DNA from: Gammaproteobacteria bacterium
GTDB taxonomy: Bacteria > Pseudomonadota > Gammaproteobacteria > Magnimaribacterales > Magnimaribacteraceae
Length of the DNA stretch: 64,000 nt
Assembly (NCBI GenBank): GCA_015660645.1
Contig: DQKS01000070.1
Coordinates: 5,417-69,416 of the forward strand
Direction: 5' to 3'
The notes below the pieces were generated by a model that worked only from the letters and a program-made list of their open reading frames with translations, searched no databases and was not told where the DNA came from. Of this stretch, positions 1 to 64,000 are shown in pieces (the stretch's first letter is position 1; each line of letters starts with the position of its first letter). Both the position numbers and the translations under genes were made by a program.

Positions 1-1002
1 AACAGCATTTTCGCCGACAAAAAGACCAGATTTCCCAATTAGATGTTTCAGGCCGTGTATGGTTCTTTGAGCAGATTTGGGGTCTTGGACACTTTCCATT
101 GTTGCTCTATAAAGCATGGATTTACATTGTTCATACTCCATAAACATATCTACCATTCGATGTTGTAGAACCTGAAATTCTGACATAGGATGATCAAATT
201 GTTCTCTTTGCTGAGTATATTCGACTGTGTCTTTATAAAGAACTTCCATAGCGCCTAGCGCTTCTGCACTAAGTGCGAGTATTGCGTCATTCGCTACCGA
301 TTGTAGAATTTCAAACCCTTCATCAACATTACCTATTACCCTGTCAACATTGACTGACACATTTTCTAGAATTATCTCGGAGGCTCTCAGGCCATCAACG
401 GTTGGGAAATGATCCATAGATAGTCCATCTGACTTTGCATCTATTAGAAACAAGGTAATTCCGTTTTCATCTATTTGACCTCCGCTAGTTCTTGCTACAA
501 CAACTATGTGATCAGCTGTTTCTGCATTTTGCACCATTGACTTCTGTCCGTTCAGAATAAAGTTGTCTCCTTCTTTTCGTGCCGAAGTAATTACGTCCTC
601 TAAATCAAAGCGACTTTGTTGTTCTGCATAAGCAAAAGACAATTGTTTTGTTCCCTCAACTAAACCTGGGAGTATTTCTTTTTTTAGAGACTCTGTTCCT
701 CCTTTCTTCAAGGCACCTCCACCCATTACTATGCTTGCTAAGTAAGGTTCAAGAACTAGGCCTTTGCCAAATTGTTCCATAATTACAAGAACGTCAATTT
801 GATTTCCACCAAAGCCTCCATCCGATTCATCAAACGGCAAACCAAGCCAGCCAAGTTCAGCCATGGATTTCCAATAATCATCGCTATAGCCTAGGTCGTC
901 TGAGCTTAAAGATATTCGTGTATTTAAGTCGTAGTTATCTTGAACAAAACGCTCAACGCTTTGTTGTATCATCTTTTGTTCGTCTGATAATTCAAAATTC
1001 AT
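1..1002 (-). CDS. Acyl-CoA dehydrogenase, 3' end cut by window edge (N-terminal 334 aa visible)
   Basis: My own minus-strand translation from ATG at 1002-1000 reads MNFELSDEQKMIQQSVERFVQDNYDLNTR...GWLGLPFDESDGGFGG... and stays open to position 1. It is absent from the ORF track because no stop lies in the window. Its ATG overlaps the TGA of the upstream ACAD (ATGA). Confidence 0.8.
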   Translation of the reverse strand, partial: MNFELSDEQKMIQQSVERFVQDNYDLNTRISLSSDDLGYSDDYWKSMAELGWLGLPFDESDGGFGGNQIDVLVIMEQFGKGLVLEPYLASIVMGGGALKKGGTESLKKEILPGLVEGTKQLSFAYAEQQSRFDLEDVITSARKEGDNFILNGQKSMVQNAETADHIVVVARTSGGQIDENGITLFLIDAKSDGLSMDHFPTVDGLRASEIILENVSVNVDRVIGNVDEGFEILQSVANDAILALSAEALGAMEVLYKDTVEYTQQREQFDHPMSEFQVLQHRMVDMFMEYEQCKSMLYRATMESVQDPKSAQRTIHGLKHLIGKSGLFVGENAV

Positions 1003-2171
1003 TTTGACGACCTCTTAGTAAGCCCAAGTACCTTTTTAGCAATTACGTCTTTTTGTACTTCACTTGCTCCACCATAAATAGTGAAGTACCGACTATTTAG
1101 ATATCCTGTAGTACCGCCTTTTGCAAAAGGAAAACCAATGCTCTTTTCTCCCCAAGCTGGAGAGTAAATACCACTAGCTTCAACTGTCAGTTTTTGTATT
1201 CTTTGCTTAATTTCGGTACCTTTTAATTTTAAGATAGAAGATTCTGGTCCTAATTCAGCTCCGGCTGAAGCACTAGCAAGACTACGAAGTTCTGTATACT
1301 CAGTAGCCATTAAATCTATTTCTAATTCTGCTATCTTGGCTTTATATCCTGAGTCATTCATTAAATTACTGTTACCTCTGGTCACTGTTCTTGCAAGGTC
1401 TTTTAGATTTTCAAGTTCGAATAGTGACCTAGAGAGTCCTGCTAATCCTGTTCTTTCGTGTTCAAGTAGACCTTTTGCATAAGTCCAACCTTTGCCTTCT
1501 TCACCAATCCTGTTTTCAACAGGAACTTTTACGTCAGTAAAATGAACAGTATTTACTGTATGTGCTCCGCCTAGAGTTATTATTGGTTTAACTTCTATTC
1601 CTTCTTGTTTCATAGGAAAGAGTAGGAAAGTTATACCTTTTTGTTTAATGCCACTATCATCAGTTCTTGTTAGGCAAAATATCCAGTCCGCTACATGGGC
1701 AAGCGTTGTCCACATCTTCGATCCATTTACTGTGTAATAAGTACCGTCTTCAGAGAGAACTGCTTTGGTTTTTAAGTTTGCTAGATCTGATCCTGCTCCA
1801 GGTTCTGAGTAGCCCTGACACCAATTAACTGTTCTTTCTCTTATAGGGGGTAAAAATCTTTCTTGTTGTTCCTCATTCCCATAACCCATAAGGATTGGAG
1901 CTAACATTCCTAGACCAAAAGGAATATCAAAGGGTATGGTTGCTTTGGTAGTTTCTTGTTCCCATATGTAGTGTTGAGTAGGTGTCCAACCAGGACCACC
2001 AAATTTAGCTGGCCATTTGGGTACATCCCAGCCTCCTTTCTTTTTAGCTTTTTCAAACCAATTATTTCGCCAGGTAAAATAATCCTCATCTTTTTTTATT
2101 TTATTTTCTTCAAAGAAGGCTCTAACTTCTTTTATGAATGTAAGGTCTTCTGAGCTTAGTTCTATATCCAT
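999..2171 (-). CDS. Acyl-CoA dehydrogenase family protein
   Basis: 390 aa with ACAD-like layout. The C-terminus reads ...FTIYGGASEVQKDVIAKKVLGL, with Gly where MCAD-type enzymes have the catalytic Glu. Translationally coupled to the next ACAD gene. Confidence 0.85.
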   Translation of the reverse strand: MDIELSSEDLTFIKEVRAFFEENKIKKDEDYFTWRNNWFEKAKKKGGWDVPKWPAKFGGPGWTPTQHYIWEQETTKATIPFDIPFGLGMLAPILMGYGNEEQQERFLPPIRERTVNWCQGYSEPGAGSDLANLKTKAVLSEDGTYYTVNGSKMWTTLAHVADWIFCLTRTDDSGIKQKGITFLLFPMKQEGIEVKPIITLGGAHTVNTVHFTDVKVPVENRIGEEGKGWTYAKGLLEHERTGLAGLSRSLFELENLKDLARTVTRGNSNLMNDSGYKAKIAELEIDLMATEYTELRSLASASAGAELGPESSILKLKGTEIKQRIQKLTVEASGIYSPAWGEKSIGFPFAKGGTTGYLNSRYFTIYGGASEVQKDVIAKKVLGLTKRSSK

Positions 2172-2247
2172 AGGTTATTATCCACTTTCATTAAGAGGAT
2201 GAATATTAATGGCTTTTAAGGTTTTATGCTACGAGAAGAGAATTTTT

Positions 2248-2748
2248 TTAATCAAGTTTATATTTTTGAAAATAATTGAATATATCCTGTTGTTTGGTAT
2301 CTCTAGCCGTTCTCATTTTATCCGTTGAATCTAGGTTTAGGGCAATTCCATTTTCTCCAAAAATAACTATTCTCGGGACACCTTCTTGACGTGGAATACC
2401 CAGTACTTCAAGTAAATTCATATTGATGTCGTATTTTCCTAGATCCACATGAAGGATTTCAAAATTTTCTCTTAAATACCTACTCACAGTTGGGAGCTTT
2501 AAAGTTCCTTCCAGTATCCTGCAATCAGGACACCAATTCGCACCGAATATGACAATGGATTGCCTTCCTTTTTTACTAGCAGTAATGAAATCCAATAATA
2601 CCTGCTGCTCTACTTCTATTCTTTCATAGGGGAGAGGAAGGGGTTTTTTTAAGATCTCGTTTCCTGGTATTTGTGTCACTTCCATTGTACTTATTGAGTT
2701 TATGCCCAGTATAAATAAGAAGGTAATAATTTTGTACAGTTTGCTCAC
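2248..2748 (-). CDS. Secreted thioredoxin-fold protein (WCPDC active site)
   Basis: Hydrophobic N-terminal signal-like segment (KIITFLFILGINSIS) and a CxxC motif in FGANWCPDCRILE. Confidence 0.7.
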   Translation of the reverse strand: MSKLYKIITFLFILGINSISTMEVTQIPGNEILKKPLPLPYERIEVEQQVLLDFITASKKGRQSIVIFGANWCPDCRILEGTLKLPTVSRYLRENFEILHVDLGKYDINMNLLEVLGIPRQEGVPRIVIFGENGIALNLDSTDKMRTARDTKQQDIFNYFQKYKLD

Positions 2749-2895
2749 GGCTACCTCTGCTCTTTATTTAAATCCTCGGGAGTTTTTACCGTTTTAGCTT
2801 TTCTTTTAAATCGTAGCAATAGGATAAAATCACGATTGAGCTTTAATATACACCAACAAACAATAGGTACCAACTAAGCTCAAAATTAAATAATC

Positions 2896-3258
2896 TTATT
2901 GATACCTAATTTTTAAAGATAGACGGTCAACTTTCTTTAGTTTATCAACCACCAGGTCGTAAGAGTTTTCGATCATAACTTCAATTTCATCCTTTGGTAC
3001 CGATCCATCTAAGATCACAGTGTTCCAATGGGTTTTATTCATATGATAACCAGGAATAACGGATTCAAATCTACTCCTAAGCATAATAGCTTCATCGGGG
3101 TCGCATTTAAGATTTACACGAGCAACGCCATCCCTGTAAGCTAAAAAACCAAACATTTTTTCTTTAATCTTAAAAACATGTACTTCATTGCCAAAAGGAA
3201 AATCTTCAATGGCTTCCGGGCAAGAAAGGAAGTAGTTCCTAACATGATCAGCATTCAT
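2896..3258 (-). CDS. MmcQ/YjbR family protein
   Basis: 120 aa. The pattern ...FPFGNEVHVFKIKEKMFGFL...LKCDPDEA...PGYHMNKTHWNTVILDG...SYDLV matches my memory of the YjbR family. Confidence 0.7.
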   Translation of the reverse strand: MNADHVRNYFLSCPEAIEDFPFGNEVHVFKIKEKMFGFLAYRDGVARVNLKCDPDEAIMLRSRFESVIPGYHMNKTHWNTVILDGSVPKDEIEVMIENSYDLVVDKLKKVDRLSLKIRYQ

Positions 3259-3986
3259 CTCTGATTTAACTCATCTGCAACCCAACTTATTGACCAATTA
3301 TGTCCCAGTCGTCTCCCTCTATAATTCTCTGGCAGTCTAGTGACGATACTGTCTTGTAGATTAATAATTTGAGGATCTACGTCTAGGTCTTTAAATGCAC
3401 CATCCAAGTGTTTTTGAGTCCTCCATTCATAAAACCTTAAGTTGGTGGAAATAAACCGAGGCTGTTGATAGTCGCAAAGAAAATTTATGTTATAAATATC
3501 TGCCAAAGGACCTGCAATAGCATGTATCTCAACCGGTATATCATTTGACCAGCTCTCTGCAAACATAGACACCAAAAGAGCTCCATAGCTGTGACCCATA
3601 ATGGTTATGCTGTTTACACTCTTGTTTTGATCAAGAATTTGATTAATTTCTGCGTTGAGATTATTAAAAGAAGGAGTAGGGCAGCCACTATCATCCCATC
3701 TAAAAAACAAAGTTAAGGTATTTTCATTGTCTAGGGTTTTGAGAGGGTAGATCCATTCATAGCCCTTGCTGTTACTTCCATGCACTGCAATTAATAGGTT
3801 ACTTTCTTTATTTGTTTTTATTTCCAAAGGGTTAAGGCCAAACTTAACTGCCATAAGATTTTTGCCTGAATCTAAGTATTCCTTTTTATCATCTAAATCC
3901 TCTAACCAAGGGTAAGGTCTTTCTTCTGAGCAAGAAATTAATAAAAAAGAAAAGAGAACAAAAAAAGAATTCTTTAATTTTCTCAT
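3255..3986 (-). CDS. Lipoprotein alpha/beta hydrolase (lipase/esterase-like)
   Basis: Lipobox-like FLLISC after a basic N-terminus. GxSxG nucleophile elbow in IMGHSYGAL. 4-nt overlap with the downstream YjbR gene. Confidence 0.65.
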   Translation of the reverse strand: MRKLKNSFFVLFSFLLISCSEERPYPWLEDLDDKKEYLDSGKNLMAVKFGLNPLEIKTNKESNLLIAVHGSNSKGYEWIYPLKTLDNENTLTLFFRWDDSGCPTPSFNNLNAEINQILDQNKSVNSITIMGHSYGALLVSMFAESWSNDIPVEIHAIAGPLADIYNINFLCDYQQPRFISTNLRFYEWRTQKHLDGAFKDLDVDPQIINLQDSIVTRLPENYRGRRLGHNWSISWVADELNQR

Positions 3987-4127
3987 AATTATTTGCTTAT
4001 TTATTTACCGGCTAGCTTATCAAATGTAGCAAGCATCTTTTCATCAATGCCTGCTTCTTCAGCATCATCTCTCATGTTTTCTCCTTTAAAAATAACAATT
4101 ATTTTTACCCAAGGTTACAATTATTTC

Positions 4128-4565
4128 ATGAACACTGAGGAATTGGAAAATGAAACAGATATTTTAGAAAAACTGAAGAATGGGTCCGCGGGTCCTTCGA
4201 TGAAATTTTTTAATCTAAAGTATGAAAATAATGATAATGAAGTCTTCAGATTCAGTGCTTTATTTCCAGAGCAGAGCGCCAACCCTATGGGCTATGTACA
4301 AGGAGGAATGATTTCTGCAGTTTTAGACGATGCCACTTCCGTTGTCATGATATCTGGATACAAGGGTGAAAAGGCTCCTCTTACAACAGATTTACACGTT
4401 TTATTTCATAGGCCTATGCCACTTGGAGAGGCAAGAATTGAAGTAAAAATTATCAAATTAGGAAACAGAAGTGCCACTGCTGAAGGAAGAATTTATTCAA
4501 CTGATAATAAATTGGTGGCCACTTTACTCCATTCGGCTCAGCCGGTAGACAGACAGCCTCAGTGA
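4128..4565 (+). CDS. PaaI/hotdog-fold thioesterase
   Basis: The core ...NPMGYVQGGMISAVLDDATS...RSATAEGRIY... is typical of PaaI-type thioesterases. I chose the ATG at 4128 over the Ser-rich TTG extension from 3993. Confidence 0.7.
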   Translation: MNTEELENETDILEKLKNGSAGPSMKFFNLKYENNDNEVFRFSALFPEQSANPMGYVQGGMISAVLDDATSVVMISGYKGEKAPLTTDLHVLFHRPMPLGEARIEVKIIKLGNRSATAEGRIYSTDNKLVATLLHSAQPVDRQPQ

Positions 4566-4590
4566 GATAAACTATAAGTAGGAGAGAATT

Positions 4591-5373
4591 ATGAAGCCAG
4601 TATGTTTAGTTTTAGGGGCGGGCGCAGGTATAGGAGGTACGGTCGCTGCTAAGTTTGCTAGTGAAGGGTATCACTCGTGCTTGTGCAGAAGATCTGATCA
4701 AGAAGGCCTAGATCGATTAGTTAAGGGAATTGAAGATGACGGTGGCTCTGCCAATGGTTATTTAATTAATGCCATAGAGGATAACGTAATTGAAGATTTG
4801 ATTAATTCGATTGAATCTGACGTTGGACCCATAGAAGTAGTGGTCTACAACCTAGGTGCGCAAACCGGCATGAAACTCCTGAAAGATACAACCCATAAAG
4901 AATTTGAATGGGGTTGGAGAATGGCAAGTCTTGGACTATTTAGGGTGGCTAAAGTGCTTTGCCCAATCATGAAAGAAAGAGGAAAGGGAACAATTCTAGT
5001 TACTTCCGCAACAGCAGCCATGAGAGGTAATGCAACACAACACTCTCATGCAGCTGCCATGGGAGCAAGGAGAATGTTATGCCAATCTTTAAATGCAGAG
5101 TTTTCTGCAAGCAGTATTCATGTAGCACATATAGTAATTGACGGAGCAGTAGATGCACCAGATACGCTCGGGAAAATGTTAGGGCCAGAAATGTTTCAGA
5201 AATTCAGAGAGACAAAAGGTATGGAGCATGATGGTCTTTTACTTCCAAAAGAGATTGCGGAAACTTATTTTCATTTAGCTCATCAGCACAGATCTGCATG
5301 GACACATGAGTTAGATCTTAGGGCTTTTTCAGATTTAGCTTGGTGGAACCACAGCACAATGCTAGAAGATTAA
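4591..5373 (+). CDS. Short-chain dehydrogenase/reductase (SDR) family oxidoreductase
   Basis: N-terminal Rossmann motif VLGAGAGIGG. 260 aa, SDR-typical length. Confidence 0.75.
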   Translation: MKPVCLVLGAGAGIGGTVAAKFASEGYHSCLCRRSDQEGLDRLVKGIEDDGGSANGYLINAIEDNVIEDLINSIESDVGPIEVVVYNLGAQTGMKLLKDTTHKEFEWGWRMASLGLFRVAKVLCPIMKERGKGTILVTSATAAMRGNATQHSHAAAMGARRMLCQSLNAEFSASSIHVAHIVIDGAVDAPDTLGKMLGPEMFQKFRETKGMEHDGLLLPKEIAETYFHLAHQHRSAWTHELDLRAFSDLAWWNHSTMLED

Positions 5374-6314
5374 GAGACCTTGAATCGCTCTATCTGGATA
5401 TCATCTTCTCCAAGGTCTTCGTAATTATCATTTACCCTGCCTTGAATGTATTCTTTCCACGTGAACGAGCTGTAAAGATCAGACTTGCTTGAAAGGCCTT
5501 CTATTGGTTTAAGAATTGCATTGCCTTTCGGGTTATAAAAATAAGGAGTGCTATAACGAGGGCTGTGGGTCCTTTTAAGAACTCGGTGTATTGCTGCTAC
5601 GTATTGATCGTTGGTCCAGACCTGCATCGCGTCTCCTAAATTAACAACAATAGTGTCTTCTTCTGGTTCAATATCTATCCAACCTGATTCTTTAGATTTA
5701 GCTTGCAATCCACCTGTCATATCTTGAAGCAATAGAGTAAGGATTCCAGGATCGGTGTGATGGTGAAGTGCCATATCGCCTAGTTCGGAAACTTTTTCTT
5801 GATCATTCGAATCCAGAGGGTCACTCGTAGGGTAAAAATTTAGTCTCACATTACTAGTTTTGGATTCTCCAACTGGCAATTCAATCTGACTATTATTTAA
5901 TGCGTGAAAAACAAGATTTAAAGTTTCTTCAGCAACAACTGAAGCTTCTTTAAAGAATCTTTCCATAACATTTTTAAAATCTTTATCTTCTGGCCATTGA
6001 TTAAAATCATCACCATCTATTTTAGGTTTCATGTAATCAAAAACTTCTTTCAGGTCTCTTTTTTGTTTTGTGAGTTCTCTATCGTAATAACCTAGTGGAA
6101 TAGATTCCGTTCTTGAGATTGCTAGCTTATCTTCCCTAGGTTGTTCAAAAAACCACTCTGATGCCTTCCACATAGCATTGATTGCTGATTGTATTCCATG
6201 ATTTTTTAACAGAAAAAAGCCATGATCTCTGCAAGCAGAGTCTAACTGCTCAAGTTGATCGGGGTCAGTTTTTGCTAAAGCAAAATCTATTGTTGGTACA
6301 TGGCTAGCTTTCAT
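5370..6314 (-). CDS. 2-oxoglutarate/Fe(II)-dependent oxygenase (isopenicillin N synthase-like family)
   Basis: HxD in LHHHTDPGILTLL and a distal His/Arg in AAIHRVLKR. The ATG at 6314 is preferred over the TTG at 6335 and overlaps the amidase 3' end by 11 nt. Confidence 0.8.
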   Translation of the reverse strand: MKASHVPTIDFALAKTDPDQLEQLDSACRDHGFFLLKNHGIQSAINAMWKASEWFFEQPREDKLAISRTESIPLGYYDRELTKQKRDLKEVFDYMKPKIDGDDFNQWPEDKDFKNVMERFFKEASVVAEETLNLVFHALNNSQIELPVGESKTSNVRLNFYPTSDPLDSNDQEKVSELGDMALHHHTDPGILTLLLQDMTGGLQAKSKESGWIDIEPEEDTIVVNLGDAMQVWTNDQYVAAIHRVLKRTHSPRYSTPYFYNPKGNAILKPIEGLSSKSDLYSSFTWKEYIQGRVNDNYEDLGEDDIQIERFKVS

Positions 6315-7707
6315 GACCAGAAGCTCTATGCTCAAAGTTCAAAACAGACTCAAAAGCATGCATTGCTTTAAGTACTATTAAATCTTCGCGTTGACCGCCA
6401 ATTATTTGTAATGCTACAGGCATTCCAGTTGAAAGTATCCCAGCAGGTATTACGCCGGCAGGGTTTCTTGTCATGTTGATTCCCATAGTAAAATCTACCC
6501 AGGCAGGAGTCTCTGTACCGTTAACATAACCGTCTCCTTCTATCTTCGGCGCTTGTCCGCAGGTTGCAGGAGTAATTATCAAAGGTGATTCTTTAAAAAC
6601 TTCTTCAAGTTGATATCCAAGTTTATGGCAAGCGTCTATCGAAGAAGCATAAGCAGCTCCGTCCATATTCACTCCCATTTCTATGAAGATTCTAAGTAAA
6701 GGGTCTATTTGTTCATACTCTGGTGTACCGATTAAATGTTGCTGTCTTCTAGCACAAGCAGAAGCCCAGAATACCATCCATGCATCGACTGGATTCTCAC
6801 TCCAGATTGTATCTTTTTCTATGATAGTAACCCCGGCATCTTGAAGGGAGGAAATAGCCTTCTCGCAAACACTCAATACTTCTTTATCAACATCTGAAAA
6901 ACCCATTGTAGGTGACCAAATAGCAGTTTTAGGTAATTCTTCTGATAACTGTTTTGCCCAATTCGGATTTCCTCCTTCTAGCGAAAAGATATCAGTAGGG
7001 TCAGCACCAACTGTAGCATCTAAAGCTATTGCATTATCTATAGTTGTTCTTGCCATAGGGCCTTTTACGGTTAATAAACCAGAGCCGGGAGGTGTTGTTC
7101 CTCCTATGGGTATCCTGCCTTGAGAAGTTTTAATTCCACTCAAACCGCCAATAGCAGCAGGTATCCTAATTGATCCGCCTCCATCCGAACCTGTTCCTAA
7201 AGGAATCATCCCAGCAGCTAATGCTGCTGATGTTCCTCCAGAAGAACCACCAGGTGAATATTCTAAATTCCAAGGATTTTTAGTTGCTCCAAATGACTTA
7301 TTGTCTGTTTTACCTTTGTGGCCAAATTCAGGTGTATTTGTCTTACCTAAAACTACACAACCTGCTTGTCTTAATCTATTCACTAATATTGAATCTTCAG
7401 CAGCCGGTTTATCATTAACATGTAATGCCGATCCAAAAGTAGTTACAAAACCTTTAGCATCTTCAAGGTCTTTAACCCCTATTGGTATACCAGCAAGCGG
7501 TCCAACATCCTCACCTTTCGATATTCTTTCATCTAGAGAGATGGCTTGTTTTATAGCATCTTCTGGATTAACCGCACAAAATGCATTAATGATTTTATCT
7601 TGATTCTCTATATTGCTTAAAGCTGATGATGTAATTTCTTTCGCAGAAATATCTTTAGACTGAACTTTGCCCGCTAACTCACTGATTGAATAATCTCTGA
7701 AATCCAT
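6304..7707 (-). CDS. Amidase-signature family amidase
   Basis: Amidase signature GGSSGGTSAALAAG and GVKD lysine. No gatB/gatC nearby, so it is not called gatA. Confidence 0.85.
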   Translation of the reverse strand: MDFRDYSISELAGKVQSKDISAKEITSSALSNIENQDKIINAFCAVNPEDAIKQAISLDERISKGEDVGPLAGIPIGVKDLEDAKGFVTTFGSALHVNDKPAAEDSILVNRLRQAGCVVLGKTNTPEFGHKGKTDNKSFGATKNPWNLEYSPGGSSGGTSAALAAGMIPLGTGSDGGGSIRIPAAIGGLSGIKTSQGRIPIGGTTPPGSGLLTVKGPMARTTIDNAIALDATVGADPTDIFSLEGGNPNWAKQLSEELPKTAIWSPTMGFSDVDKEVLSVCEKAISSLQDAGVTIIEKDTIWSENPVDAWMVFWASACARRQQHLIGTPEYEQIDPLLRIFIEMGVNMDGAAYASSIDACHKLGYQLEEVFKESPLIITPATCGQAPKIEGDGYVNGTETPAWVDFTMGINMTRNPAGVIPAGILSTGMPVALQIIGGQREDLIVLKAMHAFESVLNFEHRASGHES

Positions 7708-7935
7708 TGTCTTCTCCCCGATGTCTTATGGTCTACTTTCGTCTAATAATATCACTATTTAAAGAGCTTATTTTTATATTCATTCATATCCCATTCTAGG
7801 TAGTGTTTTTGAGACAGATGGAGAGTTTCTCCATTAATACAATATTAGTATGGATTCTAAGTTTAATTAATTTTTACTAGTTATAATTGTTTAAATAAAA
7901 TCTTTTGATATAACTAATAATTTAATAAAAATAAG

Positions 7936-9147
7936 ATGCATTTTGAACACACCAAACAAACCAAAGATCTAATAAATATTGTTTCTAAATTTCTGAAAGA
8001 AAACGTTAGACCAGCTGAGCAGGTTTATAAAAATCAGATGGAAGTATTTAGAAACGAAGGTAACCAATGGCAAGTTCCAGCCGTCATTTATGAGTTAAAG
8101 GAAAAGGCAAAATCTGAAGGGTTGTGGAATTTTTCTTTAACAGGTGAGCTTGGTTATGGGCTTACTAATCTAGAATACGCACCTTTGGCTGAAATGATGG
8201 GTGTGGGTTGGGTTGCAGAAGTGTTTAATTCTTCAGCCCCTGATGCTGGAAACATGGAGGTCTTAGATAAATATGGCTCCGAAGAACAGAAAGAAAAATG
8301 GCTAAAACCTTTACTGGAAGGAACCATGAGATCGGCTTTTGCCATGACAGAGCCAAACGTAGCATCTTCAGATGCCACCAATATATCAAGCACTATAGTG
8401 GCTGATGAGGATGAATATGTGATTAATGGAGAAAAGTGGTGGACTTCAGGTTACGGAAGGCCTGATTGTGGCTTTATGATTTTTATGGGAGTTTCAAATC
8501 CTGATGCGCCAAAGCATCAGAGGCAATCTCAAATTATTATTCCTAGAGATACTCCAGGTATAAATTTGGAAAGAATGCTAACGGTTTATGGGGCAGACCA
8601 TGCTCCTAATGGTCATGCTCATCTAACTTTTAGAGATGTTAGGGTGCCAAAAGAGAACATAATTTTAGGAGAAGGTCGTGGTTTCGAAATTGCACAAGGA
8701 AGATTAGGACCCGGACGTATACATCATTGCATGAAAATTATTGGTGCTGCCGAACAAGCTTTAAAGCTTTTATGTGAGAGAGCAACTACTCGAATTGCTT
8801 TTGGTAAGGCGATAGCTGAACTGGGCGGTAATTATGATGTTATTGCTAGGTGCAGAACTGAGATAGAAATGTGCAGACTATTAACACTTAAAGCTGCCTA
8901 TATGATGGACACAGTAGGTAATAAAATTGCTAAAAGTGAAATCGCACAACCAAAAGTAGAAGTTCCAATGATGGCAGTTAGGGTTATAGAGAGAGCTGTT
9001 CAGATTCATGGTGGAGCGGGCGTTTCACAAGATACTCCTCTTGCTGGCCTTTATAGTTCAATTAGATATCTGAGAATAGGGGATGGACCTGATGAAGTTC
9101 ACCTTAGAACTATTGCAAAAGAGGAATTAAATAAATACGAAAGTTAG
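7936..9147 (+). CDS. Acyl-CoA dehydrogenase, FadE2/ACAD10-11-like subtype (subtype from memory)
   Basis: 403 aa. N-terminal ...[14 protein letters not shown]... and C-terminal ...[21 protein letters not shown]. Confidence 0.8.
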
Positions 9148-9410
9148 TGCTGAGCAGGTTTTAATTCTACTTTTTTATTACTAATCATCTTTAGGGCGAA
9201 TTCCATTTCTTTTGTGGCGTTGTGATTGTTTACTTCGAAGTGATCGGAGTTTTTTGCTGCGATCATAATTCTTCCGGAGTCGGTGTCTAATCTTATACTT
9301 CCGGTGGAGAATGTCTCGTTATTCGCAGTGATAACGACCGCTTCAATGTTGTTGTTTAAATCCTCTGGATGACAGCCTTCTATCAGTTCTTTTAGTTCTT
9401 TTAGTTTCAT
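9144..9410 (-). CDS. Hypothetical protein (88 aa)
   Basis: ORF only. Lies downstream of the DUF3501-like gene on the same strand. No motif recognised. Confidence 0.45.
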
Positions 9411-9471
9411 TTCGCGGCATTCTAATCTTTTATATTTAAAAATAACAGCGTTGTCTATAATTTATTAATTC

Positions 9472-10062
9472 TCAGATCAAAGAAAAATCTTTTGCCAAAG
9501 AAGTCGTGGTTTTTTTAAGAATTTCTTTAGTTCGGATGTTGTATTTCGGATGATCTATACCTGCATATAAAGTCATTCCTGCCTGGAGGTCTTTAATCAT
9601 GAGATTACTCAGATTAAATTCTAGGACAAAAGCTATTTGGTGATCTTCAATTACAGATGATTCAATATTGGAATTTGAATTACCAAAGACTCTATCGTTT
9701 TCTCCTATTTGTATCCAAGCTTTTTTTTCAATCCCATCTTTATCTTCAATAACAACACTTAAGTTTCCTTCCTTAGCACAATGAATAATCATGGTAGCTT
9801 TAAGGTTATTAATATTAGGCAGTAGCAGATTGAAGGCAGAAAGTATTTCTTGAACCTCCTCGTTGACAGTAACATTTGCACTTCTTAAGACTTCTTGAAG
9901 TTTGCTTTGAACCGTTGCTTTGTTTTCAAATAACAAACTTACGTTCTTGCCTATTTCTATGGTTCGTGTCTCCTTATCGGAATTAGCTATTGATAGCAGC
10001 CCATCTCTTTTTTTGTCGTATTCTTCTGCGCTTAATAAATCTGCAATCTTTAATTCAGTCAT
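9472..10062 (-). CDS. DUF3501-like protein
   Basis: About 196 aa. The strings LLFENKATVQSKLQEVLR, KATMIIHC and GIDHPKYN resemble the DUF3501 pattern as I remember it. Confidence 0.55.
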   Translation of the reverse strand: MTELKIADLLSAEEYDKKRDGLLSIANSDKETRTIEIGKNVSLLFENKATVQSKLQEVLRSANVTVNEEVQEILSAFNLLLPNINNLKATMIIHCAKEGNLSVVIEDKDGIEKKAWIQIGENDRVFGNSNSNIESSVIEDHQIAFVLEFNLSNLMIKDLQAGMTLYAGIDHPKYNIRTKEILKKTTTSLAKDFSLI

Positions 10063-10187
10063 TATTTTCTTTGTTTTGTTTCTAAAGGCCGCTATCTTAA
10101 AGAAGGTTGTCTAAGAAATAAAATATACACCAGAAATAATTTAAATCTATCTAGACTTTTATTTATAGAGGCATACCATTACTACTA

Positions 10188-10271
10188 ATGTAAAGGGGCG
10201 GTCGTTGACCTGAGATCTGAAAAAGAAACCCTTTGAACCTGATCCATACAATAATGGCGGAGGAATTGCAT
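10188..10271 (+). promoter_or_regulatory. TPP (THI-box) riboswitch
   Basis: Conserved elements in order: GGGGCG, CCTGAGA, ACCCTTTGAACCTGATCC, a CCAT...ATGG stem with TAAT, and GCGGAGGAA. A P1 stem can form between ATGTAA (10188-10193) and TTGCAT (10266-10271). It lies directly 5' of the TonB receptor ATG at 10270. Confidence 0.85.
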
Positions 10272-12381
10272 GCTTACTAAAAATAGATCTTTTATTTTAA
10301 TTCTTTTATTACTTTCTTTATATAGCAAAGAAATAATCTCTGAGACCCTGGAAGAGGTTGTCGTCCTGGGAGATTGGCGTCAGACTTCACCAGATCAAGA
10401 AGACTCCAGTGTTGTCTTGTTGGATGCCAACACAATAGAAGCGCAATCGACAAACCACTTCGAACAACTTGCTTACCTCGTACCAAATTTAAATTTTGCT
10501 GCTAGTGATTCTAGGGCTAGATACTTTCAGATTAGAGGGATTGGTGAAAGATCTGGATACCAAGGAACACCTAATTCTTCTGTGGGGTTTTTAATAGACG
10601 ATATTGATTATTCAGGACAAGGCGGTATAGCTACTACCTTTGATGTAGACCAGATCGAAATTCATCGAGGACCCCAAGGCTCCAGAATAGGAGCAAATGC
10701 TTTGGCGGGACTGATATACATTAAAACTAAAGATCCAACGGATGAGTTTGAAGTAGCAGGTGAAATAACTTTAGGTTCTTATGGGAAAAGAAGTACCGGT
10801 TTTGCTGTTGGAGGACCTTTAAATGAGAATAAAAATATTTCATATAGGTTGGCTCTTAGTCAAGATAAAACGGATGGTTTCAGAAAAAATCTTTATTTAA
10901 AAAGGTCTGATACTTCCAGAAAAGATGAAACGACAAGTCGGTTTAAGATGAATTGGCAGATGAATGAAAAAACATCCATTAAATTGTTAATTTCACTAGT
11001 TGATCTTGATGACCCTGCAGATATCTGGACTCTTGATGGGAGTCTAAATACCCTTTCAGATAGACCAGGGATGGATTCTCAGAAAACGAACTCGTACGGA
11101 TTGAAGGTGTTCCATAATTTTAATGGCTTTGATTTACAAAGCTTAACAAGCTCTACCATTACTGAAGTTATCTTCAGTTACGATGCCGATTGGGGAAATA
11201 AAGAATCCTGGAATCCTTTTGTGTACGATTATTTTTCTGAAACCTTGAGAGACAGGAAAACCGTAAGTCAAGAATTTAGGCTTGTTTCAAATGAAGTTGA
11301 TCTAGCTAATGGTGAAAAGATTGAATGGATCTTAGGGGTGAGTTATTCAGAAATAGAAGAGTCCAATCTCAAGAACGATGACGGTAATTATAGCGAGCCT
11401 TCCGATCCGTACGGACCTTATTTCAGCCAATCTTCCTCTTCAAGTAACTACAAGTCAGAAAATTTCTCAGTGTTTGGAAATCTGGGTTATTTTCTTTCTG
11501 AAACTTTAGAATTGTCTTTAGGAATGAGATGGGAGGATTGGCAGTCAGACTATGTCGACACCCTTGGAGATAGTTTTAATCCGTCCAACGACATGACCGG
11601 AGGCAAGGTCTCTTTAATTAAAAACTTGGAAATTGACGCAAGCCTTTTTGCAAGTATTGCCAAAGGCTATAAACAGGGAGGTTTTAATCTTGGTTTGGGC
11701 CTAGAATCAAACTCTTTGAACCAAAACCTTTTGTATGATCCTGAATATCTTACCAATTATGAATTGGGTGTAAATTCTAAAATATTAGATTCAAGAATAA
11801 ACCTTTCAGCGGTCATATTTTATTCTGACAGGAAAGATCAACAAGTTTTCATATCTTCTCAAGTAGATCCTTCTGACCCTAACACTTTCTCTTTTTTAAC
11901 CAAGAATGCTGCCGAAGGTTTAAATTACGGGCTTGAGATGAATGTAAATATGGATTTAAACGAAAGTTTATATATTTTTGCTAACTTAGGCTTGCTTGAA
12001 ACAGAAATAAAGAACTGGGAATCTAGACCAGATCTTGAGGGGAGGTCGCAAGCTCATGCTCCCAAGAGAAGCTACGCAGTTGGTTTGAATTGGAAGCCAG
12101 CTAAGAATTATTTTCTAAGACTGGATGTAACAGGAAAAAGCAGTTTTTATTATTCCGACTCACACGATAAACAATCACAATCATATTCCTTAACAAATTT
12201 AAGTTTGGGTTATCAAGAACATCAATGGAAAGCAGAATTATGGGTACGAAATGTATTTGACAGTTACTATTCAGTAAGAGGATTCTATTTTGGTAATGAA
12301 CCACCTAACTTTGAAGATACTTTGTATGAAAGACAGGGCGACCCAAGATACTTCGGAGCTTCACTGCAATATGATTTTTAA
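10270..12381 (+). CDS. TonB-dependent outer-membrane receptor (predicted thiamine/thiamine-precursor uptake)
   Basis: Signal peptide, then a plug-domain region (EEVVVLGD...IEIHRGPQG). About 700 aa of beta-barrel-type sequence ending in ...SLQYDF with a terminal aromatic. Substrate inferred from the riboswitch. Confidence 0.85.
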   Translation: MLTKNRSFILILLLLSLYSKEIISETLEEVVVLGDWRQTSPDQEDSSVVLLDANTIEAQSTNHFEQLAYLVPNLNFAASDSRARYFQIRGIGERSGYQGTPNSSVGFLIDDIDYSGQGGIATTFDVDQIEIHRGPQGSRIGANALAGLIYIKTKDPTDEFEVAGEITLGSYGKRSTGFAVGGPLNENKNISYRLALSQDKTDGFRKNLYLKRSDTSRKDETTSRFKMNWQMNEKTSIKLLISLVDLDDPADIWTLDGSLNTLSDRPGMDSQKTNSYGLKVFHNFNGFDLQSLTSSTITEVIFSYDADWGNKESWNPFVYDYFSETLRDRKTVSQEFRLVSNEVDLANGEKIEWILGVSYSEIEESNLKNDDGNYSEPSDPYGPYFSQSSSSSNYKSENFSVFGNLGYFLSETLELSLGMRWEDWQSDYVDTLGDSFNPSNDMTGGKVSLIKNLEIDASLFASIAKGYKQGGFNLGLGLESNSLNQNLLYDPEYLTNYELGVNSKILDSRINLSAVIFYSDRKDQQVFISSQVDPSDPNTFSFLTKNAAEGLNYGLEMNVNMDLNESLYIFANLGLLETEIKNWESRPDLEGRSQAHAPKRSYAVGLNWKPAKNYFLRLDVTGKSSFYYSDSHDKQSQSYSLTNLSLGYQEHQWKAELWVRNVFDSYYSVRGFYFGNEPPNFEDTLYERQGDPRYFGASLQYDF

Positions 12382-12400
12382 TCTTTTAAATAGCCTTTAA

Positions 12401-12964
12401 ATGGAAATCCTTGCTGTTTCTTTGGCTGTGCTCTACCTGGCACTGGCTGTTAAGCAGAACATTCTTTGTTGGTTGGCTGCAATATTAAGTGCTGTCTTGT
12501 ATTTTTTTGTAATGTATTCTGCAGGACTGTACATGGAGGCTTGTTTGCAGATTTTTTATATAGTCATGGGGTTTTACGGATGGTCGCAATGGCAATCAAA
12601 TGAGTCCAAATTTATTATAAGAAGCTGGAGCAACGTCAATCACTTCAAAGCAATAAGTTTAATTCTACTGCTTGCTTTATCTTCAGGTTTTTTACTAGAG
12701 ACTTTTACGGATGCGGCCCTGCCATTTTTTGATGCTCTAACTACTTGGGGCGCTGTGGTTGCTACTTATATGGTAGCTAAAAAACTTATAGAGAACTGGA
12801 TTTACTGGTTTGTAATTGATTTTATCTCCGTATTTTTATTTCTATCTAGAGATTTACACTTAACAGCTTTATTATTTTTGGGATATCTCGTGATGATTTG
12901 TTTTGGCTACAGAGCATGGAATAAAACAAGACTTAACATAAAAAAAAAGGCTTCTGCTAAATAG
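12401..12964 (+). CDS. pnuT: PnuC-family vitamin transporter, predicted thiamine-type (PnuT)
   Basis: 187 aa, multi-TM and Trp-rich (GWSQWQ, NWIYWFVIDF), like PnuC. Lies 19 nt downstream of the riboswitch-controlled receptor. Specificity is an inference. Confidence 0.7.
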   Translation: MEILAVSLAVLYLALAVKQNILCWLAAILSAVLYFFVMYSAGLYMEACLQIFYIVMGFYGWSQWQSNESKFIIRSWSNVNHFKAISLILLLALSSGFLLETFTDAALPFFDALTTWGAVVATYMVAKKLIENWIYWFVIDFISVFLFLSRDLHLTALLFLGYLVMICFGYRAWNKTRLNIKKKASAK

Positions 12965-12981
12965 AACAGAGCCCTTTTTTT
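12941..12981. terminator. Probable bidirectional intrinsic terminator between pnuT and katG
   Basis: A-tract, imperfect hairpin GGCTTCTG / CAGAGCC, then a T-tract (CCCTTTTTTT). It sits between convergent genes and overlaps the pnuT stop. Confidence 0.5.
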
Positions 12982-12997
12982 GATTTAATGCTTCAGA

Positions 12998-15139
<2,142 letters not shown>

Positions 15140-15337
15140 CTAGTATTAAAAATATTTGTTTTTTGAGTGTGGTTGCATCATTGCTAAATTTTACAGATTT
15201 TTTAAAGCAGCGCTACAAATTCATACATCAAAAAAAATCTATGCTCCTTTATTCAAAATATGAATATGAATCATGTTATTTATTAATCTAATAAATATGA
15301 GAGAATGAACTAGGTTTATATTAATTGGGAGCTAAAA

Positions 15338-15817
15338 ATGGCAAAAGCTTTATATCCTGGAACCTTTGATCCTGTTACTTTGGGTCACATAGATCTTATA
15401 GAAAGAGCTCTTCACTTATTTGATGAAGTAACTGTAGCCATTGCAACAAGTGAATCAAAGACCCCAGTTTTTACCCTCGAAGAGCGTATTGATCATATAC
15501 AAACAATCTTTGAAGGAAATAAACGTATTAAAGTTATAGGTTTTACTGGTTTAGTAGTTGATCTCGCTAAAGAGGAAGAAAGTAAAATTTTAATAAGAGG
15601 TCTTAGAGCAGTTTCTGATTTTGAATATGAATTTCAAATGGCCAATATGAATAGAGCCATGTCTCCTGATCTTGAGAGTGTTTTTCTAACGCCTAAAGCT
15701 AAATTCTCTTTTCTTTCTTCTACTTTAGTTAGAGAGATTGCTTCTATGGGAGGTGAAATATCTTCTTTTGTAGACCCTATCATTGAAGAAGCACTTAAGA
15801 AGCGCTTTAAAGTTTGA
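15338..15817 (+). CDS. coaD: Pantetheine-phosphate adenylyltransferase
   Basis: YPGTFDPVTLGHIDLI nucleotidyltransferase motif. 159 aa. Confidence 0.93.
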   Translation: MAKALYPGTFDPVTLGHIDLIERALHLFDEVTVAIATSESKTPVFTLEERIDHIQTIFEGNKRIKVIGFTGLVVDLAKEEESKILIRGLRAVSDFEYEFQMANMNRAMSPDLESVFLTPKAKFSFLSSTLVREIASMGGEISSFVDPIIEEALKKRFKV

Positions 15818-15818
15818 C

Positions 15819-16634
15819 TTATTTTTGACAATTGGAGCAGTAGACACTTCCTCTTTGCCCTATCTTGAGATTCTTAAGGGTAGATTTGCAAACTTTACAT
15901 TCTTGTCCGGCTCTCCCATAGACATTTAAACGCTGTTTAAAATAACCTGGTTTGTTATCTCCCCCTACAAAATCTCTTAATGTTGTTCCGCCTTCATCTA
16001 TAGATCTGTTCAGTAAATTACTTATTTCTATAGCCAGAGATTCATATTGATTTCGAGATACTTTACCGGCATTTTTTTTTGGTCTTATACCGGAGAGAAA
16101 TAATGCTTCGCTGGCATATATATTTCCAATCCCCACAACGACTTTTGAGTCCATAATAAAATTCTTGACAGGCATTGTCTTCTTTCTAGATTTTTCAAAA
16201 AGATGAGCTCCTGAGAATTCATTACTCAATGGCTCAGGCCCTAGTTTACTAATGAGGGGGTGAGAATACGGTTCTTTGGTCCACAAAAAAGAACCAAAAC
16301 GTCTTGGATCTGTATAACGTAGAATAGAATTATCTTTAAAATTAATATCTATGTGGTCATGCTTTTCAGGTGCAGATTTATTGTTAAATATCCTTAAACA
16401 TCCTGACATTCCTAAATGAATAAGAACAAATCCATTTTGACTCTCAAGAATAAGATATTTCCCTCTTCTTCGGATAGACACAAAGGAGTTATCAATCAGG
16501 TTAGTTTTTAAACTATCTTTAGGAACGGGCCAGCGTAAAGAAGGATTTCTTACTGTTACTGATGTAATCTTTTTATTTAATATATGAGGCTCAATGCCTC
16601 TTAGGGTTGTTTCAACTTCTGGTAACTCAGGCAC
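15819..16634 (-). CDS. mutM: Formamidopyrimidine-DNA glycosylase
   Basis: N-terminal MPELPEVET and a C-terminal zinc finger CKVC...CSNC. Confidence 0.93.
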   Translation of the reverse strand: MPELPEVETTLRGIEPHILNKKITSVTVRNPSLRWPVPKDSLKTNLIDNSFVSIRRRGKYLILESQNGFVLIHLGMSGCLRIFNNKSAPEKHDHIDINFKDNSILRYTDPRRFGSFLWTKEPYSHPLISKLGPEPLSNEFSGAHLFEKSRKKTMPVKNFIMDSKVVVGIGNIYASEALFLSGIRPKKNAGKVSRNQYESLAIEISNLLNRSIDEGGTTLRDFVGGDNKPGYFKQRLNVYGRAGQECKVCKSTLKNLKIGQRGSVYCSNCQK

Positions 16635-16654
16635 TTATGAAAGATTCATATTTA

Positions 16655-17992
16655 TTACTCCATTCTGTCACTAATCGAAATTAAGTCTCCTGGATTTAGT
16701 GAGCCCACAGATGCTTTTAATCTAAGCATTGCTATAACATATTCATACCTAGAATTTGCATAGTCAGCTTGAGCGGAAAATAATCTTTTTTGAGCATCAA
16801 GTAAATCAACCGTATTTCTTGTTCCTACTTCGTAACCAACCTCGGTTGCTTCAAGGGCAGACTTAGCAGACTTTAAGACTTGTTTTCTGGCAGTCACATT
16901 AGCCACTTGGGTTTGCACACCAAAATGATTGGATCGAATATCTTTAATGGTCATCCTTTCTTGGTAAATAGATTGCTCTTTGCTTTGATCATAATTTGCC
17001 CAAGCTTGTCGTCTTCCAGAACTAATAGATCCTCCTGCAGATAAAGGGATGTTTACTTGTATACCATATTGCCTTGTGTCTTGTTCAATACCAAATAGGG
17101 GGTTTTGTATGAATCCACCAAACTTTCCTTGCTTCGAAGTACTCTTGGTGTTTCTACCTATAATGTCTATTTGTGGCAAGTGAGCTGAACTACTAGCTCT
17201 AGCATTACTTTTCGCTGCATCTTTTTGCAATCTAGATGCAATTAATTTGTAGTTGTTCTTAAGTCCTAGATCAACCCAAGCTTTCCTATCACTTGGGTTA
17301 GGTAATAAAATCTCAAAATCATCTGCTAAAGGAGAGAGCAAAGGAGTATCAGTTCCTATAATAGCTGCCAAACCTTCTTTTGCAGCGTCTAACTGAGCTT
17401 CTCTTGCTATTGTCGATACGACAGTTAAATCATAGGCAGCTTGAGTTTCATGAAGCTCTGTAATAGCTGCTAAGCCGACCTCAAACCTTTTCTTAGCTAA
17501 ATCTTTCTGCCTCGCTATGGCCTTTTCTTCTGCTTTTGCTGCATTTAAGCTATCAATAGCATTCAAAACATTAAAGTAAGCCGTAGCAACTCGAACCATG
17601 GTTTCTTGTTGTTGATAGGCAAATTCTGCAGTCGCGCTTTTAGTTAAAGCTTTGCCTTGTTTAAATTTAAACCATCTATCCAATCTAAATAGTGGTTGAG
17701 AAAGACTTGCTGAGTAATTATTAGAGTTATAAGCATCTCGAAGTTGATCTTGAACTCTATATTCATTCCAATTTGTTGAACCCGAAACGCTTAGATTTGG
17801 CAATAATCCTGCTCTTCCTTGAACTTTATATTCCTTGCCTGAACGATAAGAGGCTTCGGCGGATTTTATCAAAGGGTCATTTGTTAAAGCTAATTCATAT
17901 ATGTCCTGAAGATTTTCAGAAAAAATCGATCCTGAAAATACAATAGAGCTTGCAAATAATACTTTGCAATAAATTAATAAATTTTTGAACAT
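16655..17992 (-). CDS. tolC: TolC-family outer-membrane efflux protein
   Basis: Signal peptide from the ATG at 17992, with GAGG 5 nt upstream. Internally repeated coiled-coil/beta structure typical of TolC. The 14-aa upstream extension was rejected. Confidence 0.8.
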   Translation of the reverse strand: MFKNLLIYCKVLFASSIVFSGSIFSENLQDIYELALTNDPLIKSAEASYRSGKEYKVQGRAGLLPNLSVSGSTNWNEYRVQDQLRDAYNSNNYSASLSQPLFRLDRWFKFKQGKALTKSATAEFAYQQQETMVRVATAYFNVLNAIDSLNAAKAEEKAIARQKDLAKKRFEVGLAAITELHETQAAYDLTVVSTIAREAQLDAAKEGLAAIIGTDTPLLSPLADDFEILLPNPSDRKAWVDLGLKNNYKLIASRLQKDAAKSNARASSSAHLPQIDIIGRNTKSTSKQGKFGGFIQNPLFGIEQDTRQYGIQVNIPLSAGGSISSGRRQAWANYDQSKEQSIYQERMTIKDIRSNHFGVQTQVANVTARKQVLKSAKSALEATEVGYEVGTRNTVDLLDAQKRLFSAQADYANSRYEYVIAMLRLKASVGSLNPGDLISISDRME

Positions 17993-18228
17993 ATTAACCT
18001 CGTTTTCTTTAGGTGTGTTAGTAGAGTATAACACCTATTTTGATAACGCCAAAATATAAAGAAAATTTCTTGTTATACAAAGTTCATATTTTTATGATTT
18101 TTTGCAAAACTTTGATGAAAAAGAATTGAAATCATTGCTACACTATCTTCCAAACTTAATTTTAGTTTTAATAATCATTAAAGGGTTCAATGTAAGAACA
18201 ATAATTTAATAACTGATAAGGAGAATAA

Positions 18229-18711
18229 ATGAGTATAAAAGTAGGAGACAGATTGCCTTCAGTAACTTTAACAACCATGACTGATAAAGGGCCAAAACCA
18301 TTAACAACAACCGAATTATGTGAAGGAAAAAAAGTTGTACTTTTTGCAGTACCAGGAGCATTCACGCCAACTTGCAGTGTTCAGCACTTACCTGGATTTA
18401 TTAATAATACTCAATCTTTTAAAGATAAGGGAGTGGACTCAGTAGCTTGTGTTTCAGTTAATGACCCTTTTGTTATGGGAGCTTGGGGAAAAGATAGAGG
18501 AGTAGGAGAAGATGTTTTGATGCTTTCTGATGGCAACGGAGAATTTACAGCTGCCATAGGTTTGGAGATGGACGGTAGTGGTTTTGGTTTAGGTACTAGA
18601 TCACAGAGGTATGCAATGATTGTTGATGATGGAGTTGTGTCAACCTTGAATGTTGAGTCAGGACCTGGACTTGATGTGAGTTCAGCTGAAACAATTCTCT
18701 CAAAATTATAA
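18229..18711 (+). CDS. Prx5-type (PrxD-like) peroxiredoxin
   Basis: PGAFTPTCS peroxidatic-Cys motif. 160 aa. Confidence 0.88.
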   Translation: MSIKVGDRLPSVTLTTMTDKGPKPLTTTELCEGKKVVLFAVPGAFTPTCSVQHLPGFINNTQSFKDKGVDSVACVSVNDPFVMGAWGKDRGVGEDVLMLSDGNGEFTAAIGLEMDGSGFGLGTRSQRYAMIVDDGVVSTLNVESGPGLDVSSAETILSKL

Positions 18712-18712
18712 A

Positions 18713-19951
18713 ATGTCGAAACCGATTTATGACATAGGACAGATCTGTGAGCTTGATAAATGGGAGACATTTATCAATGGCCAGCCGTTCGAGACTTTTA
18801 AAAGACTTCGAGCCGAAGCTCCTATCTACTGGCATGAAGAAGATTTGCATTTTGAACCAGGGTTTTGGGCTCTAACTAAGCATGAAGACATTATTCAAGT
18901 TTCTAAAGATCCAAAAACCTTTTCTTCAGCTGTTGGAGGTCACTTGATGACGATGGGTGACCCTGAAACTATCGACCCTGCTGCGGTAGCAGCCATCATC
19001 GGTAATATGATTGGAATGGACCCTCCTGAGCATCAAATTTATAGAAAAATGGTCGCTCCTAGTTTCACTCCTAAGTCTATCAGGAGCCTAGAAGATGGTA
19101 TGAGAAGCAAGGTTAGAGAGTTGTTAGATAATGTAGCTGACAAAAAAGAGTTTAATTTTGTAACTGAGATTTCCGAACAACTACCTTTATGGGTGTTATG
19201 TGAAATGATGGGTATAGAAGAGTCTGAAAGACCTAAAATACGGAACCTAGTAAACAATCTAACCGACGCTTCAATTCAACAAGACCCAGAAAAAGGAATG
19301 CAGGTTTGGTTCAATTACATGGAGCTCTTCAAGATGGGAAGAGACATGATTGAAGAGAGAAGAAAAAATCCGACCGATGATCTAATGAGCGTCGTGGCTA
19401 ATACTCAAGTTGAAGGGGATCAGTTGCCTGCTGAGTTATTAGATGGTTTCTTTTTACTTATGGTTATTGCAGGAAATGAAACAACACGTAACACTATAAC
19501 TGGGGGTTTGATGGCTTTAACCGACAACCCCTTGGAAAGACAAAAATTAATAGAAGATCCTTCTTTAATAGCAAATGCAACGGATGAAATGTTGAGATGG
19601 GTAACCTCTGTAATCTATTTTAGGCGCACCGCTACAAAAGACGCTGTCATCAGAGGCCAGGATATTAAAAAAGGCGATAAAATTGTCATGTGGTACGGCT
19701 CTGCAAATAGAGACGAAGATATTTTTGAAGATGGGCACTTATTCCAAGTTGATAGACCAAATGCCAAGAAACATTTAGCTTTTGGAGCAGGAGAGCATTT
19801 GTGTCTTGGAAATAGACTGGGCCATATGCAAATAAGAGTATTATTTGAAGAATTGCTTTTACGTTTTCCTGATATTAAGTATGTTAAAGATCCAGTTAGA
19901 ATACCTTCAAACTTTCTTGCAGGCATATCAGAGCTTAAAGTTAGTATTTAA
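18713..19951 (+). CDS. Cytochrome P450
   Basis: Cys-ligand loop FGAGEHLCLG, ExxR (EMLRW) and I-helix AGNETT. Confidence 0.92.
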   Translation: MSKPIYDIGQICELDKWETFINGQPFETFKRLRAEAPIYWHEEDLHFEPGFWALTKHEDIIQVSKDPKTFSSAVGGHLMTMGDPETIDPAAVAAIIGNMIGMDPPEHQIYRKMVAPSFTPKSIRSLEDGMRSKVRELLDNVADKKEFNFVTEISEQLPLWVLCEMMGIEESERPKIRNLVNNLTDASIQQDPEKGMQVWFNYMELFKMGRDMIEERRKNPTDDLMSVVANTQVEGDQLPAELLDGFFLLMVIAGNETTRNTITGGLMALTDNPLERQKLIEDPSLIANATDEMLRWVTSVIYFRRTATKDAVIRGQDIKKGDKIVMWYGSANRDEDIFEDGHLFQVDRPNAKKHLAFGAGEHLCLGNRLGHMQIRVLFEELLLRFPDIKYVKDPVRIPSNFLAGISELKVSI

Positions 19952-19953
19952 AA

Positions 19954-21045
19954 ATGCTGACCAAGGCCGACGATTTCCCCATACATCAACTCCCCGTACC
20001 AATATCTGAGGTTGGGTCAGAAAGAAATTTTTATGATCGTTATTTCTTTAATGGTTATAACGAAGGGGGGGAGGTTTTCTTTGCAACCGCAATGTGTGTA
20101 TACCCAAACTTAAATCTGATCGATGGAAGTTTTGTTTTTGTCAAAGACGGAATACAACATAATTTTAGGTATTCGAGAGTTCTTGATCAAGAGCGCATGA
20201 ATACTAAAGTAGGGTCGCTAACGGTTGAAGTAATTGAGCCTTTAAAAAAGTTAAGAATTAGCATAAATGATGAAAGTAATGGTATTTCTGCTGAACTAAA
20301 TTTTGAAGGGCGTTTTGATCCTGTACAAGAACCACGTATGACTCTTATGAATGGCCCCAGGGTTTCTATGGATTCTACTAGGCTGACCCAGCATGGCAGA
20401 TGGACGGGAAAAATAAACTTCAAAGGTACTAGTGTAGAAGTAAGTCCAAAAAGCTTCATGGGAACTCGTGATCGTTCTTGGGGAGTTAGACCTGTGGGTT
20501 CTCCAGATTCACAAGCAATGGTTCCACTTAAGCTTCCTCAATTCTATTGGCTATGGGCACCAGCTAATTTTGAAACATTTTCTTCCCACGTGTATTTTGT
20601 TGATAACGAGGAAGGTGAAATGACACATTCTCATTCTGTTTTACAAGAGAATAAAAAAGAAACTGAGATATTAAGTACCCCAAAAAAGATAATAACTTAC
20701 GAAGAAAATTCAAGAAGGATTGCTAGGGCTGAAGTCATTTCAAGAAAAAATGATGGCAGCGAAGTTAAATTAATTATTCAGCCAAAATACAGAATGTTTA
20801 TGTGTGGTCTTGGATATATGCATCCTGATTGGGGTCATGGTATGTACCAAGGTGAAAATGAATCTATGTACGATAGTTATGATCTAAAAGAGGATCCTCA
20901 TGATCCGCCTTTTCTTCATGTACAGGCCATCTCAAACTTTACAATTACGATGAATAATCAAACTTATAGAGGCACGGGTGTACTGGAAGAGCTTTTGATA
21001 GGCAAGCACAAACCAAGCGGTTTTGAAGGATTATTAGACCGATAA
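19954..21045 (+). CDS. Conserved-looking hypothetical protein (363 aa), function unknown
   Basis: Long ORF, 2 nt after the P450 stop. Distinctive strings are DDFPIHQ, GTRDRSWGVRP and YMHPDWGHG. No signal peptide or TM segment. Confidence 0.7.
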   Translation: MLTKADDFPIHQLPVPISEVGSERNFYDRYFFNGYNEGGEVFFATAMCVYPNLNLIDGSFVFVKDGIQHNFRYSRVLDQERMNTKVGSLTVEVIEPLKKLRISINDESNGISAELNFEGRFDPVQEPRMTLMNGPRVSMDSTRLTQHGRWTGKINFKGTSVEVSPKSFMGTRDRSWGVRPVGSPDSQAMVPLKLPQFYWLWAPANFETFSSHVYFVDNEEGEMTHSHSVLQENKKETEILSTPKKIITYEENSRRIARAEVISRKNDGSEVKLIIQPKYRMFMCGLGYMHPDWGHGMYQGENESMYDSYDLKEDPHDPPFLHVQAISNFTITMNNQTYRGTGVLEELLIGKHKPSGFEGLLDR

Positions 21046-21049
21046 AGAG

Positions 21050-22072
21050 ATGAATAACGAAATTCAACTTGGTGAAGAATTCGTTAACTATTATTCTGAG
21101 CTTAAACAAGAGATTTTCACACTCAAGTCTATAAGTCGAATATTTGGTGGTGCCTCTAGAGAAACTTACCGTTTGTCTGTTTTAAATAAAGATTTAATTG
21201 AAACTAACCTCATATACAGGAGAACACAGTCAAGTGCATTAATTGAAACTGAACAGTTAACGGAATATTCTGCTTACTTAGCTTTCCAAGATTCTAAAGT
21301 TCCCGTTCCTAGGACCATTGCTATAGAGGAATCTCCAGATACACTTGGAGCACCTTTTATGGTTATGGAAGAGTTGAGGGGAGCTGCTGCAAGTCCTTTT
21401 GATCAAGAAGCCTATTCGCCTTACGAAGAAAAATTAGGTCATCAGTTTTGGGATATTCTAGGCGAAATAGTTCTTAAAGATATTGATGATCCAAATCTTG
21501 CTTCTATTCCTAGAACGGAATCTAAAGAATCTTGTTGGAAGAGAGAATTAGATCATTGGGTTAAGGTTATAAGGCAAGACTCATATAGCGTTGAGCCGAT
21601 CCTAGAGGCTGCTATTAGAGAACTTTATAGAAATTATCCCAAAGACTCTGCTAAAAAATGTTTAGTGCACGGAGACTATAGAAATGGGAATTTCTTATCT
21701 AAAGAAGGTACTTTAGTAGGTATATTAGACTGGGAAATGGCTCATATTGGAGACCCACTTGAAGATTTAGCTTGGGCTATGTCACCTATTTGGTGTTGGA
21801 AAGATCGTGACCGCCCTTCCTATTTAATTAAAAGAAAACAAGCTTTAGATGTGTGGCAGAAAAAGACTCAAATTAAGATAGAAGTAGAATCTTTAGCTTG
21901 GTGGGAACTCTTTGCTTGCGTAAAAGGTCTTGCTATATGGATATCTGCAGGTCATGAATTTATTACTGGCAGCAATACTGATCCCATTAATTTATTTTCA
22001 GCTTGGATACCAGGCGATATTCATATGGAAATAATCTTAGAAACTCTAGAAAAAGAATTTAGATCAAGATGA
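21050..22072 (+). CDS. APH/choline-kinase-fold phosphotransferase family protein
   Basis: Catalytic loop LVHGDYRNGNFL and metal-binding region ILDWEMAHIGDPLEDLAW. Confidence 0.85.
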   Translation: MNNEIQLGEEFVNYYSELKQEIFTLKSISRIFGGASRETYRLSVLNKDLIETNLIYRRTQSSALIETEQLTEYSAYLAFQDSKVPVPRTIAIEESPDTLGAPFMVMEELRGAAASPFDQEAYSPYEEKLGHQFWDILGEIVLKDIDDPNLASIPRTESKESCWKRELDHWVKVIRQDSYSVEPILEAAIRELYRNYPKDSAKKCLVHGDYRNGNFLSKEGTLVGILDWEMAHIGDPLEDLAWAMSPIWCWKDRDRPSYLIKRKQALDVWQKKTQIKIEVESLAWWELFACVKGLAIWISAGHEFITGSNTDPINLFSAWIPGDIHMEIILETLEKEFRSR

Positions 22073-22524
22073 AGCCAGATATAAATATAGCTTTAATGCT
22101 TTGTGCTCAAGAGATAGCTACTCGTTTTCTTCCGTTATTAAAAGAAGAGTATGACCAGTCTCGTCTAGGATCATGGGGAGCTCTGACGCTACTTTCTTCT
22201 CTCCAAATAGATGGAGCTGCAGATAATCTAAATAAAGAAAATAAACTAATGCTTGATTGGTTTACAAAGACTAAAAGTATAATTAACGCTGAAGATTTAA
22301 TACACAAGGTAGAAGAAGTTGAATCTTCTCAATTATCTGACATAAAAATCTCGACCTTAGACCTTTTTAACCAAAAACTTAGAATGATATTTGTAGAAAT
22401 ACAAGAATACCTTGAAGATTCTGGAGACTCAGAATACCTAAAAGAAAGTTGGATAATTTTACGAGAGATGCATGGTCATCGAAAGGTAAGTCACATGCTG
22501 GATCTATTAAAATCTGATACTTAA
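22069..22524 (+). CDS. Hypothetical protein (151 aa, predicted helical)
   Basis: ATGA overlap with the kinase stop. No motif recognised. Confidence 0.55.
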   Translation: MKPDINIALMLCAQEIATRFLPLLKEEYDQSRLGSWGALTLLSSLQIDGAADNLNKENKLMLDWFTKTKSIINAEDLIHKVEEVESSQLSDIKISTLDLFNQKLRMIFVEIQEYLEDSGDSEYLKESWIILREMHGHRKVSHMLDLLKSDT

Positions 22525-23009
22525 ATTTCCTTTCAATTCTAACTAGACCACTGCATGAAAGATATAAAACTCCAAGACACAATCACCATTGGTGCTGAGT
22601 AAATTGCAGGTAATATAGCTTTAATGAGAACAGTAGCTTTTCTTTCTATTTTTTTCATTTCTATAAAATCTAATACATGAATAACAGTTTATATAATATC
22701 ATTATAATTTATATAAAGATATAGATATAATCAATATATTATGAAATCCCTCTTAAATGTACCTTTTTATCGGCCTAAGCAATAAGATTGGTTACTTGCT
22801 AATCAATTATCTCTAGATCTGGTATAGCTATGCCATTTTCTCTTCTTACGAATCACCTCCTTTTTAGTAGATAGCTATGTTTCTCTATCGCTGCAACTAA
22901 GTAATAAAGTTGCTACTGAATAAATAAGAGTATTTATAATTAATTTACACAAAGTTCATTTCTATATAAGTAACTTAAAATTCTAAATGTATAATAAGCC
23001 AAAACCTCA

Positions 23010-24896
23010 ATGCCTAGAGAATACAACGCAGAATCTATAGAAGTCTTATCAGGACTAGATCCGGTACGCAAGCGGCCAGGCATGTATACCGACACTTCTA
23101 GGCCTAATCACTTAGCTTTAGAAGTTATTGATAACAGTATTGATGAAGCACTTGCTGGGCATGCCTCATGTATCGATGTAGAACATTATAAAGATGGATC
23201 CATTAGTGTTTCCGATGATGGAAGGGGCATGCCCATTGATATTCACCCGGAAGAAGGTGTTCCTGGAGTTGAACTTATACTTACACGTTTACACGCTGGA
23301 GCTAAATTCTCTAGTGAGGATTACAAATTCTCTGGTGGATTGCATGGAGTGGGGGTTTCGGTGGTAAATGCATTATCTTCTAACCTATTGGCTGAGATTA
23401 AAAGAGGCGGTTCAAAATATTTAATAGAATTTCAAAATGGAGAAAAGGTATCGGATTTAAAAGAAATTGATTCGGTCGGGAAGAAAAATACAGGCACAAA
23501 GATATTATTTTTACCAGATCCTCAGTATTTTGATACTGTCAAAATTTCGCCAAGCCAGCTAATGTCTGCATTAAAAGCCAAAGCAGTTTTGTGTCCTGGT
23601 TTAACTATCTCTTTTAAGGATGATTCTGCAGGAGTAAATGAAACTTGGTGTTTTATGGATGGTTTAGCAGCTTATCTAGTTGCTAACAATGCAGGCGCAG
23701 AATTAATTCCATTAGAGCCATTTGAAGGCGACCAAATGACAGAGGAAGGCGGATTAACCTGGGCATTGCAGTGGGTTCAGGGGATCTCTGATCCAATTTC
23801 TGAAAGTTACGTTAATCTTATACCTACTACTCAAGGTGGAACTCATGTAAATGGATTTAGAATGGGACTTACAGAAGCTTTAAAAGAGTTTTGTGATTTT
23901 AGAAACCTTATACCTAGGGGGGTTAAGCTAACTGCTGAGGATATTTGGTTAAACTGTAGTTCTATTTTATCGGCTAAAGTTGTAGATCCTCAATTTACAG
24001 GGCAAACAAAAGAACGACTATCTTCAAAAGATTTTAGTAGTGTAGTTTCAGCGATTATAAAAGATTCTTTTAGTCTTTGGTTAAATCAGCACACGGCAGA
24101 AGGAGAAGAGATTGCTTTAATTTGCATAACTAATGCACAGTTAAGACAAAAAAATAATAAGAAAGTAATTAGGAAGAAGATAACAGCCGGCCCGGCATTG
24201 CCAGGTAAGTTAACAGATTGCACAACGGATGATGCAGAAAGAGGTGAATTATTTCTTGTAGAAGGGGATTCAGCAGGCGGTTCTGCTAAGCAGGCAAGAG
24301 ATAGAGTATTTCAGGCTATTTTACCTTTAGGGGGAAAAATCCTAAACACATGGGAAGTAGAAGTAGGTGATATTTTAGCATCGCAAGAGGTTCATAATAT
24401 TGCTATAGCACTCGGGGTAGAACCTGGGAGTAATAATTTAGATGGATTAAGATACGGAAAAGTATGTATTCTTGCAGATGCAGATTCCGATGGTTTACAC
24501 ATAGCAACACTACTGTGTGCGCTTTTTTTACGTCATTTCCGCCCTCTAGTTGAATCTGGAAGAATTTATGTAGCAATGCCACCTTTATATAGAGTTGATC
24601 AAGGCAAGGAAGTCTATTATGCCTTAGATGATCTTGAGAAAGATAAACTAGTAGAAAAACTCCAAGCTAATAACAAGAGAACAAAAATTGAAATACAAAG
24701 ATTTAAGGGTTTGGGAGAGATGAATGCATCTCAATTAAGAGAAACAACTATGCTACCAGGTGCAAGAAGATTAGTTCAGTTGACAATAAAGGCTGGAGAT
24801 AAATCTACACAGATTATGGATATGTTGCTTTCAAAAAAAAGAGCACCAGATAGAAAAGAATGGCTAGAAGATAAAGGAAATTTAGCTGATGTCTGA
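23010..24896 (+). CDS. parE: DNA topoisomerase IV subunit B
   Basis: 628 aa GHKL/Toprim protein ([21 protein letters not shown]), shorter than GyrB. It overlaps the following parC. Confidence 0.92.
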
Positions 24897-27144
24897 GAAA
24901 ATTGAACAACAACCTTTAAGCCAATACACCGAGAAGGCATATCTGGATTATTCCATGTATGTGATCCTTGATAGAGCACTTCCGCATATTGGTGATGGTT
25001 TAAAGCCTGTTCAAAGAAGAATAATATATGCCATGTCCGAACTGGGCCTGAGTTCTTCTGCTAAATACAAAAAGAGCGCAAGGACAGTTGGTGATGTAAT
25101 AGGAAAATTCCATCCGCATGGGGATAGTGCTGCTTATGAAGCAATGGTTCTGCTTTCTCAATCTTTTACAACTCGTTACCCGCTAATTGATGGTCAAGGT
25201 AATTGGGGTTCTGTTGATGATCCTAAGTCCTTTGCCGCAATGCGTTATACAGAATGCAGGCTTTCATCATATGCTAAAAATTTATTAGAAGAGTTAGGCC
25301 AGGGTACGGTGGATTGGGGTAGTAACTTTGATGGTACTCTTTTAGAGCCTTTACTTTTACCAGCTCGATTACCAAATCTATTGCTTAATGGAGCTTCCGG
25401 AATTGCAGTTGGTATGGCAACCGATATCCCATCACACAACCTTAATGAAGTAGTAACAGCCTGTATTAAACTTTTAGATAAGCCTAAAACAACTGTGGAG
25501 GAGTTATACAACCTGATTCCAGCTCCTGATTATCCAACTGAGGCTGAAATAATTACTCCAGAAGAAGAATTAAAAGAGATTTATCAAACTGGAAAAGGTT
25601 CTATTAGAATGAGAGCTACGTATCAAATAGAGGATGGAGAAATTGTTATACTTGCGTTACCTCACCAAACTCCAAGCTCGAAAATATTAGAACAAGTAGC
25701 TGCTCAAATGGAAGCGAAGAAACTTCCAATGATTGTCGACCTTCGAGATGAAAGTGATCAAGAGAATCCAACGCGTTTGATTCTAGTTCCTAAATCAAAT
25801 CGTATTGATAAAGATGCCGTAATGAATCATCTATTTGCAACCACTGATTTACAAAAGAACTTTAGAGTCAATATGAATATTATTGGTTTAAATGGCAAGC
25901 CTCAAGTTAGAGACATAAAATCAGTATTAAAAGAATGGCTTACTTTCAGAACTCAGACAGTAACCAGGCGTCTTCAATATCGGCTTGATTGGGTTCTAGA
26001 TCGCCTGCATATACTGGAAGGGCTGATGGCAGTTTTTCTTAATATAGATGAGGTCATCCATATTATTAGAACTGAAGATGAACATAGAAAAGTATTGCAA
26101 AAGAAATTTAAATTGAGCGTTGTTCAAGTAGATGCAATTTTAGAGATAAGACTACGTCAGTTAGCAAAGCTAGAAGAAATAAAGATAAAAGAAGAGGAAG
26201 AAAGATTAGATAGTGAGAAAAAAGATTTAGAAAAGACATTAGGCTCTAAAGCAAGATTAAAGACACTTCTAAAAAATGAATTAAAATCTGATATAGAAAT
26301 TTATGGGGATGATAGAAAAAGCCCTATTGTTTCTCGAGAAGAAGCAAGTGCATTCGATGAAACAGAATTAATTTCTTCAGATCCGGTAACTGTAATTCTT
26401 TCTAAGAGAGGATGGGTTAGAGTCGCTAAAGGACATGATGTAGAAGCTGAGAGTCTAAATTATAGAGAAGGTGATGGTTTCTTCACTTCAGTTAAATGCA
26501 GGAATAATCAGAATGCAGTCTTCTTCGATTCAAAAGGAAAGGCATACACTTTGCCTTGCCACAGTCTTCCTTCTGCAAGAGGACAGGGTGAACCTTTAAC
26601 AGGTAGGTTAAATGCTGAATCAGGTGAAACCTTTGCAGGAGTTGTAGCTGGTCCCTTAGAATCTAAAGTAGTCCTTGCAACTAGTGAAGGATATGGTTTT
26701 GTTGCAAATTTAGGCGATTTGCAGACAAAAAATAAATCTGGGAAGGCTGTTTTAAAGGTTTCAGAGGGGGCTAAAGTACTCCCCCCACAATTAGTATCAT
26801 CTTCCGAAGATAGAATAGCTGCAATAAGTAATATGGGTAAGCTATTGGTCTTTCCAGTCTCTGAGTTACCAGAACTTTCAAGAGGGAAAGGCAATAAGAT
26901 TATGGGGATCCCTAAGCCCAAATTTCAATCAGGTGAAGAACTTCTGAGCTTTATAGCAGTTATACAAGAAGGCACTAATCTTAAGTTAATTAATGGTAAG
27001 ACACATTATTCTCCAAAGGCTAAAGATTTAGATAATTTTTTGGGTGGCCGAGGAAAAAGAGGTCTCTCTTTGCCTCCTGGTTATAGAAATCTAGATGCTA
27101 TAGAGGTTATTTCTAAGAAGAAATCTGATCAAGATCCAGAATAA
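24889..27144 (+). CDS. parC: DNA topoisomerase IV subunit A
   Basis: 751 aa. [12 protein letters not shown], the HPHGD motif and the active-site region AAMRYTE. Confidence 0.92.
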
Positions 27145-27160
27145 GGAACTTGGCATTGGC

Positions 27161-28189
27161 ATGAACGATAAGATTTATTTAAGTAGTCAGGAAATTTTTC
27201 ATGCAGCAAGAAAGTTATCACTTTTACCTGAAAATCACCCTGCTAATAATATGCATGGACATAATTTTGTAACAGGTTTAAAAATTGATCCACTTGAACA
27301 AACTGCTAATTCATTAAATGATTTATTCTCTTCATTAAGAAACTTAGTTAATCCTCTCGATTATCAATTGTTAAATGATTTTATGGATAACCCGTGTGAT
27401 AAAAATATAGCTTTAAAATTAAAGAGGGAGTTTGATAATAAAGCCTTTATAAAGAGTTTTGTATCTAGCACTCCCCAACAAGGCGCTATTTGTGATGCTC
27501 TAGAAAATATATCTTTGTGGAAAGGTTTTGCATTCCAAGCTGCCCATCAATTGCCAAATGTTCCAAAAGATCATAAGTGTGGCAATATGCACGGTCATAC
27601 CTTCGAAGTAATTTTGTTTTCTTATGGTGAAGCAGTTAATTCCCATGATCTAGAATTAATGTGTGAATTTCTCTTTAAAAAACTAAATAAGAAATGCCTT
27701 AATAATATAAAAGGATTAGAAAACCCTACTAGTGAAATGATAGCTTCCTGGGCTTGGTCTTTATTAGAAAACAAATTTGATTCTATATCGCATATTGTCA
27801 TTAAAGAAACCGGACATGCTGGTTGCAGCTTTGATGGAAAGAGTCATCAAATATGGAGAGAACAAATTTTGCAATCTGCAATTTCAGATTCTTCTAATTC
27901 AGACACATATGGGTATGGCTATTTAAGCCGTTTATATATTACTGCTCCTCTAGACCAAGTTTATGGTTGGACCATGGATTTTGGTGACGTTAAGAAGATT
28001 TTTGAACCTGTTTTTCATCAAATGGATCATCATTATTTAAATGACTTAAAAAATCTTAGCGACTTTACTTTATTTGGTTTGGTAAAATGGATGAAATCTC
28101 AGCTAAAAGAGTTTTTACCTGCTTTAGATCGAATAGATCTTTATGAGTCTGAAGGAAATGGCGTTGAATTATTCATAAATAAGGATTAA
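27161..28189 (+). CDS. QueD/PTPS (6-carboxy/6-pyruvoyl-tetrahydropterin synthase) family protein with three T-fold-like modules
   Basis: Module 2 has FQAAHQL...HKCGNMHGHTFEV. Module 1 has FHAARKL...NNMHGHNF without the Cys. Module 3 has GWTMDFGDVK...MDHHYLNDL...LYESEG but YGYGY in place of HGH. Confidence 0.7.
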   Translation: MNDKIYLSSQEIFHAARKLSLLPENHPANNMHGHNFVTGLKIDPLEQTANSLNDLFSSLRNLVNPLDYQLLNDFMDNPCDKNIALKLKREFDNKAFIKSFVSSTPQQGAICDALENISLWKGFAFQAAHQLPNVPKDHKCGNMHGHTFEVILFSYGEAVNSHDLELMCEFLFKKLNKKCLNNIKGLENPTSEMIASWAWSLLENKFDSISHIVIKETGHAGCSFDGKSHQIWREQILQSAISDSSNSDTYGYGYLSRLYITAPLDQVYGWTMDFGDVKKIFEPVFHQMDHHYLNDLKNLSDFTLFGLVKWMKSQLKEFLPALDRIDLYESEGNGVELFINKD

Positions 28190-28191
28190 AA

Positions 28192-28659
28192 ATGAAAAAT
28201 AAATTTCCATACGAATGCAGGCCAGTGACAGTTACTAAAGATATGTGTGATCTAAACGGTCATATGAATGTAGTTTATTACACTCATATATTCGAAGATT
28301 GTTGTGTTGAACTCTATGATGATATGGGTTTTACTGCCAATTATTTTAAAAAAGGATTTTCAAGTTTTACTGTAGAGATGAATATTAGATATTTGAAAGA
28401 ATTGAAGGAAGAAGAGAAGGCCTATCCATATTTCAGATTAATAGATGTTGGACCAAAATTAATCCATTACGGTGGAGTTATTTTAACTGAAGATGGAGAA
28501 TTATCTGCAACCACAGAAAACATGCTAGTTCATATTGATATGAATGTTAGAAAGTCATCTGTTATGCCAAAGTATTTACTCGAACATTTAGGAAAGATGC
28601 GTGAAGAACACGCGAAAACTGGTGAATTAGATTTTGAATTAAGGTTAAAAATTAAATAG
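28192..28659 (+). CDS. Hotdog-fold acyl-CoA thioesterase (4HBT/YbgC-like)
   Basis: 155 aa. N-terminal ...VTKDMCDLNGHMNVVYYTHIFED..., typical of the 4HBT family. Confidence 0.7.
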   Translation: MKNKFPYECRPVTVTKDMCDLNGHMNVVYYTHIFEDCCVELYDDMGFTANYFKKGFSSFTVEMNIRYLKELKEEEKAYPYFRLIDVGPKLIHYGGVILTEDGELSATTENMLVHIDMNVRKSSVMPKYLLEHLGKMREEHAKTGELDFELRLKIK

Positions 28660-29620
28660 CCGAAAGCTTTTGTTGCACTTGTTCTGTTAATAAAGGTAGA
28701 ACTTCTTGTGCTGTTAGATTTTCCTCTAATTGTTCTATCTTAGATGCACCCAGAATCACCGTTGAAACGTTCTTATTTAAAAGACACCAAGCTATTGACA
28801 GCTTTGAAAGGCTAACTCCTAGTTCTTGAGCAATGGGTAATAGAGTAGAAACTTTTTTCATCCTTTCTTGGCCCCTTTCTGATTCTAACATGTGCTTTTT
28901 TAGCCATTCATAGCCCTCAAGTGACACTCTTGACCCTTCTGGAATTCCTTCTAAGTATTTACCTGTTAGAGCTCCCGAAGCTAGTGGTGACCATATAGTT
29001 GTCCCCATACTGTATTTATCAAAAATTGGCCCATACTCAACTTCAAATCTTTTTCTATCTAGCAAGTTATATTGTGGTTGTTCCATTGTGGGGGGGCTTA
29101 AATGATTTTTTTCAGCAAATTCATAGGCCTCTGTTATTTGTTCAGCAGTCCATTCCGAAGTTCCCCAATACAGAATTTTACCTTGAGTAATTAGATTGTG
29201 CATTGCCCATACAGTTTCTCCAATGGGAGTATCGGGATCAGCCCTATGGCAGAAATATAAATCTAAGTAATCGACTTGGAGTCTCTTCAAGGCTTGATGA
29301 CATGCTTCTGTAACATGTTTCTTACTCAATCCGATTTGGGTGGGGCTAGGTTTTTTGTTAGAACCAAAAAAAACTTTAGAAGAAACACAATAACTATCCC
29401 TGGGCCTGTTCAAAGCACTTAAAGCTTTACCCATAACAACTTCAGATTCACCTGCTTCATACCCTTCGGCGTTATCAAAGAAATTAACTCCTGCATCAAA
29501 ACAGGTTCCAAACATTCTTTCTGCAAGACCAGAGTCTACTTGTTTATTAAAAGTAACCCAGGATCCAAATGATAGTTCAGATATTTTGAGTCCTGATTTT
29601 CCTAGTTTTCTATATTCCAT
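28652..29620 (-). CDS. Aldo/keto reductase
   Basis: MEYRKLGKSGLKISELSFGSW...FDNAEGY...: AKR N-terminal signature, 322 aa. Confidence 0.88.
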   Translation of the reverse strand: MEYRKLGKSGLKISELSFGSWVTFNKQVDSGLAERMFGTCFDAGVNFFDNAEGYEAGESEVVMGKALSALNRPRDSYCVSSKVFFGSNKKPSPTQIGLSKKHVTEACHQALKRLQVDYLDLYFCHRADPDTPIGETVWAMHNLITQGKILYWGTSEWTAEQITEAYEFAEKNHLSPPTMEQPQYNLLDRKRFEVEYGPIFDKYSMGTTIWSPLASGALTGKYLEGIPEGSRVSLEGYEWLKKHMLESERGQERMKKVSTLLPIAQELGVSLSKLSIAWCLLNKNVSTVILGASKIEQLEENLTAQEVLPLLTEQVQQKLSAI

Positions 29621-29636
29621 AATTAGTAATTAATTG

Positions 29637-30842
29637 CTACGAAGAAAGCGCTTTCTCAAGTCTTTCAATACCTTCAGATATCTCATCTTCACTTATATTC
29701 AATGCAGGTGCAAATCTAAGAGTTGATGTTCCTGCGGAGACAGCTATTAATCCGTGTTCATAACACCTATCTAATAATTTATTTACTTCTCCTCGATTGT
29801 TGAGTTCACAACCCACCCAAAGCCCAGAAGACCTAATGGAACTAAAGGCTTGGTATTTTTGAGAAAGACTTTCTAGTTTATTTACTAAGAGAGCCTCTTT
29901 TTCCTTAATTTTGCTAAGAAAGGAGGGTGTAGAGACTATTTCTATAACTTTGTTAGCTACAGCACAAGCCATTGGATTTCCTCCAAAAGTTGAGCCATGA
30001 GAGCCAATACTCATTACGGATGCAATACTATCTTTTGTTAATGTTGCACCTATAGGAATGCCTCCTCCTAAACCTTTTGCAGAAGTTAAGATGTCTGGTT
30101 CAATATCAAAAGCCATATATCCAAACAAGTGACCCATTCTTCCTATTCCGCTCTGAACTTCGTCCATAATTAAGATAATTCCATTTTGAGTACACAAATC
30201 CCTAATCCCAAGTAAGAATTCTTGTTCTGCAGGAACAACACCAGCCTCTCCTTGCACAGGTTCAATAATAATTGCAGCAGTTTTATCAGATATTAGTTTT
30301 TTTACAGAACTTAAACTATTGTAATTTGCATGAAGTATTCCTTTAGGTAGTGGTCCAAATCCTTTTCTGTGGTTATCAGAGGCTCCTAAGGATATATTCA
30401 GTAATGATCTACCGTGAAAAGAGTTGTTAAATGCTATGATTTCATTTTTATCGTTTCTATTTTCATGATGATAGCGCCTTGCCATTTTTATAGCTGCTTC
30501 ATTAGCTTCTGATCCTGAGTTACTAAAATAGACTTTATCTGCAAAAGTTAGGTCTGTGAGTTGCTTAGCTAAACTAATCGCAGGTTCATTAGCGATATAG
30601 TTACTTAAATGCCATAATTTTTGAGATTGTTCATTTAATGCAGATATAAGCTCTGGATTTGAGTGGCCGAGACTTGTGACTGCAATGCCTCCTCCTAAAT
30701 CTATAAATTTCTTATTATTTTTATCCCATACGTAGGAACCGCTTGCTTTTACAGGTATAAAATTAGCAGGTGCATAATTAGGGAGCATGACTTCATCATA
30801 AAGATCCCTAAGCTGTTTATTTTTATCTATATCATTGTTCAT
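29637..30842 (-). CDS. argD: Acetylornithine/succinylornithine-type class III aminotransferase
   Basis: YDEVMLPNYAPANFIPVKASGSYVWD...GGIAVTSLGHSNP aligns closely with E. coli ArgD/AstC as I recall them. The ATG at 30842 gives an ArgD-like N-terminus. The ATG at 30887 is the alternative. Confidence 0.75.
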   Translation of the reverse strand: MNNDIDKNKQLRDLYDEVMLPNYAPANFIPVKASGSYVWDKNNKKFIDLGGGIAVTSLGHSNPELISALNEQSQKLWHLSNYIANEPAISLAKQLTDLTFADKVYFSNSGSEANEAAIKMARRYHHENRNDKNEIIAFNNSFHGRSLLNISLGASDNHRKGFGPLPKGILHANYNSLSSVKKLISDKTAAIIIEPVQGEAGVVPAEQEFLLGIRDLCTQNGIILIMDEVQSGIGRMGHLFGYMAFDIEPDILTSAKGLGGGIPIGATLTKDSIASVMSIGSHGSTFGGNPMACAVANKVIEIVSTPSFLSKIKEKEALLVNKLESLSQKYQAFSSIRSSGLWVGCELNNRGEVNKLLDRCYEHGLIAVSAGTSTLRFAPALNISEDEISEGIERLEKALSS

Positions 30843-30889
30843 AAGATGTAACGACCTTAAAGGCGAGGTATTATAGTTATCCTTCATCC

Positions 30890-31393
30890 ATGGTCAAAAT
30901 AGAAAGTAATAAAAAAACTAATACTCATCGTATATTATTAAGACCTAATCAATCAATTAGCTGGCGTTTAAGTCTAATATTTATAGGTTTTATAGCTATA
31001 ACTTGTTTAAGCATAGGTGTAGCTTTTTCTTTTTTTGGGGCAACTCTCATTCTTCCTTTTGCAGGTTTAGAAGTAATTCTTGTCAGTATTTGCGTTTACA
31101 TAGTTTTACGTAAATGCTACTGCCAAGAAGTAATTACCATGACTCAAGATAAGTTAAAAATCCAGAGAGCAATTGGGAAGTCGGAAAAGATATGGGAGTA
31201 TTTTAGGATATGGTCTTATCTTTTAGTGGAAAGGCCAAAGCACCCTTGGTATCCAGCTCATATATTTGTGACTTCTAAAGGAGAACGGGTGCCAGTAGGA
31301 GATTTCTTAACGGAAGATGAAAAAGAAGATCTTGTGGTTAGTTTAGAAGCTATTATTAATTCATTTAATAAGAATCAAGTCACCTCTGATTAA
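30890..31393 (+). CDS. DUF2244-like two-TM membrane protein
   Basis: LRPNQSISWR followed by two hydrophobic helices and ...QEVITMTQDKLKIQR. Resembles DUF2244 from memory. Confidence 0.6.
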   Translation: MVKIESNKKTNTHRILLRPNQSISWRLSLIFIGFIAITCLSIGVAFSFFGATLILPFAGLEVILVSICVYIVLRKCYCQEVITMTQDKLKIQRAIGKSEKIWEYFRIWSYLLVERPKHPWYPAHIFVTSKGERVPVGDFLTEDEKEDLVVSLEAIINSFNKNQVTSD

Positions 31394-32540
31394 ATCTTCT
31401 TCCAACCATCGCAGATGCAATGTTAATTTTTTGGATATCTATGGTTCCTCCTGCTATACCCCAGCCCCAAACGTCTCTATACCTTCTTTCCATGGTGTAT
31501 TCTTTATTAAAACCATAGCCACCCATTAATTGCATTGCGGATGCAACAACTTCTCTCGCAGTTTCATTTGAAAAACATTTTCCAACACTAGACTCAAAGA
31601 TACTTGGGAAGCCTTCTTCTGCATTATGAGCTGCTCTATGAATCAGCAATCTGGCCGCCTCTACCTTCATTGCCATTTCAGCAAGTTTCATTTGTACAGC
31701 TTGAAACTCTACAATTGGTTTTCCAAATTGTTCTCTTTCTTGAACATATTTCAAGACTTGTTCAAGAGCCCCAGAAGCTTGACCTAGGCACATGGTAGCG
31801 TTGCCACACCTTTCGAGATCAAAAGCTTCCATGAGTTTTTTGAATCCTCCGTCTGCATCAACAACCATATTTTCTTTTGGTACTTCAACAGAATCTAAGA
31901 ATATATCTGCTGAGGGGACGCCATTCCACCCCATGAGATTTTCTTGTTGTCCGAAGCTTAGTCCTTTTGAATCTTTTTCGACATAGACAGCACCTATGCC
32001 TTTTGCACCAGGAGCTTCAGACATCTTGCAGTAAACGACATAGCCTTCTGAATGGCCGCCTCCCGAGCACCAGCGTTTAGTGCCATTGATAATAATTTTA
32101 TCTCCTTGGATTTCAGCTTTGGTAGTTAGATCAGTTAGGGCCGAGCCTGCATTAGGTTCTGACATTGATACAGCAATAATAATATTGCCTTTGCATACCT
32201 CGGGTATAACTCTTATTTTAAGATCTTCATTAGCAAAATGTTCGATGGCTTTTACAGGGCCAACACAACTCTCAAAAATTGGAAAAGCTACAGCAGAAGA
32301 TACTTTTGCAAACTCTTCTATTACCAAAAGAGCTTCAAGATTAGAAAGACCTAGTCCGCCGTATTTCTTATCTACATTGATTCCTAGGAAACCCATTTCT
32401 GCATATTTTTTTAGCCAGTCTTTTGGTAAAGGAATATTTTTTTCTTCCATTTCCAATGCAACTGAGGTCATTTCTTTTTGAGCAAATTCTCTTGCCACTC
32501 TTTGTAATTCAATTTGTTGTTGGTTTAGTGAAAAATCCAT
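31380..32540 (-). CDS. Acyl-CoA dehydrogenase
   Basis: 386 aa. MDFSLNQQQIELQRVAREFAQKEM... The C-terminus ...WGWGIAGGTIDIQKINIA has Gly at the MCAD Glu position. Confidence 0.88.
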   Translation of the reverse strand: MDFSLNQQQIELQRVAREFAQKEMTSVALEMEEKNIPLPKDWLKKYAEMGFLGINVDKKYGGLGLSNLEALLVIEEFAKVSSAVAFPIFESCVGPVKAIEHFANEDLKIRVIPEVCKGNIIIAVSMSEPNAGSALTDLTTKAEIQGDKIIINGTKRWCSGGGHSEGYVVYCKMSEAPGAKGIGAVYVEKDSKGLSFGQQENLMGWNGVPSADIFLDSVEVPKENMVVDADGGFKKLMEAFDLERCGNATMCLGQASGALEQVLKYVQEREQFGKPIVEFQAVQMKLAEMAMKVEAARLLIHRAAHNAEEGFPSIFESSVGKCFSNETAREVVASAMQLMGGYGFNKEYTMERRYRDVWGWGIAGGTIDIQKINIASAMVGRRFNQR

Positions 32541-32553
32541 ATTTATCTCCTAA

Positions 32554-33750
32554 TTAGACGATCCTATTCTTTTTAAATTCTAGGATTTCATCACCTGAAT
32601 ATCCTAAATCATGAAGGATCTGATTATTGTGTTCCCCTAATAAAGGTGCTCTTGTTTTTAATTCGCCAGGGTTGGCTGAGAGTTCAATTGCAGGCCCAAC
32701 TATAGGCACTGGTTGTTTTACTTCTGGGTATTTCATATCTTTAAAGACTTTTTTCTCTTTTATGTGATGATCACTCATAACATCTTTAGCTTTAAGGACT
32801 TCACCAACAGGTATCCTAAAAGCCTCAAGTTCTTCCATTGCTTCTTGATTGGTTCTTTTAGCGCACCATTCAGCCATTCTTTCACTAATAAGCATACTAT
32901 TATTCCCTCGACTTAGATCATCTTTGAAGCGTTCATCATCAAGCCAATCTTCTGCTCCTACTAGTTCAGTCCATCTTTTAAACAGAGGCTGGCCTACCGT
33001 CGCAACAAGAATCCAACCATTTTTTGTTTTGAAGGTATCTGAAGGACCTGAAGTTTGAGATCTATTCTGAGAGGCTACTCGATTGACTTTAAGAAGTTCT
33101 TGTTCAATTACTAGACTATTTGTCATTGTTAAAGCAGATTGCAATAAGGATGTTTGTACTCTTTGTCCTTTGCCAGTTTTTTCTCTTTCAATCAAAGCCA
33201 GTAAAGTTCCATAAGCTGCTAATGATGCACTGCAGAAATCTACATAAGGAGAATATGCTTTTGACGGTACATCAGGATCTCCCGTCATATCCATGGCACC
33301 CGACATAGCTTGTGCCACTCCATCAAACCCAACCCTCTCAGCATAAGGCCCTGTTGTTCCAAATGCAGTATTTGAAGTAAGAATAATAGCAGGATTTATT
33401 TTTGTAAGTCTTTCATAATCAAGACCCATTGAATGTAATGTATTGTCCGGAAGATTTGCAATTACTACATCTGAATTTTTGACTAATCTCGCAACGATTT
33501 CTTTCCCTTCCTTTTTTGTGGGGTTTACCGTGAAGCCAAGTTTATTTCTATTTAATTGAAGAAACATTGCTCCTTCTCCATTGTTAGTTACAGGAGTTAC
33601 AAAACGATCTTCACTTCCATCAACTCTTTCAATTCTAATAACTTCAGCTCCGTAATCGCCCAGCAAGGCACCGCAAAATGGTCCTGCTATATATCTTCCA
33701 AAGTCCAATACTTTTATTCCATCTAATATTCCGTGATTATTGTTATCCAT
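32554..33750 (-). CDS. Family III CoA-transferase (CaiB/BaiF family)
   Basis: GIKVLDFGRYIAGPFCGALLGDYGAEVIRIE N-terminal signature. 398 aa. Confidence 0.88.
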   Translation of the reverse strand: MDNNNHGILDGIKVLDFGRYIAGPFCGALLGDYGAEVIRIERVDGSEDRFVTPVTNNGEGAMFLQLNRNKLGFTVNPTKKEGKEIVARLVKNSDVVIANLPDNTLHSMGLDYERLTKINPAIILTSNTAFGTTGPYAERVGFDGVAQAMSGAMDMTGDPDVPSKAYSPYVDFCSASLAAYGTLLALIEREKTGKGQRVQTSLLQSALTMTNSLVIEQELLKVNRVASQNRSQTSGPSDTFKTKNGWILVATVGQPLFKRWTELVGAEDWLDDERFKDDLSRGNNSMLISERMAEWCAKRTNQEAMEELEAFRIPVGEVLKAKDVMSDHHIKEKKVFKDMKYPEVKQPVPIVGPAIELSANPGELKTRAPLLGEHNNQILHDLGYSGDEILEFKKNRIV

Positions 33751-34858
33751 TAACTTTCCTGTGTTTATTTAGAAATTCCCAGATCATATCATTTCCCCAA
33801 TTCACTTTTGATGGGTAGTCTTTTTTACAACTGTAATAATTAGAGACTGTATTAGCTTGTATATTATTCCTACAATAACCAGCATCTGGGGTTTGTCCAG
33901 GCCAATGATGACCTCCTTCTGGAATCATACAATTAACTACTTCGTGTGTGGAAATATCGCATTGCTTTCTTGAATAACAAATTAATCCTTCTTTTTTTGC
34001 TATCAACAGATCAGTTTTCTTAATTACACTATTGCATTTCATTGCGTCCGACCAAGAATTAAATGAGGTAAAAGGGTTTTCATAAAAGTATCCCCCCGAA
34101 GATTGAGAACTATCTGACGGGGTAGTTTTATCATTTTCTCCAAAAATCTGCATGTAAGGAAGAGATAATTTAGGGACACAGGAGCGTCCTCTGGTAATTG
34201 AAGGAACTACTGCTACAGCTGCTGTTAATAATTCAGGATAAGTGCATGCAAACCTATGGGTCATTGCACCACCATTACTCAATCCAACCATATATCTTCT
34301 ATTCTTATTAACCCTATAAGATTGTGAAACTAGTTCTATTACTTGTTTTATAAATCCAAGATCATCATAACAACTCGTCCAAGCGCACAGACCAAATTTT
34401 AAACACTCCTTTGGTCTAGGAGCTGGATTTGTTTCATGAGAACAGCTTGGGGGATGGCCAGGAGTTGGTTCTGCGTTGCTAACGATATCATTCCAAGAAC
34501 TTACAAAGGTGGCTTTGTCATTGTCTATAACATTGAAATGAGACCCTTGTGGGTAGACAGCTATATAGTTTTCTTTCTCAGCATGCAGATTGAGACCTTT
34601 ACTAGTTTCTCTTTCAAATCCACTAGAAGTTCCTACATATCCATGCAAACCAATAACCAAAGGAAAAGATTCTATTTTTAAATCTTTATACTCCTCTGGT
34701 AAATAGATTAAATATTCTCTTTCTATTCCCTGCCAAACTATCTTATGAGAAGAAAAATTTGTTTTATCATTACTAAGAATATTCAAGGATAAGATACCAA
34801 GTAGTAAGATTTTAATTATTATAAGAAATTGATTCATTGTCCCTAAAAGCGATCTCAT
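33743..34858 (-). CDS. Secreted esterase, PHB-depolymerase/LpqC-like family
   Basis: N-terminal hydrophobic signal, nucleophile motif MVGLSNGGAM, and Cys-rich mature part. 8-nt overlap with the CoA-transferase start. Confidence 0.7.
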   Translation of the reverse strand: MRSLLGTMNQFLIIIKILLLGILSLNILSNDKTNFSSHKIVWQGIEREYLIYLPEEYKDLKIESFPLVIGLHGYVGTSSGFERETSKGLNLHAEKENYIAVYPQGSHFNVIDNDKATFVSSWNDIVSNAEPTPGHPPSCSHETNPAPRPKECLKFGLCAWTSCYDDLGFIKQVIELVSQSYRVNKNRRYMVGLSNGGAMTHRFACTYPELLTAAVAVVPSITRGRSCVPKLSLPYMQIFGENDKTTPSDSSQSSGGYFYENPFTSFNSWSDAMKCNSVIKKTDLLIAKKEGLICYSRKQCDISTHEVVNCMIPEGGHHWPGQTPDAGYCRNNIQANTVSNYYSCKKDYPSKVNWGNDMIWEFLNKHRKVNG

Positions 34859-34875
34859 GATTATAATAAAGATAT

Positions 34876-35277
34876 ATGAGTAAAGTAGAAATACCAGAAG
34901 GTTATAAAAAATTAACTTTCAATCAGCCACATATAGAAACTTTAGGACCGGGCTATTACAAGCGTGAAAACAATAATTTGTATATGGCTTTTTATGTAAA
35001 GTCAGAGAACTGTAATGGTTACGGAACTGCACACGGAGGAGTGTTGATGGCTTTGGCAGATTTCACCATGGCCTCATCTGCTATGGAAGATAGAAACAGC
35101 TTAGTAACAACTGTAAGTTTTCACTCTGAATTCATAGCTCCAGCGGAGAAGGATAGTCTTCTAATTATTAGGGCTTCTCCAACAAAAGTAGGGAAATCAT
35201 TAGGTTTTGTTGAAGGCGATATTACTGTTGGAGGCAATGTGATAATTAATTTTGGAGGAGTGGTCAAAAAGCTTTAA
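34876..35277 (+). CDS. PaaI-family hotdog thioesterase
   Basis: 133 aa. ...GTAHGGVLMALADFTMASS... Confidence 0.72.
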   Translation: MSKVEIPEGYKKLTFNQPHIETLGPGYYKRENNNLYMAFYVKSENCNGYGTAHGGVLMALADFTMASSAMEDRNSLVTTVSFHSEFIAPAEKDSLLIIRASPTKVGKSLGFVEGDITVGGNVIINFGGVVKKL

Positions 35278-35282
35278 TATTT

Positions 35283-36479
35283 ATGAATAAAGATCTTGAT
35301 ATAGTAATTTACGGAGCCACGGGTTTTACAGGACAACTGTGTGTTAAATATTTAAAGTCTGTTGATGATGGCATTAATTGGGCAATAGCAGGAAGGAACA
35401 AAGAAAAGTTACGCGAAGTTGCTAAGAGCCAGGGAACAGAGGTAGAAATTATCGTCGCAGATTGTGAAGATGAAGAAGCTCTGGGTTTAATTACTAAAAG
35501 AGCAAAGGTAGTGTTATCCACTGCTGGACCTTTTCATAGGTATGGTTCTAAGTTAGTAGCATCTTGTGTAGAAAACTCTTCACATTATGTTGATATAACA
35601 GGAGAAAATTTTTGGGTAAAAGGTTTGATTGAAGAGCACCACGAAAAAGCTGCTTCTAAAGGAATCAGAATAATTCCTTCTTGTGGTTATGATTCTATAC
35701 CGTCTGATTTAGGTACCTACTTTTCTTCAACCAAAGTTGATGCTCCTATTAAAAGAGTAGAGTCTTTTCATACGGGGAAAGGAGGTGCGTCAGGCGGAAC
35801 TCTTGAAACTATGTTTTCTATGGGTAAGCTTGGTCTTGGCTCAGAGATGCAAGACACGTTCTTACTTAACCCTAAAGATTCTTTTTCTGAAGAGCAAAGA
35901 AAATTGAGCAGTGACAGGGTGGGGCTTATAGCTAAAAAAGAAGAAATTGATGCTTGGTCAGGTCCATTTGTTATGGCAACAGCTAACACTAGGGTTGTTA
36001 GACGAACAGCAGCGTTGCTTGCTGAAAGGCAAGAAAATTATGGTTCTGAATTTACTTATCAAGAATATGCGTTTCATGAATCTAGATGGGAAGCAATAAA
36101 AGCTTTATTTTATACAATTACAATAGGTATCGTTTTAATGACACCTTTAAAATATTTAGTCAGACCTTTTCTTCCAAAGCCAGGAGAAGGGCCAAGTGAA
36201 GAAGTACAAAGAACTGGTTTCTTTGATTGCAAATACGTAGTTGAAACTGAAGATGGTGTTAAAAGTGTCTACAGAATGTTTGGTGAAGGTGATCCGGGAT
36301 ATAAAGTGACATCTAAACTAGTAACGGAATGCGCTCTTGCATTGGTTAAAGATATAGATGCTTTACCCGGAGGTAGAGAGTATGGAGGTGTATTAACAAG
36401 TGCCTCTGGATTAGGTAGTGTTTTGATTGATCGTTTAAGTAAGGTTGGTATTTTATTTGAAGGACCTTTGAAACAATAA
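35283..36479 (+). CDS. Saccharopine dehydrogenase-like NAD(P)-binding oxidoreductase
   Basis: VIYGATGFTGQL Rossmann start. About 400 aa, typical of this family. Confidence 0.75.
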   Translation: MNKDLDIVIYGATGFTGQLCVKYLKSVDDGINWAIAGRNKEKLREVAKSQGTEVEIIVADCEDEEALGLITKRAKVVLSTAGPFHRYGSKLVASCVENSSHYVDITGENFWVKGLIEEHHEKAASKGIRIIPSCGYDSIPSDLGTYFSSTKVDAPIKRVESFHTGKGGASGGTLETMFSMGKLGLGSEMQDTFLLNPKDSFSEEQRKLSSDRVGLIAKKEEIDAWSGPFVMATANTRVVRRTAALLAERQENYGSEFTYQEYAFHESRWEAIKALFYTITIGIVLMTPLKYLVRPFLPKPGEGPSEEVQRTGFFDCKYVVETEDGVKSVYRMFGEGDPGYKVTSKLVTECALALVKDIDALPGGREYGGVLTSASGLGSVLIDRLSKVGILFEGPLKQ

Positions 36480-36480
36480 T

Positions 36481-37737
36481 TTAAATCCTAAAATTCTTCA
36501 GCTTCTTTCTAACCATTCTCTTTTTAAGTCTCGCAATATCGGGCAAGCCATCTTTAAAAGGAGGGTATGCCTCACCCTGAATCAAGGGGCTAAGGTAGTT
36601 CTTGCATGATTGGGTAATACCAAATCCTTCTTTAGTAATAAAGCTCTTTGGCATTTTCTTTTCAAAATTAGCAACTTCAGATAAGTTAACTTTACCTATT
36701 TCCCACTCGTATTTTTTAGATTTCTTCCTGATTATTATTGGCATAACAGCATTTTCGCCTGATAAGGCCATCTTAACAGCCGCCTCACCAACTGCGTAAG
36801 CTTGATCTAGATCTACTTGAGATGATATATGTCGAGCAGATCTTTGAAGATAATCTGAAACAGACCAATGGTATTTATAGCCAAGCTCTTTACCTATTAT
36901 GGATGCTATAAAAGGAGCCACACCACCTAATTGTGCATGTCCAAAAGAATCAATAGAGCCACTGTCAGCTAGAAATTTCCCATTTTTATCCTGAGCACCT
37001 TCAGAAACAACAATTACGCAATAGCCGCATGTCTTAACAGTTGATTTAACCTTTTTTAAAAAATCCTTTTGATTAAAAGGAACCTCTGGGAAAAGAATAA
37101 TATGCGGTGCATCGTTTTTTCTTTCAGCAGCAAGACCTGCAGATGCAGCAATCCATCCTGCATGCCTGCCCATCACTTCAAGTATGAAAACTTTTGTCGA
37201 GGTTTCTGACATGCTTTCAACATCAAGACCAGCTTCTCTAGTGGACGTAGATATGTATTTTGCAACCGAGCCAAATCCAGGACAGTTATCGGTGAAAGGA
37301 AGATCATTATCAATTGTCTTAGGTATACCAATGCAGGTTACAGGAAATCCTATATCAGCTGTTATCTTGGCTATTTTATTTGTGGTGTCTTGAGAATCTC
37401 CTCCTCCATTGTAAAAGAAATAGCCAATATTATGAGCTACGAAAACATCCATTAATCTTTTGTATTCTCTTTTATTAGTATCGAAGTCTTTTAATTTGTG
37501 TCGGCAAGAGCCAAAGGCTCCGCCCGGAGTATGAAGCAGTTTCTTGAGTTGAGATTTATCTTCTAAACTTGTATCAATAAGATTTTCTTTTAATATTCCT
37601 ATGATTCCATTTTGACCAGCATAAACCTTGTTAATTCTTTTTGATTTATTTGCTGTTTCAATAACGGCAGCAGCAGTAGCATTTATAACCGAAGTTACCC
37701 CTCCTGATTGAGCATAAAGTACATTCCTTTTATTCAT
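36481..37737 (-). CDS. 6-phosphofructokinase, PfkA superfamily, probably PPi-dependent type
   Basis: GGVTSVINA, NGGGDSQ and GIPKTIDNDL, with Lys where ATP-dependent E. coli PfkA has Gly124. The ATG at 37737 was chosen. The longer ORF to 37842 would overlap the mpl start. Confidence 0.75.
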   Translation of the reverse strand: MNKRNVLYAQSGGVTSVINATAAAVIETANKSKRINKVYAGQNGIIGILKENLIDTSLEDKSQLKKLLHTPGGAFGSCRHKLKDFDTNKREYKRLMDVFVAHNIGYFFYNGGGDSQDTTNKIAKITADIGFPVTCIGIPKTIDNDLPFTDNCPGFGSVAKYISTSTREAGLDVESMSETSTKVFILEVMGRHAGWIAASAGLAAERKNDAPHIILFPEVPFNQKDFLKKVKSTVKTCGYCVIVVSEGAQDKNGKFLADSGSIDSFGHAQLGGVAPFIASIIGKELGYKYHWSVSDYLQRSARHISSQVDLDQAYAVGEAAVKMALSGENAVMPIIIRKKSKKYEWEIGKVNLSEVANFEKKMPKSFITKEGFGITQSCKNYLSPLIQGEAYPPFKDGLPDIARLKKRMVRKKLKNFRI

Positions 37738-37799
37738 ATTTGAGATAGTACGTAAAAGTTCTCTAAGTTGGAATAGCTGATGGTAGGTATAATTAAAAA

Positions 37800-39161
37800 A
37801 TGATAAATAAAAAGATACATATTTTAGGGATATGTGGAACATTTATGGGAGGTCTTGCTCTTTTAGCAAGAGAATCAGGGTATGAAGTCTCTGGATGTGA
37901 TGAGAATATCTATCCTCCTATGTCCGATCATTTGAGAGAACAGGGTATCCAAATTAAACTCGGCTATGCTGTTGAAGATTTACCTGAAGCCGATGTTTAT
38001 TTAATAGGAAATGCTTTGTCTAGAGGTAACGAAGCAGTGGAGTATTTATTGAGCAAGAGAGTCAACATGCTTTCCGGACCAGAATGGCTTTATAGTTCCA
38101 TTCTAAAAAATAAGAAAGTTATTGCCGTCTCCGGTACTCATGGGAAAACGAGTACAACAGCAATGATTGCTTGGATTTTCGAATATTTAGGAAAAAATGT
38201 TGGTTATTTAATTGCAGGTAAGCCAAATAATTTTGAAGCTTCTTCAAGATTAGGTTCGGATGAAATTTTTGTAATTGAGGCGGATGAATATGACACTGCT
38301 TTCTTCGATAAAAGGGCAAAATTTATTCATTATCATCCAGATGTCTTAGTGCTGAATAACATTGAGTTTGATCATGCTGATATATATTCTGATCTTTCTC
38401 AAATTTTGAAGCAATTTCATCATCTTGTTAGGACAATGAAGGAAGAGGCATCAATAATTTTTCCTGAAACGGATGTCAACATTAAGACTTTACTTGAACT
38501 TGGTTGCTGGAGTAGAAAAATAGGCTTTAGTGGCAATAAAGACTCTACAAACTATTATAAAGCCTTAACAGAAGATTTTTCTTCATCTCAAATAGTTAGT
38601 GGAGAAACTGTAAGTACTTTAAATTGGTCTATGCTTGGCGAACATAATGCCATGAATGCGATGAGTGCTATATTAGCGTGTAAGAATTTTGGTACAAAGG
38701 TTGAAGATGCTCTTAAGGCTTTGGAATCATTTTTAGGAGTTGCTAGAAGACAGGAACTTATTTTAGAAACTGACGAAGTGATTCTAATGGATGATTTTGC
38801 TCATCACCCTACTGCTATAAAGACAACTTTAAAGGGTTTAAGAAATAAATATAAATCTAGTCGCATAATTGCTCTAATAGAGATGAGATCTAATACTATG
38901 AAATCAGGTTTTCACGATGATGTCCTTCATTCAGCTACGGAAGATGCTGATGTAGTTTATTGGAAGAGCAACAATAGTGATCAATTAGATTTATTAAAGG
39001 TTAATGCACCTGCTAAGACTAAGATTATTTCTTCTATCGAAGAAACAGTTGAAGATGTTATGGGATCATTACAACCCAATGACCTGCTTATAACTATGTC
39101 AAATGGCAGCTTTGATGGCTTGCCTGCTTCCTTATTCAAGGCGTTAAAGGGCAATGATTAG
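37800..39161 (+). CDS. mpl: UDP-N-acetylmuramate:L-alanyl-gamma-D-glutamyl-meso-diaminopimelate ligase
   Basis: HILGICGTFMGGLA start, Mur-ligase P-loop GTHGKTST. 453 aa. Confidence 0.88.
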   Translation: MINKKIHILGICGTFMGGLALLARESGYEVSGCDENIYPPMSDHLREQGIQIKLGYAVEDLPEADVYLIGNALSRGNEAVEYLLSKRVNMLSGPEWLYSSILKNKKVIAVSGTHGKTSTTAMIAWIFEYLGKNVGYLIAGKPNNFEASSRLGSDEIFVIEADEYDTAFFDKRAKFIHYHPDVLVLNNIEFDHADIYSDLSQILKQFHHLVRTMKEEASIIFPETDVNIKTLLELGCWSRKIGFSGNKDSTNYYKALTEDFSSSQIVSGETVSTLNWSMLGEHNAMNAMSAILACKNFGTKVEDALKALESFLGVARRQELILETDEVILMDDFAHHPTAIKTTLKGLRNKYKSSRIIALIEMRSNTMKSGFHDDVLHSATEDADVVYWKSNNSDQLDLLKVNAPAKTKIISSIEETVEDVMGSLQPNDLLITMSNGSFDGLPASLFKALKGND

Positions 39162-40356
39162 AATTTTATACGTAAGTTTAGTTTCGTGTTTTTTAATAAG
39201 CTGCACCGAAACGGATCCGCCTAATTTAAGTGAACAAATAGCTTCAGAAATGCTAATAGTTGATACACATATTGATGCGCCTTACAGATTGTGGGAACAA
39301 CATCAGTCAGGTCAGGAAATTGATGATATCTCTAAAATGACGACAGGTAATTTTGATTTTACTAAAGCGAAAAGTGGGGGGTTGAATGTTCCATTTTTTT
39401 CAATATATTTACCGGCTGAGACAGAAGAAAATGGAAGTGCGTATGAAGTGGCTAATAATCTCATCGACATGGTTGAGGACATCATTACTCTTAGCCCTGA
39501 TAAATTTACCTTAATTAAATCAACAGATGACATATCTTCTCTTGATATTAAAAATACTTTAGGAGTGGTCTTGGGAATGGAAAACGGAGCACCCATAGAG
39601 GGTGATTTATCAAGAGTTCAGTTTTTTTATGATCGAGGAATACGGTATATAACTTTAACTCACTCTAAAACTAATCATATTAGCGATTCATCTTATGATG
39701 AAAATATCCAATGGGGTGGTTTAAGTGATTTTGGAAAGCAATTAATAGAGGAGATGAATTCGGTTGGGATAATGGTAGATATTTCACATGTTAATGATGA
39801 TGCTTTTTACCAAGCCATAGAAATTAGTAACACGCCAGTCATAGCAAGCCATTCATCTTTAAGACATTTTACTCCGGGGTTTAAAAGAAATGTTGATGAT
39901 GAAATGTTGAAGGCTTTAGCAAAGAAGGGCGGAGTGATACAGATAAATTTTGGTAGTAGTTTTATTACAGAAGCTCCTGGTCTCTATTTTGATAAGATAA
40001 AGAAGTATATAAATGATCAAGTTATTGATTTAGAAAATTCCTCCAAAGAAGACATAGATAAAGTGAAAGCTGAATTTATGAGTAAAAATCCCTTCCCCTA
40101 TGCAAATGTTTCGCTTGTTGCAGACCATATAGACAGGGTTGTGGTTCTCGTTGGAATAGATCATGTTGGTTTAGGTTCTGATTTTGATGGGGTAGGGGAT
40201 TCGCTCCCCGAAGGTCTTAAGGATGTATCTATGTATCCTAACCTTATTAAGGAACTCCTTAATAGAGACTATAAAAGAGAAGATATTAGAAAAATCTTGA
40301 GCGGCAATCTTCTAAGAGTGTGGAAACAAGTAGAATCTTATGCAAGAGAAAACTAA
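39154..40356 (+). CDS. M19 (renal-type) membrane dipeptidase, lipoprotein
   Basis: Lipobox FLISC. VDTHIDAPY and later His/Asp metal-ligand regions (LTHSKTN, DISHV, GLGSDFDG). 8-nt overlap with mpl. Confidence 0.78.
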   Translation: MIRILYVSLVSCFLISCTETDPPNLSEQIASEMLIVDTHIDAPYRLWEQHQSGQEIDDISKMTTGNFDFTKAKSGGLNVPFFSIYLPAETEENGSAYEVANNLIDMVEDIITLSPDKFTLIKSTDDISSLDIKNTLGVVLGMENGAPIEGDLSRVQFFYDRGIRYITLTHSKTNHISDSSYDENIQWGGLSDFGKQLIEEMNSVGIMVDISHVNDDAFYQAIEISNTPVIASHSSLRHFTPGFKRNVDDEMLKALAKKGGVIQINFGSSFITEAPGLYFDKIKKYINDQVIDLENSSKEDIDKVKAEFMSKNPFPYANVSLVADHIDRVVVLVGIDHVGLGSDFDGVGDSLPEGLKDVSMYPNLIKELLNRDYKREDIRKILSGNLLRVWKQVESYAREN

Positions 40357-40942
40357 TAGGCCAGAAGAAGTAGCTTTATTTCCTTTAACAATAAATGTTC
40401 TTCCAGGTGCATATTTACCATTACAAATTTTTGAGCCTCGTTACCTTGATATGGTGAAGGATTGTTTAGGTAAAGGAAAAGGGTTTTGTATTGTTTTGAT
40501 CAAGAAAGAGGCGGGAGTTAGCCTTAAATCTGAACAACATTCAGCAACTGGTACTTATGTAGAAGTTGTGGATTTCAATCAATTAGAGAATGGACTTTTA
40601 GGTATAACTGTTCAGGGAAAACACAGAGTACAAATATTAGATCGGAAAGAGCAAGAAGATGGTCTGCTCATAGGTAGTGTTATGCAGTTAAAGGAAGCTA
40701 ATGATAGTTGTTTAGAAGAAGATTATAAAAATATTTGGAGAGTTCTTAGAGAAATTTCTGAACACCCTGAGATTAAAAAACTTCAGTTAGAAATAGATTT
40801 CTCTAGTTCATCTAGTGTTGCTTATAATCTAGCAAGCCTTTTACCAATCTCTCCTCTCGACAAGCAATTAATACTAGAGTCTAGTTCCAATCAGATTAGA
40901 TTAGATTCCCTAGAGGAATTACTTAGAAAGTTTAGAAGTTAA
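40340..40942 (+). CDS. LON N-terminal (substrate-binding) domain protein
   Basis: VALFPLTINVLPGAYLPLQIFEPRYLDMV is the classic Lon N-domain start. 200 aa, with no AAA or protease domain. Confidence 0.8.
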   Translation: MQEKTNRPEEVALFPLTINVLPGAYLPLQIFEPRYLDMVKDCLGKGKGFCIVLIKKEAGVSLKSEQHSATGTYVEVVDFNQLENGLLGITVQGKHRVQILDRKEQEDGLLIGSVMQLKEANDSCLEEDYKNIWRVLREISEHPEIKKLQLEIDFSSSSSVAYNLASLLPISPLDKQLILESSSNQIRLDSLEELLRKFRS

Positions 40943-40949
40943 GATTTAA

Positions 40950-41978
40950 TTAATCAGGATCAGAAACTTTTAGAAGTTGCTTGCCTATATTTTTTCCAGA
41001 ATATAATCTCAGAAGAGTTTCTGGAGCATTTTCTAATCCCTCAGCAATATCTTCTTGATAAACAATTTTTCCTTCTTTTACCCAAGTACTCAACTCTTCT
41101 ACTGCATCTTTGAATTGATTGGCATAGTCTAAAACAATGAACCCTTCCATTTTAGCTCTTTGAATAATAAGAGAAATGTAGTTGGAAGGTCCAGGAGGTT
41201 GCACTTCTTCGTTGTAACCTGAAATAGCTCCGCAGATTACTATTCTGGCATTTTGGGCAATTCTTAAGAGAGAGGTGTTTAAGAATTCACCTCCAACATT
41301 ATCAAAAATTACATTAATACCTTCGGGACATAATTCTTGGAGAGTCGAGCCTAGATCAGCCGTTTTGTAATCAATAGCAACGTCAAAATTAGCTTTTTCT
41401 GTTAACCACCTGCATTTTTTAGCACCACCAGCAGTTCCTATGACTTTACAGCCTTTTATTTTTGCTATCTGTCCAGCTATAGACCCCGTTGCTCCAGCAG
41501 CCCCAGAGACTAATACTGTATCTCCTGCATTGGGTTTCCCAATATCTAATAGGCCAAAATAAGCAGTAAGGCCTGTAATTCCAAACACGCTTAGAGGTGC
41601 TGTAATAGGAATATCAGCCGGTACATGAGCGGCGTTCATTATTCCTTTGCCATCACTGATCGCAAAGTCTTGCCAACCAAATATTCCTTGGATTATATCT
41701 CCTTCTTTGAAATCAGGATTTTTTGATTCAATAACTTGTGCAATAGAGCTTGCCCTCATAACTTCGCCTAGCCCTACCGGCGGCACATAACTTTTTTTGT
41801 CTTCCATCCAACCTCTCTGAGCTGGATCAAAACTTAGATATAAGTTCTTTACAAGAAATTCACCTTCTTTTGGAGTTTGTACTTCACTTTCTAACCAATC
41901 AAAGTTTTTTTGTGACACCATTCCTTTGGGTCTACTAGAAAGCAGCCACTGTCTATTCTTGTAGTTTTTTAAAGTCAT
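40950..41978 (-). CDS. NADP-dependent alkenal/enone double-bond reductase (MDR, PTGR1/YncB/CurA-like)
   Basis: 342 aa MDR. SGAAGATGS nucleotide motif. N-terminus ...NRQWLLSSRPKG... is typical of this subfamily. Confidence 0.78.
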   Translation of the reverse strand: MTLKNYKNRQWLLSSRPKGMVSQKNFDWLESEVQTPKEGEFLVKNLYLSFDPAQRGWMEDKKSYVPPVGLGEVMRASSIAQVIESKNPDFKEGDIIQGIFGWQDFAISDGKGIMNAAHVPADIPITAPLSVFGITGLTAYFGLLDIGKPNAGDTVLVSGAAGATGSIAGQIAKIKGCKVIGTAGGAKKCRWLTEKANFDVAIDYKTADLGSTLQELCPEGINVIFDNVGGEFLNTSLLRIAQNARIVICGAISGYNEEVQPPGPSNYISLIIQRAKMEGFIVLDYANQFKDAVEELSTWVKEGKIVYQEDIAEGLENAPETLLRLYSGKNIGKQLLKVSDPD

Positions 41979-41983
41979 AAGTT

Positions 41984-43393
41984 TTAATTACCCTGACGCC
42001 AGTTTCCGTGAAAACCGTAAGGGATTCTGTGAGGAAGCTTTGCAATTGCTATGGGCCCTTTGCTTACGTCATTGGCATTTAATATTAATAAGTCAGATCT
42101 ATTTTCAGCTCCTCTGTGAGCAATGGTCAGTAAATAGCCATCACCTTCTTCAGATTTTTGATTTTTTGGAATAAATACAGGCTCACCCAAAGTGTCGTAT
42201 TTATTTAACGTATAAGATTCCTTAGTCCCCTTTATGTGGTCGCGATGAACAACGGAATTAAAAGAATACCCGTCAGGATGTCCACCAATTCCTGCAGCGT
42301 AATACCCGTGCCTATATTCAAGCATGCTTCGTCTTTCATCGAGACGTGGGAATTCGCCCATGTCTCCATCTAAGTAATCAGATTTAAAAGATTTGGAATT
42401 AGATTCGAGATCTATTTCCCATCGGTTTAATCTTGCTTCCGCTTTCTTTGGATCGCCTTTGGCGCCGTCAGCATGTGGAAATAGAGGGGCTTCTTCAAAT
42501 TGCATGACATCAGCTATAATCTTTCCATCTTTCGTATAAGCATTCATTGGGTGAAAAACATATTTCGCTTCATTATCGAACCATTGAATATCTTGAACGG
42601 TTCCATCCCTTGGCATAACACCAACATGTGTGCCTTTGTCAGGGTCCCAAGCAATTGGTGACTGACCTTTTACAACTCTATCAAAATCTATAGTCAGAGG
42701 AAAAATAGGAAAAATAATATGTTGGTCAGTAACCATAAAATCATGAACCATACTGGCAAAGGGCGCCTCAAATTCTTCATAAGATTTAAGTTCACCTTTT
42801 GAATTAATAACAAAATAACTCATTTTTGAACTAAAGAAATCTCCTGCCGTATAACTAAATCCGTACATATCACCTGAGACGGGGTCAATTTTAGGATGAG
42901 CTGTCATCGGAGATTTTAATTTTCCTCCATAATCATATGCACCTTTTGATTCCAGAGTTATGGGATCTAATTCGAACGGAACATGAGCTTCCTCTAGAGC
43001 CAATAATTTCCCAGCATGAAATATAATACTGGTATTAGCGGTTCCATCCTCACCCTTTGGATCCCACTGCGGATCCGAGTTCATTGGACTTAAACCATCT
43101 ATAAGAGATTTTCCCGCTTTGCGTTCTTGTTGCCATTTAGAAGTTTTTGACCATCGGTTTAAGTACGAGACACGACCGTTTTCAAAATGAAAAGCATGAA
43201 CCATTCCATCTCCACCAAACCAATGGTATTGATTAAGGGGTGGGAATTGAGGATCAGGACCGTTTCTGTAGAAACTACCATAAAGGTCTTGAGGAATTTC
43301 TCCCTCTACAATTAAATCATTGACTTCACACTCCATTCGCAAAGGAGCATAGTTGCCGTTTAAGTTTGGATGGTCTGGATAAGTTTGTGTCAT
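41984..43393 (-). CDS. Carotenoid-cleavage/lignostilbene-type dioxygenase (RPE65/CCO family)
   Basis: Four-His iron set in context: TAHPKIDP, MVHDFMVT, VFHPMNAY, GFHGNW. Confidence 0.88.
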   Translation of the reverse strand: MTQTYPDHPNLNGNYAPLRMECEVNDLIVEGEIPQDLYGSFYRNGPDPQFPPLNQYHWFGGDGMVHAFHFENGRVSYLNRWSKTSKWQQERKAGKSLIDGLSPMNSDPQWDPKGEDGTANTSIIFHAGKLLALEEAHVPFELDPITLESKGAYDYGGKLKSPMTAHPKIDPVSGDMYGFSYTAGDFFSSKMSYFVINSKGELKSYEEFEAPFASMVHDFMVTDQHIIFPIFPLTIDFDRVVKGQSPIAWDPDKGTHVGVMPRDGTVQDIQWFDNEAKYVFHPMNAYTKDGKIIADVMQFEEAPLFPHADGAKGDPKKAEARLNRWEIDLESNSKSFKSDYLDGDMGEFPRLDERRSMLEYRHGYYAAGIGGHPDGYSFNSVVHRDHIKGTKESYTLNKYDTLGEPVFIPKNQKSEEGDGYLLTIAHRGAENRSDLLILNANDVSKGPIAIAKLPHRIPYGFHGNWRQGN

Positions 43394-43416
43394 TTTTATC
43401 TTTTGTTTTCTTTATT

Positions 43417-44424
43417 TTAATTGAATTTTAAATGGTCCGATATAGTAGGAATAATTTCTGTAAGCAATTCATCCGGTATTTCATGTCCCACACCACTAAG
43501 AATCAATTTTTTTGCGCCTGGAATATTATCTACTAAGGACATTCCATGATCAATTGGTATAAGAGGATCTTCTGTTCCGTGAATAATTAAGGTTGGCATA
43601 CTTATTTCTTTCAATCGGCTGAACCTATTAGGACTGGCGCCTACTGCTGCTGTTTGGGCATTGGATATATTAATTCCTTGGTTTATCCTCATTTTTGCTT
43701 TTTCTTTAAAACTATTCTCATTAAAAGGAAATCGTGATCCCGTTAGAGCTCTTTCTATTATAAACAAAGCTTCCTCTTCTTTTTCGAGCAAATTAAGCAA
43801 AAAAGATTCTCTCATGGCTTCTTTAAATATCTGAGTAGGTCCTGAAAGTCCTTTGGTATCGAATCCTGGTGTTGTCATAATAGCGGTAAGAGTTAACACT
43901 TTTTCCGGATAATTTAAGGCCATAACTTGAGCGATCATACCTCCCATAGAAGCTCCTACTATATGAGCTTCATCTATACCTAAATGATTAAGTAATGAAA
44001 GTCCATCCATAGCCATATCGTTAAGGTTATATTCCGCTGGAACTGCTTCCATATTAAAACGACCATTTTCGTCAAACATAACATTGAAGATAGCATTCAC
44101 GAAAGCCTCAATGATGAAAGTAGGTAGAGTTTTTATAAAGCTTATAAGAAAAGGCTCCTCGGTAACCCAGGTGCTTTTACCTATATCACGGTTGTCATAA
44201 ACAATTACATAAAAATCTTCATCTGATAATTTTTTAATAAAATTTTCTGACCAAACTTTACTATTTGAGTTTAGTCCCATGATCAATAGGACAGCAGGGT
44301 TTTTTGGGTCTCCTTGAGCTTGCCACCATATGTCTATGCCATTCAGGTGGGTAATCTGTTCTTTCTCCTCAGAGAAGAGATAAAAGGTACTGAGCAGAGA
44401 AATTAATAAAAAAACCTTTTTCAT
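43417..44424 (-). CDS. Alpha/beta hydrolase, exported paralog
   Basis: Signal-like MKKVFLLISLLSTFYLFS and GxSxG in VGASMGGMI. Colinear with the neighbouring gene. Confidence 0.8.
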   Translation of the reverse strand: MKKVFLLISLLSTFYLFSEEKEQITHLNGIDIWWQAQGDPKNPAVLLIMGLNSNSKVWSENFIKKLSDEDFYVIVYDNRDIGKSTWVTEEPFLISFIKTLPTFIIEAFVNAIFNVMFDENGRFNMEAVPAEYNLNDMAMDGLSLLNHLGIDEAHIVGASMGGMIAQVMALNYPEKVLTLTAIMTTPGFDTKGLSGPTQIFKEAMRESFLLNLLEKEEEALFIIERALTGSRFPFNENSFKEKAKMRINQGINISNAQTAAVGASPNRFSRLKEISMPTLIIHGTEDPLIPIDHGMSLVDNIPGAKKLILSGVGHEIPDELLTEIIPTISDHLKFN

Positions 44425-44459
44425 TTGGGGTTTTATTCTAGTGTTCAGAAAAGATTTAA

Positions 44460-45416
44460 TTATCCGTTAGAACCTTTAAACAGAGTTAGCATCTCATTAA
44501 TAATTTCTGGAAGCAGTTGTTCTGGAATTTCGTGACCTACACCATCCATAATATATTTTTTAGCATTAGGAATAGTGTCAAATAAAACCATACCGTGATC
44601 TAAAGGTAATATTGCATCTTCCGTACCATGTATAACTAAAGTAGGAACTCTAATTTCATTAAGCCTCTCTTTTCTGTTGGGACTAGCGCCTACAGCATCT
44701 CCATGTCCAGCATGTGGGTTATGACCATGTGCCATGATAGGCTTCAATTCTTCTCTAAATTTCTTTTCATCGAAAGGAAATCTTGAACCAGTTAACTCTT
44801 TGTAAATTCTTACCACTCCATCCTCATACTTGCCTTGAATGTTAAGTAAAAATGATTCTTTTATTCCTTCTACAAGGCTTGGTGTCATGCCTGATAAATT
44901 AGGGTCCCCCATACCAGGGCTAGACATTATGGGTGTTAAAGTTAAGGTTCTTTCTGGGTAATCTAAGCCAATGACCTGAGTTATCATTCCTCCCATAGAA
45001 GCTCCAACTATATGAGCTTTATCGATACTGAGATGATCCATCAAAGCAATAGCATCTTTAGCCATATCACTAAGGTCGTATTTTGAATTCGCTGTTTCAG
45101 AAGGTACAAAATTTCCTTCTTCATCCGTTAGAGCACCAAAAACATAATTGATTAATTTACTAGAAACACTCATTGGAAGAAGTTTCGCAATTTTAGAAAT
45201 AAAAGTTTCCTTATTAAACCAAGTACTTTTCCCAACGTCTCTATTATCAAATCTTAAAACATGGAGATCGTTTGCTACTAATTCTTCTATGAGTTGATCT
45301 GGCCATTGCATGCAATTTGCATTTGCACCCATAATTAGTAATACAGTAGGATTGGATTTATCTCCATAGTCCTCCCACCAGATATCAATATTATTTACTT
45401 TTGCAATTTCTCCCAT
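44460..45416 (-). CDS. Alpha/beta hydrolase, cytoplasmic paralog
   Basis: VGASMGGMI. Shares IDIWW, VLLIMG, DNRDxGKSTW, LTGSRFPF, AVGASPNR, HGTED and GVGHEIP with 43417-44424. No signal peptide. Confidence 0.8.
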   Translation of the reverse strand: MGEIAKVNNIDIWWEDYGDKSNPTVLLIMGANANCMQWPDQLIEELVANDLHVLRFDNRDVGKSTWFNKETFISKIAKLLPMSVSSKLINYVFGALTDEEGNFVPSETANSKYDLSDMAKDAIALMDHLSIDKAHIVGASMGGMITQVIGLDYPERTLTLTPIMSSPGMGDPNLSGMTPSLVEGIKESFLLNIQGKYEDGVVRIYKELTGSRFPFDEKKFREELKPIMAHGHNPHAGHGDAVGASPNRKERLNEIRVPTLVIHGTEDAILPLDHGMVLFDTIPNAKKYIMDGVGHEIPEQLLPEIINEMLTLFKGSNG

Positions 45417-45437
45417 ATACCTCTCCTAATTTATTTA

Positions 45438-46577
45438 CTAAGTCTTGTGTGGTGTTACTAGGTATTTTTCACCAGTAGCTTGTTTAGCATAAGCTTTAAT
45501 GGTTTCCGGCTGAAGCATTTCTTCAAAAGATATTTCTTGAGTGTAATGACTGGCAAAAGTTGTTTTAATCTCTTTGGCAACTCTTTCTCTCATCTGTTGA
45601 AATCTCTCCATACCAATTTTACCTATCATAGGAGTTAAGAGCCATCCTCCAAGGGCCCATTGCATGCCAAATGACCTATTTAAAATGGTAGGTGATTGAT
45701 CTAATCCGCCATAGATATAGACCTGTTTGAAGGTATCGGATCCGTATCTGCTGTACTCTTTAGCAGTTTTATTAGCTGCTATTTCCATGGCTGATAGTAT
45801 TTGACCAGCAAGCTTACCTTCGTTTCCTCCTCCGGTAGCATCAAAGCCTAAAGTCGCACCTGTTGCTACTAACGCATTCACTAAACTATCCATAAAATCA
45901 GGCTCACTAGTGTTGCATACATGCTCTGCACCAAGATTTTTAAGAAGATCAACTTGTTCAGATTTTCTAACAATATTTACAAGAGGCACTGAGTCGTCTT
46001 TACAAACTTTTACAAGCATTTGTCCTAAATTGGATGCAGCTGCCGTATGCAAAATAGCACTATGATTTTCTAATTTCATGGTCTCAATAAATCCTAATAC
46101 TGTTAAAGGATTAACAAAAGAAGAGGCTGCTTCTGCTGAAGTCGTACTGTCATCCATGACCAAGCAACTGCTAGCCGCCACGCACCTGTATTGTGAATAC
46201 ATAGCACCACCCGCTACACCAACTGTTTTACCTATAAGCTGCTTAGCATCTGCGCCAGCATCTTCTATAACTCCACCACCCTCATTACCAACTTTCATGG
46301 ATTGGTCCAGTCTTGGAGTCATGGCCTTCATTAAACCTGGGTGTATTTTCATTTTTGCAACAGTTTCATCTCCCGAGCCTGAAACATTCAGACTATCAAG
46401 GTCGGCTGCAAAACTGATTAGAAGTCCTAAATCAGAAGGATTAATAGGAGAGGCCTCTACTTTTATTAAAACTTCATTTTCTGAAGGCGTAGGTTTTTCC
46501 ACCTTAGCTATAGAGATTTCTATATTCCCGTCGCTCGTTACAGTTGACCTTATTTCTTTCGAATTCTTTTGTGACAT
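45438..46577 (-). CDS. Medium-chain dehydrogenase/reductase (quinone/enoyl reductase-like)
   Basis: 379 aa. ...EVLIKVEASPINPSDL... is typical of the MDR N-terminal domain. Confidence 0.72.
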   Translation of the reverse strand: MSQKNSKEIRSTVTSDGNIEISIAKVEKPTPSENEVLIKVEASPINPSDLGLLISFAADLDSLNVSGSGDETVAKMKIHPGLMKAMTPRLDQSMKVGNEGGGVIEDAGADAKQLIGKTVGVAGGAMYSQYRCVAASSCLVMDDSTTSAEAASSFVNPLTVLGFIETMKLENHSAILHTAAASNLGQMLVKVCKDDSVPLVNIVRKSEQVDLLKNLGAEHVCNTSEPDFMDSLVNALVATGATLGFDATGGGNEGKLAGQILSAMEIAANKTAKEYSRYGSDTFKQVYIYGGLDQSPTILNRSFGMQWALGGWLLTPMIGKIGMERFQQMRERVAKEIKTTFASHYTQEISFEEMLQPETIKAYAKQATGEKYLVTPHKT

Positions 46578-46656
46578 GTTTTTCTCCTTTTGTTATAAAT
46601 AATAGGCGCCTACTCTTATATTTGTGTAAACAAAATTTTTGCAAGGGGTAGTTTGT

Positions 46657-47283
46657 TCAGACATTCTTATTTTCCCTTTTGTGATTTAATTTCTTGTTAA
46701 ATTTAGAAAAAAGAAAAATAGCTAGGATAGTAATTACAAGAAAACCAGCTAACAAAGCTAAGTTGCTTAAACCTTCAAACAACACTTTACTTGCAAAGAA
46801 CCCTGGTAAAGAATAGAGCGGAGCCCATATTAATCCTGAAAAAAGGTCTATCCCTAAGAAATGTTTAAATTTCATGCCCATTGAACCAGCAGTTATAGGC
46901 ATAACTGGCCTAACAGGGCCAATAAATCTTCCTATAAATACTCCTAAGACTCCGTAAGTTTTAAAAAATTCTCTGCCTTTTATAAGCCAACCCGGATTGG
47001 TTCTGAAAGGCCAAATAGAATCAATTCTTTTATGTAGTCTCATACCTATGAAATAACTAGATATATCAGCAATACAACTGGCAGAGTAGACAATGATTAA
47101 GACAGAGGCAACGTTCATATCTGCGGAAGCAGCCATTCCTGAAATTATGGCGAGTAAGACAACTCCAGGAACGAAGATTCCGATTATTGCAAAAGACTCA
47201 ACAAAAGCTGCAAAGAAAAGACCCCAGGCAACCCACTCAGGATTCTGTTGCAACCATAGAATTACTCCATCTATATCAAACAT
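46657..47283 (-). CDS. DedA-family membrane protein
   Basis: 208 aa, multi-TM. ...FVESFAIIGIFVPG... and ...GRFIGPVRPVMPITAG... are DedA hallmarks. Confidence 0.82.
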   Translation of the reverse strand: MFDIDGVILWLQQNPEWVAWGLFFAAFVESFAIIGIFVPGVVLLAIISGMAASADMNVASVLIIVYSASCIADISSYFIGMRLHKRIDSIWPFRTNPGWLIKGREFFKTYGVLGVFIGRFIGPVRPVMPITAGSMGMKFKHFLGIDLFSGLIWAPLYSLPGFFASKVLFEGLSNLALLAGFLVITILAIFLFSKFNKKLNHKRENKNV

Positions 47284-47328
47284 CTTATAATCACTATTTA
47301 AATAAGCTTTCCTATAGAATATTTGGTT

Positions 47329-48597
47329 ATGGAAGATAGTAAAGACATAAATAATTATATGAACTCCCTGGGGGCGGCTGCTAGGAGCGCAGCTGCGGAT
47401 TTGGCAATGGTATCTACAGAGATAAAGAATAATGCTTTACTTTATATGTCTGAGGAAATTGACACTCGTCGAGACGAGATTTTACAGTGCAATAAGGTTG
47501 ATTTAGAGAAAGCAAAACAAAAGGCTATTGGAGATGCTTTGATAGATCGCCTTGAATTAACTGAAGCGAGAATAGATGGAATGATATCCGGCTTAAAAAT
47601 AGTAGCAGATCTTCCTGATCCGGTAGGAGAGATAGAAAATTTGAAGCCTACACCATCGGGTTTAGAGATCAGTAAAATGCGTGTCCCTTTAGGTGTTGTA
47701 GGTATTATTTACGAATCAAGACCTAATGTTACGGCTGATGCTGCTGCATTATGTTTAAAATCCGGAAACGCTTGCATACTAAGAGGAGGGTCTGAGGCAA
47801 TTTTATCTAATTCAGTTATAGCTGAATGTTTAAATCAAGGATTAAAGAGAGCAGGTTTATCGGAAAATATTATTCAGATTGTAAATACGACAGATAGAAA
47901 GGCAGTCACAGCCTTGTTAAGAATGGAAGAATTTGTTGATGTTATTATCCCTCGTGGAGGCAAAGGCTTGGTCAAGTTAATTTCGGAAGAGGCTAGAATA
48001 CCGGTAATTAAACATTTAGATGGCATATGTCACGTTTATATTGATAAAGAAGCAGATTTAGAGCAAGCGATTAACATAACACTCAACGCAAAAACTTATA
48101 GGTATGGTATATGTGGTGCCATGGAAACTCTTTTAATACACCAAGAAGTATCTACAAAAGTTTTGCCTGAATTAAGCTCCAAGTTGATTGAAGCCGGAGT
48201 AGAATTAAGAGGCTGTGAAAAGACTTGTAAGATTATTAATGCAAAATTGGCTAATAGTGAAGATTGGGTAACTGAATATTTAGCACCAATACTATCAATC
48301 AAATTAGTTAAAGATCTAGACTCAGCCATCAACCATATTAATACATTCGGTTCAGCACATACCGACTCAATAGTCACTTCAAATGAAGACAACGCAAAGT
48401 ACTTTATGAAGAAAGTAGATTCAAGTTCTGTGATGCACAATGTTCCTACGTGCTGGGCAGACGGTTTTGAATATGGTTTAGGGGCTGAAGTTGGAATATC
48501 AACAGATAAAATCCACGCAAGAGGACCGGTTGGTTTAGAAGGGCTAACTTCACAAAAATACTTAGTAAAAGGTAATGCGCAGATAAGAGGCGCTTAA
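47329..48597 (+). CDS. proA: Glutamate-5-semialdehyde dehydrogenase
   Basis: Colinear with E. coli ProA ([41 protein letters not shown]). The start is the ATG at 47329 or the TTG at 47323. Confidence 0.93.
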
Positions 48598-48600
48598 CTA

Positions 48601-49239
48601 ATGTCTAAATTAATTGGTGTGTTTGGAGGTACATTTGATCCTGTACATAACGGTCATACAAAAATAATTCTAAACCTTCTTCAATTAATATCTTTTGATG
48701 AAATTAAGGTAATTCCTAACGGCGTGCCTCCTCATCGTGCTTCGATAGGCTCAAATAATGACAGACTAAAGATGGTCTATCTTGCTTTCCAAGGAATCAA
48801 TCAAATCTCAATTGATGAAAGAGAAATTCATAGAAAAGGACCTTCATATGCTATTCACACTGCTAGAGAGATTTTAAATGAATTTCGTGAAGATAGGATA
48901 GTTTGGATTATGGGTTCTGATGCATTTTCTGAGATAGATAGCTGGTTTGAATGGGAAGAGTTTATTGATCTAGTTAATATATTAGTAATGGCTAGGCCTG
49001 GCTCTAAGATAGACACAACAAGCAAGGCTCAAAGTCTTATCAAGGATAGGCAGGTTGCTGATATAGGTCTTCTCGAAGAAGGGGCGGGTAATATTCTTAT
49101 CGTGGATATTGATCCAGTAAATATTTCATCAACGCAAGTAAGAAAAAATATAGGATGCGGCGAAGGGGTTGGTGATTTAATCTTAGAAGATGTCAGTGAT
49201 TATATAGAAGCAGGAAAATTGTATACTAAGAACATATGA
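48601..49239 (+). CDS. nadD: Nicotinate-nucleotide adenylyltransferase
   Basis: GGTFDPVHNGH motif and conserved position after proA. Confidence 0.9.
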   Translation: MSKLIGVFGGTFDPVHNGHTKIILNLLQLISFDEIKVIPNGVPPHRASIGSNNDRLKMVYLAFQGINQISIDEREIHRKGPSYAIHTAREILNEFREDRIVWIMGSDAFSEIDSWFEWEEFIDLVNILVMARPGSKIDTTSKAQSLIKDRQVADIGLLEEGAGNILIVDIDPVNISSTQVRKNIGCGEGVGDLILEDVSDYIEAGKLYTKNI

Positions 49240-49562
49240 ACACTTCCAAGATGAAAGACATAGTTTTTGAGAGTTTAATTGATATAAAAGCAGTTGATCC
49301 TATAGCCATAGATGTGCAGAAATTGAGTTCAATGACTGACTACATGTTGATTGCATCTGGCACTTCTAATAGACATATTCAAGCTATTAGTGAGAGTGTG
49401 ATAGATGGCTTAAAGTTCAATAAAATTAAACCTGTAAGAGTTGAGGGGAGTATAGGAGATGATTGGATTTTGGTTGATGCTGGAGATGTTATTGTTCACC
49501 TTATGACCAGTCAAGCAAGGGATTTCTATGATCTGGAAGGTTTATGGGATCCAGATTTATAG
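49236..49562 (+). CDS. rsfS: Ribosome silencing factor
   Basis: 108 aa. ...DYMLIASGTSNRHIQAI...VVHLM...R.FYDLEGLW. Confidence 0.88.
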   Translation: MNTSKMKDIVFESLIDIKAVDPIAIDVQKLSSMTDYMLIASGTSNRHIQAISESVIDGLKFNKIKPVRVEGSIGDDWILVDAGDVIVHLMTSQARDFYDLEGLWDPDL

Positions 49563-50030
49563 ATGAATATTAACTTTCTTACTATAGAAAGTAGTAGACC
49601 TAGTTGGGCAAAAGAAGCTTTTGAAGATTATTCTTCGCGATTTAATAAATCTATCAAAGTAAATTGGAATGGCCTAAAACCGCTTAAAAGAACTTCAAAT
49701 TACAATAAAGATAAGACTATTTTTCAAGAAAGTGAACTTCTTTTATCAGCGGTTAAAGAGAGAAGTTATCTTGTCTGTCTAGATAAATCAGGTAAAAGCC
49801 TGGACACTCTCCAATTAAAATCTAGGTTTGAAGGTTGGCTTACAGCAACTAATAATCTAACTTTTTTAATAGGTGGTCCTGATGGACTGAGCCAAAATTG
49901 CCTCGATAAATCTAATGAAAACTGGTCTCTTTCGCCTTTAACTTTTCCTCATGCAATAGTTCCTGTAATGATTATTGAACAGATTTACAGAGTGTGGTCA
50001 ATGACACAGAATCACCCCTATCACCGTTAA
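49563..50030 (+). CDS. rlmH: 23S rRNA (pseudouridine1915-N3)-methyltransferase
   Basis: 155 aa SPOUT protein. ...FLIGGPDGLS...SLSPLTFPH...EQIYRVWS...HPYHR. Confidence 0.9.
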   Translation: MNINFLTIESSRPSWAKEAFEDYSSRFNKSIKVNWNGLKPLKRTSNYNKDKTIFQESELLLSAVKERSYLVCLDKSGKSLDTLQLKSRFEGWLTATNNLTFLIGGPDGLSQNCLDKSNENWSLSPLTFPHAIVPVMIIEQIYRVWSMTQNHPYHR

Positions 50031-50032
50031 GT

Positions 50033-51886
50033 ATGCTACATATTTCTGATCTACAAAGCCAAGAGTCTAGCCTTAAAGGCCTTAAAAGAAGATCGAAGAT
50101 AATTATGGTTTTTCTTTTTATTATTTCATTAGCTAGTGTTATTCAGATCCTAAATCTTACCGTCATAGATCAAGAAAATTATGTAACGGAATCAGAAAAG
50201 AATCGGATTGTCAGGATTCCTGTTTATCCTTCAAGAGGTCTTATAGCTTTGTCTAACGACAACAGTGTAATAGTGGAAAATATTGTTTCTCAAAAACTTA
50301 CTATCAGTCTTAATAGCACAGAAGATGTTGTTTCTACTATTAGTGATATCCAAAAAAGTATTGGTATATCTCAGGAGGTTATTCAATCTTTCTTCAATGT
50401 TACCTCTTCTAGTTCAAGAAATATAAATCTTACTTTGATAGATGATATGACAGAAGAGCAGGTAGCTAAATACTTGCTACATAAAGAAAGATGGCCATCT
50501 GTAAATATAGATGCTTATTTAAAGCGGTACGTAATAAATGGGCCTTTATTTGCTCATGTCATCGGATATACAGGAGCCATTTCAAGTCAAGAAAGACAAG
50601 ATGTTGAAGAATATAGATACCTTATAGATTCTAGGATAGGGAAATCGGGTTTAGAGAAAACATATGAAAATGAATTAAGAGGTAAGATTGGTTATAGAAC
50701 TTTAGAAGTTGACGTGCACGGAAAAGAAGTAAGAGAGTTAGAGAAAGTTTTACCTTCCAAGGCAAAAAATATATTCCTCAGTTTAGACAAAGAACTTCAA
50801 GAATTAGCAAGAAGAGAGCTTAAAGGGAGAAAGGGGGCGGTCGTAGCGCTTGACCCAAATAATGGATACGTAAAAGCTCTTGTTAGTTCTCCCGATTACG
50901 ATCCAAATATTCTTAATGAAACTGCTAAGGGAGATATAAAATTTCTTATTTCTGACACTGATGCTCCTTTCTTCAACAGAGCTATTTCTGGTAATTATCC
51001 TCCGGCTTCAACATTAAAGCCTTTTCTTGCTTTATTGGGTTTAGAAAATGGATTAATTGATTGGAATATTAAAATAGAAGACAAAGGTTTTTTTCAGATT
51101 AATGGAGAAGGCCGAAAATACAGAGGTTGGAAGCCAGAAGGTCATGGGGCTGTAGATTTAAAGAAAGCTATTGTTGAATCATCAGATGTATATTTTTATG
51201 AGCTGGCATTCAAAACAACAGTTGATAAAATTTATTCTTTCCTAAAACCCTTTGGTTTTGGTAAGAAGACAGGAATTAACCTAGTAGGTGAAGGAGAGGG
51301 GGTTTTGCCCACTAGAAATTGGAAGTTGGGAATGACAGGTGATGCCTGGTATGTTGGCGACACAATTAATCTTGGAATTGGTCAAGGATATATAACAACA
51401 ACACCACTTCAACTTGCTGTAGCTGTTTCTGTTTTAGCAACAAAAGGCAAGGTGTATAAGCCAAGTTTAGTAGAAAGAATTGATGACTCTTTTGTTGAAC
51501 CTATACTTTTAAACCAAGTTAGAATTAAAGATGAAAAAAACTGGAACAAGATAGAAGAATCGATGATTTCTGTTATTAATTCTTGGAACGGAACGGCGCA
51601 CAACATTTATAACAAAGAAGATGTGTTAATAGCAGGAAAAACAGGAACAGCTCAAATTAAAAGCTTAACAGAAGAAAATTTAAGCGTTCAAGAAGAATAT
51701 GAGGATGTTCGTCGAGATATTATGAAGCGAGACCACGCTATCTTTATTGGCTATGGTCCAATACCTAATCCTAATTTAGCCGTAGTGGTGGTTATAGAGA
51801 ATGGAGAGTCAGGTAGTGCTGTAGCAGCGCCTATCGCAAAATTACTTATTAACAACTATCAAAGAAAACAGGATTCAGATGTCTAA
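50033..51886 (+). CDS. mrdA: Penicillin-binding protein 2 (elongation transpeptidase)
   Basis: SxxK in PASTLKPF and KTGT in GKTGTAQ. The ATG at 50033, just after the rlmH stop, is preferred over the upstream in-frame start at 49994. Confidence 0.9.
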   Translation: MLHISDLQSQESSLKGLKRRSKIIMVFLFIISLASVIQILNLTVIDQENYVTESEKNRIVRIPVYPSRGLIALSNDNSVIVENIVSQKLTISLNSTEDVVSTISDIQKSIGISQEVIQSFFNVTSSSSRNINLTLIDDMTEEQVAKYLLHKERWPSVNIDAYLKRYVINGPLFAHVIGYTGAISSQERQDVEEYRYLIDSRIGKSGLEKTYENELRGKIGYRTLEVDVHGKEVRELEKVLPSKAKNIFLSLDKELQELARRELKGRKGAVVALDPNNGYVKALVSSPDYDPNILNETAKGDIKFLISDTDAPFFNRAISGNYPPASTLKPFLALLGLENGLIDWNIKIEDKGFFQINGEGRKYRGWKPEGHGAVDLKKAIVESSDVYFYELAFKTTVDKIYSFLKPFGFGKKTGINLVGEGEGVLPTRNWKLGMTGDAWYVGDTINLGIGQGYITTTPLQLAVAVSVLATKGKVYKPSLVERIDDSFVEPILLNQVRIKDEKNWNKIEESMISVINSWNGTAHNIYNKEDVLIAGKTGTAQIKSLTEENLSVQEEYEDVRRDIMKRDHAIFIGYGPIPNPNLAVVVVIENGESGSAVAAPIAKLLINNYQRKQDSDV

Positions 51887-53003
51887 TAGGCCTTTAGACT
51901 ATAATCTCAATAAACCTTTTTCTTCTTCGAGATTTTCACTTTCTCTAATTTTTAAAGATAACATATTAGTTTTTTCTGTTTTGGTAGTTCTGGGATTTGG
52001 TCTCTTTATGTTATACAGCGCTAGCGGTCAATCTGAATCAATGGTCTTAAGACAACTGGCCTATGCGGTTCTTGGTTTTTTAGGAATGCTTATTATTGCT
52101 CAACTTAGTTCAGTTGCTTATCAGAACATTCTTATTAATTTATATTGGATAGGATTGATAATGCTTATTTATGTATTGATTTTTCCCGATGACAGTCAGG
52201 TAACAAAGAGATGGATTGATCTAGGTCTATTTAGTTTCCAACCTTCCGAAGTGATACGCTTAATTTTGCCTTTATCAATAGCTGCTTTCTTAACAAGGAA
52301 AGAATTAAAACCAAAGTATTCTGAGTGGTTTATTTCACTTATGGCAGTTTTACTGGTTTCTTTTTTAATTTATAAACAGCCAGATTTAGGTACTGCATTA
52401 ATAGTATTTGCCTCTGGATTCTTACCTATATTTCTAACTGGATTTCCTGTTCTTATTATTATCCTTTCTTTAATTTTAATAGGAATTTTTTCCCCTTTTA
52501 TTTATGCTGGATTGAGCCTTTATCAACAACAAAGAATAATGACTTTCTTTGATCCTAATGCGGACCCATTGGGTACAGGCTGGAATATTGCGCAGTCAAA
52601 AACAGCAATTGGTTCTGGTGGGTATTTTGGGAAGGGGTACTTGTCAGGAACCCAAAGCCAGCTTGATTTTATACCAGAAAGTCATTCAGATTTTATCTTT
52701 GCAGTTATAGCTGAAGAATTAGGTTTGCTGGGAATAATTTTATTATTTTTAGCGTATGCAATAATAATCTATAGGATCTTTTTTATAGCATTTCGGTCCG
52801 AGACTATTTTTGGTAGACTTGCTTCTGCTTCTATAGGTTTTATCTTTCTCATTTTTATTTTAATAAATATTTCTATGGTAGTCGGTATAATTCCTGTAGT
52901 AGGTGTTCCATTGCCTCTTGTTAGTCAAGGTGGAACGTCGTTAGCTACTCATTTATTAGCTTTTGGATTTGTTTTATCAGTAAAAAAAAGAAGCGGATGG
53001 TAA
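51879..53003 (+). CDS. rodA: Peptidoglycan glycosyltransferase RodA (SEDS family)
   Basis: Multi-TM SEDS protein. ...QPSE..., ...DFIF..., ...PLPLVSQGGTS.... Confidence 0.9.
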   Translation: MSNRPLDYNLNKPFSSSRFSLSLIFKDNILVFSVLVVLGFGLFMLYSASGQSESMVLRQLAYAVLGFLGMLIIAQLSSVAYQNILINLYWIGLIMLIYVLIFPDDSQVTKRWIDLGLFSFQPSEVIRLILPLSIAAFLTRKELKPKYSEWFISLMAVLLVSFLIYKQPDLGTALIVFASGFLPIFLTGFPVLIIILSLILIGIFSPFIYAGLSLYQQQRIMTFFDPNADPLGTGWNIAQSKTAIGSGGYFGKGYLSGTQSQLDFIPESHSDFIFAVIAEELGLLGIILLFLAYAIIIYRIFFIAFRSETIFGRLASASIGFIFLIFILINISMVVGIIPVVGVPLPLVSQGGTSLATHLLAFGFVLSVKKRSGW

Positions 53004-54148
53004 ATATAAAGAACAAAGTGATTAATTCCATCGCATTAGGGTTGTTGTTAATTCCTTTAAACATATATTCACAAGTTACAGGTAATTATTCATCGAGAGA
53101 TGAGGTGTCTACTTTTGTTGATAATATGAGTTTAAAACATGGTTTTGATAGAAATAAACTGATGGTTTTATTATCTAACTCAGTTTTTCAAGAAAAAGTA
53201 GTTCGTATTATGGATAGGCAACCTGAGGGAACTATGACGTGGACCCGTTATAAAAATATGATGGTTACAGAAGCAAGATTAGAATCTGGAAGTGAGTTTA
53301 TAAGGGAGCATAGAGGAGCTCTAAAAAGAGCAGAAGATTTATATGGTGTCCCTGCTTCAATCATTGCTTCAATAATCGGTATTGAAACAAGGTACGGCAG
53401 AATCCAAGGAAACATCAAGGTTATAGACTCCTTGATGACCCTTTCTTTTGATTACCCAAGAAGAGGAAATTTCTTTAGGACTCAACTAGAAGAGTTTTTG
53501 CTACTTTGCAGAGAAGAGGGATTTGATGCTAAAGAAATTAAAGGTTCAATTGCAGGCGCTATGGGGTACGGTCAATTTATGCCAGACAGCTATCGAAATT
53601 ATGCAGTAGATTTTGATGGAGATAGTGTAAGAGATCTCTTGTCCAACCCAGTTGATGCTATTGGTAGCGTAGCTAACTTTCTGAGTAAAAAAGGGAAATG
53701 GAAATCGAATATACCGGTTGCTATAATGACAAATTTTACTGGGAGCCGCCTTGGTTCAGATAAAAGTCATAAAATTAATTCTGGAGAAAATCTTTCACTA
53801 ATTGCAAAAAAATATAGAACTTCTGTTTCTTTAATTGCTAAGAATAATAACCTAGAAAACTATAACCAGATTGTGCAAGGACAAACTTTAATAATACCTG
53901 GGAAAGGTAATCTTAAATCAGCTTTTAAACCCTATATGACATTAAATGATGCAAATTTGATGGGTTTATCACCAAAAGAACCAGTTACAGGAAATTTAAA
54001 GGTAGTACCCATTGAGCTTCAGTTAGATAATGGCTACGAGTATTGGTTGGGCTTTGATAATTATTATTCTCTATCGAGATATAATCGAAGTAAGCTTTAT
54101 GTAATGGCAGTTTTAGAATTTAGTAAGTCACTTTCTAAATTCTTTTAA
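52997..54148 (+). CDS. mltB: Lytic murein transglycosylase B with an inserted LysM domain
   Basis: IIGIETRYG catalytic region, GYGQFMP, and C-terminal YYSLSRYNRSKLYVMAV. The LysM-like segment is HKINSGENLSLIAKKYRTSVSLIAKNNNL...GQTLIIPG. Confidence 0.85.
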   Translation: MVNIKNKVINSIALGLLLIPLNIYSQVTGNYSSRDEVSTFVDNMSLKHGFDRNKLMVLLSNSVFQEKVVRIMDRQPEGTMTWTRYKNMMVTEARLESGSEFIREHRGALKRAEDLYGVPASIIASIIGIETRYGRIQGNIKVIDSLMTLSFDYPRRGNFFRTQLEEFLLLCREEGFDAKEIKGSIAGAMGYGQFMPDSYRNYAVDFDGDSVRDLLSNPVDAIGSVANFLSKKGKWKSNIPVAIMTNFTGSRLGSDKSHKINSGENLSLIAKKYRTSVSLIAKNNNLENYNQIVQGQTLIIPGKGNLKSAFKPYMTLNDANLMGLSPKEPVTGNLKVVPIELQLDNGYEYWLGFDNYYSLSRYNRSKLYVMAVLEFSKSLSKFF

Positions 54149-54159
54149 GAGAGAAAATT

Positions 54160-55332
54160 ATGAAGAGGTTTTGTTTATTTACTTTTAAGATCTTGATTAT
54201 TGGGTTAATGCCGATACAGCTTCTTTTTGCTGAAGAAAGTTTTATTCCAGAGCCGCCTTCGGTTAATGCGCAATACTTTATTTTAAAAGATGCAGTTTCA
54301 GGAAGGATTCTGGCCGAACAAGGTGCGGATGAGAGAGTTGCACCAGCAAGCATTACAAAAATTATGACGGGTTATGTTGTTGCGGACCAAATTGATAAAG
54401 GCTTTATTAGTGCCGATGAAGAAGTTTTTATTAGTGAGAACTGTTGGAGGAAAGGCGGGTCAAAAATGTTCATTAAAGAAGGCTCAAGAGTCTTAGTTTC
54501 TGATCTCATTAAAGGCATGGTTATCCAGTCTGGCAATGATGCCAGTTGTGCATTAGCTGAACACACAGCTGGCTCGGAGGAAGGTTTTGTTGACCTAATG
54601 ATGGTCTATGTAAGAGACCTTGGTCTTGATAATACAAATTTTGTAAATGTTTGGGGCGGAACAGATTCGGAACACTATTCTACCGCTAGAGATCTTGCTT
54701 TGTTATCTCAGAAGTTAATCGAGAAATTTCCTGACCATTATTCAATTTATAAAGAGAAATATTTTACTTTTAACAATATTAAACAGAGAAATAGAAACAG
54801 TCTGCTCTGGCAGGATGACTCCATTGATGGAATGAAAACAGGACATACAGAGAGCGCAGGCTACTGTTTAGTTTCTTCTGGCGTAAGAAATGATACAAGG
54901 CTTATAGCTGTTACATTGAAGAGTAGCAGTGAAAAACGAAGGCTGACTGACAACCGTCGTTTGTTAGATTATGGTTTTAGGTACTTTAGAACAAAGAAGA
55001 TTCTTTCAGTAAATAAAAGCATCAAAGTAGAAGAAGTTTGGGGAGGAGAGCAGGAAACAATTAGCTTGGAATCTGCTAAAGATGTTTATATAACGCTCAC
55101 GCCAAGAGATTTTAAAAGAATTGAACCTGTTGTTGAGCTTGATGATTATTTGCAAGCCCCTTTAAGTAAAGGACAAGTTGTAGGAAGAATTACCCTTTCT
55201 TTAGATGGAGAAGTTTTAAAATCTGTAGAACTTATTTCTTCAGAAAATGTTGAATCTTTAGGTTTCTTTGGACGGGCATGGTCCAACGTAAAGTTATTGA
55301 CTTATAGGTTCCTTACAGATGAAGAAACTTAA
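54160..55332 (+). CDS. dacA: D-alanyl-D-alanine carboxypeptidase (PBP5/6 class)
   Basis: SxxK (PASITKIMT), SGN (IQSGNDAS) and KTG (MKTGHT). Signal peptide present. Confidence 0.88.
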   Translation: MKRFCLFTFKILIIGLMPIQLLFAEESFIPEPPSVNAQYFILKDAVSGRILAEQGADERVAPASITKIMTGYVVADQIDKGFISADEEVFISENCWRKGGSKMFIKEGSRVLVSDLIKGMVIQSGNDASCALAEHTAGSEEGFVDLMMVYVRDLGLDNTNFVNVWGGTDSEHYSTARDLALLSQKLIEKFPDHYSIYKEKYFTFNNIKQRNRNSLLWQDDSIDGMKTGHTESAGYCLVSSGVRNDTRLIAVTLKSSSEKRRLTDNRRLLDYGFRYFRTKKILSVNKSIKVEEVWGGEQETISLESAKDVYITLTPRDFKRIEPVVELDDYLQAPLSKGQVVGRITLSLDGEVLKSVELISSENVESLGFFGRAWSNVKLLTYRFLTDEET

Positions 55333-55340
55333 ATTCGTAG

Positions 55341-56192
55341 ATGTCTTGGGCGTATTTAAATAACTCGTTTCATAGAAAAGAAGAAGTTTCAATTTCTCCT
55401 TATGATCGTGGTTTTTTATTTGGAGATGGTGTTTATGAAGTAATACCATCTTACTCGGGTGAGATGTTGTTGTACGATGAGCACATATCCAGACTTGCAA
55501 GATCACTAGAGGCAGTTTCCATAGACAAACCTCGTCAATGGAACAATTTAGAGCCGATTATTGAAGATTTATTACAAAGGAATAAATTTCAAAATCAGGC
55601 AGTGTATATACAAGTTACTAGAGGCCAGGATAAAATACGTTCACACGTTCCTGATAAGTTAACTGCTCCTACTTTATTCATAGAGTCGTCTGAGTTATCC
55701 ACTGATTTACTCCAACCTGACTTTAAAGAGCCCTTGATAGATGTTGGAATGAAAGAAGATTTAAGATGGTCTAGATGTGATATTAAAGCCATCACTTTGT
55801 TAGGAAATGTACTAACTTTAAATGAATTGAATGATGTGGGGCTCGAGGAAGTTATTTTTTATAAAGATGGATATATAACTGAAGGCGCTAAATCTAATAT
55901 ATTTTTTGTATTTGGTGAGGAAATAGTCACTCCGCCTACATCTAAAAATATTCTTAGTGGAACTACCAGGAATTACTTGATTGATCTCTTAAGGAAGAAT
56001 AATTTTAATGTCATGGAGAGGGAAATCTCAGTAAAAGAGATAGAAGAAGCGGATGAAATTTGGTTCTCTAGTTCCGTTCAAGTCTTAAGAATGGTTCATA
56101 AAATAAATAATAAGCTTATTTTGGAGAAAGATTTCAAAAACACTATCGGTTATAAGGCCATAGAGTTATTAAGACAAGATATTCTTGTTTAG
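55341..56192 (+). CDS. dat: Class IV (fold type IV) aminotransferase, D-amino-acid aminotransferase-like
   Basis: 283 aa. RGFLFGDGVYEVIP and EHISRLARS resemble Bacillus Dat. PabC/IlvE cannot be fully excluded. Confidence 0.65.
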   Translation: MSWAYLNNSFHRKEEVSISPYDRGFLFGDGVYEVIPSYSGEMLLYDEHISRLARSLEAVSIDKPRQWNNLEPIIEDLLQRNKFQNQAVYIQVTRGQDKIRSHVPDKLTAPTLFIESSELSTDLLQPDFKEPLIDVGMKEDLRWSRCDIKAITLLGNVLTLNELNDVGLEEVIFYKDGYITEGAKSNIFFVFGEEIVTPPTSKNILSGTTRNYLIDLLRKNNFNVMEREISVKEIEEADEIWFSSSVQVLRMVHKINNKLILEKDFKNTIGYKAIELLRQDILV

Positions 56193-57160
56193 AAAGTTAA
56201 AGTCAGTTCTCTAATGGCTTGCCAAGAATCTTGCTGACTGCCGCCCTTAATTGAAGAGTCTATTTTAGCTATTTGCTGTAACGCACGTTTCAGGTCTGAC
56301 AAAGAAATTTTATTAGCAGACTCTTCAAGAGTGCTTAAATAATGCCTGGGTCCCCATATGCCTTTTGTTGATTTTTGATTCATTACCTTAAAGAGATTTG
56401 TTAATTCCCTCGATAAGGACCATAAAATGAGTGTCTCAGGAGTTCCTTCAGCTTTTAAGGATTCTAGAACAATAGCCGTTCTTTTCTTATTGCCGGCAAT
56501 AAAGGCATTAGATAAATCAAAAATATCATATTTAGAAGAATCAGAGATAGAAGAGGCCATTTTTTTAATATCAATATTTTGATTAGGAAATAATAAAGCA
56601 AGTTTCTTAATTTCTTGCAGAGTAGCCAGAAGATTTCCTTCTGTTTTTTCTGCAAGTAGATGACTAGCTTCTGAGGAAATTTCTAGTTCGTACTTTTGCC
56701 CCGTTTCTATAATCCATTTCGGGAGTTGGTTTAAAGTTATGGAATTAATAATTATCAGGCATCCTGCTTCTTCAAGAGCTTTTATCCAAGCAGAAGAATG
56801 AGTTTTCTTCTCTAACCCCTCTGCTGAGATGATTAGCACTTTAGAGGGATCTGGATTGATTGCGTAATCTTTTAAAGCCTTTGACCCGGCTACACCCGGT
56901 CCTGTTCCTATCAATTTAATTTCTAAAATTTTTTTAGCTCCGAACAGATCATAATTTTCAGATGAAGCCTTAAGGAAAGACCAATCTGTTTGTTTAGAAA
57001 TAATGTAGTTAGTTTTTTCTACATAATCTTCTAACTTAGCTTTAGCACAAATTTGGTCTACTAACTCTTGAATTTGTAGAGATTCTTCACCAATTAAAGC
57101 GTAGATTGGTTGAATGCCTGAAATAAGTGAGTTTTCAATATCTTGAGGAGAGACTTTCAT
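56189..57160 (-). CDS. holA: DNA polymerase III subunit delta
   Basis: 323 aa. Conserved position downstream of lptE and leuS. N-terminal ...PIYALIGEESLQIQE.... Confidence 0.82.
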   Translation of the reverse strand: MKVSPQDIENSLISGIQPIYALIGEESLQIQELVDQICAKAKLEDYVEKTNYIISKQTDWSFLKASSENYDLFGAKKILEIKLIGTGPGVAGSKALKDYAINPDPSKVLIISAEGLEKKTHSSAWIKALEEAGCLIIINSITLNQLPKWIIETGQKYELEISSEASHLLAEKTEGNLLATLQEIKKLALLFPNQNIDIKKMASSISDSSKYDIFDLSNAFIAGNKKRTAIVLESLKAEGTPETLILWSLSRELTNLFKVMNQKSTKGIWGPRHYLSTLEESANKISLSDLKRALQQIAKIDSSIKGGSQQDSWQAIRELTLTF

Positions 57161-57669
57161 TCTTTAAAAGTAGAGGAGAGTATTTCTATTTTCTTTATAG
57201 CAAGTTGGATGAAGTCTACATTGGTATCTTTTTCTTCTGTCTCCATGGCTAGTATTTGAGAATCATCATAAGCAAGATATTTTACATCTTTGATTTTGTG
57301 ATAGGTTTTATTAGAGGTCATTGGGTTTTCAAGACTAAAATCAAGATTGTAGTCTATTCTAACTTCTAAGGTCCTAGCCCCGGCTCCTTGGCCGGAAGAA
57401 AATCTTTTAGTTTGATGATTATTAATATTAATGATTAGATCAAGATCATTAATTTCTTCTTTTTTATAAATCAAGACATTATTATTTGCTTTTCTTAGCT
57501 CCTCTATGAAGAGTCGGTTAAGAGAATTAGAATCAGAAATAACAGCTATATTTTTATTAGATAGAAAGGAAGGACTTTCTCTAAGATTGTATCCGCAGCT
57601 TTGAAGGCTAATTAATAAGAATATAAACAGTAAATATTTAAGATTCAGGGTCAATCTAAAGCCTTTCAT
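57157..57669 (-). CDS. lptE: LPS-assembly lipoprotein
   Basis: Lipobox LQSCGY. 170 aa. leuS-lptE-holA synteny with 4-nt overlaps on both sides. Confidence 0.82.
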   Translation of the reverse strand: MKGFRLTLNLKYLLFIFLLISLQSCGYNLRESPSFLSNKNIAVISDSNSLNRLFIEELRKANNNVLIYKKEEINDLDLIININNHQTKRFSSGQGAGARTLEVRIDYNLDFSLENPMTSNKTYHKIKDVKYLAYDDSQILAMETEEKDTNVDFIQLAIKKIEILSSTFKE

Positions 57670-60116
57670 ATTACTATATTAAGAAGCCGGCCTGGAACAA
57701 AAATAATTTTTTTGATTTCTTTCCCTTTTAAGAATTTTTGAATATTTATATCATTCAAGGCTGCCTCTTCAAAGGTTTCTTGATTTGCTTTAGGATCTAA
57801 ATCTACGGTTGCTCTCAGCTTGCCATTAATTTGGATTGCAATCTCTACAGTTTCTTCTACCAATAGAGCTACATCAGCTTCTGGCCAGATATGATCTATT
57901 ATCGGAGTATCTTCACCCAGTTCCCACCATAAGTGCTGAGACAAGTGAGGTGTTATAGGTGCGAGCATTATGATGATATTTTTGATAGCTTCATGGGCCG
58001 TCGATCTTTCAACAGTAGAAGCTTTATTATTTATAAAACTTTTTGGAATTTTATTTGAAAGTTCCATTACAGCAGCTATTGCGGTATTGAAGGAATGTCT
58101 TCTTTGATACTCATCTTTAACTTTATTTATAGTTTGATGAGTTTTTATCCTAAGAGAAAGTGTTTCTTTATTTTCATTGTCAAATTCTAATTCCTTAGGA
58201 ATCCCTGAAGCTATATGCTCTTGCGTTAGGTTCCAGATTCTATTTAAAAAACGAAAAGAGCCTTGAACGCCTTGGTCTGACCACTCAAGAGATTGATCTG
58301 GAGGTGCTGCGAACATCAAGAATAATCTTACAGTATCAGCACCATATTTTTTGATCAAATCATCTGGTTCTACAGTATTACCTTTTGATTTAGACATCTT
58401 TGATCCATCTTTCAAGACCATGCCTTGGCATAGCAGATTGTCAAACGGCTCTTCTCCTTCTACTAAGTCTAAATCTCTAAGACATCTATAGATAAACCTT
58501 GAGTAAAGCAGGTGTAAAACGGCATGCTCTATACCCCCTACATATTGATCTACTGGTAGCCAGTACTTTGCTCTCTCATCAAGCATTGAATTATCGCTAT
58601 TATAAGAAGCGAATCTTGCGTAATACCAAGATGACTGAAAGAAAGTATCAAAAGTATCAGTTTCTCTCTTTAAATTTTGCCCATCTTGCGTTACTTCAAG
58701 AAATTCATTTAATGTCCCAAGCGGAGAGCTTACTCCAGACAATTTAACATCTGTTGGTAATTGAACGGGAAGTTCATTGGCGGCAAAAATATCATCGTTA
58801 GAATTTTTTAAGATGGGTATGGGCACCCCCCAATAGCGTTGTCTAGAGACACCCCAATCTCTCAATCTATAATTAGTCTTACGGAATCCACAACCCAATT
58901 CTTTTGCTTTTTTTTCTATAGCCTCGAACGCTTCATCAAAATAGAGTCCGTTAAATTCATTTGAATTAATTAATCTATTCTTTTCAAGAATAGCTCCATT
59001 ATCAATATTATCTTGGTTAGAGCCCTCAATAACTTGTTTTATCTCCAGATTATATTTTTTTGCAAATTCATAGTCTCTTTGGTCATGAGCAGGGACGGCC
59101 ATTAATGCGCCTGATCCGTATTCAGATAAAACAAAATTTCCTATCCAGATAGGAAGTTCTTCTCCTGTAAAAGGATGTAAAGCAAAAAGACCTGTATTAA
59201 TTCCTAGCTTTTCTTGCTTGACTAGATCTGCTTCAGCAACTTTAATTTTATTTTGTTCTTCGATAAATCTCTTAATCTCGTCATTTTTCTTAGAAACCTC
59301 TATCGCAATATGATGGCTTGTAGACACGGCAAGAAAAGAGGCCCCCATAATAGTATCTGGTCGTGTTGTATAAACCCCAATTGTTTCATCAGTTCCTTTT
59401 ATTTTATAAGTAAATTCCATGCCTTCTGATTTACCAATCCAGTTTTTTTGCATGGTCTTGACTTGAGAAGGCCAACCTTCAAGTTTTTCAGTCCCTTCTA
59501 ATAATTCCTCTGCATAGTCAGTTATTTTAAGAAACCATTGTTTTAGTAGCCTTTTTTCTACTTCAACTCCAGATCTCCATCCCTTGCCATCTATAACTTG
59601 TTCATTGGCTAAAACAGTTTTGTCGACAGGGTCCCAATTTACCTCTGCTTCTTCTTGGTAAACTAAACCTTTCTCTAGTAATTGCAGAAAAAACCACTGT
59701 TCCCACTTATAGTAATTTGGATCACAGGTTGCAAACTCCCTTTTCCAATCATACGCAAACCCCATTCTTTGAAATTGCAGTTTCATTGAATCTATATTTT
59801 GTTTAGTCCAATCAGAAGGTGATACTTGATTCTTAATTGCGGCGTTTTCAGCCGGCAAACCAAAAGCATCCCATCCCATTGGTTGCATAACATTCTTTCC
59901 CAACATTCTTTGGAATCTACTGATGGTATCTCCTATCGTGTAGTTTCTTACATGGCCCATATGGATTGATCCGCTTGGATATGGAAACATGCTTAGACAG
60001 AAGAATTTTTCTTTGTCTGGATCTTCTGTAACTGAGAATATATCGTTCTCATTCCAAAATTGCTGAATCTGTCTTTCTAGTTCTTCGGGTTCATAAGGTT
60101 TGTCTTTGTTAGACAT
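57666..60116 (-). CDS. leuS: Leucine--tRNA ligase
   Basis: HIGH-type motif (HMGHVRNY) and KMSKS present. 816 aa. Confidence 0.96.
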   Translation of the reverse strand: MSNKDKPYEPEELERQIQQFWNENDIFSVTEDPDKEKFFCLSMFPYPSGSIHMGHVRNYTIGDTISRFQRMLGKNVMQPMGWDAFGLPAENAAIKNQVSPSDWTKQNIDSMKLQFQRMGFAYDWKREFATCDPNYYKWEQWFFLQLLEKGLVYQEEAEVNWDPVDKTVLANEQVIDGKGWRSGVEVEKRLLKQWFLKITDYAEELLEGTEKLEGWPSQVKTMQKNWIGKSEGMEFTYKIKGTDETIGVYTTRPDTIMGASFLAVSTSHHIAIEVSKKNDEIKRFIEEQNKIKVAEADLVKQEKLGINTGLFALHPFTGEELPIWIGNFVLSEYGSGALMAVPAHDQRDYEFAKKYNLEIKQVIEGSNQDNIDNGAILEKNRLINSNEFNGLYFDEAFEAIEKKAKELGCGFRKTNYRLRDWGVSRQRYWGVPIPILKNSNDDIFAANELPVQLPTDVKLSGVSSPLGTLNEFLEVTQDGQNLKRETDTFDTFFQSSWYYARFASYNSDNSMLDERAKYWLPVDQYVGGIEHAVLHLLYSRFIYRCLRDLDLVEGEEPFDNLLCQGMVLKDGSKMSKSKGNTVEPDDLIKKYGADTVRLFLMFAAPPDQSLEWSDQGVQGSFRFLNRIWNLTQEHIASGIPKELEFDNENKETLSLRIKTHQTINKVKDEYQRRHSFNTAIAAVMELSNKIPKSFINNKASTVERSTAHEAIKNIIIMLAPITPHLSQHLWWELGEDTPIIDHIWPEADVALLVEETVEIAIQINGKLRATVDLDPKANQETFEEAALNDINIQKFLKGKEIKKIIFVPGRLLNIVI

Positions 60117-60117
60117 A

Positions 60118-61455
60118 TTATCCTTCTATTTTATATTTATTTTCTAGGTAGTTGATGTCCACTCCGCCGTTTATAAAATTTGGGTCTTTAATAAGTTTTC
60201 GATGCATATCTAAATTAGTATCTATGCCCGAGACGTACATTTCTTCTAGTGCTCTTTCCAGTCTTGCTCTAGCATCTTCTCTATCATTTGCTCTGCAAAT
60301 AACTTTAGCAATTAAAGAGTCATAGTAAGGAGGCACTATATAATCGTTATATAGGTGTGAATCAATTCTTACACCTATTCCACCAGGTGCATGATAATCA
60401 ATTACTTTTCCAGGTGAAGGAATAAAAGTTTCAGAATTTTCAGCATTGATTCTACACTCGATAGCATGGCCTTGTATAACAACATCTTGTTGTTTAATTT
60501 TTAATTCTTCTCCTCTAGCAATTCTTAGTTGGAGCTTGACAAGGTCTAGTCCGGTAACGCTCTCCGTTACTGGATGTTCTACTTGAATTCTTGTGTTCAT
60601 TTCAATGAAATAATAATTACCATTCTCATATAAGAATTCAAAAGTCCCAGCACTAACATAATTAAGTTTCTTGCAGGCTGCTATACATTTAGTAAATATA
60701 TCCTCTCTCTTATTCTCAGGAATATCAAAAGCAGGGGCTTCTTCAATAACTTTTTGATGTCTTCTTTGCATAGAACAGTCCCTGTCTCCAAGATGGAGCG
60801 TATTGCCATGCTTATCAGACAAAACTTGGACTTCAACATGTCTTGGAGTTAATAGAAATTTCTCCATATACACGGTAGAGTCACCAAAAGCAGTGCCTGC
60901 TTCTTGTTGGGTTAATGCAATAGAGCTCTCTAAATCCTGTTTTGAATTAACTCGTCGCATACCTCTACCACCCCCTCCTGATGCAGCTTTTATTATAAGA
61001 GGGTAGCCTATTTTATCTGCTTGCTTATGGGGGTCATTGGTAATAGCACCTTCAGATCCTGGTACTATCGGGAGTCCTGAGTCTAAAGCAAATTGCTTAG
61101 CAGAAACTTTATTTCCCATCATCCTAATCACAGAAGCTGGTGGTCCCACAAATTCAAATCCACTTTTCTCAACTTTTTCTGCAAAATCTGGATTTTCTGA
61201 TAAAAACCCATACCCGGGATGAACTCCATCGGAGCCTGACAACTCCATAGCACTTATTATTGCTGGAATATTCATATAGCTTAAAGCTGAATTAGCTGGA
61301 CCTATGCATATAGATTCATCTGCCATTTTTACATGCATTAGATCTTTATCTGCTTCTGAGTAAACTGCCACTGTTGGAATCTTAAGTTCTTTTGCTGCTC
61401 TTAAGATTCGTAAGGCTATTTCACCTCTGTTGGCGATTAGAAGTTTAGTAAGCAT
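60118..61455 (-). CDS. accC: Acetyl-CoA carboxylase biotin carboxylase subunit
   Basis: [20 protein letters not shown] start and ATP-grasp motifs. 445 aa. Confidence 0.95.
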
Positions 61456-61917
61456 TTATTTACTTATTTCGAAAAGGGTTTGTCCGTATTCTACAGGTTG
61501 TTCATTCTCAACATTAATGGATAACACTTTTCCTGAAAATTCAGATTTTATTTCATTCATCATTTTCATAGCTTCAACTATACAAACAACATCACCCTCA
61601 TTGACATGATCTCCTACCGATACAAAAGGCTTAGAGCCTGGGGAGGCGGAGCCATAAAACGTTCCTACCATAGGAGAGCTTATGAAATCTCCTAATCCTT
61701 CATCTTTAGATGGTTCTTGGGTTAATTCTTCTTGGTTACCAAGCCGAACATCCTCAACAATCTGACTAGAATCAGAGTAAATTGATTCATTGGGTACTGG
61801 ACTATAGGGCTTGTTCTTCACTAATCTAACTGATTCTTCTCCTTCTTGTATTTCAATCTCTTCAAGATTAGATTCTTCTAACATTTCAATTAACTTTTTT
61901 ACTTTTCTTATGTCCAT
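61456..61917 (-). CDS. accB: Acetyl-CoA carboxylase biotin carboxyl carrier protein
   Basis: Biotinylation motif EAMKMMNEI. Confidence 0.94.
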
Positions 61918-61929
61918 ATTTGTTCCTAA

Positions 61930-62367
61930 TTAACTAAATCTTTTTAAAGCAACTGAAAGAGCTAATTCATAACCCTCAGTTCCTAGTCCAGAGATTACAC
62001 CATCTGCAATATCCGACAAATACGATTTTTTCCTGAAATCTTCTCGACTATAAATGTTTGAAATATGAACTTCAATAAAGGGTATGTCTATGCCAGAAAG
62101 AGCATCGCGAAGTGCTATGCTGCTGTGAGTAAAAGCTCCAGGATTAAAAATAATACACTTTACTTTAGTGTCTTTTGCTTCATGAATCTTATTCACGAGA
62201 TCGTGTTCTGCGTTACTTTGGTATGACTCTAAAGAATGGTTCTCTTTGCTGCATATCTCAGATAGCTTATTTTCAATATCTATTAAGCTGATATTCCCGT
62301 AGATTTCAGGTTCTCTTGTTCCTAAAAGATTGAGGTTTGGTCCATTTAATAATAAAAAATTTGACAT
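61930..62367 (-). CDS. aroQ: Type II 3-dehydroquinate dehydratase
   Basis: [20 protein letters not shown] start. 145 aa. Confidence 0.93.
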
Positions 62368-62448
62368 GATAGTATCGAAAACAAGATTTTACAGGAAATT
62401 TAAAGGAAATGAGGGAATTTGCAATAAGAATTGAAACAAATTCTCAAA

Positions 62449-62952
62449 TTAATCAACAGAAATAGTTCTCTTAGATTTATTTAATATTAGCTGCTTTTTA
62501 ATAGGTGGATAACAAAAACCTGTCTCGTTACACCCTTGGTAAACAAGATCAATTATTGTATTATCATTAAAATCTGCAATCAAAAAATACCTTAAATTAT
62601 TATAATAGACTTCAACGTCCCCAAAGAACTCATCATCTTGTCTAATAGCAGTATTGGTTGTTTTAGAAGTAAATTTTTGTTTTGGAGAGACAGAAATTTT
62701 TAGTTTTTCTTTATATAGAAAACATTTCTTGTCAATTAACCAAGTTAGTTCTATCTCATCAAGGTCATTGAAAGTAGCTTTTAGTTGAAATGCCTGATCA
62801 GGACTTTTAATTTCATTAGAATCTTTTATGAGTGTATTCAGCGACGTATTAAGTGTATCTTCAACAGCACTTAGGACTGGATTGCTAAATAAAAAGATCA
62901 AAAGCAAGGGTATATGAAAGAAATTTCTAAAAAGTTTTGTAAAGGGCATCAT
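62449..62952 (-). CDS. Stand-alone periplasmic DsbD N-terminal (alpha) domain protein
   Basis: Signal peptide ending VLSA. YQGCNETGFCYPP matches the E. coli DsbD-alpha redox motif (QGCADAGFCYPP, C-x5-C). The ORF stops about 20 aa later. No TM or thioredoxin domains follow. Confidence 0.75.
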   Translation of the reverse strand: MMPFTKLFRNFFHIPLLLIFLFSNPVLSAVEDTLNTSLNTLIKDSNEIKSPDQAFQLKATFNDLDEIELTWLIDKKCFLYKEKLKISVSPKQKFTSKTTNTAIRQDDEFFGDVEVYYNNLRYFLIADFNDNTIIDLVYQGCNETGFCYPPIKKQLILNKSKRTISVD

Positions 62953-63363
62953 ATTATTTGCTTATTAATTTTTATAATTTCGTGTACTGCTGAAAAGGAT
63001 AATAATTTAGGGTTGATTATAGATGACGCGTATATTAATTTACCACTTAAAGGCCAAATGATATCTGTTGGCTATCTTAAACTATCTAATAATTCTAGTG
63101 AGACCAAGGTTGTGAATAAAATATTTTGCCAAGATTTGAACGCTTCTCTCCATACTAGCTACCTGAATTCAGAAGGCATGTTAACAATGAATCCTATTAA
63201 AGATATTTTAATAGAAAGAAATTCTGCAATTATCTTTCAACCAGGTTCCCATCATGTAATGATTTCAGGCTTAAAAAGTTCACTTGAATTAGGCAGTATC
63301 TTAGAATGCAATTTAATAATAGATAAAACTAAAGAATTGACTGTCGCTTTCACCTTGAAATAA
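62914..63363 (+). CDS. PCu(A)C-type periplasmic copper chaperone (DUF461), lipoprotein
   Basis: Lipobox-like FIISC. Metal motif H-x11-M-x21-H-x-M, seen as LHTSYLNSEGMLTM...GSHHVM. Confidence 0.72.
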   Translation: MKEISKKFCKGHHIICLLIFIISCTAEKDNNLGLIIDDAYINLPLKGQMISVGYLKLSNNSSETKVVNKIFCQDLNASLHTSYLNSEGMLTMNPIKDILIERNSAIIFQPGSHHVMISGLKSSLELGSILECNLIIDKTKELTVAFTLK

Positions 63364-63375
63364 AAATATAAGAGT

Positions 63376-64000
63376 ATGAGTAAAATTCTAGAAGTTAAAG
63401 ATTTATCAGTTGAATTTAAATCCAAAGAAAAAACATTTTCTGCAGTAAACAATATTTCTTTCGATATAAAAAAAGGGCAAACTTTGGCATTGGTGGGAGA
63501 ATCTGGGTCAGGAAAGTCAGTTACGGCCCTGTCTATATTGCAACTTTTGCCATACCCTGTTGCATCTCACAGTAAAGATTCATCTATAAAGCTTAATAAA
63601 ACAGAGTTATTAGGAGCTAAAAAATCTTTACTTACCAAGATTCGCGGTAGCTCTGTTTCAATGATATTTCAAGAGCCAATGACTTCTTTGAACCCCTATC
63701 AAACCGTAGGCGCGCAGATTGATGAGACCTTGATTGTTCATAAAAACCTTAATAAAAAAGAAGCTAGGATAAAAACCGTCTCTCTTTTAGAGCAAGTAAA
63801 AATACCTGATCCAGGTATTAAGGTCCGTTCTTACCCTCACGAACTATCTGGAGGGCAAAGGCAAAGAGTAATGATTGCGATGGCTTTAGCCAATGAGCCG
63901 GACTTGTTAATAGCAGACGAGCCAACAACTGCCCTTGATGTAACAGTAGAAAAGACGCTTTTAGACTTGTTATCTGAACTACAAGAAAAACTAGGCATGT
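63376..64000 (+). CDS. Peptide-type ABC transporter ATP-binding protein (DppD/YejF-like), 3' end cut by window edge
   Basis: My translation from the ATG at 63376 reads MSKILEVKDLSVEF...GESGSGKSVTA (Walker A)...LSGGQRQRV (signature)...LLIADEPTTALD (Walker B). Open to the window end. Confidence 0.85.
   Translation, partial: MSKILEVKDLSVEFKSKEKTFSAVNNISFDIKKGQTLALVGESGSGKSVTALSILQLLPYPVASHSKDSSIKLNKTELLGAKKSLLTKIRGSSVSMIFQEPMTSLNPYQTVGAQIDETLIVHKNLNKKEARIKTVSLLEQVKIPDPGIKVRSYPHELSGGQRQRVMIAMALANEPDLLIADEPTTALDVTVEKTLLDLLSELQEKLGM

What the first reader, a model, noticed from the sequence alone, without database searches (positions are those of the whole stretch)
18229..22524. Tightly coupled peroxiredoxin / P450 / orphan / APH-fold kinase / orphan unit with no P450 redox partner
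Five same-strand ORFs are separated by 1 nt (18711/18713), 2 nt (19951/19954), 4 nt (21045/21050) and a 4-nt ATGA overlap (22069-22072). A 194-bp gap lies upstream and the largest non-coding gap in the window (485 bp) lies downstream, so this reads as one expression unit. Three parts are recognisable. The first is a Prx5-type peroxiredoxin (PGAFTPTCS). The second is a P450 with intact ExxR, I-helix AGNETT and Cys loop FGAGEHLCLG. The third is a small-molecule kinase of the APH/ChoK fold (HGDYRNGN, DWE...GDPLEDLA). The 363-aa and 151-aa proteins match nothing I can name. I recognised no ferredoxin or ferredoxin reductase among the ORFs of the 64 kb. An oxygenase fused operonically to a kinase suggests hydroxylate-then-phosphorylate chemistry, with phosphate as a leaving group. 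As I recall, this logic was reported for ACAD10/ACAD11: an APH-fold kinase domain phosphorylates 4-hydroxyacyl-CoA and the ACAD domain eliminates phosphate. An ACAD that looks like that subtype sits alone at 7936-9147. I do not know of a described bacterial module with this five-gene composition, but I cannot search.
Basis: partly seen in the sequence, partly recalled or inferred. Interest (0 to 1): 0.7.

Follow-up and report, generated by a model that had tools for sequence, protein, structure and literature searches.

The report
P450-linked kinase–lyase alcohol-dehydration operon
In this SAR86 marine bacterium a cytochrome P450 sits in one tight gene block with a kinase, its small unknown partner protein and a relative of the newly solved 25-phosphosteroid lyase, which together look like an oxygen-using version of the [quoted passage not shown] chemistry so far known only from anaerobic cholesterol breakdown.

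Summary
The five ORFs, their spacings and their motifs are as described. The 363-aa "orphan" is not an orphan. It is a full-length member of NCBIfam "Rv3169 family" (E 4.9e-106). It matches solved 25-phosphosteroid lyase by sequence (E 2.5e-49) and by predicted fold (TM 0.80). The kinase belongs to the ACAD10/11/Rv3168-like APH group. The conserved core is lyase→kinase→151-aa protein. In 80 genomes, 44 have the kinase directly after the lyase, and 40 of those show the 151-aa homolog right after the kinase. That homolog occurs nowhere else in these loci. It has no Pfam, PDB or fold match. P450s of two different families (CYP125/124/153-like and CYP108/P450terp-like) sit beside the module in at least four architectures. 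Their characterised relatives hydroxylate isoprenoid termini. The peroxiredoxin link is SAR86-specific. No redox partner lies in the 64 kb. Tight spacing is normal for this genome. Best reading: an ATP-dependent dehydration module for a hydroxylated isoprenoid or sterol-type terminus, coupled to a P450. The eliminating enzyme is the "orphan", not an ACAD. Reaction order and substrate remain inferred.

The parts
18035..18228 (.). 194-bp divergent intergenic region upstream of the unit. It is the likely promoter region and contains a weak sigma-70-like match at 18070-18098 (+).
   Evidence: The promoter match is a consensus match only, and the number of such matches equals the shuffle expectation.
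18229..18711 (+). Prx5-type peroxiredoxin, 160 aa (Redoxin family, PGAFTPTCS peroxidatic-Cys motif). It lies next to the P450 only in SAR86.
   Evidence: Pfam Redoxin 3.6e-40. It sits upstream of the P450 in L001, L002, L003 and L077 and is absent from all non-SAR86 loci.
18713..19951 (+). Class I-type cytochrome P450, 412 aa, in the CYP125/126/268/153/124 neighbourhood. The Cys ligand loop, ExxR and the I-helix acid-alcohol pair are intact.
   Evidence: Pfam p450 2.7e-29. PDB: CYP125MRCA 2e-97 (42% identity), CYP126 1.6e-74 (38%), CYP268A2, CYP153 and CYP124 about 1e-72, CYP125 1e-65 to 1e-69.
19954..21045 (+). Rv3169-family protein, 363 aa, homolog of 25-phosphosteroid lyase. Predicted to be a phosphate-eliminating C-O lyase with the double beta-barrel AttH/kievitone-hydratase-like fold.
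   Evidence: NCBIfam NF053593: E 4.9e-106, 354.7 bits against a cut-off of 150. PDB 9fzn/9g2i/9g4c: E 2.5e-49, 35% identity over 309 aa. AF2 model pTM 0.80; Foldseek TM 0.80 to 25-PSL over the full length. 56 of 80 family-invariant columns are kept in 25-PSL.
21050..22072 (+). APH-fold small-molecule kinase, 340 aa, of the ACAD10/11-N / Rv3168-like group. Catalytic motifs are H207-G-D209-x4-N214 and D227-W-E229.
   Evidence: Pfam APH 3.7e-29. PDB: ACAD11 1.4e-11, 9o56 8e-11, 3dxp 2.6e-10, Rv3168 (3ats) 1.4e-9, 9fsg 6.8e-5. Motifs are at least 95% conserved in 45 lyase-linked kinases.
22069..22524 (+). 151-aa all-helical protein of unknown fold ('Orf5'), translationally coupled to the kinase by an ATGA overlap. 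It is an obligate genomic partner of the lyase-linked kinase.
   Evidence: 251 close homologs. 170 representative clusters in 1.84 billion proteins, nearly all 140-160 aa. No Pfam, PDB-sequence or Foldseek match. It follows the kinase in 40 of 44 loci and occurs nowhere else in them. One in-frame kinase-Orf5 fusion, L073.

Best explanation
The block encodes an ATP-dependent alcohol-dehydration module wired to a P450, acting on the hydrophobic, isoprenoid-type end of a lipid. Candidate substrates are a sterol side chain, a phytol- or carotenoid-derived chain, or a terpenoid.

Proposed mechanism:
1. The APH-fold kinase, together with its small helical partner (151 aa), uses ATP to phosphorylate a hydroxyl group. 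This is most probably a tertiary dimethyl-carbinol such as C25-OH of a sterol.
2. The Rv3169/25-PSL-family lyase expels phosphate to leave a C=C double bond.
3. The P450, supplied with electrons by a ferredoxin and reductase encoded elsewhere, hydroxylates the same terminus.

Two orders are possible. I slightly favour dehydration first, followed by P450 hydroxylation of the now allylic terminal methyl. In that order the P450 takes the place of the molybdenum C26 hydroxylase of the anaerobic pathway and opens the way to a carboxylate and beta-oxidation.

The peroxiredoxin is co-transcribed only in SAR86. It either mops up peroxide from P450 uncoupling or is simply a neighbour.

Shown here: family and fold membership of the lyase, kinase and P450; conserved catalytic motifs; conserved lyase-kinase-Orf5 linkage; repeated independent P450 linkage.

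Inferred: enzymatic activities, substrate, reaction order, the role of Orf5, and a single transcript.
For: Lyase:
- Full-length match to the Rv3169 family.
- E 2.5e-49 and TM 0.80 to solved 25-PSL, including an entry with phosphate and desmost-1,4-diene-3-one bound.
- The polar motifs DDxPxHQ, RNFYDRY, RDRSWGxRP and W..HG are shared with 25-PSL.
- The next-nearest folds are kievitone hydratase and AttH. From my own knowledge, kievitone hydratase hydrates a prenyl C=C to a tertiary alcohol.

Kinase:
- APH fold with intact catalytic motifs.
- Its nearest solved relatives are ACAD11's kinase domain and Rv3168.
- The ACAD11 kinase phosphorylates a lipid hydroxyl so that phosphate can be eliminated (PMC12440821).
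- Rv3168-Rv3169 is one operon in M. tuberculosis (PMC5340868).

Linkage:
- The kinase lies directly downstream of the lyase in 44 of 80 species-level genomes from Alpha- and Gammaproteobacteria and one Desulfobacteria MAG.
- Orf5 lies directly after the kinase in 40 of those 44 and nowhere else. A distant Orf5 on an unrelated contig again follows an APH. There is one in-frame fusion.

P450:
- 9 of the 10 P450 ORFs in 1.37 Mb of fetched loci lie within 3 kb of the lyase.
- They occur in four architectures and belong to two different P450 families.
- One family resembles CYP125/124/153 and the other is CYP108 (P450terp E 1e-136). From my own knowledge, P450terp's substrate alpha-terpineol is itself a tertiary dimethyl-carbinol.

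Precedents and context:
- 25-HSK + 25-PSL perform ATP-dependent dehydration of 25-OH steroids (PMC8449060, PMC11061730).
- SAR86 genomes are predicted to degrade steroid side chains and carry cyp125-like genes (PMC11582366, PMC4810484).
Against: - There is no biochemical evidence for any of the five proteins.
- The kinase is only remotely related to every characterised kinase (E 1e-11 at best). It is closer to ACAD11 than to 9fsg, which is probably but not verifiably 25-HSK.
- The lyase is only 35% identical to 25-PSL. One family-invariant stretch (PQFYWLW) differs from 25-PSL, so the substrate is probably not the same.
- The P450 is missing from about four fifths of the lyase-kinase-Orf5 loci. 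About a third of lyase loci have no adjacent kinase.
- Relatives of the P450 make primary alcohols, which are poor candidates for phosphate elimination. This weakens the P450-first order.
- Tight spacing is the norm in this genome. The SAR86 flanks are syntenic too. So operon membership of the Prx and P450 within SAR86 is not independent evidence.
- No terminator or promoter was identified with any confidence.
Confidence: 0.6

Rival explanations
1. Hydroxylate-phosphorylate-eliminate in the reader's order. The P450 installs the (tertiary) hydroxyl, the kinase phosphorylates it and the lyase eliminates phosphate. The unit is then a three-step 'desaturase' for an unactivated C-H at an isoprenoid end.
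For: The P450 is immediately adjacent to the lyase and kinase in several lineages. It mirrors steps 1 and 2 of the anaerobic cascade, with the P450 replacing the Mo C25 hydroxylase (PMC8449060). A tertiary C-H is the weakest bond at an isoprenoid terminus (chemical knowledge).
Against: All characterised relatives (CYP125, 124, 142, 153, 108) hydroxylate terminal or allylic methyls, not the tertiary carbon (names; own knowledge). Most module loci have no P450, so the alcohol must usually come from elsewhere. An aerobe able to hydroxylate C26 directly has no obvious need for the detour.
Confidence: 0.25
2. The kinase (with Orf5 as an LvaB-like helper) is a 4-hydroxyacyl-CoA kinase. It serves the ACAD11-type dehydrogenase at 7936-9147, as in LvaA/LvaB/LvaC and ACAD10/11. 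The Rv3169-family protein does something unrelated.
For: The kinase's best solved relative is the ACAD11 kinase domain. An ACAD11-type ACAD without a kinase of its own lies 12 kb away. LvaA needs a 12-kDa partner, LvaB (PMC6692424).
Against: The ACAD is a separate, isolated transcription unit flanked by minus-strand genes. The kinase is glued to the lyase, not to an ACAD, in 44 genomes. The lyase family's only characterised member needs exactly such a kinase. The match to ACAD11 is weak (E 1e-11).
Confidence: 0.1
3. There is no common pathway. In a streamlined SAR86 genome, unrelated genes (antioxidant Prx, a xenobiotic P450, a resistance-type APH, hypotheticals) are simply packed together.
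For: Half of all same-strand neighbours in the window are 4 nt or less apart. Flank synteny is conserved in SAR86, so a conserved order is expected anyway. Dupont et al. suggested the SAR86 P450s may serve xenobiotic degradation (PMC3358033).
Against: Lyase-kinase-Orf5 linkage holds across classes of bacteria with unrelated flanks. P450 adjacency recurs in four architectures with two P450 families. The APH scores far below every resistance-enzyme cut-off in NCBIfam.
Confidence: 0.1
4. Biosynthetic rather than catabolic role. The module introduces a double bond into one of the cell's own isoprenoid lipids (for example a hopanoid-, carotenoid- or quinone-type molecule).
For: In M. tuberculosis the Rv3168-Rv3169 operon is among the most de-repressed genes in a TetR (Rv3167c) mutant whose regulon is enriched for PDIM lipid synthesis genes (PMC5340868). 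The module sits among housekeeping genes here.
Against: There are no isoprenoid or lipid biosynthesis genes next to the module in the contexts inspected. The P450 relatives are catabolic. SAR86 is a lipid-catabolic specialist (PMC3358033, PMC11582366).
Confidence: 0.08

Closest known systems
25-hydroxysteroid kinase (25-HSK) + 25-phosphosteroid lyase (25-PSL) of Sterolibacterium denitrificans (anaerobic cholesterol side-chain activation)
   Same: The two-enzyme logic is the same: an ATP-dependent kinase followed by a phosphate-eliminating C-O lyase that gives an alkene. The lyase here is a true homolog (E 2.5e-49, TM 0.80). The kinase is of the same phosphotransferase (APH) superfamily.
   Different: In Sterolibacterium the partners are molybdenum hydroxylases that use water, in an anaerobe, and no lyase candidate gene lies near the 25-HSK gene (PMC8449060). 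Here the genes are contiguous, in aerobes, next to an O2-dependent P450, and with an extra conserved 151-aa protein. Identity to 25-PSL is 35% and part of the conserved core differs. The kinase is only distantly related to 9fsg (E 6.8e-5).
ACAD10/ACAD11 and the Pseudomonas putida LvaA/LvaB/LvaC system (4-hydroxyacyl-CoA catabolism)
   Same: An APH-fold kinase phosphorylates a lipid hydroxyl so that phosphate can leave (PMC12440821, PMC11342911). The kinase here is nearest to the ACAD11 kinase domain. LvaA needs a small partner of unknown fold, LvaB (PMC6692424), just as this kinase always carries Orf5.
   Different: In those systems elimination is done by a flavin ACAD domain on a CoA thioester. 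Here a cofactor-less beta-barrel lyase family is linked instead. Homology of Orf5 to LvaB was not tested because no LvaB sequence was available.
Mycobacterium tuberculosis Rv3168-Rv3169 operon
   Same: The same two families (APH-like kinase + Rv3169-family protein) form one operon, repressed by the TetR regulator Rv3167c (PMC5340868). NCBIfam names the lyase family after Rv3169.
   Different: The gene order is reversed (kinase first). No P450, Prx or Orf5 is reported there. Rv3168 has been treated as a putative aminoglycoside phosphotransferase (PMC3691515), and Rv3169 has no assigned function in the papers found.
CYP125/CYP142/CYP124 (sterol C26 and methyl-branched lipid omega-hydroxylases) and CYP108 P450terp
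   Same: The SAR86 P450 and the Caulobacteraceae one (L053) fall next to CYP125/126/268/153/124. The Parvibaculum/L079 ones are CYP108-like. All are class I enzymes that act on hydrophobic termini.
   Different: Identity is 42% to a reconstructed CYP125 ancestor and 38% to CYP126. The E-values to extant CYP125, CYP124, CYP153 and CYP268 are similar, so the P450 cannot be assigned to CYP125. None of the characterised enzymes is reported alongside a kinase/lyase pair.
Kievitone hydratase / AttH (CrtC-like) double-barrel fold
   Same: These are the next-best structural neighbours of the lyase model (E 6e-10 to 1e-9, TM about 0.5). The hydratases interconvert a prenyl C=C and a tertiary alcohol (own knowledge). 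That is the same carbon skeleton chemistry without phosphate.
   Different: There is no detectable sequence similarity. Those enzymes add water and need no kinase.

Membership tests
Rv3169 family / 25-phosphosteroid lyase | Full-length match to the family profile above the curated cut-off | tested here: met
   NF053593: 354.7 bits against a cut-off of 150, residues 2-348 of 363.
Rv3169 family / 25-phosphosteroid lyase | Same fold as the solved 25-PSL structure | tested here: met
   AF2 model (pLDDT 77, pTM 0.80). Foldseek TM 0.79-0.80 and E about 1e-28 to 9fzn/9g2i/9g4c over about 360 columns.
Rv3169 family / 25-phosphosteroid lyase | Conservation of the family's invariant polar residues (candidate phosphate-binding or catalytic residues) | tested here: inconclusive
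   56 of 80 invariant columns are shared with 25-PSL, including DDxPxHQ, RNFYDRY, RDRSWGxRP and W293/H295. Which residues are catalytic could not be established, because no paper on the structure is in the library.
Rv3169 family / 25-phosphosteroid lyase | Phosphate elimination from a 25-phosphosteroid giving a delta-24 alkene | not testable with these tools
   This needs an enzyme assay. The divergent PQFYWLW segment suggests a different substrate.
APH-fold small-molecule kinase (ACAD10/11-N / Rv3168-like) | APH domain with catalytic HxDxxxxN loop and metal-binding D-x-E/DFG-equivalent | tested here: met
   Pfam PF01636: 102.6 bits against a cut-off of 23.2. H207-G-D-Y-R-N-G-N214 and D227-W-E229 are at least 95% conserved in 45 lyase-linked kinases.
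APH-fold small-molecule kinase (ACAD10/11-N / Rv3168-like) | Orthology to a kinase of known substrate (25-HSK, ACAD11 kinase, LvaA, resistance APHs) | tested here: not met
   Best PDB E-values are only 1e-11 (ACAD11) and 6.8e-5 (9fsg). All NCBIfam equivalog scores lie far below their cut-offs.
Cytochrome P450, CYP125 (steroid C26-monooxygenase) | P450 fold with Cys ligand, ExxR and I-helix acid-alcohol pair | tested here: met
   Pfam p450. FGAGEHLCLG, DEMLRW and AGNETT were read in the translation.
Cytochrome P450, CYP125 (steroid C26-monooxygenase) | Clearly closer to CYP125 than to other CYP families (more than 40% identity by convention) | tested here: inconclusive
   42% identity to a reconstructed CYP125 ancestor, but extant CYP125s score E 1e-65 to 1e-69. 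That is weaker than CYP126, CYP268, CYP153 and CYP124 at about 1e-72 to 1e-74.
Cytochrome P450, class I system | Ferredoxin and ferredoxin reductase encoded with the P450 | tested here: not met
   None was found in the Pfam-scanned ORFs of the 64 kb, nor by the motif and tblastn scans of the whole window. This is common for CYP125-type genes and does not argue against activity.
Prx5-type peroxiredoxin | Redoxin domain with the peroxidatic Cys in PxxxTxxC | tested here: met
   PF08534: 137.6 bits. PGAFTPTCS is present.
LvaB-like kinase accessory protein | Small protein always encoded next to, and required by, an APH-type lipid kinase | tested here: inconclusive
   Obligate adjacency is met (40 of 44 loci, none elsewhere), plus one in-frame fusion. 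Sequence homology to LvaB was not tested. Physical interaction cannot be tested here.

The most novel reading that the evidence does not exclude
All five genes form one salvage pathway for oxidised isoprenoid termini in oxic seawater. Autoxidised or photo-oxidised sterol or phytol-type chains carry tertiary hydroperoxides or alcohols, which would block beta-oxidation.

Proposed steps:
1. The Prx5-type peroxiredoxin reduces the hydroperoxide to the tertiary alcohol.
2. The kinase, with a previously unknown obligatory small subunit (Orf5), phosphorylates the alcohol.
3. The 25-PSL-like lyase expels phosphate to give the alkene.
4. The CYP125-like P450 hydroxylates the allylic methyl to start side-chain beta-oxidation.

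This would be an aerobic, P450-based counterpart of the anaerobic ATP-dependent sterol side-chain activation. It would be present in one of the most abundant bacterial clades of the surface ocean, and in variants in many Alphaproteobacteria and mycobacteria.
Probability: 0.15. Interest if true: 0.85.

Novelty: new variant of a known kind. Interest (0 to 1): 0.64.

Why it matters
ATP-dependent dehydration of an alcohol through a phosphoester has so far been documented for anaerobic sterol degradation and for 4-hydroxyacyl-CoAs. The lyase gene became public only with PDB entries released in January 2026.

This analysis adds four points:
- The same lyase family is widespread, with at least 596 hits among species-representative genomes.
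- It is usually welded to a dedicated kinase and to a small protein family with no known fold.
- It has repeatedly recruited P450s that work on isoprenoid ends.
- This happens in aerobes, including SAR86, which makes up as much as 6% of surface-ocean bacteria (PMC11582366).

The analysis also gives three things to work with:
- A concrete, testable function for the Rv3168-Rv3169 operon of M. tuberculosis. Rv3168 has been treated as a putative aminoglycoside resistance enzyme.
- A candidate for the step that lets SAR86 deal with sterol or isoprenoid side chains.
- A candidate new kinase subunit.

Tried and rejected
1. My first Orf5 profile was contaminated. My ORF caller extended ORFs upstream into the kinase gene in high-GC loci, which gave impossible E-values and an out-of-frame 'hit' inside a kinase gene. 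I rebuilt it from trimmed envelopes and required each hit to start at the kinase stop. The count changed from 43/44 to 40/44, plus one weak hit, one fusion and one contig end.

2. Orf5 as a split-off domain of longer kinases, or as any known fold: rejected. Profile searches against PDB sequences, Foldseek and Pfam on 33 diverse members all gave nothing.

3. Peroxygenase idea (the Prx feeding or handling H2O2 for a CYP152-type P450): rejected. The P450 keeps the acid-alcohol pair and scores only 1e-3 against the CYP152 model.

4. Resistance-type APH: rejected. All NCBIfam resistance models score far below their cut-offs.

5. Riboswitch or other RNA element in the flanks: none found in Rfam.

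6. Promoter and terminator scans: no more sites than expected from shuffles.

7. A paper on the 25-PSL structure: none found in the library. Catalytic residues could therefore not be mapped.

8. Recurrent neighbours of the lyase outside the module, judged from the sequences alone, look like a DUF423-type membrane protein, a proline iminopeptidase-type alpha/beta-hydrolase, an enolase-superfamily epimerase, an MFS transporter and Mla-type ABC components. They read as lineage synteny and gave no substrate clue.

Full report
**1. The observation**

The gaps are 1, 2 and 4 nt, and I read the ATGA overlap directly. All quoted motifs are in the translations. Pfam confirms a Redoxin-type peroxiredoxin, a P450 and an APH-fold kinase.

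The window is identical over this region to a 79-kb contig of JGI metagenome 3300001683. There the same five genes were called between a divergent TolC-like gene and parE/parC.

Three qualifications apply:
- Tight packing is not special in this genome. The window is about 94% coding, the median same-strand gap is 5 nt, and 19 of 39 same-strand neighbours are 4 nt or less apart.
- The 485-bp gap is the largest between long ORFs, but it contains a 39-aa minus-strand ORF (22539-22658). Its protein sequence is 56-59% conserved directly downstream of Orf5 in two other SAR86 genomes, although the DNA of the gap is not alignable.
- No promoter or terminator stands out above shuffle expectation, and there is no Rfam element.

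**2. The 363-aa "orphan" is a phosphate-eliminating lyase homolog**

NCBIfam places it, full length, in the "Rv3169 family" (E 4.9e-106, 354.7 bits against a cut-off of 150). Against PDB sequences it hits "25-phosphosteroid lyase (25-PSL)", entries 9fzn/9g2i/9g4c, at E 2.5e-49. Identity is 35% over 309 residues.

An AlphaFold model (pTM 0.80) superposes on those structures over its whole length (TM 0.79-0.80, E about 1e-28). One of the entries has phosphate and desmost-1,4-diene-3-one bound. All three were released in January 2026. Of 80 columns invariant in my family alignment, 56 are identical in 25-PSL. These include the polar motifs DDxPxHQ, RNFYDRY, RDRSWGxRP and W..HG. A PQFYWLW stretch differs.

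The next structural neighbours are kievitone hydratase and AttH. From my own knowledge, the hydratases of this fold interconvert a prenyl double bond and a tertiary alcohol.

In the literature available here, the lyase gene was still "unknown" in 2021 and "putative" in 2024 (PMC8449060, PMC11061730). I found no paper describing the structures.

**3. The kinase**

Its nearest solved relatives are the kinase domain of ACAD11 (1.4e-11), 9o56, 3dxp, M. tuberculosis Rv3168 (1.4e-9) and, more weakly, 9fsg (6.8e-5). 9fsg is an "aminoglycoside phosphotransferase-like protein" with an accession code adjacent to the 25-PSL entries. It is probably 25-HSK, but I could not verify that.

ACAD10/11 kinase domains phosphorylate 4-hydroxyacyl-CoA so that phosphate can be eliminated (PMC12440821, PMC11342911). 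Rv3168 and Rv3169 form one operon, repressed by the TetR regulator Rv3167c (PMC5340868). The kinase-plus-Rv3169-family pairing thus reaches Actinobacteria.

The catalytic loop H207-G-D-x4-N214 and D227-W-E229 are at least 95% conserved across 45 lyase-linked kinases. None of the resistance-enzyme models comes near its cut-off.

**4. What is conserved**

I kept the best 80 loci.

- **SAR86:** the full order Prx-P450-lyase-kinase-Orf5 is kept in L001-L003, and in L077 as far as it extends (lyase 62-65% identical). The flanks (CoaD, Fpg, TolC-like) are also kept, so this is weak evidence. A more distant SAR86 lyase (52%, L004) has only a distant kinase next to it.
- **Lyase-kinase:** across Alphaproteobacteria, other Gammaproteobacteria and a Desulfobacteria MAG, 44 of 80 loci have the kinase immediately after the lyase.
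- **Orf5:** with a clean, envelope-trimmed, iterated profile, 40 of those 44 have an Orf5 domain starting within -60 to +200 nt of the kinase stop. The remaining four are a contig end (L059), a weak diverged hit in the right place (L070), no detectable hit (L072), and a single ORF with the kinase and Orf5 in frame (L073, possibly a true fusion). No Orf5 domain occurs anywhere else in 1.37 Mb, except after the minus-strand kinase of L079. A distant Orf5 on an unrelated metagenomic contig again follows an APH gene.
- **Variants in other contexts:** one has no third gene and one has an SRPBCC (Polyketide_cyc2) protein in that position.
- **Lyase alone:** about a third of lyase loci show no adjacent kinase. 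This is as in Sterolibacterium, where no lyase candidate gene lies near the 25-HSK gene (PMC8449060).

**5. Orf5**

It is a real, conserved gene. It has 251 close homologs and 170 representative clusters among 1.84 billion proteins, nearly all 140-160 aa. It has no Pfam, PDB-sequence or fold match. The model is all-helical with moderate confidence (pLDDT 70).

The only precedent I know for a small partner of unknown fold attached to an APH-type lipid kinase is LvaB. That 12-kDa protein pulls down with LvaA and is required with it to make 4-phosphovaleryl-CoA (Rand et al. 2017, as summarised in PMC6692424). I could not test homology to LvaB.

**6. The P450**

Its best solved relatives are a reconstructed CYP125 ancestor (2e-97, 42% identity), CYP126 (38%), CYP268A2, CYP153 alkane hydroxylases, CYP124 (methyl-branched lipid omega-hydroxylase) and CYP125/CYP142 steroid C26-monooxygenases. 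It lies in that neighbourhood but cannot be assigned to CYP125.

The linkage to the module recurs independently:
- Parvibaculum (L008, L022): P450→lyase→kinase→Orf5.
- A Caulobacteraceae MAG (L053): lyase→kinase→Orf5→P450.
- L079: P450→kinase→Orf5, divergent from the lyase.
- Novosphingobium (L063): a P450 lies 2.8 kb away.

Nine of the ten P450 ORFs in all 80 loci lie within 3 kb of the lyase.

Two different P450 families are involved. SAR86 and L053 share the CYP125-like type. L008, L022 and L079 are CYP108, with P450terp at E 1e-136. From my own knowledge, P450terp's substrate alpha-terpineol is a tertiary dimethyl-carbinol, the same functional group as C25-OH of a sterol.

No ferredoxin, reductase or flavodoxin is encoded among the Pfam-scanned ORFs of the 64 kb, and the motif and tblastn scans of the whole window found none. 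This is unremarkable for this P450 type.

**7. The peroxiredoxin**

It accompanies the P450 only in SAR86. Its membership in the pathway is unproven.

**8. Interpretation**

The best-supported reading is an ATP-dependent dehydration module: the kinase with Orf5, then the lyase. It acts on a hydroxylated isoprenoid-type terminus and is functionally coupled to a P450 that works on the same terminus.

I slightly favour dehydration first, then allylic or terminal hydroxylation, for three reasons:
- Every characterised relative of the linked P450s hydroxylates terminal or allylic methyls.
- The known anaerobic cascade runs C25-OH → delta-24 → C26-OH (PMC8449060).
- Most modules have no P450, so their alcohol must come from elsewhere.

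A sterol-type substrate fits with published predictions. SAR86 is predicted to carry steroid side-chain beta-oxidation genes and "cyp125" homologs (PMC11582366), and steroid-nucleus genes were predicted in the first SAR86 drafts (PMC4810484). In the steroid-related passages of those papers that I retrieved, no kinase or lyase step is mentioned. I did not search them for the words "kinase" or "lyase".

The divergence from 25-PSL and the CYP108 link argue for a broader or different isoprenoid substrate.

**9. Rivals**

- The kinase could serve the ACAD11-type dehydrogenase at 7936-9147. That gene is an isolated unit 12 kb away, and the kinase's conserved partner is the lyase.
- Pure neighbourhood by genome streamlining explains the spacing. 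It does not explain the cross-phylum linkage or the recurrent P450 adjacency.
- A resistance function is not supported.
- A biosynthetic role cannot be excluded.

**10. Novelty and limits**

The chemistry is known (25-HSK/25-PSL; ACAD10/11; Lva). What appears new is:
- the operonic form in aerobes;
- the conserved third component;
- the repeated P450 recruitment;
- the presence in SAR86, and by extension a functional hypothesis for Rv3168/Rv3169.

The publication behind the 2026 PDB entries may already discuss homolog neighbourhoods, and I could not check this. Everything about activity, substrate, reaction order and transcript structure is inference.

Noticed in passing
window 22539-22658 (-): A 39-aa hydrophobic ORF (MKKIERKATVLIKAILPAIYSAPMVIVSWSFISFMQWSS) lies convergent to and 14 nt after Orf5, inside the '485-bp non-coding gap'. 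The peptide is 56-59% identical at the same position in SAR86 loci L001 and L002, while the gap DNA itself does not align. It is therefore probably a real small membrane protein gene that gene callers missed.
   Followed up: partly
window 7936-9147 (+): A stand-alone acyl-CoA dehydrogenase of the ACAD10/11 subtype (ACAD11 E 1.8e-123, against MCAD 4e-38). This is the subtype that eliminates phosphate from 4-phosphoacyl-CoA. It has no kinase gene next to it. The only APH-fold kinase I found in the window is the one in the studied unit.
   Followed up: partly
window 40950-45416 (-): An RPE65-family carotenoid cleavage oxygenase (41984-43393, E 2.6e-138) is flanked by a Zn-ADH-like oxidoreductase and two alpha/beta-hydrolases. 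This is a possible apocarotenoid or retinal-related cluster, in a lineage reported to lack retinal biosynthesis (PMC3358033).
   Followed up: no
L073 6610-8250 (+), Sphingomonas MAG: A single ORF carries the kinase domain (residues 83-397) and an Orf5 domain (423-544) in the same frame. It is either a natural kinase-Orf5 fusion or a MAG assembly error. No other fusion appeared among the 150 best Orf5 representatives.
   Followed up: partly
L086 8001-10523 (SAR86-like, GCA_902570595.1); L084 8001-10803: In more distant lyase-kinase pairs the third position is not Orf5. One locus has an SRPBCC/Polyketide_cyc2 protein (a hydrophobic-ligand binding fold) overlapping the kinase stop. Another goes straight to a LysE exporter. 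This suggests the third gene may be a replaceable lipid-handling helper.
   Followed up: no
L008, L022, L079 (P450 genes next to the module): These P450s are close relatives of P450terp/CYP108 (E 1e-136), a different family from the SAR86 P450 (33-37% identity). The kinase/lyase/Orf5 module has therefore recruited P450s at least twice independently.
   Followed up: yes
L003 2361-3617 (-): A second P450 (E 4e-73 to the window P450) lies 6.4 kb upstream of the module in this SAR86 genome. There is no counterpart at the equivalent place in the window.
   Followed up: no
about 33 of L001-L080 (e.g. L056, L058, L060, L062 Hyphomonas; L069, L075, L080 Sphingopyxis): Here the lyase homolog has no adjacent kinase. 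Judged from the sequences, it often sits beside a divergent DUF423-like membrane protein and a proline iminopeptidase-like hydrolase. Whether a kinase is encoded elsewhere in these genomes is unknown.
   Followed up: no
window 999-2171, 31380-34858, 3993-4565, 34876-35277: The region is dense in acyl-CoA metabolism: two further ACADs, a family III CoA-transferase and two 4HBT thioesterases. A 2OG-Fe(II) oxygenase (5370-6335) and KatG (12998-15127) also lie nearby. This fits SAR86's described lipid-catabolic specialisation.
   Followed up: no
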